From NCBI GenBank assembly GCA_964655125.1, contig CAZZLT010000018.1, forward strand, positions 4,126 through 28,125: DNA of 24,000 bases, given 5' to 3'. The stretch is from an uncultured Desulfurococcaceae archaeon. GTDB lineage: Archaea > Thermoproteota > Thermoprotei_A > Sulfolobales > NBVN01. A program made the translations under genes and the position numbers. Below are positions 1-24,000 of the stretch, one piece after another (position 1 is the stretch's first letter; each line of letters starts with the position of its first letter). Under the pieces are notes generated by a model, which was not told the origin of the DNA, made no database searches, and saw only the letters and a list, made by a program, of their open reading frames with translations.

Positions 1-391
1 ATGACTTGAATAGAGAGCTTATCTCTTTAACACTTAGAAACTCTGTCTCTAAATCGATATCCTCATCTCTTTTAATTTTATAGCTATCAGGTTGAATACC
101 ATGTGTTAAAGCCATTGACTTAAATTCTGGTGGAAGTTTATCTATTTGTTCATGTGTTATAGTAACTTCTATCTCATATGGCATAAAAGGACTGGTTTTC
201 GGAGTCCATAGCTTTTCACCAACATCGACTAACTGACCAATATCATTTGCCATCTCATCTATAGCTGCCCATCCACCTTCACTAAATAGAGCCCATACAG
301 CTGGAAACAATATCTTGTTTTCTCTAAACACTAATTCAGAAATCTCTCTAGCAATCTCCAATGCCCTATTAGCAATACTATTAATAGCCAT
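1..391 (-). CDS. 3' part of a split DUF438/hemerythrin/PAS-type sensor gene (last hemerythrin-like helix plus start of a PAS-like region); partial, runs off the window start
   Basis: My own translation of the minus strand from ATG 391..389 gives MAINSIANRALEIAREISELVFRENKILFPAVWALFSEGGWAAIDEMANDIGQLVDVGEKLWTPKTSPFMPYEIEVTITHEQIDKLPPEFKSMALTHGIQPDSYKIKRDEDIDLETEFLSVKEISSLFKS. The frame is open to position 1. It is absent from the track because no stop lies in the window. The ExxxLFP-type helix is typical of HHE hemerythrin domains. Confidence 0.55.
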   Translation of the reverse strand, partial: MAINSIANRALEIAREISELVFRENKILFPAVWALFSEGGWAAIDEMANDIGQLVDVGEKLWTPKTSPFMPYEIEVTITHEQIDKLPPEFKSMALTHGIQPDSYKIKRDEDIDLETEFLSVKEISSLFKS

Positions 392-974
392 TGATCAAAA
401 CGGCTAAAAGCTTAGATATAAACTCGCTAAGTTGTCTCATCTTGACTATAACCTGGTCTTCCCTACCCCACATAACCCTTGGAACAGCAACTATACCTCT
501 TCTCTCAAGATATGGAAATACAAGCATTTGAATTTTTCTATAGTGAAGTCTAAGTCTTCTTAGATTCTGAACTACAGCATTTAAAGCACCTAAAATGTTT
601 TTAGTTTCTTCAACTCCTCTAGACTGGGTTAATGCAGAGGCATAAAGAGCTAAGGCATCAGCTTGTTTCAATATCCATTCATTTTCTCTCATAAGAAAAC
701 CTATTGGATGTCCTTTTGGAACATCTCTTAGCTCTCTAGACTTTAGAAATTCTCTAAAAAGCTCTACATGAAGGTCACAAAGCTTTAGAATATCATCAAT
801 AGATGTACCCTCTCTAACAAGTTGCTGTTCTATAATCGGTATTTCAAAAGGTGAAATCTGTGATAATGTATCGCTAAATCTTCTCTTTATCTCCTCAACA
901 CTTTCACCTCTATGTATATTCTTTAACAGCTCTTTTACTATTCCAATCTTTTTATTCATATCCAAATTTGACAT
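381..974 (-). CDS. DUF438 N-terminal domain plus first three helices of a hemerythrin-like (HHE) cation-binding domain
   Basis: 197-aa track ORF. The N-terminal ~75 aa (..ISPFEIPIIEQQLVREGTSIDDILKLCDLHVELF) looks like DUF438. It is followed by GHPIGFLMRENEWI and LHYRKIQMLVFPYLERRGIVAVPRVMWGREDQV, which are hemerythrin-type helices. The ORF ends inside the domain. Confidence 0.7.
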   Translation of the reverse strand: MSNLDMNKKIGIVKELLKNIHRGESVEEIKRRFSDTLSQISPFEIPIIEQQLVREGTSIDDILKLCDLHVELFREFLKSRELRDVPKGHPIGFLMRENEWILKQADALALYASALTQSRGVEETKNILGALNAVVQNLRRLRLHYRKIQMLVFPYLERRGIVAVPRVMWGREDQVIVKMRQLSEFISKLLAVLINGY

Positions 975-1142
975 GTGTTAAGCACAGAGATTCATATCAC
1001 ATACCAAGATAAAAACTAATCTATATAAATACCAGAAATAGAGTATAAAACACTGTAACATTGTTTTAAATTAAATATGGAGTTCAAAACTATTTTATAT
1101 TAGCTAAGTTTCTATACTGTTTAAAGCTATAAGGTAGGTAAA

Positions 1143-1631
1143 ATGTATGATATAGTTACACATACAGATCTTGACGGTATTGTTGGTGCAGCTACCTATA
1201 TTTTAGGTATAAGGTATTAGAAAAATGAATATTATGTACTGTTTATAGAGCCTATAGAGATTGAAAAGATATGCGATCTTAGTAATAAAAGCTATGAAGC
1301 TATATCGATAATTGATATGGGTGTTAATGTTGATAGTTTAAAGGAGTTGCTGAGGTGTATAGAGGATAACAGTGTTGATGTATATTGGTATGATCATCAT
1401 ATATGGGATTTAGAATGGATTAATGAGTTGTCTAGATATGGTGTAAAGCTATATATAGATTCCAACTCGAAGTGTGCAGCTGATGTAGTTGCTAAGTCAA
1501 TGAATATAGAAAATAGATTGATTAGAGAATATGTTGATGTTATATGTGCTGTAGATTCTTGGAGTTTTTATAGATGGGAGGCACTCTATCTCTATCGATA
1601 TATAGACTATGTAAAGAGGTTCTATGATTAG
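1143..1631 (+). pseudogene. DHH-family phosphoesterase, disrupted (in-frame TAG at 1218-1220; apparently lacks the DHHA1 C-terminal domain)
   Basis: ATG 1143 gives MYDIVTHTDLDGIVGAATYILGIRY, then TAG. The same frame stays open into track ORF 1317..1631. DHH motifs appear in order: DxD (HTDLDG), D (IIDMG), DHH (WYDHHIW). The reading frame stops at 162 codons, just before the GC-rich island. Confidence 0.65.
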
Positions 1632-1651
1632 AGAGAGCATTTATAGATATT

Positions 1652-1909
1652 CTAGGATATGTTTAAGTGTATAGCTGTGTTGCCGCTCTCCACGATCTCT
1701 CTTATGGTAACTATGCGTGGAAGCAAATACTTGCTCACCTCTATCCAGAGGTGGAGACGCTGTAGGTGTCTATAGACGTAGTTCACAAACACAGGCCTCT
1801 CGATAAAGCTGTGCAAGCTGAAGGGAGGGTTGGGCTTTGCGTAGATTACGCCGCTCTCGTTCCACACCCTCCTCACCGCTTCGTACAGCTTGCTGGAGTT
1901 GACATTAAC
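1652..1909 (-). pseudogene. Downstream continuation of the island gene, separated from ORF 1910..2242 by a single in-frame TGA; the 3' end reads out into AT-rich flanking sequence
   Basis: Same frame as 1910..2242 (33 nt = 11 open codons lie between the TGA and the GTG of track ORF 1652..1876). Translation: VNVNSSKLYEAVRRVWNESGVIYAKPNPPFSLHSFIERPVFVNYVYRHLQRLHLWIEVSKYLLPRIVTIREIVESGNTAIHLNIS. No family recognised. Confidence 0.35.
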
Positions 1910-2242
1910 TCAGAACTCGAGGATCTCTCCCTCAGGGTCGCACACTATTCGAACCTCAGTCACCTCGCTAACGCCTAGCCCCTGAGAGAAGTACTTGCCG
2001 TGGTACTCGCTGAACTTGAGCTCGACACCGTTCACGTAAACAGTCCTCGGATAGCTCTTCGCCGGAGCTTCCTGCGTAGCTTCCTCTTCAGGTAGAGGAG
2101 ATGGGGCGCTGTACTCGGGCTCTACCAGCTCTAGAAGCTCCAGTGGTTCTAGAGGGTGAAGATTAGATACGTACAGCACTACCCCTACACCCACTAAGAT
2201 GGCTAGGGCTAAAGCACCTATCTTCAGGTTGGAGCTAGGCAT
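1910..2242 (-). CDS. Small N-terminally membrane-anchored or secreted hypothetical protein (foreign codon usage)
   Basis: 110-aa track ORF with a hydrophobic segment KIGALALAILVGVGVVLYV followed by an acidic, Pro-rich linker. On its own strand a GGGAG Shine-Dalgarno-like motif lies 5-9 nt upstream of the ATG, and TATA-like boxes (ttttaaat, ttttaagtt) lie 30-48 nt upstream. Confidence 0.5.
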   Translation of the reverse strand: MPSSNLKIGALALAILVGVGVVLYVSNLHPLEPLELLELVEPEYSAPSPLPEEEATQEAPAKSYPRTVYVNGVELKFSEYHGKYFSQGLGVSEVTEVRIVCDPEGEILEF

Positions 2243-2364
2243 AGATCTCCCTTCTATACAGGTATCTAAGAACTTAAAACAGATTTAAAAGCTTGCCACT
2301 TGCCAGGTTTCGTTCGCAGGGCAAACTCTTTATTTAGAGTATTATCAAGGCGCTTTACCGAGTT

Positions 2365-2397
2365 TCACGCTCTACGTTTCCCAGATGAAACGCGTGA
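2365..2397 (+). other. Interrupted stem-loop in the tRNA-half upstream region
   Basis: tcacg (2365-2369) pairs with cgtga (2393-2397), and cgtttc (2375-2380) pairs with gaaacg (2387-2392). The loop is ccagat, with a 5-nt bulge ctcta on the 5' side. That gives 11 bp in total. Confidence 0.4.
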
Positions 2398-2407
2398 CGG
2401 ACATAGG

Positions 2408-2463
2408 CAAGCTTTGAGAGCTGGTGGGCGTAGCCCACGCGGGTTCGAATCCCGCCCCCGGCG
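2408..2463 (+). tRNA. Orphan 3' portion of a class II tRNA, most likely tRNA-Ser; no 5' half in the window
   Basis: The T arm is gcggg-ttcgaat-cccgc (2439-2455). The acceptor 3' strand is ccccggc (2456-2462) with discriminator G (2463). A long variable-arm hairpin is formed by gtgggc-gta-gcccac (2424-2438). A possible anticodon arm is caagc/tttgaga/gctgg, with TGA at 2415-2417 and 4 of 5 stem pairs. The required 5' acceptor strand g[ct][ct]gggg occurs nowhere upstream. Confidence 0.6.
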
Positions 2464-2520
2464 TCTTAAACTATTATAGTGAACTCCTTGAAACGTTAGT
2501 TAGGGATACATTTCTAAAAA

Positions 2521-2552
2521 CTTATATATTCTCCGTAGTAAAGTTTTTAATG
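2521..2552 (+). promoter_or_regulatory. Candidate promoter region of the uS13 operon (two TATA-like boxes)
   Basis: cttatatat (2521-2529) lies about 45-50 nt upstream of ATG 2574, and gtttttaa (2543-2550) about 25 nt upstream. A GGTGGGG Shine-Dalgarno-like motif sits at 2562-2568. Which box is used cannot be decided from sequence alone. Confidence 0.35.
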
Positions 2553-2573
2553 CACTATATTGGTGGGGCTGTA

Positions 2574-3023
2574 ATGCCTGAAGCTATGTTTAAGCATATA
2601 GTTAGGGTGGCTGGTACTGATATAGATGGTAATCTTAGACTACCGTATGGTTTATTGAAGATTAAGGGTGTTGGTTATCAGTTAGCAATGCATGTGATTA
2701 GGGTGTTAGGGTTAGACCCTAATTTAAGGGTTGGTTATCTATCTGAGGGTGATGTTAAGAAGATAGAGGCTGTATTAGCTAATTTATTAAGTTATGGTAT
2801 CCCTTCATGGGCTTTAAATAGGAGGAAGGACTACATCACCGGTTTAGACTTACATTTAATAGGTGCTGATTTATTATATGCTGCTAGAGAGGATATTGAG
2901 AGGGAGAAGAGGATTAAGTCTTGGAGAGGTATTAGACATGCTTTAGGGCTTAAGGTTAGAGGCCAGAGGACTCATACAACCGGTAGGATAGGTCCTACAG
3001 TAGGTGTTAGTAAGAAGAAGTGA
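2574..3023 (+). CDS. rps13: 30S ribosomal protein S13 (uS13)
   Basis: MPEAMFKHIVRVAGTDIDGNLRLPYGLLKIKGVGYQLA.. is a typical archaeal uS13 N-terminus. The track ORF start at 2424 reads through the tRNA fragment and is not credible; ATG 2574 (or 2550) is in the same frame. Confidence 0.93.
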   Translation: MPEAMFKHIVRVAGTDIDGNLRLPYGLLKIKGVGYQLAMHVIRVLGLDPNLRVGYLSEGDVKKIEAVLANLLSYGIPSWALNRRKDYITGLDLHLIGADLLYAAREDIEREKRIKSWRGIRHALGLKVRGQRTHTTGRIGPTVGVSKKK

Positions 3024-3029
3024 TGTGTT

Positions 3030-3533
3030 ATGGGTGACCCTAAGAAATCTCGTAAGATTTGGGAGAGGCCTGGACATCCATGGATTAAGGAGAGATTAGT
3101 TAGGGAGATGGAGTTAATAGGTAAGTACGGTCTTAGGAATAAGAAGGAGTTATGGAAAGCTCAAACACTTCTTAGGGAGTTCAGGAGGAGGGCTAAGGCA
3201 CTACTATCACTTCCCCCAGAGTTAAGAGCTACTAGGGAGAGGGAGTTAGTTAGTAAGTTATACCGTCTAGGACTACTGAGTTCTGAGAATGCTGCTGTAG
3301 AGGATATCTTAGCATTAGATGTTGAGAGTGTTTTAGAGAGGAGGTTACAGACGATAGTGTTTAAGAAGGGGTTAGCATTAAGTATTCATCACGCTAGACA
3401 ATTAATAACTCATGGGCATATAGCTATCGGTATACGTAGAGTTACTTCACCTGGTTATTTAGTTAGTAGGGATGAGGAGAACTTAGTCGTGCCTGTTTCA
3501 TCAATTAAACAAAGTATTGTTAGGATTAGGTGA
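3030..3533 (+). CDS. rps4: 30S ribosomal protein S4 (uS4)
   Basis: 167 aa. [18 protein letters not shown].. and the C-terminal S4 RNA-binding domain ([13 protein letters not shown]) are characteristic. It occupies the conserved position after uS13. Confidence 0.95.
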
Positions 3534-3937
3534 TAGGATTGTTCTCAGTGAGGGAGATTAAGTGGGGTATAGCACATATATTCAGTTCATTCAATAATAC
3601 GATAATTACTATAACTGATTTAAGCGGTGCTGAAACATTCTCTAGAGCTTCTGGTGGTATGGCTGTTAAAGCTGATAGGGAGAAACCATCACCTTATACT
3701 GCAATGATGATAGCGTATAAAGTAGCTCAAGAAGCTATGGATAAAGGTATAGGTGCTATACATATTAAGGTTAGAGGTCCGGGTGAGCACGGACCTAAGA
3801 TACCGGGTCCAGGTGCTCAAGCAGCTATAAGAGCTCTAGCTAGGGCTGGATTTATAATTGGTAGGATAGAGGATGTAACCCCTATTCCTCACGATAGTAC
3901 TAGAAGACCTGGCGGTAGGCGTGGACGTAGAGTGTAG
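3530..3937 (+). CDS. rps11: 30S ribosomal protein S11 (uS11)
   Basis: [19 protein letters not shown] and the C-terminal [15 protein letters not shown] are uS11 hallmarks. The GTG start overlaps the rps4 stop. Confidence 0.95.
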
Positions 3938-3946
3938 GTGGATTTA

Positions 3947-4771
3947 ATGAGTTTAAACGTTAATGTTTTAGATAAGGGTAAGAACCATATAAAGTTATTA
4001 TTTGAAGGTGTCTCACTACCCCTACTTAACGCTGTTAGGAGGGTAGCATTAGCTGAGGTCCCTACAATGGCTGTTGATGAGGTAATATTCGTGGATAATA
4101 CATCAGCTCTGTATGATGAGATAATAGCTCATAGATTAGGTATGATACCACTAACCTCAGATGATGCGTTAGAGAAATATAAAATGCCGGAGGATTGTGC
4201 TGAGAGTACTGAGGTTGAGGGTTGTTACACAATCTTAACACTTGATGTATCAGCTAAGGATGAGGTATTAACAGTTTACTCACGTGATCTAATCTCGCAA
4301 GACCCTGACGTTAGACCGGTCTCACCAGATATACCTATAGCTGTGTTAGCACCTGGACAGAGATTAGCTTTTGAGGCTAGGGCTAGGTTAGGTAGAGGTA
4401 AAGAACATATAAAGTGGAGTCCATCTACTGTAGCTACAGTTACTTACTTAGCTAAAGTGAGTTTAAACAGTAGTAGATGTAATTTATGTGGTAAATGTAT
4501 TGAGGTCTGCCCTCGAGGTGTACTTAAGTTAGTGAGGGATGGTATTGAAGTTGATGAGGGTAAATGTATTTTATGTAGGCAGTGTGTTAAGGTATGTGAT
4601 CGTGATGCTATAGACTTAAGCTGGTATGAGGATAAGTACGTACTCTATATTGAGAGTAGTGGTGCGTTAAAACCTGAGAGGATATTATCAGAAGCTCTTA
4701 AAGTAATTATCAATAAACTTCAAATAATTTACAACGAACTTAACAAGTTAGGTAGTGTTGGGGGGAGTTAA
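3947..4771 (+). CDS. rpoD: DNA-directed RNA polymerase subunit D (Rpo3) with a ferredoxin-like Cys-cluster domain
   Basis: LLFEGVSLPLLNAVRRVALAEVPTMAVDEV and YDEIIAHRLGMIPL are conserved subunit D/Rpb3 motifs. CNLCGKCIEVCP and CILCRQCVKVCD form the Fe-S domain known from Sulfolobus RpoD. An alternative GTG start lies at 3938. Confidence 0.93.
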   Translation: MSLNVNVLDKGKNHIKLLFEGVSLPLLNAVRRVALAEVPTMAVDEVIFVDNTSALYDEIIAHRLGMIPLTSDDALEKYKMPEDCAESTEVEGCYTILTLDVSAKDEVLTVYSRDLISQDPDVRPVSPDIPIAVLAPGQRLAFEARARLGRGKEHIKWSPSTVATVTYLAKVSLNSSRCNLCGKCIEVCPRGVLKLVRDGIEVDEGKCILCRQCVKVCDRDAIDLSWYEDKYVLYIESSGALKPERILSEALKVIINKLQIIYNELNKLGSVGGS

Positions 4772-4772
4772 G

Positions 4773-5135
4773 ATGAGACGTACAGGGCCTACAAACATAA
4801 ACTTAAGACTACTGATTAAGGAGTTGAATAAGTACGCTAAGGATTACAACGCACCTATATGGAGTTACGTAGCTGAATTACTCTCTAGACCTGCTAGGAA
4901 ACGTGTAGTAGTTAACTTAAGTAAGTTGAATAGGTATGCTAATGATGGTGATGTTGTAGTAGTACCCGGTAAGGTGTTAGGAGGAGGTAGTCTTACTAAG
5001 AAAATCACATTAGCTACTGTATCAATATCACTACCAGCTCTAGAGAAGGTTAGGGGGTCAGGAAGTAGAGTAATTCATATTAAGGATTTAATCAGGGAAT
5101 TTCCTAAAGGTTCTGGTGTGAAGGTGGTAATATGA
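4773..5135 (+). CDS. rpl18e: 50S ribosomal protein L18e (eL18)
   Basis: MRRTGPTNINLRLLIKEL... is an eL18-type N-terminus. The gene holds the conserved position between rpoD and rpl13. The track start at 4755 is upstream in the same frame. Confidence 0.9.
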   Translation: MRRTGPTNINLRLLIKELNKYAKDYNAPIWSYVAELLSRPARKRVVVNLSKLNRYANDGDVVVVPGKVLGGGSLTKKITLATVSISLPALEKVRGSGSRVIHIKDLIREFPKGSGVKVVI

Positions 5136-5569
5136 GTAATAAGGTATTGGTGATAGATGCTGAAGGTGCTGTATTAGGTAGGTTAGCTACTATAGTAGCT
5201 AAGTCATTACTAGATGGGTATAAAGTCTACATAGTTAACGCTGAGAAAGCTGTTGTGAGTGGTAATCCTCAGATAGTTGTAGAATCGTATAAGATTTGGT
5301 TAGAGATAAAGACGTTAAGGAATCCGTATAAGTGGTCCCCGAAGAGGCCTAGGAACCCCGTAGCTATAGTTAAGAAGGCTGTTAAGGGTATGTTACCTAA
5401 GGATAGTTGGAGAGGTGTTGAAGCATTTAAGAATTTGAAGGTCTATATAGGCTTCCCGGAGGAGTTGAAGAAGTATAACGTTGTTAAAGTAGACTACACA
5501 TCTTCAAGACTTAGTAAAGGATTTATAACAGTTGGTGAGATAGCTAAAATGCTTGGGTGGAAGGGTTGA
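5132..5569 (+). CDS. rpl13: 50S ribosomal protein L13 (uL13)
   Basis: VIDAEGAVLGRLATIVAKSLLDG and AVKGMLPK are uL13 motifs. ATGA overlap with the rpl18e stop. Confidence 0.95.
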   Translation: MSNKVLVIDAEGAVLGRLATIVAKSLLDGYKVYIVNAEKAVVSGNPQIVVESYKIWLEIKTLRNPYKWSPKRPRNPVAIVKKAVKGMLPKDSWRGVEAFKNLKVYIGFPEELKKYNVVKVDYTSSRLSKGFITVGEIAKMLGWKG

Positions 5570-5988
5570 GTACACAGCAACAACAGTTGAAAGTTGTTTT
5601 AGCGTCGTGTAAGAGGAAGACAGCTATTGCTAGGGTAGTAGTTAAACCAGGTAAGGGTAGGGTATGGGTTAACGGTATACCTTTAGAGATATACCCGATA
5701 GAGATGGCTCGTTTAAAGATTATGGAGCCGTTACTACTAGCTGGTGAGTCTATTTGGAAGTCTGTTGATGTTAAGGTTAAAGTCTCTGGTGGTGGTTTTA
5801 TGGCTCAAGCAGATGCTGCTAGGACAGCTATTGCTAGGGCTTTAATACTTTATACAGGTAGTGAGGAGTTAAAACAACGTTTTAAGGAGTATAGTAGGGT
5901 GATGATTGCTGGAGACCCTAGACAGACAGAACCTGAGAAGTGGATGCGTTATAGTGCTAGGAGGTGGAGGCAGAAGTCCTACAGGTGA
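5557..5988 (+). CDS. rps9: 30S ribosomal protein S9 (uS9)
   Basis: GKRKTAIARVVVKPGKGRVWVNG and the C-terminal RRWRQKSYR are uS9 hallmarks. The start is uncertain (GTG 5557 or TTG 5566). Confidence 0.93.
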   Translation: MEGLSTQQQQLKVVLASCKRKTAIARVVVKPGKGRVWVNGIPLEIYPIEMARLKIMEPLLLAGESIWKSVDVKVKVSGGGFMAQADAARTAIARALILYTGSEELKQRFKEYSRVMIAGDPRQTEPEKWMRYSARRWRQKSYR

Positions 5989-5994
5989 TACTTA

Positions 5995-6198
5995 ATGGTT
6001 ATAATACCTGTTAGGTGTTTTACTTGCGGTGCTTTAATAGGTGATAAGTGGAGGGAATTTGCTGAGAGGGTTAGTAAGGGTGAGAACCCGGGTAGGGTAT
6101 TAGATGATTTAGGGATTACTAGGTATTGCTGTAGGAGGATGTTCCTCTCACATGTGGATTTAATAAATGAGATAATTATGTATTCTAGGAAGGTATGA
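5995..6198 (+). CDS. rpoN: DNA-directed RNA polymerase subunit N (Rpo10)
   Basis: 67 aa. [12 protein letters not shown]...YCCRRM is the Rpb10/RpoN zinc-bundle signature. Confidence 0.95.
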
Positions 6199-6860
6199 GT
6201 ATGTATCAGCCGTCTGAGGAGAAGAAGGAGTTTGAGAGAGCGTTAATTACTGAGAAGGGTGCTATAGAACTTCTAGTACCGTTAGATATCTACTTATCAG
6301 CAGGTGTTCATATAGGGACTCACATATGTACTAAGCATATGGAGGGATTCGTATATAGGTTAAGGTCTGACGGACTCTACATACTTAATGTAAAGTTAAT
6401 AGATGAGAGGATTAGAGTAGCTGCTAAGTTCTTATCGAGGTTTAACGTAGGGTCAGTCTTAGCTGTTTCAGCTAGGCAGTACGGGTTTAAACCTGTAGAG
6501 ATGTTTGCACGTCTTACTAATAACAGACATATCATCGGTAGGTTTATACCTGGGACTCTAACTAATCCTAGGTTATCATCTTATGTAGAGGCTGACGTAG
6601 TAGTTGTGACGGATCCTAGAGCTGATGCTCAGGCATTAGTTGAGGCTTCAGAGGTCGGTATCCCAGTAGTCGCTATAGCTAGTACTGATAATAGGTTATC
6701 AGGTGTTGATTTAGTCATACCGGGTAATAATAAGGGTAGGAAGTCTTTAGCAGTTATTTACTGGTTACTAACTAGGCAGGTTTTAAGAGAGAAGGGTATG
6801 ATATCACCTAATGGTGATCTACCGGTAGGTTATGAGGATTTCGAAACTAAGGTGAGTTAA
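6195..6860 (+). CDS. rps2: 30S ribosomal protein S2 (uS2)
   Basis: [33 protein letters not shown] and [11 protein letters not shown] are uS2 motifs. ATGA overlap with the rpoN stop. Confidence 0.95.
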
Positions 6861-7714
6861 TGAAGTTACTTAAGAGGTTACCAGCAGTTGCAGGTTATTT
6901 CTACGAATCTACATCTGATACACTCATTAAAAGGATTAAGTGGTGTTTTACTCATAGTTTAGGTCCTGGGAAACTACCTAGTATGTATGAGGGTAGATTG
7001 AAGGAAAGTATAGGTTATGTCGTACCACATGCTGGTTACATGTATAGTGGTCCAGTAGCAGCACATGTGTACTACAGAATTGCTTTGGAGGGTAAACCAG
7101 ATACATTCGTTATATTAGGTCCTAATCATACGGGTTTAGGTACTGCAGTCTCTATATACGATAAGGGTGTATGGTCAACACCTCTAGGTGATGTTGAGGT
7201 AGATTCAGAATTAGCTTTAGAGATCGTGAGGAGGTCTAATTACGTTGATGTGAATTACGACGCTCATAAATTCGAGCATTCTATAGAGGTTCAACTACCT
7301 TTCCTTCAGTACATCTTCGGTACTTTCAAGTTCGTACCGATAGTATTTGCTTATCAAGTACCTGAGATAGCTAAGGACTTAGCTAACTCCATAGCTAGTG
7401 CTTCTAAGGACTTAGGTAGGGATATAATAGTCTTAGCATCAAGTGATATGACTCACTACGAACCTGATGATAAAGCACGTAAGAAGGATCATGACGTACT
7501 CGAACATATAGTTAGGTTAGACCCTATGAAGGTGTTTGAAGTCGTAACTAAAGAGGATGTAAGTATGTGTGGTGTAGGGCCTGTGCTAACGTTACTTTAC
7601 TACGCTAATAAAGTCGGTGGTAGGAGGGGAGAGGTACTTATGTATGCGACTTCAGGGGATATCACTGGAGAGAAGGATGCTGTAGTTGGTTACGCAGCAG
7701 TTAGAATTCTTTAA
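6860..7714 (+). CDS. MEMO1-family protein (AmmeMemoRadiSam system protein B-like)
   Basis: 284 aa. PAVAGYFY, VVPHAGYMYSGPVAAHVY, ILGPNHTG, EHSIEVQLPFLQ and SSDMTHYE match the MEMO-family pattern. Its ATG overlaps the rps2 stop by 1 nt. Confidence 0.85.
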   Translation: MKLLKRLPAVAGYFYESTSDTLIKRIKWCFTHSLGPGKLPSMYEGRLKESIGYVVPHAGYMYSGPVAAHVYYRIALEGKPDTFVILGPNHTGLGTAVSIYDKGVWSTPLGDVEVDSELALEIVRRSNYVDVNYDAHKFEHSIEVQLPFLQYIFGTFKFVPIVFAYQVPEIAKDLANSIASASKDLGRDIIVLASSDMTHYEPDDKARKKDHDVLEHIVRLDPMKVFEVVTKEDVSMCGVGPVLTLLYYANKVGGRRGEVLMYATSGDITGEKDAVVGYAAVRIL

Positions 7715-7725
7715 CGGTCTCTTCA

Positions 7726-8526
7726 TTGTCTAGAGTTAATGAAGGTGTTAAATTAAGGTCTGTAGTGTATATACCGTTATTCTGTCTCCCACTCCCAAAG
7801 AAACATAACCCGGTAATAGTACTCCCTATAAAAGATTCTAAAATTACAGTAAGTGTTGAGGTATTAAGTAAGCAGGGCTTAGAATTATTAGGTGTTCCTC
7901 AAACAGTAGGTAGATATGTTTATGACTTCTACGAGTTCATACTTAATGAGTTAGGAGTTAATTACGGATTTAGGGTATGTGTTGATGGTGATTACATATA
8001 CGATGGATTCATATACGTAGCTATAACTAATTTAATGATTAAATTACTTAGCGGTAGGTTAAGTAGTGATGAGTATGGATTACTTAGGTTAGTGGATAGT
8101 AGGTTAGGTATTAACGACTGCATCACAGCACTTAGAGAGTATGAAGTAGTTGGTGGGCCTTACATATGGAGATATGATGGTGAGTTACTTAAGTTAACAG
8201 ATGTATCATGTTATGTTAGGGAGATGTTAAGTACTGAGGATATCTCCTTAAGTAGTGTAGTAGGTAATGAAGTACTCACTACACCGTTAACACGTCTAGT
8301 TGGGTTATTAATTATAAGCATATATAACTCATTAGTTGAGAAAGACTATAAATCCTTAAGCAACTATATAAGATTATATAATAGTTTATGGGTAGGTGTT
8401 AGTGGTATTGTTGATGGAATACTTCAAAGCTTTAAACCTACTACTGGTGTTAATTTCTTTACTTATGTTCAAGACTTAGGTAAGGTGACGTTATTTGAGG
8501 TACGATTGGTACTTAAAGGTAGTTAA
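7726..8526 (+). CDS. GHMP-kinase-like protein in the mevalonate kinase slot, with all three kinase motifs degenerate
   Basis: 266 aa. By eye it is collinear with archaeal mevalonate kinases, e.g. GFRVCVDGDYIYDGFIYVAITNLMIKLLSGRLSSDEYGLL against the ..P.G.GLGSSAA.. segment. It has no GLGSSAA-type P-loop, no N-terminal GEHAVV motif and no C-terminal Gly-rich motif. The start is uncertain (TTG 7726 or GTG 7762). Confidence 0.5.
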   Translation: MSRVNEGVKLRSVVYIPLFCLPLPKKHNPVIVLPIKDSKITVSVEVLSKQGLELLGVPQTVGRYVYDFYEFILNELGVNYGFRVCVDGDYIYDGFIYVAITNLMIKLLSGRLSSDEYGLLRLVDSRLGINDCITALREYEVVGGPYIWRYDGELLKLTDVSCYVREMLSTEDISLSSVVGNEVLTTPLTRLVGLLIISIYNSLVEKDYKSLSNYIRLYNSLWVGVSGIVDGILQSFKPTTGVNFFTYVQDLGKVTLFEVRLVLKGS

Positions 8527-9286
8527 GTTAGGTGGTAGTGTAATTACTTTTAAGGATACACCTATGACTATTAGATATGATGTAGTTAAGCAGTTAGTAT
8601 CTGAGTTAGCAGATGTTGTTAATGAATTACCGAGTCTGAAGTTAGTAATAATTCATGGTGGTGGTGGGTTTGGACACTACGTAGTACGTAAGTGTTTAAG
8701 TTCTATCGGTAGGATAGATAGTAAGTGTTTTTCAGAGACTTCATATGCTATGACATTACTGAACACATTATTAATTAAGGAGTTATTAGGAGTTAATTTA
8801 CCAGTAGTTTCAATACCACCGCATACAGTCTTTAAAGCTGAGGCTGATGGGAGGGTTAACTACGATAGAAACTTAATTATTGATTATTTAATGAGAGGGT
8901 TCATACCAGTACTATACGGTGATGTTGTCTTAGGGGTTAACTCATTCATAGTCCTCTCAGGTGATACTATAGCTTGGTTATTAGCTAAAGACTTAAACGC
9001 TCATGAGATTATATTCGTAACAGATGTTGATGGTTTATTCGATAAAGACCCTAAGAAGTATAGTGATGCGAGACTACTAAAGTATGTTAGAGCTGATGAG
9101 TTAAGGAACTTAGAGTTCTCTCAGGGTGAGTATGATGTTACTGGGTCTATGATGTTTAAACTTATGGAGGGGTTAAAACACGGTGTTAAAGGTATTGATG
9201 TTAAGATCGTGAATGGGTTAGTTAAGGGGAACTTATATAAGTCCTTACATGGTAATTCCTCTATAGGTACGGTGATTAAGTATTGA
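8495..9286 (+). CDS. ipk: Isopentenyl phosphate kinase (amino acid kinase family)
   Basis: VVKLGGSVITFK, IIHGGGGFGH, VLSGDTI and FVTDVDGLFDKDP are IPK/AAK motifs. It occupies the conserved position before fni. The TTG start overlaps the upstream gene by 32 nt. Confidence 0.88.
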   Translation: MRYDWYLKVVKLGGSVITFKDTPMTIRYDVVKQLVSELADVVNELPSLKLVIIHGGGGFGHYVVRKCLSSIGRIDSKCFSETSYAMTLLNTLLIKELLGVNLPVVSIPPHTVFKAEADGRVNYDRNLIIDYLMRGFIPVLYGDVVLGVNSFIVLSGDTIAWLLAKDLNAHEIIFVTDVDGLFDKDPKKYSDARLLKYVRADELRNLEFSQGEYDVTGSMMFKLMEGLKHGVKGIDVKIVNGLVKGNLYKSLHGNSSIGTVIKY

Positions 9287-10353
9287 GTTATGAAGGTATT
9301 AATAGGAAGTTAGAACATATAGAAATTGCTTTAAAAGAGGATGTAGAGGGTCCGTTAACAACATGGTTTGAATGTGTATATTTAATACATAGGGCAGCAC
9401 CGGAGTTAGACTTAGATGATGTTGATATATCTACTGAGTTTGTAGGTAGGAGGTTAAGAGCTCCTATAGTAATAAGTGGTATGACTGGAGGAGCTCCTGA
9501 GACTGAGAAGATAAATGCTGAGTTAGCTAAGGTGGCTGAGGTCTTAGGCTTAGGGTTAGGTGTAGGTAGTCAGAGGCAGGCGATTGAAAACGGATCTCTA
9601 AGGAGTACTTACTCTGTAGTAAGGGATTACGCACCAACTACGTTAGTATTAGCTAATATAGGTATATCCGAGTTCATAAGATATGATGTATCATTGATAG
9701 ATAAGATAGTTAGTATGGTTTCTGCTGATGCCTTAGCTGTACATTTAAACGTAGCGCAGGAGTTAGTACAGCCTGAGGGTTCACATAACTTTAAAGGTTT
9801 TCTCAGGAAGTTAGAGGTCATTATGAGGGAGTTATCAGTACCTATAGTTATTAAGGAGGTCGGCTTCGGTATCTCTAAGGAGGTTGCTGAGGAGTTAGTA
9901 GGTATTGGGGTAAGTCATTTCGATGTTGCTGGTGCTGGGGGTACTAACTGGGCTAAAATTGAGATGTTAAGAGCTAGGTATAAGGATGATAAGTTGAAGG
10001 AGAGGTTAGCTCGAGAGTTACTATGTTGGGGTGTCCCTACAGCTGCTTCAATACTTGAGGTTTGGACAGTAGCTCCGAATTCTGAAATAATAGCTAGTGG
10101 TGGTATTAGAAAAGCTTTAGATGTTGTTAAAGCTCTTAGACTAGGGGCTAACGCAGCTGGTTTAGCACTACCCTTACTCAGAGCTTACTACTCAGGTACG
10201 TTAATGGAGTACTTAGACGGGTTAATTAAATCAATTAAAGCTTTATTACTACTCACTGGTTCGAGGAGTATTAATGAGTTAAGGGGTAAACCAATTGTTA
10301 TTTACGACCCACTCAATACTTGGATAACTCAACGCGGTTTAAAAATACCTTAA
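9283..10353 (+). CDS. fni: Type 2 isopentenyl-diphosphate delta-isomerase (FMN-dependent)
   Basis: NRKLEHIEIAL, PIVISGMTGG, VGSQR, FDVAGAGGTNWA and ASGGIR are IDI-2 signatures. Confidence 0.92.
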   Translation: MSYEGINRKLEHIEIALKEDVEGPLTTWFECVYLIHRAAPELDLDDVDISTEFVGRRLRAPIVISGMTGGAPETEKINAELAKVAEVLGLGLGVGSQRQAIENGSLRSTYSVVRDYAPTTLVLANIGISEFIRYDVSLIDKIVSMVSADALAVHLNVAQELVQPEGSHNFKGFLRKLEVIMRELSVPIVIKEVGFGISKEVAEELVGIGVSHFDVAGAGGTNWAKIEMLRARYKDDKLKERLARELLCWGVPTAASILEVWTVAPNSEIIASGGIRKALDVVKALRLGANAAGLALPLLRAYYSGTLMEYLDGLIKSIKALLLLTGSRSINELRGKPIVIYDPLNTWITQRGLKIP

Positions 10354-10376
10354 TAATGTCTTATATAGGTGATTGA

Positions 10377-11375
10377 ATGAGTAGTGAATTACTTAAGTAT
10401 GCTGTTAAGGTGGCTGAGAAGGTTAATACATTATTAGGTGAGGTTGTTAGAGGTGATGAGAAACAACTGTATGACGCGTCATACTACCTCCTTAAAGCTG
10501 GTGGGAAGAGGTTAAGACCTCTACTCACGGTCCTCTCAGCTAGGTTATTCGGACTTAATGAGGATATCTCCATATATCCAGCAACTTCTGTAGAGTTATT
10601 ACATAACTTCACTTTAATTCATGACGATATAATGGATAGGGATGAGTTTAGGAGGGGTATCCCAACAGTTCATAAAGTTTACGGTGAGGCTATGGCTATA
10701 TTAGCTGGTGATCTACTCTTTGCTAAGTCTTTCGAGGTAATGTTTAGATTAGTTGGTATCATCCCTTACGAACGAGTTGTTAAGGCTTTGAGAGAACTTA
10801 CGTGGGCTGCAGTAACTGTTGCTGAGGGTCAAGCACTTGATATGGAGTTTGAAGGTAGGGATGATGTTAGTGTTGATGAGTACTTGAAGATGGTGTTTAA
10901 GAAGACAGCAGCTCTATTTAAAGCATCAGCTTATATAGGTGCGGTTGTAGCTGGTGCTGAGGAGAGTGATTTAGAGAGGATTAGTGAGTTCGCTAAGAGT
11001 ATCGGGATAGCATTTCAGATAAGAGATGATGAGTTAGGATTAATAGGTGATGAGAAGGTATTAGGTAAGCCGGTATTCAGTGATTTAAGGGAGGGTAAGA
11101 AGACTATATTAGTTATTTACGCGTTGGAGAGGGTTAATGATGAGCAACGTAAGTTAATACTTAACGTCCTCGGTAATAGAAATGCTAGTGTTGAGGAGTT
11201 TAGGAGGGTTGCTAATATCATAATTAAATCTGGTGCTCTAGATTACAGTAATAGAGTTGCTGAGGAGTACTTAAGGAAGGGTATGTCTAAACTTGAGGAG
11301 ATAAATACTAAGGATTTAGAGGCTAAGTACTTACTAAAGGAATTTGCTGAGTTCCTAACTAAGAGGTTGTATTAA
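10377..11375 (+). CDS. idsA: Geranylgeranyl diphosphate synthase (short-chain trans-prenyltransferase)
   Basis: GGKRLRP is present. The first Asp-rich motif is IHDDIMDRDEFRRG and the second is FQIRDDELG. KPVFSDLREGKKT resembles the Sulfolobus GGPPS as I recall it. Confidence 0.9.
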   Translation: MSSELLKYAVKVAEKVNTLLGEVVRGDEKQLYDASYYLLKAGGKRLRPLLTVLSARLFGLNEDISIYPATSVELLHNFTLIHDDIMDRDEFRRGIPTVHKVYGEAMAILAGDLLFAKSFEVMFRLVGIIPYERVVKALRELTWAAVTVAEGQALDMEFEGRDDVSVDEYLKMVFKKTAALFKASAYIGAVVAGAEESDLERISEFAKSIGIAFQIRDDELGLIGDEKVLGKPVFSDLREGKKTILVIYALERVNDEQRKLILNVLGNRNASVEEFRRVANIIIKSGALDYSNRVAEEYLRKGMSKLEEINTKDLEAKYLLKEFAEFLTKRLY

Positions 11376-11848
11376 TGGGTTTAACAGCTAAAGTAAGAGA
11401 ATACTTGAAAGACATCACTAACTACTATAAAGGTATTACATGTTATTTAGTTAGTACTACCTCTGTAGAGACTACAACAACAGTGGAGAACATCAACAGT
11501 TTTGAGAAGGTTGAATGTATTGATATAAAGAACTTCATTTCTGGAGGGTTATTAGAGAAGGAGTTAGTCATATGTAATGAGAGGATTAGTAAGTGTATAC
11601 TTGTCCTTAACGGTGCTAAGGTAGATGTTGTAGAGGTTAGAGGTTATGAAGTACTACTACATGTTGATGAAGCGTTAAGTGTTAAGGAAGGTGATGTGTT
11701 AGCTTATATAGTGACTAGTAAGGGTGAGTTAAGGAAGTTTAAATCTGTACGTAGTGGGTATGTAATCCTTATAGAGGAGGTAATCGATAAACCTCAAGGA
11801 TATATGATCTACTTAGCGGATGGTGAGTATGTCAGGGAAGTTAAGTAG
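11375..11848 (+). CDS. Conserved archaeal hypothetical protein with a C-terminal biotinyl/lipoyl-like hybrid-barrel segment (DUF2118-like, tentative)
   Basis: 157 aa. VKEGDVLAYIVTSKGELRKFKSVRSGYVILIEEV has the shape of a single hybrid motif but lacks the modifiable E-x-M-K lysine context. TAATG overlap with idsA and a 29-nt overlap with gltX. Confidence 0.5.
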   Translation: MGLTAKVREYLKDITNYYKGITCYLVSTTSVETTTTVENINSFEKVECIDIKNFISGGLLEKELVICNERISKCILVLNGAKVDVVEVRGYEVLLHVDEALSVKEGDVLAYIVTSKGELRKFKSVRSGYVILIEEVIDKPQGYMIYLADGEYVREVK

Positions 11849-13604
11849 TGAGGTCATGGATGTTATAGTTAAGCTTACTTTGAAAAACGCTATAGAACAT
11901 GATGGTAAGGCATTAGTTAAAGTTGTTTTAAGTAAGTTATTAGGTTCTTTCCCAGAGTTGAGACCTCAGGTTAAGGAGTTAGAGGGTATAGTCTCTGAGG
12001 TAGTATCTCGGATCAACAGTATGAGTTTAGAGGAACAGGTTAGATTAGCTAAGGAGAAATACCCTGAAATCCTCGAGGAGAGGGAGGTCGTACCTAAGGT
12101 TAAGACATTACCACCACTACCTAACGTTGAGAAGTATAAAGAGGTTAGAACTAGATTTGCACCTAATCCTGACTTCCTAATACATCTAGGTAATGCGAGA
12201 CCTGCAATACTTAGTTATGAGTATGCTAGGATGTATAATGGTAAGATGATTTTAAGGTTTGAGGATACTGACCCTAGGACTAAGCAACCTATGCCTGAGG
12301 CATATAGTGCTATTAAGGAGGATTTAAAGTGGTTAGGTATTAGATGGGATGAGGAGTACATACAGTCTCTAAGGATGGAGTTGTACTACTCAGTTGTTAG
12401 GGAGTTGATAGGAGTTGGTGGTGCGTATGTAGACTTATGCGGTAAGGATGAGTTTATGAAGTATAAGATGAGTATGAGACCATGTCCTCACAGGACAGTA
12501 GCTGTTGAAACTAACTTAGAGTTATTGGATAAGATACTCTCTAATTACTTTAAGGAGGGTGAGGCTGTGATTAGGATTAAGACAGACCTCTCACATCCAG
12601 ACCCTTCAGTTAGGGATTGGGTAGCTTTTAGGATTGTAGATACTGATAAGAATCCACACCCTATAGTAGGTTCTAAGTATATCTTATGGCCTACGTATAA
12701 TTACGCTGCAGGTGTTGACGACCATTTAATGGGTATAACACATATCCTTCGTGGGAAGGAACATATGGTAAATACTTTAAAACAGAGATATCTCTACGAA
12801 CACTTAGGTTGGGTTTATCCAGAGGTAATTAACTTAGGTAGGCTTAGGTTGGAGGGGTTTATATTAAGTAAGTCTAAGATTAAAGAACTTCTGAGGAAGT
12901 TTCCTAAGAAGTTTAAATCCATAGATGATGTTAGGTTTGGGACTATAGCATCTCTGAGGAGGAGAGGTATTATCCCTGAAACTATAAGGAAGGTGATATT
13001 AGAAGTTGGTGTTAAGGTAAGTGATGCATCGATTAGTTGGGAGAATATAGCTGCTATTAATAGGAAACTCATAGACCCTATTACGAAGAGATTAATGTTT
13101 GTAAGTCATCCACCAGTAAAAGTACTCATACGTTCAGTACCTTCAAGTCTTACTAAAGTGTCAATACCTCTCCACCCAACTAATAAGTCATTAGGTAGTA
13201 GAGAGATAACGTTAGATGTTGTTGATGGTTATACACCAGTTCTACTTGATAAATCAGATGTTGATCTACTTAGGAGTATAGGTTATATTAGGTTGATGGA
13301 GTTCATGAATATTAGATATGTTAGTGATAGTGTTGAAGGGGTAATAACCGAGTTTGTAAGTACGGAGTTAAGTGATGCTAAGAAGGTTAAGGCACCTATA
13401 GTTCATTGGGTACCCTATAGTAGGAATACGAAGGTAGTTATTATAAGACCTAAAGACCTTAACTTACTTAAGATTAGAGGTTATGGTGAGGAGTACTTGA
13501 GGACTATTAAGGTTGGTGAGGTAGTACAGTTAGTAAGGTATGGTTTTGTTAAGGTTGATAACGTTAGAGGAGATGTTGTAGAATTAGTATTTATTCATGA
13601 GTAG
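11820..13604 (+). CDS. gltX: Glutamyl-tRNA synthetase (archaeal/eukaryotic type)
   Basis: RFAPNPDFLIHLGNAR is the HIGH motif and ILSKSK is the KMSKS-like motif. THILRGKEH is also present. The N-terminal helical extension is as in crenarchaeal GluRS. Confidence 0.93.
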   Translation: MVSMSGKLSSEVMDVIVKLTLKNAIEHDGKALVKVVLSKLLGSFPELRPQVKELEGIVSEVVSRINSMSLEEQVRLAKEKYPEILEEREVVPKVKTLPPLPNVEKYKEVRTRFAPNPDFLIHLGNARPAILSYEYARMYNGKMILRFEDTDPRTKQPMPEAYSAIKEDLKWLGIRWDEEYIQSLRMELYYSVVRELIGVGGAYVDLCGKDEFMKYKMSMRPCPHRTVAVETNLELLDKILSNYFKEGEAVIRIKTDLSHPDPSVRDWVAFRIVDTDKNPHPIVGSKYILWPTYNYAAGVDDHLMGITHILRGKEHMVNTLKQRYLYEHLGWVYPEVINLGRLRLEGFILSKSKIKELLRKFPKKFKSIDDVRFGTIASLRRRGIIPETIRKVILEVGVKVSDASISWENIAAINRKLIDPITKRLMFVSHPPVKVLIRSVPSSLTKVSIPLHPTNKSLGSREITLDVVDGYTPVLLDKSDVDLLRSIGYIRLMEFMNIRYVSDSVEGVITEFVSTELSDAKKVKAPIVHWVPYSRNTKVVIIRPKDLNLLKIRGYGEEYLRTIKVGEVVQLVRYGFVKVDNVRGDVVELVFIHE

Positions 13605-13632
13605 TTATGACTAACTCTAAAAATTCCACACC

Positions 13633-13914
13633 CTAAGCTACTATTACCGTATTGTAGGTCTCATCCTCATACTCGATGTAGTATCTAATCTCACTTAATC
13701 TACGTACCTCCTCACGGATTAACTCACCATCACATACCTCCTCAGCAATTATAGTTGGAAATAATGTATCAGTTAATGATTTATCATCAACTTCAGGGAT
13801 GTGTATTAACTCTATATTACTAAAGTTATAACCTAGGAGCTTCCTAACCAACTCATAACTCTTACTATCATAACCTACGAATACTACTAACCTCTTACTC
13901 ATTCTTATGACCAT
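13633..13914 (-). CDS. Small hypothetical protein
   Basis: 93-aa track ORF with host-like codon usage. On its own strand a TATA-like ttttaaga lies about 27-33 nt upstream of the start. No family recognised. Confidence 0.45.
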   Translation of the reverse strand: MVIRMSKRLVVFVGYDSKSYELVRKLLGYNFSNIELIHIPEVDDKSLTDTLFPTIIAEEVCDGELIREEVRRLSEIRYYIEYEDETYNTVIVA

Positions 13915-13974
13915 TAACTAACTCCACAATACTACTTTCTTAAAAAGGTAGTTACTCAATAATTAGTTGTTAGG

Positions 13975-13983
13975 TTTTTAAGG
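13975..13983 (+). promoter_or_regulatory. TATA-like box upstream of aRF1
   Basis: tttttaagg sits in the divergent intergenic region. It predicts a transcription start near 14005-14012, upstream of the conserved aRF1 N-terminal coding sequence. Confidence 0.35.
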
Positions 13984-14107
13984 GGTACTATGATTTTAGT
14001 TTAGTTGGTGGATAGTATTTAGTGAGTATAGTATAGATAGGGATAAGCTTAGGAGGATAGTTAAGGAGTTAAAGGATTGGAAAGCACATGCAACTACATT
14101 ACTTTCG

Positions 14108-15115
14108 TTGTACATACCACCTGGTAGACCTGTAAGTGACGTCATAAACATGTTGAGGCAGGAATTAGCTATTACAGATAATATAAAACTTAAGAGGACT
14201 AAAGATAGGGTTCAGAGGGCTTTAACAGTAGCTATTGATAGGTTAAGTAACATATCAAAAATCCCTCGGAATGGGTTAGTGATATTCGCTGGTGAGAATG
14301 AAGATACTGGTGAATTTATATGTTTGATGTTCTCACCACCAGATCCTGTGACGGTATACTTCTACAGGACTGATAAGCATTTCCATCTAGAATTTCTTGA
14401 GGCTATGCTTGAGGAATCTGAAGTATATGGTTTGATAATTATAGAACGTGATGAAGCAACTATAGGGTTGTTGAAGGGTTCATCACTTATGGTCTTAGAG
14501 GAGGTTGAGGGCTACGTACCTGGGAAGCATAGTAAGGGTGGTCAGTCTCAGAGACGTTACGATAGGATTATTGAGGAGTTAGTTGAGGAGTTCTATAAGA
14601 GGGTAGGGGAGATAGTTAATAAGTACTTCATACCGTACCTAGAGAGTGGTAAGCTTAAAGGTATTCTAGTGGGTGGTCCGGGTTATGCTAAATTAGACTT
14701 CGTTAAAGGTGGTTACATAGACTATAGATTGAAGGAGAAGGTTTTAGATGCCTTAATTGATGTGGGTTCTCAAGGGGAGCCAGGTCTTAAAGAACTTGTT
14801 ATGAGGGCTTCAGAACTGATTAAAGGTCAGAGGTATGTTGAGGTAGTGAATGCTTTAGAGGAATTTAAGTTTCACCTAGCTAAAGATGATGGTTTAGCTC
14901 TTTACGGATTTGATGATATAGTTAATGCGTTAAATATGGGTGCGGTTAAGTCATTAGTAGTTACTGAGGATATGCCTGAGTTTGAGAAGCTTATGGAGTT
15001 AGCTAAGAAGTCAGGTGCTGAGGTATACGTATTACCGGAGACTATACCTGAGTACGTGTGGATTAAGAAGACATTTAATGGTGTAGTAGCTATTTTAAGG
15101 TATAAGATCGTTTAG
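14108..15115 (+). CDS. prf1: Peptide chain release factor aRF1
   Basis: LYIPPGRP, DNIKLKRTK (NIKS-type motif) and HSKGGQSQRRY (GGQ motif) identify it. The frame is open upstream to 14000 and encodes conserved aRF1 N-terminal sequence (SEYSIDRDKLRRIVKELKDWKAHATTLLS) without any ATG/GTG/TTG. The true 5' end is therefore probably upstream of the TTG at 14108. Confidence 0.9.
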   Translation: MYIPPGRPVSDVINMLRQELAITDNIKLKRTKDRVQRALTVAIDRLSNISKIPRNGLVIFAGENEDTGEFICLMFSPPDPVTVYFYRTDKHFHLEFLEAMLEESEVYGLIIIERDEATIGLLKGSSLMVLEEVEGYVPGKHSKGGQSQRRYDRIIEELVEEFYKRVGEIVNKYFIPYLESGKLKGILVGGPGYAKLDFVKGGYIDYRLKEKVLDALIDVGSQGEPGLKELVMRASELIKGQRYVEVVNALEEFKFHLAKDDGLALYGFDDIVNALNMGAVKSLVVTEDMPEFEKLMELAKKSGAEVYVLPETIPEYVWIKKTFNGVVAILRYKIV

Positions 15116-15128
15116 AAGTAGGGACTAA

Positions 15129-16955
15129 ATGAGTATTGAGAAGAGGTTAAGACAACCAATAGTAGTGGTCTTAGGACATGTAGATCATGGTAAGACATCA
15201 TTACTAGATAAGATTAGAGGGACAGCAGTAATTAAGAAAGAACCTGGTGAGATGACTCAACATATAGGTGCTAGTTTAGTCCCTGCATCAGCTATTAACG
15301 AATTAACAAAACCGTTGAGGTCTTTATTCAATATACAGCTTAAGATACCTGGACTACTCTTCATAGATACTCCAGGTCATGAAGCATTTAGTAATTTAAG
15401 GAAGAGGGGAGGGAGTATTGCGGATTTCGCAATTCTGGTTATAGATGTAAATGAAGGTGTTAAGAAGCAAACTATTGAGAGTATTGAGATATTAAGAAGT
15501 AGGAGGGTACCCTTCCTAGTAGCTGCGAATAAGATTGATAAGGTACCTGGGTGGAAAGCTAATGAGTGGGAACCGTATTTAGTAACTATTAAGAAGCAGT
15601 CACGGAATGTTGTTGAGGAATTAGATAAGAGGATATATAGGCTTATAGGTGAGTTAAGTAGTTTAGGATTTAATGCTGAGAGATTTGATAGAGTTAAAGA
15701 CTTTACTAAAACTCTAGCTATAGTTCCTGTATCTGCTAAGACTGGTGAAGGTATTGCTGAGTTATTAGCAGTACTAGCTGGACTTACTCAGAGGTACTTA
15801 ACTCAGCAGTTAATGTTTACTGAAGGCCCTGCAAGCGGTGTAGTTCTAGAGGTTAAGGAGGTAGTAGGTCTAGGTACATGTATAGATACTATAATTTACA
15901 ACGGTATATTGAGGAGAGGGGATTTAATAGTTGTTGGTGGTTTGAATAAGCCTATAGTAACTAAGGTAAGGGCTCTACTAATGCCTAGACCTTTAGATGA
16001 GATGAGAGCACCTGAGGGTTCGTTCATGAGTGTTGATGAGGTTGTAGCTGCAAGTGGTGTTAGGATTAGTGCACCAGATCTTGATGAGGTTATTGCTGGA
16101 GCACCGATGTATGTAATACCTAGTGAATTCTTGATTAACGACTATGTAAAGAAAGTTTCTGAGGAGGTATCCTTAGTTAGATTTAAGAAAGATATTGAAG
16201 GCTTAGTTATTAAAGCAGATGCTTTAGGGACTTTAGAAGCTATAGTTAATACTTTAGAGAGTAAGGGTGTACCGGTTAGGGTAGCTGATGTGGGGCCTCT
16301 AACTAAGAGGGATGTTATAGAGGCATCCATCGTAGCTAGGAAGAATAAGTACTTAGGAGTGATACTTCTGTTTAATGTAAAGCCATTACCAGATGCTGAG
16401 GAGTTAGCGTTAAAGGAGGGAATTAAGATATTAAGTGATAATTTAATATATAGGCTCATAGAATCTTATGAGAAATGGGTTAATGCGTTAAGGGAGGAGG
16501 AACGTAAACGTGAGTTATTAAGAACTGTATTTCCAGCTAAGATTAAAGTCTTACCTGGATGTGTATTTAGGAGGAGTGACCCAGCAATTGTTGGGGTTGA
16601 GGTTTTAGAGGGTGTTATTAGGCCTGGCTACCCACTCATGAGAGATGATGGGAGGGAGTTAGGTGTGATTATGCAGGTACAGGATAAGGGTAAGAACGTA
16701 CTGGAGGCGAAGAAAGGTTCTAGTGTAGCGATATCTATAAGAGGTAATGTAATGGTTGGGAGGCATTTTGATGAAAACGATATACTCTATACAAACCCTA
16801 CTGAGGAAGACTTAAGAACAGTCATTACAAAGTTTAAAGATTACTTAGATGAGGGAGTTATAAACACTATTAAAGAGATTATAGAGATTAAGCAGAGGAG
16901 TCAACAACTATACGGTCTCTCAATTATACATCTATTAAAAGACCTAAAGAGTTAG
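15129..16955 (+). CDS. infB: Translation initiation factor aIF5B (IF2-type GTPase)
   Basis: VVVLGHVDHGKTSLLD (G1), DTPGHEAF (G3) and NKID (G4). The 608-aa length and domain order are typical for aIF5B. No intein. Confidence 0.95.
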   Translation: MSIEKRLRQPIVVVLGHVDHGKTSLLDKIRGTAVIKKEPGEMTQHIGASLVPASAINELTKPLRSLFNIQLKIPGLLFIDTPGHEAFSNLRKRGGSIADFAILVIDVNEGVKKQTIESIEILRSRRVPFLVAANKIDKVPGWKANEWEPYLVTIKKQSRNVVEELDKRIYRLIGELSSLGFNAERFDRVKDFTKTLAIVPVSAKTGEGIAELLAVLAGLTQRYLTQQLMFTEGPASGVVLEVKEVVGLGTCIDTIIYNGILRRGDLIVVGGLNKPIVTKVRALLMPRPLDEMRAPEGSFMSVDEVVAASGVRISAPDLDEVIAGAPMYVIPSEFLINDYVKKVSEEVSLVRFKKDIEGLVIKADALGTLEAIVNTLESKGVPVRVADVGPLTKRDVIEASIVARKNKYLGVILLFNVKPLPDAEELALKEGIKILSDNLIYRLIESYEKWVNALREEERKRELLRTVFPAKIKVLPGCVFRRSDPAIVGVEVLEGVIRPGYPLMRDDGRELGVIMQVQDKGKNVLEAKKGSSVAISIRGNVMVGRHFDENDILYTNPTEEDLRTVITKFKDYLDEGVINTIKEIIEIKQRSQQLYGLSIIHLLKDLKS

Positions 16956-17157
16956 GAAGGATTAATACTTCAGACTTATCCCTCATCTACTTACTTAATC
17001 TATTTAAACATACTTAATACAGTGTTGTGGTTTGTTTAGAATTGATTATGTCTTAACTTTTGCTTATCTCTAGAGTTTTCAGTTGATTAAGTATTACGAG
17101 TTAATATTCTTTAATGAGTTGTTCATGGTTTAAGCTAGTAACTATAAAGTAGTGATG

Positions 17158-17418
17158 TTATCTACGTGCTATTAATTTCCTAGCTTCTCTCTCAGTTTCT
17201 CTAAGTATGACTATATCACCGATTCTTACAGGTCCTTTTACATTTCTAGTGATTATCCTACCCTTATCCCTACCTTCAAGGACTCTAACACGGACTTGAG
17301 TTATCTCACCAGTAACTCCAGTACGTCCTATTATCTGTATAACCTCAGCTGGGAAACCGAATTCCTCAACTACGTTAACTTCAGGTTGGTTAACCACTAT
17401 CTTCTTCTCCTCACTCAT
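17158..17418 (-). CDS. rps28e: 30S ribosomal protein S28e (eS28)
   Basis: [59 protein letters not shown] is a clear eS28 signature. Confidence 0.93.
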
Positions 17419-17589
17419 ACCTAACCCTAATCACTGATAGTGTTAAGTGTTATAAATTATTTTGATTTCTTACGATTATCAAGTTTCTTACTAGTTAAGT
17501 AAGTATGTTATGTGTTGTTGAGATGATTACATAACTTTATATATCACTTGTATTACTTAATTATAGTTACTGATGTGGAGGTGTTTGAA

Positions 17590-17772
17590 ATGCCTGCAGT
17601 AGCTAAATGTTCGTTTTGTGGGAGTGATATAGAGGTAGGTAGTGGTTTAATGTATGTAAGAAATGATGGGAGTATCTTATGGTTTTGCTCAAGTAAGTGT
17701 TTAAAGAATTTTAAGTTAGGTAGGGATCCTAGGAAGTTACCTTGGACTTCAAGATATATATCCTCAAGGTAG
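17590..17772 (+). CDS. rpl24e: 50S ribosomal protein L24e (eL24)
   Basis: MPAVAKCSFCGSDIEVGSGLMYVRNDGSILWFCSSKCLKNFKLGRDPRKLPWT is an eL24 zinc-ribbon. ATG 17590 is in frame with the longer track ORF start at 17548. Confidence 0.92.
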   Translation: MPAVAKCSFCGSDIEVGSGLMYVRNDGSILWFCSSKCLKNFKLGRDPRKLPWTSRYISSR

Positions 17773-17794
17773 TTGTAAGTTATGTTTAGATTAG

Positions 17795-18223
17795 GTGGTG
17801 GGTTTGGAAAAGACAGTAATAATAATAAAACCTGATGGGGTCCGTAGAGGTTTAGTTGGTGAGATCTTATCAAGGTTTGAGAAGAAGGGGTTTAAGATTA
17901 GAGCTCTTAAGATGATTAAGTTAAGTAGGGAGCAGGCTGAGAGGTTATACGATATACACTTCGGTAAGAGTTTCTTTAACGACTTAGTAGATTATATGAC
18001 TTCAGGACCTGTTGTTGCTGTAATTCTTGAAGGGGATAATGCAGTTAATGCTGTGAGGTTAATGATAGGTCCTACAGATGGTAGTAAAGCACCTCCTGGG
18101 ACTATAAGAGGTGATTACTCATTATCGATTAGAGAGAACATCATACATGCAGCAGATAGTATTGAGAGAGTTGAACATGAAGTTAACGTTATCTTTAAGC
18201 CTGATGAAATATATCGTGATTAA
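17795..18223 (+). CDS. ndk: Nucleoside diphosphate kinase
   Basis: [48 protein letters not shown] and NIIHAADS (catalytic His) identify it. Confidence 0.93.
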
Positions 18224-18228
18224 GGAAA

Positions 18229-18249
18229 AATTAAAGAAAAACTTTAATT
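18229..18249. terminator. AT-rich hairpin and T-tracts between convergent ndk and rpl7ae
   Basis: aattaaag-aaaaa-ctttaatt forms an 8-bp stem. The minus strand reads ..aagtttttctttaatttttcc, giving T-runs immediately downstream of the rpl7ae stop. Confidence 0.3.
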
Positions 18250-18258
18250 AAGTGTTGT

Positions 18259-18654
18259 TTAGCTCTTAGTAGGTGTACTCTTACTCTTTAACTCATTATA
18301 CGCTCTGATTAACTCATCAACTAATTCTTTAACACCACCTGGTTCTATAATAGCTACACTAGCAGCAGCTACTTCAATACCAGCACTCTCACCTAACCTC
18401 TTCTTACTAGGTACGTATAGGTAAGGTACTTTCTTCTCCTCACATAGTAACGGTAAATGCATAACTACCTCTGGAGGGTCTACATCCTCTGCTATAAGTA
18501 CTAACTTAGCTAAACCCCTCTCAACAGCTTTTGTAGTTTCATTAGTACCCTTCTTAATCTTACCGTTACTTTCTCTAACTTTCTTCACGGCTTCATAAGC
18601 TTTCTCCGCTATCTCCGGAGGTACTACGAATCTAACATAGCTTGGTTTACTCAT
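18259..18654 (-). CDS. rpl7ae: 50S ribosomal protein L7Ae (kink-turn binding)
   Basis: [60 protein letters not shown] is a canonical L7Ae core. I prefer the start at MSKPSYV (18654) over the track start at 18678. Confidence 0.93.
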
Positions 18655-18800
18655 CCTCATCTCACCTATCGTCATCAAATACCTATACCTACCTCCTTAA
18701 AAACTTATCTCATAATGTATATCACAGAAGTTATGGTGGGTTATTAGTTAGTAGTGTTTATTAAGGATATTGGTAGAACTTTAAGGACAGTAACTCTTGT

Positions 18801-19175
18801 TTAAGGTATTTCATCCTGTAGCTTCCTGAATGGGCAGTCATTCCAGTAGTTGATACATAAGGGTACCTCATAAATGTTTAAGTATCTTTTAAGGACTTCA
18901 CATGCAGCTAAGTAACTACCGCTTTCGTGATTTAATAGTCTGAAGTACTTACAATCAGATTTCATAGGTTTATTTAATCCGTGGATCATGAGTATCGGTC
19001 TACCATACTCTCTACCACTCTTTGCCTCAGGTATTATTGACGTATCTACATCTCTAAAGAATTTACATGTAGTGTATCCTTGACCTAAACATCTACTTGG
19101 TAGTGTGACATCACTTGATGGTTTATCTAGTGCAGGTGATGTACATAAACCACTCTTATACCACATACAAGGCAA
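18801..19175 (-). CDS. Cysteine-rich protein of unknown function (two 4-Cys modules)
   Basis: 124 aa with Cys at 3, 11, 29, 37 and at 75, 92, 107, 114. Both halves start with a C-x-[YW]-[FY] motif and end with C-[KP]-F-[FR]. A TATA-like ctataaat lies about 20-25 nt upstream on its strand, which suggests a leaderless transcript. Confidence 0.6.
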   Translation of the reverse strand: MPCMWYKSGLCTSPALDKPSSDVTLPSRCLGQGYTTCKFFRDVDTSIIPEAKSGREYGRPILMIHGLNKPMKSDCKYFRLLNHESGSYLAACEVLKRYLNIYEVPLCINYWNDCPFRKLQDEIP

Positions 19176-19183
19176 TTAATATT

Positions 19184-19201
19184 CCTATAAGGATTTATAG
19201 G
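19184..19201. promoter_or_regulatory. Palindrome cctataa-ggat-ttatagg in the divergent intergenic region (candidate operator overlapping both TATA boxes)
   Basis: A perfect 7-bp inverted repeat with a 4-nt spacer, read directly from the sequence. It lies between the start at 19175 (minus) and the start at 19250 (plus). Confidence 0.4.
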
Positions 19202-19249
19202 GTTAAAGTTAATAAATCTATCAGTACTAAGTGAATAGGAGGGCTGAGT

Positions 19250-19534
19250 ATGGGTTTAAATCAGGGAGGGTATGAGGATCCTTCACGGAGGTTGAAGCTT
19301 AAGGTAGTTTACGAAGACCCTGATGTATTAGTAGTTACTGCTCCTAACGAGGATGAATTAATTAAGATTATATTAGATTTACTTAGGAATAAGCCTATGA
19401 ATGTTAAGGAATTACATTCGATACTGTCTGGATTAGCTAGTGAGGATAAGATTAGGAGGGCTTTAACACGTTTAGTAAATGAGGGTGTAGTCTACACACA
19501 ACCTGATGGTAGGTTCATCGTTGCTGGGATCTAA
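19250..19534 (+). CDS. Small winged-helix-type DNA-binding protein (putative transcriptional regulator)
   Basis: 94 aa. LIKIILDLLRNKPMNVKELHSILSGLASEDKIRRALTRLVNEGVVYTQPDGRFIV has a helix-turn-helix plus beta-wing pattern. A GGAGGG Shine-Dalgarno-like motif lies upstream. Confidence 0.6.
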   Translation: MGLNQGGYEDPSRRLKLKVVYEDPDVLVVTAPNEDELIKIILDLLRNKPMNVKELHSILSGLASEDKIRRALTRLVNEGVVYTQPDGRFIVAGI

Positions 19535-19607
19535 AATCCAACTACTTCGTAGTTAGATAAACTTATAAGTAATGACTCAGTAAACATCTACTAGAGGTGA
19601 GTACGTC

Positions 19608-19928
19608 ATGTCAAGGGTTACTGAGGATGAGCTAAAGAAAGCACTTTCTACAACAGTTATTGAGAAGAAAGATGCTAAGAAGCGTTGGGTTGAGAGGATG
19701 TTGAAGAGTGCTAAGTCTTACCATAAGATATGTCCTTACTTTGATAAGAGGTTAGGTAATTGCTTCTTAAGACAGTTAAGTGAGAAGAAAGGAAGGTGTG
19801 AGAGGGAGGGTAAGTTTGACGGGTGTCCGGTGTTTATGGGCTTTCTTGAGGGTACCTACGATAAACTAGTGAGTGAGGGTAAGAACTTACCCATAGATTT
19901 TATGGACTTATCATTACATATTTACTGA
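19608..19928 (+). CDS. Cysteine-rich protein of unknown function (one 4-Cys module)
   Basis: 106 aa. CPYFDKRLGNCFLRQLSEKKGRCEREGKFDGCPVFMGFL has the same module shape as the two halves of ORF 18801..19175. A GAGGTGA Shine-Dalgarno-like motif lies upstream. Confidence 0.6.
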   Translation: MSRVTEDELKKALSTTVIEKKDAKKRWVERMLKSAKSYHKICPYFDKRLGNCFLRQLSEKKGRCEREGKFDGCPVFMGFLEGTYDKLVSEGKNLPIDFMDLSLHIY

Positions 19929-19946
19929 TTATGATTTAATGAGGGA

Positions 19947-21896
19947 TTGAATATATTGGTAGTTGATGACCCATTCTCTTACGTAGTTAATTCACTAACT
20001 TCTCTAGTGTATAGTAGGATTAAGGATGTTTGCGTAGGTATACAGCCGAGTAACTTAGTAGTATTTGTAGAGGAGCCTAGTAGGAGGGAGTTCGGCGACC
20101 TCTCCATACCCCTCTATAGATTATCTAGAGTATGTGGTGTTGGGGTGGATGACCTTTCAGACACTCTTAAAGACCTATCACTTAACAACATATTTTCGAA
20201 TGTAGAGATAGTTAAGGGTTATTTAAATGTTTTTATTAATGAGGTTAACTACGCTAGAATACTAGCTGATACTGTAAGGATTAAGGGGCAGGATTACGGC
20301 TTCGTAAAAGATTATAAGAGGTTAAACATTGTTGTAGAGTTTGTCAGTGCTAATCCAGTACACCCACTACATATAGGGTCTGGAAGGAATGCAGTCTTAG
20401 GGGAGTTCCTCTCAAGGATTTTTGAGGTTAGAGGTCATAGAGTTCAGAGGAGGTACTACGTAAACGACCTTGGGAGGCAGGTAGCTACCCTAGTTTACGG
20501 TTATTTAAAGTTAGGGAGGCCTGAGGTACCGCAGGGCTTAAGACCTGATGAATGGTTTGGGTTCATATACGCAGTTACGAATACTGTAGTAGATATCATT
20601 AAGGTTAGAAACGATATTAAGAGTTTAGGTGGTGTTAGTGAGGATTTAGTTAGTAAGCGTCGAGAGTTAGATGAGTTAATGTCTACGCTTGCAGAGCTTA
20701 GGTCTAGGGATGAGGTCTTAGTTGATAAACTCTTGAATGAGATATCTAAGGATGAAGATCCGGATAAAGTGATTGAGGACTTAATGAGACGTTATGAGGT
20801 AGGTGATAAGGATGTAGTTGATGTTTTCAGATATGTTGTGAGGGAGGTCTTAACAGGTATTGACTACACATTACGTAGACTCGGTATTAGATTCGATGTA
20901 TGGGATTTAGAGAGCGATCTAGTTTTCTCAGGTTTGGTGAGGGAGGTATTAGACCTAGCTAGGAAGTCTAATTACTTCACATTACATAAGGGTGTACCTG
21001 CGTTAGACTTTAAAGAACTACAATCTGATGACCTATTAAGACAAATTCTTAAACTACCTAAAGCTACTGAGATCCCACCGTTAATCTTGATGAGGAGTGA
21101 CGGTACTACCCTATACGTTACTAGGGATATTGCCTACAGTATCCGTAAGTTTAAGGACTTCAACGCTGATTTAGTGATAAATGTTATCGGTAATGAACAG
21201 ACATTAGCTCAAGCACAGTTAAGGTTAGCTCTATATGCTTTAGGTTTTAGGGATGAAGCTAGTAAACTCCTTCACTACTCATACGAATTAGTTACATTAC
21301 CAGGTATTAAGATGAGTGGTAGGAGGGGGAGGTACGTAAGCGTAGATCAAGTTTTAGATCATTTAGGGTTTAGGGTTGAGGAGGTTATGAAGTCTCGAGG
21401 AATTAGTGTAGATGATTATGTTAAGGAGGTTATGGCTGTTGGTGCGTTTAAGTATATGATGCTTTCCTCCTCACCTACGAAGGTGATTAACTTCAACTTT
21501 GAAGCTGCTCTAGACTTAAGTAGGAACTCAGCACCGTATCTTCAGTATACCTATGCTAGAACTTGTGGGGTATTGAGGAAGTATGGTAGGGGGATAGAGT
21601 GGGATTTAATAGATTTTACATCAGCTAACGACCCTACACGTAGGGAGTTACTTTTACAGCTTAGTAAGTTTGCGTATGTGATGAGTAAGACCTTCAGGGA
21701 TTTAGACCCTGAGATACTTGTTACATACTTAAATAAGTTAGCAGATATATTTAATGCTTGGTATGATTCCCAACCAATACTTCATGAAGTAGATGAAGGT
21801 GTTAAACAGTTTAAGTTATTCCTTACATACGTAACTAATATCGTAATTAAAAACGGATTATACGTTATGGGTATTGACGTTCTAGAAAGGATTTAA
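19947..21896 (+). CDS. argS: Arginyl-tRNA synthetase
   Basis: VEFVSANPVHPLHIGSGRNAVLG is the HIGH motif. YYVNDLGRQV, the MSGRRG KMSKS-equivalent and the C-terminal anticodon-binding DALR-type region (APYLQYTYAR) are also present. TTG start. Confidence 0.93.
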   Translation: MNILVVDDPFSYVVNSLTSLVYSRIKDVCVGIQPSNLVVFVEEPSRREFGDLSIPLYRLSRVCGVGVDDLSDTLKDLSLNNIFSNVEIVKGYLNVFINEVNYARILADTVRIKGQDYGFVKDYKRLNIVVEFVSANPVHPLHIGSGRNAVLGEFLSRIFEVRGHRVQRRYYVNDLGRQVATLVYGYLKLGRPEVPQGLRPDEWFGFIYAVTNTVVDIIKVRNDIKSLGGVSEDLVSKRRELDELMSTLAELRSRDEVLVDKLLNEISKDEDPDKVIEDLMRRYEVGDKDVVDVFRYVVREVLTGIDYTLRRLGIRFDVWDLESDLVFSGLVREVLDLARKSNYFTLHKGVPALDFKELQSDDLLRQILKLPKATEIPPLILMRSDGTTLYVTRDIAYSIRKFKDFNADLVINVIGNEQTLAQAQLRLALYALGFRDEASKLLHYSYELVTLPGIKMSGRRGRYVSVDQVLDHLGFRVEEVMKSRGISVDDYVKEVMAVGAFKYMMLSSSPTKVINFNFEAALDLSRNSAPYLQYTYARTCGVLRKYGRGIEWDLIDFTSANDPTRRELLLQLSKFAYVMSKTFRDLDPEILVTYLNKLADIFNAWYDSQPILHEVDEGVKQFKLFLTYVTNIVIKNGLYVMGIDVLERI

Positions 21897-21975
21897 ATAT
21901 TTTGTCATTGTAGACTACTTCAGCTAAACATTAACTTAAGTTTAAGATGTGAAGTAATTCCTATGATATTAGTGA

Positions 21976-24000
<2,025 letters not shown>

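What the first reader, a model, noticed from the sequence alone, without database searches (positions are those of the whole stretch)
1632..2466. GC-rich foreign island between a truncated host gene and the tRNA half
Hand-counted lines inside the island are 52% and 58% GC, against 35% in the flanking ribosomal genes. Its ORFs use CTC/CTG/GAG/GCG/CCG/CGA codons that are almost absent from the other roughly 30 genes.

The left edge coincides with the premature end of the DHH gene. The island's own minus-strand reading frame runs out of GC-rich DNA into about 8 AT-rich codons before hitting a stop. Both observations look like a recombination junction. The right edge is the tRNA fragment.

Three neighbouring genes are damaged: a frame change at 381-391, a TAG at 1218 and a TGA at 1910. 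The following 21 kb of housekeeping genes are intact. I see no integrase, so this is at most a remnant. The origin is inference.
Basis: partly seen in the sequence, partly recalled or inferred. Interest (0 to 1): 0.65.

Follow-up and report, generated by a model that had tools for sequence, protein, structure and literature searches.

The report
Decayed mobile-element end at tRNA-Ser
The GC-rich patch is the worn-down last 760 bases of a foreign mobile element sitting against the back half of a serine tRNA gene in an AT-rich hot-spring archaeon; this is an ordinary kind of event, but the element family has not been described.

Summary
The minus-strand frame 2242-1652 has 52% GC and 64% GC3. 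Twenty-four window genes average 38.7±2.3% GC and 32.9±4.5% GC3.

Contigs 99.94% identical from base 2411 onward lack the island. They carry an intact 84-nt tRNA-Ser(UGA) between cbf5 and the S13 gene. The window keeps only tRNA positions about 29-73 (2410-2463).

The island is 1651-2409. It has two parts:
- The first 196 codons of a roughly 620-760-codon gene for a membrane-anchored protein. TGA at 1910 is TGG in another assembly.
- A conserved, non-coding arm of about 105 nt (2307-2409).

The same arm abuts the same tRNA position of six tRNAs in other hot-spring contigs: Ser-UGA, Ser-GGA, Arg-GCG, Arg-UCU, Gly-UCC and Gly-CCC. In one of these it starts a GC-rich island of at least 11 kb, with a ParB-like gene, inside AT-rich host DNA.

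The best reading is the distal end (attR side) of a tRNA-targeting integrative element, later truncated at 1650/1651 against a broken DHH-like gene.

No integrase, and no element end carrying the regenerated intact tRNA, is present in any sequence I could reach. That half of the model is inferred. It is a new member of a known kind, of modest interest.

The parts
2..391 (-). Start (first 130 codons) of a PAS-type ORF that runs off the left edge of the window. Its ATG at 391 overlaps the end of the DUF438 ORF by 11 nt. It is AT-rich neighbouring DNA, not part of the island.
   Evidence: Translation. In L007 the same ORF is 246 aa with Pfam PAS_10.
381..974 (-). DUF438 + hemerythrin ORF of 197 aa. 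AT-rich neighbouring gene (GC3 24%).
   Evidence: Pfam DUF438 1.5e-24 and Hemerythrin 1.7e-6. GC3.
1143..1631 (+). DHH-like N-terminal fragment of 162 codons, with an in-frame TAG at 1218-1220 and a premature end. AT-rich. Its stop lies 20 nt from the island's left break.
   Evidence: Pfam DHH 6e-6, 27.0 bits against a 28.1 cut-off. Identical in L006 and L131, 98% in L007. No other homologue retrievable.
1651..2242 (-). GC-rich remnant: codons 1-196 of a roughly 620-760-codon element gene. It encodes an N-terminal membrane helix, a Pro/Glu linker and the first beta-rich domain. There is an in-frame TGA at 1910-1912 and the stop is TAG at 1652-1654. Homology to other copies ends between 1650 and 1651.
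   Evidence: ORFs. Intact 196-aa version P0001 on L007. Full-length relatives P0003, P0006 and P0007 are 79-80% identical over residues 1-196. Break mapped. GC 52% and GC3 64%.
2243..2306 (.). Intergenic stretch between the element gene and the arm. It contains a conserved A/T box, CTTTAAAAG-like (2283-2291), which may be the promoter of the element gene (inference).
   Evidence: Conserved in the window, L008, L136, L138, L142, L143 and L147.
2307..2409 (+). Conserved non-coding element arm, the presumed P arm of attP. Its features are:
- an invariant block TCTTTAT-N4-AGTATTATCA (2327-2347);
- an invariant inverted repeat GTTTCA-N18-TGAAAC (2362-2391) with a variable spacer;
- further GTTTC copies at 2308 and 2376.

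It ends in ...GGCA directly before the tRNA part.
   Evidence: Nine-sequence alignment A4. The stem never varies and shows no covariation. GTTTC/GAAAC is enriched, and substitutions are 364/353/288 by codon position in the frame of ORF 2300-2479, so the arm is not coding. The same arm sits in front of six tRNA identities.
2410..2463 (+). 3' part of tRNA-Ser(UGA), standard positions about 29-73. It comprises the last 2-3 nt of the 5' strand of the anticodon stem, the anticodon loop TTTGAGA, the long variable arm, the T arm, the 3' acceptor strand and the discriminator. The 5' part (GCCGGGG...) is absent from the window.
   Evidence: No tRNA found by ARAGORN or Rfam; only the T arm is detected. 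Alignment with the intact 84-nt gene of L001. GCCGGGG occurs only as the complement of the acceptor 3' strand.
2464..3023 (+). Native flank and the ribosomal protein S13 gene (2574-3023). From base 2411 the window is collinear with relatives that lack the island.
   Evidence: 99.94% identity to L001 over 2411-13533. Pfam Ribosomal_S13 3.4e-40.

Best explanation
Window 1651-2463 is the distal end (the attR side) of a GC-rich integrative element that targets tRNA genes.

**Proposed mechanism**
- The element family carries, at one end, an arm of about 105 nt followed by a copy of the 3' part of its target tRNA, from the anticodon stem to the 3' end.
- Recombination with the chromosomal tRNA-Ser(UGA) gene upstream of S13 leaves 'arm + tRNA 3' part + native flank' at this end.
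- A regenerated intact tRNA, normally next to the integrase, would lie at the other end.
- Most of the element was then lost or rearranged. The element's first gene is cut after codon 196 at 1650/1651 and is fused to a broken DHH-like gene. In the window's strain it has also picked up a nonsense codon.

**Shown**
- Foreign composition.
- Absence from 99.94%-identical relatives that have an intact tRNA at this locus.
- Truncation of a known longer gene.
- A conserved non-coding arm joined at the same tRNA position to six different tRNAs.
- A long GC-rich island starting with the same module in AT-rich host DNA.

**Inferred**
- That a tyrosine-type integrase did it.
- That an intact tRNA-Ser(UGA) lies at the far end.
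- That the arm is a protein-binding arm of attP.
For: **Composition.** GC is 52% against 38.7±2.3%, and GC3 is 64% against 32.9±4.5%.

**Empty site.** L001-L004 have cbf5, an intact tRNA-Ser(UGA) and S13, and are 99.6-99.94% identical to the window from base 2411.

**Real junctions.** Both junctions are present in four assemblies.

**Truncated gene.** The ORF is the N-terminal quarter of a 620-760-aa family.

**Same arm at the same tRNA position in other contigs:**
- Ser-GGA (L007/L132).
- Arg-GCG (L135, L142).
- Gly-UCC (L138, which also has a truncated copy of the same gene).
- Arg-UCU (L143).
- Gly-CCC (L147/L148).

**Full-size island.** In L142, AT-rich host DNA (33-42% GC, with ribosomal protein genes, tRNA-Gln and galK) changes at the tRNA part into at least 10.9 kb of 51-59% GC DNA. 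That stretch holds the full gene, a 109-aa gene, a ParB_N-HTH_ParB-DUF488 protein and a TFIIB-like protein.

**The arm is non-coding and looks like a protein-binding region.** It has invariant GTTTC half-sites and an invariant inverted repeat with a variable spacer.

**Fit with the literature.**
- The boundary in the anticodon stem fits the known use of the anticodon stem-loop as core and overlap region of tRNA-targeting integrases.
- It also fits the rule that the displaced tRNA fragment marks the distal island end (PMC8371274, PMC4383910).

**A likely intact allele in the same community.** L007 is a k=141 contig that ends exactly 139 nt after base 2410. That is what a branch to a second allele, identical from about 2410 rightwards, would produce. 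The second allele is probably an uninterrupted tRNA allele (plus arithmetic; inference).
Against: **No integrase found.** None was seen in the window, in L007 (6.7 kb), in the 10.9 kb of island in L142, or in L135, L136, L138, L143 and L146-L148. Pfam and PHROGs gave nothing.

**No far end found.** No intact-tRNA end and no circular attP form were found.

**Unknown to the reference collections.** Neither the gene nor the island DNA matches any deposited phage or plasmid, or any IMG/VR contig. 'Mobile element' therefore rests on context, not on a hallmark gene.

**No cbf5 on the left.** The DNA left of 1651 is AT-rich and is not cbf5 for at least 6.6 kb. A simple insertion is not enough: a deletion, a composite island or a rearrangement must be added.

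**Extra differences in the tRNA part.** It differs from the L001 allele at four to five positions within 29-47. This needs either a different host allele or an element-derived stretch.
Confidence: 0.75

Rival explanations
1. The element never integrated at this locus. The arrangement arose by homologous or integrase-mediated recombination between the tRNA-Ser(UGA) gene upstream of S13 and an 'arm + tRNA-Ser 3' part' remnant elsewhere in the chromosome. That would be an inversion or translocation at tRNA sequences which brought an old remnant and its AT-rich neighbours next to S13.
For: - The DNA left of the island is AT-rich, carries several broken genes and is not cbf5 for at least 6.6 kb.
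- A second arm + tRNA-Ser(GGA) part lies 5.8 kb to the left in the same orientation.
- The window's tRNA part differs from the L001 allele only in positions 29-47 and is identical from the variable arm onward. That is the pattern expected from a crossover in the shared 3' stretch.
- tRNA genes are known breakpoints of such rearrangements in archaea (PMC8371274, PMC3218864).
Against: - The L007 contig end implies a second allele that shares the window's own variant sequence from about base 2410 (inference). If so, the 29-47 differences are a strain allele, not a crossover product.
- No reciprocal product is in hand.
Confidence: 0.15
2. The arm plus tRNA part is a working 3'-half gene of a trans-spliced (split) tRNA-Ser(UGA). 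The A/T box at 2329-2336 would be its promoter, 2357-2409 its leader, and a 5' half would be encoded elsewhere.
For: - A TATA-like box is invariant at a fixed distance upstream of the tRNA part.
- The tRNA part is undamaged from position 29 to the discriminator in every copy.
- Split tRNAs are known in related hyperthermophilic Crenarchaeota and are thought to arise by rearrangement at tRNA genes (PMC3218864).
Against: - The same leader precedes six different tRNA identities. Known split tRNAs rely on a leader complementary to their own 5' half (my knowledge of the N. equitans and Caldivirga cases).
- No 5' tRNA fragment was found in the window or in 62 kb of related loci.
- By hand, the four bases before the junction (AGGC/CGAC + AA) cannot form the central helix of a bulge-helix-bulge motif with positions 24-27 (GGGC) of the L001-type 5' part.
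- The arm shows no covariation.
- Relatives 99.94% identical have the uninterrupted gene.
Confidence: 0.04
3. The junctions are assembly chimeras made at the conserved tRNA sequence.
For: - L005 is a mosaic contig that switches from 50% GC to AT-rich DNA inside the same tRNA gene. Chimeras or recombinants at this tRNA therefore exist in these data sets.
Against: - The same 1650/1651 and 2409/2410 junctions appear in four assemblies made with different assemblers and from different samples.
- L007 crosses the right junction with 141-mers.
Confidence: 0.03
4. The GC-rich gene is native and old, and its composition reflects selection rather than transfer.
For: - A 79%-identical copy (L008/L009) is also flanked by AT-rich DNA.
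Against: - It is absent from 99.94%-identical relatives.
- It is truncated and carries a nonsense codon.
- It occurs at different tRNA loci, and in both GC-rich and AT-rich contexts.
Confidence: 0.02

Closest known systems
Genomic islands and integrative elements in tRNA genes, in which a displaced tRNA 3' fragment marks the distal end (Williams 2002 sublocation classes; Islander database, PMC4383910)
   Same: - A foreign-composition segment abuts a partial tRNA gene that starts in the anticodon stem and runs to the 3' end.
- The segment is absent from close relatives, which have the intact tRNA.
- Related elements use different tRNAs.
- Remnants are decaying.
   Different: - No integrase and no regenerated tRNA end were seen.
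- What is left here is only 760 nt.
- The roughly 105-nt arm is conserved across elements that target six tRNAs, and always joins at the same tRNA position.
Archaeal integrated elements of the SSV type ('suicidal' integrase split into int(N)/int(C)) and the pNOB8 type ('gene capture'; She et al. 2001/2002; review PMC8371274)
   Same: - Crenarchaeal hosts.
- tRNA 3' parts as att sites.
- Trapped, degenerating elements.
- Families that switch among tRNA targets.
   Different: - The open frame that reads through the att site (2300-2479) is not a gene. It has a stop in the Ser-GGA copy, no start codon in L138, no third-position bias and no Phage_integr_3 match.
- It is therefore not the SSV type. 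A pNOB8-type (unsplit) integrase is possible but unseen.
Split (trans-spliced) tRNA genes of Nanoarchaeum, Caldivirga, Staphylothermus, Aeropyrum and Thermosphaera (PMC3218864)
   Same: - A free-standing 3' tRNA part with an upstream A/T box, in a hyperthermophilic crenarchaeon.
- A recent origin relative to relatives that have the intact gene.
   Different: - The leader is shared by six tRNA identities instead of being specific.
- No 5' half was found.
- No bulge-helix-bulge motif could be drawn.
- The junction lies at about 28/29, inside the anticodon stem.

Membership tests
tRNA-targeting integrative element / genomic island (tyrosine-integrase type) | A displaced partial tRNA gene (3' part) directly at one end of the foreign segment | tested here: met
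   2410-2463 equals positions about 29-73 of the intact tRNA-Ser(UGA) of L001. The same is seen at five other tRNAs.
tRNA-targeting integrative element / genomic island (tyrosine-integrase type) | Close relatives have the uninterrupted tRNA and lack the segment (empty site) | tested here: met
   L001-L004 have cbf5, tRNA-Ser(UGA) and S13, and L001 is 99.94% identical from base 2411.
tRNA-targeting integrative element / genomic island (tyrosine-integrase type) | Composition or gene content foreign to the host | tested here: met
   GC3 is 64% against 33±4.5%. The L142 island of at least 10.9 kb has 51-59% GC in a 33-42% GC host and carries a ParB-like gene.
tRNA-targeting integrative element / genomic island (tyrosine-integrase type) | An integrase gene within the element | tested here: inconclusive
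   None was found by Pfam or PHROGs in any held sequence. No contig reaches the other end of an island, where the integrase is normally found.
tRNA-targeting integrative element / genomic island (tyrosine-integrase type) | A regenerated intact tRNA at the proximal end, forming a direct repeat with the displaced fragment | not testable with these tools
   The window and L007 do not reach it.
SSV-type ('suicidal') integrase element | The att site lies inside the integrase ORF, so an int(N) or int(C) fragment reads through the tRNA part (Pfam Phage_integr_3) | tested here: not met
   - ORF 2300-2479 has no Pfam match.
- It has a stop in the Ser-GGA copy and in L146.
- Differences by codon position are 364/353/288.
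Split (trans-spliced) tRNA gene | A leader specific to, and complementary with, the trailer of its own 5' half | tested here: not met
   One homologous leader precedes Ser-UGA, Ser-GGA, Arg-GCG, Arg-UCU, Gly-UCC and Gly-CCC parts.
Split (trans-spliced) tRNA gene | A separate 5'-half gene in the same genome | not testable with these tools
   None is present in the window or in 62 kb of related loci. The rest of the genome is not available.
Split (trans-spliced) tRNA gene | A bulge-helix-bulge motif at the leader/exon junction | tested here: not met
   Drawn by hand from the sequence. The leader bases -6 to -3 (AGGC in the window, CGAC in the Ser-GGA copy) do not pair with positions 24-27 (GGGC) of the L001-type 5' part. 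This is inference from the sequence, not a tool result.

The most novel reading that the evidence does not exclude
The conserved arm may be more than a recombination arm. Its invariant TATA-like box points at the tRNA part, which allows two readings:
- attP may sit between the element's integrase promoter and the integrase gene. Integration would then uncouple the two, giving a promoter-level version of the 'suicidal' integrase.
- The arm may drive a universal leader that lets displaced 3' tRNA parts be used in trans, so that element insertion creates split tRNAs.

Neither reading is excluded, because the other end of the element and all transcripts are unseen.
Probability: 0.07. Interest if true: 0.8.

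Novelty: new member of a known kind. Interest (0 to 1): 0.35.

Why it matters
It shows, within one hot-spring population (99.9% identical genomes), a tRNA gene with and without a foreign insertion.

It also defines the end module of an undescribed element family in uncultured hyperthermophilic Crenarchaeota. The module has three components:
- a roughly 105-nt arm with GTTTC repeats;
- a gene for a roughly 750-aa membrane-anchored protein with an invariant Cys/His/Asp;
- a 109-aa two-repeat protein.

The family has spread over at least six tRNA targets and across hosts of 37% and 50+% GC. That makes it useful for mapping gene flow between co-resident archaea and for annotating partial tRNA genes. 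It is not a new principle.

Tried and rejected
**Split-tRNA idea.** I followed it seriously after finding a second 'leader + tRNA-Ser(GGA) part'. I rejected it when the same leader turned up in front of Arg and Gly parts and no bulge-helix-bulge motif could be drawn.

**int(N) idea for ORF 2300-2479.** Rejected.

**RNA structure in the arm.** Single-sequence folds are not better than shuffles. The alignment fold gives only an invariant 6-bp stem without covariation.

**Searches that gave nothing useful:**
- The 14-mer scan of IMG/VR returned only chance hits (L011-L130 are noise).
- The genome-contig scan with the arm pattern returned two chance bacterial hits, so the host species could not be named.
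- IMG/VR, INPHARED phages and PLSDB plasmids gave no match to the gene, the island DNA or the tRNA parts.
- Two look-ups of S13 failed because the called protein differs.
- The DHH fragment has no retrievable homologue.

**Function of the element protein.**
- The structure prediction of the 196-aa remnant was poor (pLDDT 41).
- The full-length family model (pLDDT 63) has no significant PDB neighbour. The best is 3kd4, a putative protease, at E=0.066.
- No PDB sequence hit, no Pfam hit and no NCBIfam hit.
Full report
**The observation**

The window is AT-rich. Twenty-four ORFs average 38.7±2.3% GC and 32.9±4.5% GC3. Between about 1650 and 2250, 200-nt windows reach 51.5-55% GC. The minus-strand frame 2242-1652 has 52.1% GC and 64.1% GC3, well outside the range of every other ORF. 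The twelve richest 500-nt windows of the 24 kb all lie here. CTG, CTC and CGA are enriched several-fold, and TTA and AAA are depleted. GAG, however, is common in the other genes too.

ARAGORN and Rfam find no tRNA in the window. Only a T arm is detected, at 2438-2455.

The three damaged genes are real:
- TAG at 1218 in a 162-codon DHH-like fragment.
- TGA at 1910 in the GC-rich frame.
- An 11-nt overlap and frame change between a DUF438/hemerythrin ORF and a PAS-type ORF at 381-391.

**Relatives without the island**

The exact S4 protein of the window occurs on 22 metagenome contigs from Great Boiling Spring-type samples (sample background in PMC3612082).

In L001-L004 the S13 gene is preceded by the usual ribosomal cluster: secY, adk, L34e, cmk, L14e and cbf5. 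An intact 84-nt tRNA-Ser(UGA) sits between cbf5 and S13. L001 is 99.94% identical to the window over 11.1 kb, but only from window base 2411.

The window therefore retains the tRNA from about position 29 to the discriminator (2410-2463). This covers the anticodon loop TTTGAGA, the long variable arm, the T arm and the acceptor 3' strand. It lacks the 5' part, which is nowhere in the window.

Within positions 29-47 the window differs from the L001 allele at four to five positions. One is A29/U41 in place of G29/C41. From the variable arm onward the two are identical.

**The junctions are real**

L006 (JGI 3300000109), L131 (Ga0071330), L007 (ERZ27289263) and the window all carry both junctions at 99.5-99.9% identity.

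L007 is a k=141 contig that stops at window base 2549, which is 2410+139. That is the signature of a graph branch to a second allele that is identical from about 2410 rightwards. I read this as an uninterrupted tRNA allele in the same community. This is inference, with an uncertainty of about one nucleotide.

**What the GC-rich frame is**

L007 has the frame intact as P0001, 196 aa, with TGG where the window, L006 and L131 have TGA.

An exhaustive profile search shows that these 196 residues are the N-terminal quarter of a family of 620-760-aa proteins: P0003 to P0010. The family has an N-terminal membrane helix, a Pro/Glu-rich linker and several beta-rich domains. Cys326, His369 and Asp375/376 (P0003 numbering) are invariant, in a GGxCREF...GH..VTDDP context that looks transglutaminase-like to me.

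No Pfam, NCBIfam, PHROG, PDB-sequence or significant Foldseek match exists, so the function is unknown.

Homology of the window to other copies ends between 1650 and 1651, right at the stop codon. The last 'AT-rich' codons (NTAIHLNIS) still align with GEAIGVNIS of the full-length proteins, which continue RYTSAL....

**The stretch between the gene and the tRNA part**

Window 2306-2463 has a 78%-identical paralogue 5.8 kb further left on L007. There it is joined to a tRNA-Ser part with anticodon GGA.

A metagenome scan with a pattern from the conserved block found further copies. Contigs encoding the full-length proteins added more. In all, nine copies of an arm of about 105 nt are joined, at the same tRNA position (...CA | A/G-GC, positions 28/29), to 3' parts of six tRNAs:
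- Ser-UGA
- Ser-GGA
- Arg-GCG
- Arg-UCU
- Gly-UCC
- Gly-CCC

The arm is not coding. The open frame 2300-2479 that reads through the tRNA part has a stop in two copies and no start codon in L138. It has no Pfam match, and its substitutions fall 364/353/288 on codon positions 1/2/3.

The arm shows no RNA covariation.

What is invariant in the arm is:
- a TATA-like block TCTTTAT-N4-AGTATTATCA;
- an inverted repeat GTTTCA-N18-TGAAAC with a freely varying spacer;
- extra GTTTC copies, enriched over shuffles.

That pattern suits protein-binding DNA such as the arm of an attachment site. This is inference.

**The element**

In L142, AT-rich host DNA (33-42% GC, with the L3, S19 and L2 genes, tRNA-Gln, galK and a glycogen phosphorylase gene) changes at a tRNA-Arg(GCG) 3' part plus arm into at least 10.9 kb of 51-59% GC DNA. 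This stretch starts with the full 759-aa gene and a 109-aa gene. It continues with a ParB_N-HTH_ParB-DUF488 protein, a TFIIB-like protein and unknown ORFs until the contig ends.

Other contexts:
- L143 has the same 2.9-kb module (tRNA part, arm, big gene, 109-aa gene) in a GC-rich context and shares nothing else with L142.
- L135 sits at the same Arg-GCG site as L142 (97% identity through flank, tRNA part and arm) but has different genes behind the arm.
- L138 has the gene cut after 97 codons.
- The Ser-GGA copy on L007 has lost the big gene but keeps a homologue of the 109-aa gene.
- L147/L148 have a 101-nt tandem duplication in the gene.

This is the picture of a modular family of integrated elements in various states of decay. 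The window's 760 nt is one of the smallest remnants.

**Mechanism**

tRNA-targeting integrases commonly use the anticodon stem-loop as core and overlap region. The element carries the tRNA 3' part, so that the gene is regenerated at one end. The displaced fragment marks the other end (PMC8371274, PMC4383910). The window's structure matches that distal end exactly.

The recombinase itself, the intact-tRNA end and a free circular form are not shown. No integrase is present in any sequence I could reach. The element is unknown to INPHARED, PLSDB and IMG/VR.

Because the DNA left of 1651 is AT-rich and is not cbf5 for at least 6.6 kb, an extra event is needed. This could be an internal deletion in a composite island, or a rearrangement between tRNA-Ser sequences. 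I cannot tell which.

**Rivals**
- A functional split tRNA is unlikely. The leader is shared by six identities, no 5' half was found, no bulge-helix-bulge motif can be drawn, and the intact gene is present in 99.94%-identical relatives.
- An assembly chimera is unlikely, given four assemblies with the same junctions.
- A native origin is contradicted by the empty-site relatives.

**Verdict**

It is a new member of a known kind, a decayed tRNA-associated integrative element. Interest is moderate, mainly because the family is undescribed and the insertion is polymorphic within one population.

Noticed in passing
L007:5868-6026 (minus strand), about 5.8 kb left of the island in window orientation: A second copy of the arm, joined to a tRNA-Ser 3' part with anticodon GGA. 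It is in the same orientation and is preceded by a 92-aa ORF homologous to the element's 109-aa gene. The island in the window is therefore flanked on the left by another remnant of the same family. Only AT-rich, partly broken genes lie between the two.
   Followed up: partly
window 1904-1912: The nonsense codon is part of a cluster. The window, L006 and L131 read TGAGTTAAT where L007 reads TGGGTGGAC. That is four changes in 9 nt, all towards A/T.
   Followed up: partly
window 1650/1651 and L148:4329-4529: The window's truncation point (after ...ATATCCTAGA) lies within about 3 nt of the boundary of a 101-nt tandem duplication in another copy of the gene (...ATATCTAGGTA|TTCTGG). This may be a fragile or recombinogenic spot in the gene, or a coincidence.
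   Followed up: partly
L005 (ERZ27245612 k141_59567), 9350-13172: A mosaic contig.
- It is about 50% GC up to and into the tRNA-Ser(UGA) gene, with one D-loop difference.
- Then come 3.8 kb of AT-rich S13-S9 DNA, 97.7% identical to the window.
- Then it is GC-rich again.

It is either an assembly chimera at the tRNA or recombination between a GC-rich and an AT-rich lineage.
   Followed up: partly
L007:1 (window 2549): The k=141 contig ends exactly 139 nt after the first tRNA base (2410). This implies a second allele in that sample that shares the window's variant tRNA 3' part and the S13 flank but has different DNA upstream.
   Followed up: partly
window 381-391; also L007:2158-2168 and L010:924-934: The DUF438/hemerythrin ORF and the following PAS_10 ORF overlap by 11 nt in different frames in all three assemblies. 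I did not check whether this is a shared frameshift in a normally fused gene or a natural two-gene arrangement.
   Followed up: no
L007:4472-5565: MgtE_N (122 aa) and MgtE (125 aa) are called as two short separate ORFs, which suggests another broken gene in the AT-rich stretch between the two remnants.
   Followed up: no
L136:2533-2649 and L136:1515-1551: An arm copy followed by only the anticodon stem-loop of tRNA-Arg(GCG), then unrelated DNA. A T-arm/acceptor fragment lies about 1 kb away in the opposite orientation. This looks like a rearranged att site.
   Followed up: no
L145: about 6400-6480: A tRNA-Arg(CCG) 3' fragment that begins at the same tRNA position (...CAG|GCC) but has no arm in front of it. 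It lies 3.5 kb from a 41%-identical homologue of the element gene.
   Followed up: no
P0003 family (alignment A3): Cys326, His369 and Asp375/376 are invariant in a GGxCREF...GH..VTDDP...VDNGW context. This looks like a transglutaminase-like cysteine-protease core to me. No profile or fold search confirmed it; the best Foldseek hit, 3kd4, has E=0.066.
   Followed up: partly
L142:4370-4429: A C/D-box sRNA-like match (Rfam sR20, 27 bits, below the threshold of 44) lies directly next to tRNA-Gln in the AT-rich host part.
   Followed up: no

Follow-up and report, generated by a model that had tools for sequence, protein, structure and literature searches.

Directly upstream of the gene for ribosomal protein S13 in an uncultured Desulfurococcaceae archaeon lies what reads as the 3′ half of a tRNA-Ser gene with no 5′ half in front of it, and the question raised by this locus is whether such a piece is a working part of a split tRNA gene, the scar of an insertion, or an artefact of assembly. 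The stretch of DNA that was analysed, hereafter the window, is 24,000 nucleotides long, and the features that frame the question are these:

2408..2463, plus strand: partial copy of a tRNA-Ser(UGA) gene, Sprinzl positions 27-73, defined from the sequence and by alignment with the intact genes in contigs L001, L300 and L136.
2408-2412 with 2420-2424, plus strand: anticodon stem, CAAGC/GCTGG, with one A-G mismatch.
2413-2419, plus strand: anticodon loop, with TGA at 2415-2417.
2426-2436, plus strand: variable arm of class II type, read from the sequence.
2439-2455, plus strand: perfect T arm, GCGGG TTCGAAT CCCGC.
2456-2462, plus strand: acceptor 3′ strand, followed by discriminator G at 2463.
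2464..2573, plus strand: native spacer that separates the tRNA from S13, its sequence being the same whether or not a strain has the insertion.
2574..3023, plus strand: ribosomal protein S13 gene, first of the S13-S4-S11-RpoD operon, its likely true product being 149 aa.

Written in structural blocks, the fragment reads CAAGC TTTGAGA GCTGG T GGGC GTA GCCC ACG GCGGG TTCGAAT CCCGC CCCCGGC G. The original prediction had placed a T arm, an acceptor 3′ strand, a discriminator G and a long variable arm here and had allowed for an anticodon arm with TGA; all of these are present, the last with its single mismatch. It had also held that the 5′ acceptor strand and the D arm are missing, as indeed they are: the pattern G[CT][CT]GGGG does not occur on the plus strand of intergenic 2243-2410, and the sole match near the fragment is its own acceptor 3′ strand read on the minus strand. 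Candidate 5′ acceptor strands elsewhere in the window were rejected as chance matches, found in coding regions only, and no repeat within the window touches 2340-2420. (Two direct repeats of ~250 nt at 22571-24000, 71-76% identical and spaced by 822-825 nt, correspond to the paired AAA+ domains of a CDC48/VCP-type ATPase gene that continues beyond the end of the window.) ARAGORN called zero tRNA genes across the whole 24-kb window and Rfam at its gathering score gave zero tRNA matches anywhere in it, such that a complete tRNA spanning the locus, named at the outset as the finding that would count against the prediction, was called by neither; permissive Rfam thresholds returned only the T arm and a tRNA-like 3′ part, both sub-threshold. 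The fragment fails as a canonical class II tRNA-Ser, there being no complete cloverleaf under any tRNA model that was run.

The fragment also touches the annotation of its neighbour. The S13 reading frame stays open upstream as far as a GTG at 2424, inside the fragment, and some gene callers extend S13 accordingly; users should be warned that one pipeline's 199-aa call (1357-1956 of contig L007) begins there, within the tRNA-like sequence. A 157-aa S13 call has its start downstream of the fragment.

What belongs at this position was established from hot-spring metagenomic contigs (Great Boiling Spring enrichments and others) that encode an S4 identical to that of the window. Five of them (L001-L004 and L009) share 99.93-99.95% identity with window positions 2411-13533, and these five together with L299 present an empty site, that is, cbf5, an intact 84-nt tRNA-Ser(UGA) and S13. 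Upstream, the empty-site contigs run through the ribosomal-protein/SecY cluster and cbf5 into the intact tRNA at exactly the place of the fragment, and the window sequence to the left of ~2406 is unrelated to theirs. The resemblance of the fragment to tRNA-Ser is not a matter of chance: position by position, it can be aligned with the intact tRNA-Ser(UGA) that these sister contigs carry at the same site. The intact gene stands at this place in more distant relatives as well (L136, which is the MAG Desulfurococcaceae Bin S28, L139 and L005): Bin S28, a GTDB MAG with 91% nucleotide identity, has cbf5, intact tRNA-Ser(UGA) and S13 in that order, and in a genome search with Cbf5, which did not return the species itself, the nearest match was a Desulfurococcaceae MAG with 93% amino-acid identity and the intact arrangement. 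The statement in the original prediction that a tRNA-Ser natively precedes S13 is borne out by the empty-site contigs and by these relatives, Bin S28 included, and the comparison indicates that the ancestral state is an intact tRNA-Ser(UGA) between cbf5 and the S13 operon in this Ignisphaera-like crenarchaeon. In L005 (97.7% identical), the intact tRNA-Ser(UGA) at 9300-9434 comes right after cytidylate kinase with no L14e or cbf5 between them, and the upstream side of this tRNA gene has been repeatedly rearranged among relatives.

The differences between the fragment and the intact gene are at 2409, 2410, 2413, 2422 and 2430, all of them to the left of one block:

2431..2463, plus strand: 33 bp, TAGCCCACGCGGGTTCGAATCCCGCCCCCGGCG, shared without a mismatch with the intact tRNA-Ser(UGA) of the empty site and of the left junction.

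Set beside the empty-site contigs, the window shows clustered differences at 2413, 2422 and 2430 (a substitution with a 1-nt gap), and just 2-4 more follow beyond 2430 over 11.1 kb. Four differences in 20 nt, set against about three per 11 kb, fit a sequence of other origin lying to the left of a crossover and not drift, and the 33-bp block would be the candidate for the crossover or core region. The variants carried by the fragment are A28, A29, T32, T41 and the GTA variable loop. The double change A29:T41 preserves an anticodon-stem pair and A28 disrupts one; the GTA loop is shared with the tRNA of Bin S28 and is therefore a natural allele, not decay.

The counterpart of the fragment was traced through the exact Cbf5 of the empty-site contigs. 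Contig L300 (ENA ERZ27289261 k141_52112, 38.7 kb) runs through cbf5 and an intact tRNA-Ser(UGA) and then into the left-hand end of the inserted segment (hereafter the island), ctgtccatatagctgaccc..., with a 99.5% match to contig L174 over 553 nt. The assembly that yielded L300 also yielded a window-type contig, L007, identical to the window across 2300-2520, and L174 and L013/L014 connect the left end of the island to its right end; in L174, 5,782 nt separate the 3′ end of the left tRNA copy from window position 2463. All comparators are metagenomic contigs; what ties the left junction to the right one is a sample in common and contig L174, and no closed genome. The other end of k141_52112 carries S10, an intact tRNA-Ser(GGA) and cdvABC, and the two intact genes are placed as follows:

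L300 10907-10991: intact tRNA-Ser(UGA), with the same promoter as in the empty-site contigs and followed by the left end of the island.
L318 5384-5469: intact tRNA-Ser(GGA), on the same contig k141_52112.

Reconstructed from these sequences, the occupied structure is cbf5, intact tRNA, 5.8-kb insert, partial tRNA and S13. The features of an att-type duplication are present, namely an intact tRNA with its original promoter, a partial 3′ copy in direct orientation and a precise empty site. With intact UGA and GGA genes on one contig, the window fragment is redundant, and therefore no tRNA-Ser isoacceptor is missing. The original prediction had proposed looking for a full tRNA-Ser with an identical 3′ segment of ~55 nt; the intact gene was found, and the identity spans 33 nt. 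The intact tRNA-Ser(GGA) and tRNA-Ser(UGA) of this organism differ from one another solely at anticodon position 34, and in direct orientation they bracket the cdvABC-to-cbf5 region at a distance of ~32.5 kb, as long identical repeats able to mislead assemblers or to recombine.

The window holds the right part of the island, which consists of the following:

1..1651: right part of the island cargo, decayed copies of cellular genes recognised with Pfam.
381-974, minus strand: DUF438/hemerythrin gene, separated from its PAS domain.
1317-1631, plus strand: DHH phosphoesterase fragment, from Pfam.
1652..2242, minus strand: ORFan gene of a GC-rich end module, broken into ORFs of 110 aa and 74 aa and present as a single 196-aa ORF in L174.
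2306..2407, plus strand: arm of conserved noncoding sequence ("leader"), forming the right end of the island and recognised by comparison with L174/L311.
2329-2336, plus strand: TATA-like TTTATTTA, within the arm.
2338-2351, plus strand: invariant GAGTATTATCAAGG, within the arm.
2359-2367 and 2386-2394, plus strand: inverted-repeat arms AGTTTCA...TGAAAC, within the noncoding arm.

A chromosomal block of a related organism matches ~4.8 kb of the island body at 90-91% identity; this block encodes MgtE, an FprA flavoprotein, a 133-aa protein, a fused DUF438-hemerythrin-PAS protein and a DHH phosphoesterase. In the island these genes are decayed, with only pieces left of MgtE and DHH and with DUF438 detached from PAS, whereas relatives have a fused protein of 441 aa. 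One protein of the FprA cluster is labelled Ignisphaera aggregans in one source, and no sample other than the few with a window-type junction yielded the island proteins. The GC content is 0.33 in the island body and 0.49-0.51 in the end module, compared with 0.38 in the flank and ~0.38-0.40 in the genome. The last 750 nt of the island, made up of the ORFan gene and ~100 nt of noncoding sequence, are unlike the body. The ORFan of the window is frameshifted relative to the 196-aa ORF of L174, and the single homologue found for the latter (73% identity, unannotated, from other samples) again adjoins the start of the noncoding arm.

The arm is not confined to this junction. Window 2306-2412 is 69% identical, over 107 ungapped nucleotides, to the sequence that precedes a second partial tRNA-Ser:

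L174 5868-6026, minus strand, and L311 ~265-425: second unit, a related arm of ~100 nt plus a partial tRNA-Ser with anticodon GGA.

The second unit lies 5.8 kb to the left of the window fragment in the same orientation, with an unannotated 92-aa ORF before it, and its partial copy begins at the same tRNA position as the window fragment (~27-30). In L174 and, independently, in L311, the left edge of the island is this second partial copy and not an intact tRNA; the available contigs end ~275 nt to the left of the 92-aa ORF, and the window's own 28-kb contig is probably of this type, with a second partial GGA copy at the left edge of the island. The arm does not appear to code for protein, with stops in all six frames of both units, no shared peptide, and substitutions distributed 14/11/8 by codon position with no periodicity; Rfam returned nothing for it, and its hairpin has two covarying pairs among three sequences. 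A 65-nt homologue of the middle of the arm, ~70-72% identical and including AGTTTCA...TGAAAC, occurs on the minus strand at 5089-5154 of L047, a contig of another species, where it is intergenic, has no tRNA-like part and lies 3.2 kb from an intact tRNA-Ser(UGA).

It is probable, on the comparisons above, that the fragment is the redundant distal, attR-like direct repeat left by the insertion of ~5.8 kb into the 3′ part of tRNA-Ser(UGA). The two junctions, the empty site and the redundancy are observed; that an integrase acted, and that the change was an insertion and not a deletion, is what we infer from them. The segment would have entered the 3′ part of the gene between cbf5 and the S13 operon, such that the intact tRNA, with its promoter, would remain beside cbf5 at the left edge; this edge lies ~5.8 kb upstream of 2463, which puts it beyond the window. 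Two parts would then make up the fragment, the first a tRNA-like arm brought by the island itself (the anticodon arm with the variable loop and their variants) and the second the last 33 nt of the host gene with its native downstream flank. The most likely agent would be a site-specific tyrosine recombinase acting on an attP that mimics the 3′ part of tRNA-Ser, with a crossover inside the 33-bp identical block, which would leave an anticodon arm and variable loop derived from attP; later, the element would have lost its integrase and its cargo would have decayed. The paired A29/T41 change suits the dyad symmetry of a recombination site as well as it suits RNA pairing. Archaeal integrases prefer the 3′ part of tRNA genes, the 5′ limits being variable, and an intact tRNA is reconstituted (PMC8371274).

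As for the integrase itself, the suggestion that the fragment is a leftover att copy is supported in its essentials by the empty site and by the intact tRNA ~5.8 kb to the left, beyond the window, and loses its proposed SSV-type or pNOB8-type integrase, none having been found. Pfam gave no integrase domain or mobile-element protein among the called genes of L013, L014, L174 and L305; no frame of an SSV-type partitioned integrase passes through the repeat in any of the six frames of either unit; the small ORFs of the island have no Pfam or PHROG match; BLAST of phages and plasmids with the island gave no match; and IMG/VR scans with 14-nt, 19-nt and 22-nt patterns gave chance matches only. That the island body resembles a chromosomal gene block (~90%) and matches no known virus or plasmid counts against the insertion of a mobile element. 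With no integrase, the island is therefore either a degenerate remnant or the product of integrase-free recombination.

The second of these routes is unlikely in our judgement. It holds that the identical anatomy arose by homologous or illegitimate recombination between tRNA-Ser-like sequences, for example when a circular DNA carrying a tRNA-Ser fragment recombined with the chromosomal gene, and that empty-site strains arise through recombination between the two 33-bp repeats. An island with no integrase, whose cargo is a decayed copy of ordinary chromosomal genes from a related organism, speaks for it; tRNA-Ser(UGA) and tRNA-Ser(GGA), differing at one base, offer long identical substrates, and the differing upstream contexts of the tRNA among relatives (as in L005) are in keeping with it. 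However, the same arm meets the tRNA-like part at tRNA position ~27-30 in two separate units, and a diverged third copy of it again accompanies the ORFan, which looks like the conserved end of a site-specific element, and 33 bp is short for efficient homologous recombination. Our own reading of these comparisons is that the arm may be the conserved end of an element family whose members recombine with tRNA-Ser genes in their 3′ part and may be integrated in tandem.

A different view of the arm is that, together with the tRNA 3′ part, it could form a transcription unit, with its own TATA-like box and structured leader, carried on elements that target tRNA-Ser; we think this improbable. Less probable still is that the fragment serves as a functional 3′ half with its own promoter and leader, trans-spliced to a remote 5′ half as in Nanoarchaeum, Caldivirga and Staphylothermus. 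The similarity to the intact gene starts at ~30/31, and the tRNA-Lys(CUU) of Staphylothermus and of Nanoarchaeum equitans is split at 30/31 as well (PMC3218864); upstream of the fragment there is a conserved TATA-like box; A29:T41 retains an anticodon-stem pair; and there are two units with different anticodons and one leader family, the 5′ part being common to all Ser isoacceptors. Against this stand the intact UGA and GGA tRNA-Ser genes on one contig that ends in the left junction of the island, the stem pair broken by A28, and a bulge-helix-bulge modelled with the normal 5′ part and read by eye, whose central helix has 3/4 pairs in the window unit and 2/4 in the second. Moreover, a trailer complementary to the leader was sought in the window, L001, L003, L004, L006, L174, L298 and L300, amounting to ~150 kb of this organism, and only self matches were found. 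A metagenome scan with the 27-nt 5′ part gave at least 120 matches, those listed all being intact tRNA-Ser genes from many species; since this 5′ part is common to every Ser isoacceptor, such a scan says nothing about the window-type strain. The split tRNA gene offered by the original prediction as its second explanation is not supported, both genes being intact on the left-junction contig and no trailer having been found in the ~150 kb covered.

Least credible of all is that the junction is an assembly chimera at conserved tRNA sequence: metagenome assemblers do mis-thread at tRNA repeats, with L298/L316 as a probable example, but three independent assemblies, produced by two pipelines, agree in every base of window 2300-2520, the private variants of the fragment occur nowhere else, and at 54 nt the fragment falls far below the k of 141 with which assembly of the ENA contigs ended. 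The example just named (Logan SRR7539307_19) joins cbf5, tRNA-Ser(GGA) and cdvA, and its 32,790 nt equal the spacing of the two tRNA-Ser genes; given this match in length it was rejected as a real rearrangement and judged a probable k=31 artefact, a circularised inter-repeat segment, a real circle or tandem-duplication junction being less likely.

If the fragment is, as we favour, the distal repeat of an insertion, several known systems are available for comparison. Integrative elements in Sulfolobus and Aeropyrum, described by She et al., are reportedly bounded by att repeats derived from tRNA genes. Like archaeal elements of this kind, the island has an intact tRNA at one edge, a direct 3′ partial copy at the other and a precise empty site, its cargo is strain-specific and atypical in composition, and its repeat reaches the anticodon arm imperfectly. 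Unlike them, it has neither a whole nor a partitioned integrase gene, its cargo consists of decayed cellular genes and not viral or plasmid ones, and its tRNA-like part is adjoined by a conserved noncoding arm of ~100 nt that contains a hairpin and a promoter-like box.

Two further cases come from work on disrupted and split tRNA genes. In a natural Caldiarchaeum population a mobile element disrupts a tRNA gene (Sugahara et al. 2012; PMC3293823), and this has been proposed as a route to split tRNA genes (PMC3293823). The present locus shares with that case the heterogeneity of a population at one tRNA locus, seen in community DNA, and an insert that parts a fragment from a full gene. In Caldiarchaeum, however, there is a 5′ fragment, a 1.8-kb insert encoding a recombinase and a gain of introns (PMC3293823), whereas here there is a 3′ fragment, a 5.8-kb insert with no recombinase and no intron. 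The recently split tRNA genes of Desulfurococcales (Chan, Cozen and Lowe 2011; PMC3218864) belong to the same order and likewise show a 3′ fragment from position ~30 on, with nothing upstream and the partner a few kb away. They nevertheless have no intact isoacceptor copy and possess a 5′ half with a complementary trailer (PMC3218864), whereas for the window locus there is an intact copy, and the search for a trailer in ~150 kb gave none. Aeropyrum and Thermosphaera have partial tRNA fragments too, which have been ascribed to integrations or rearrangements (PMC3218864).

Overall, the fragment is probably a scar of a well-known type and is not to be annotated as a split tRNA. What the locus does provide is a clean natural pair of occupied and empty sites in near-identical strains. 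Insertions into tRNA genes leave 3′ tRNA pieces beside foreign promoter-like sequence, and such pieces are the raw material in models for the origin of split tRNAs in Desulfurococcales. Should the arm and the tRNA 3′ part prove to be a transcription unit, the product might alternatively be a small RNA resembling a tRNA half and used by the element; otherwise, the unit would supply a ready-made, promoter-bearing and expressible 3′ half alongside the intact gene, and these strains would be a snapshot of the moment just before the fixation of a split tRNA gene.
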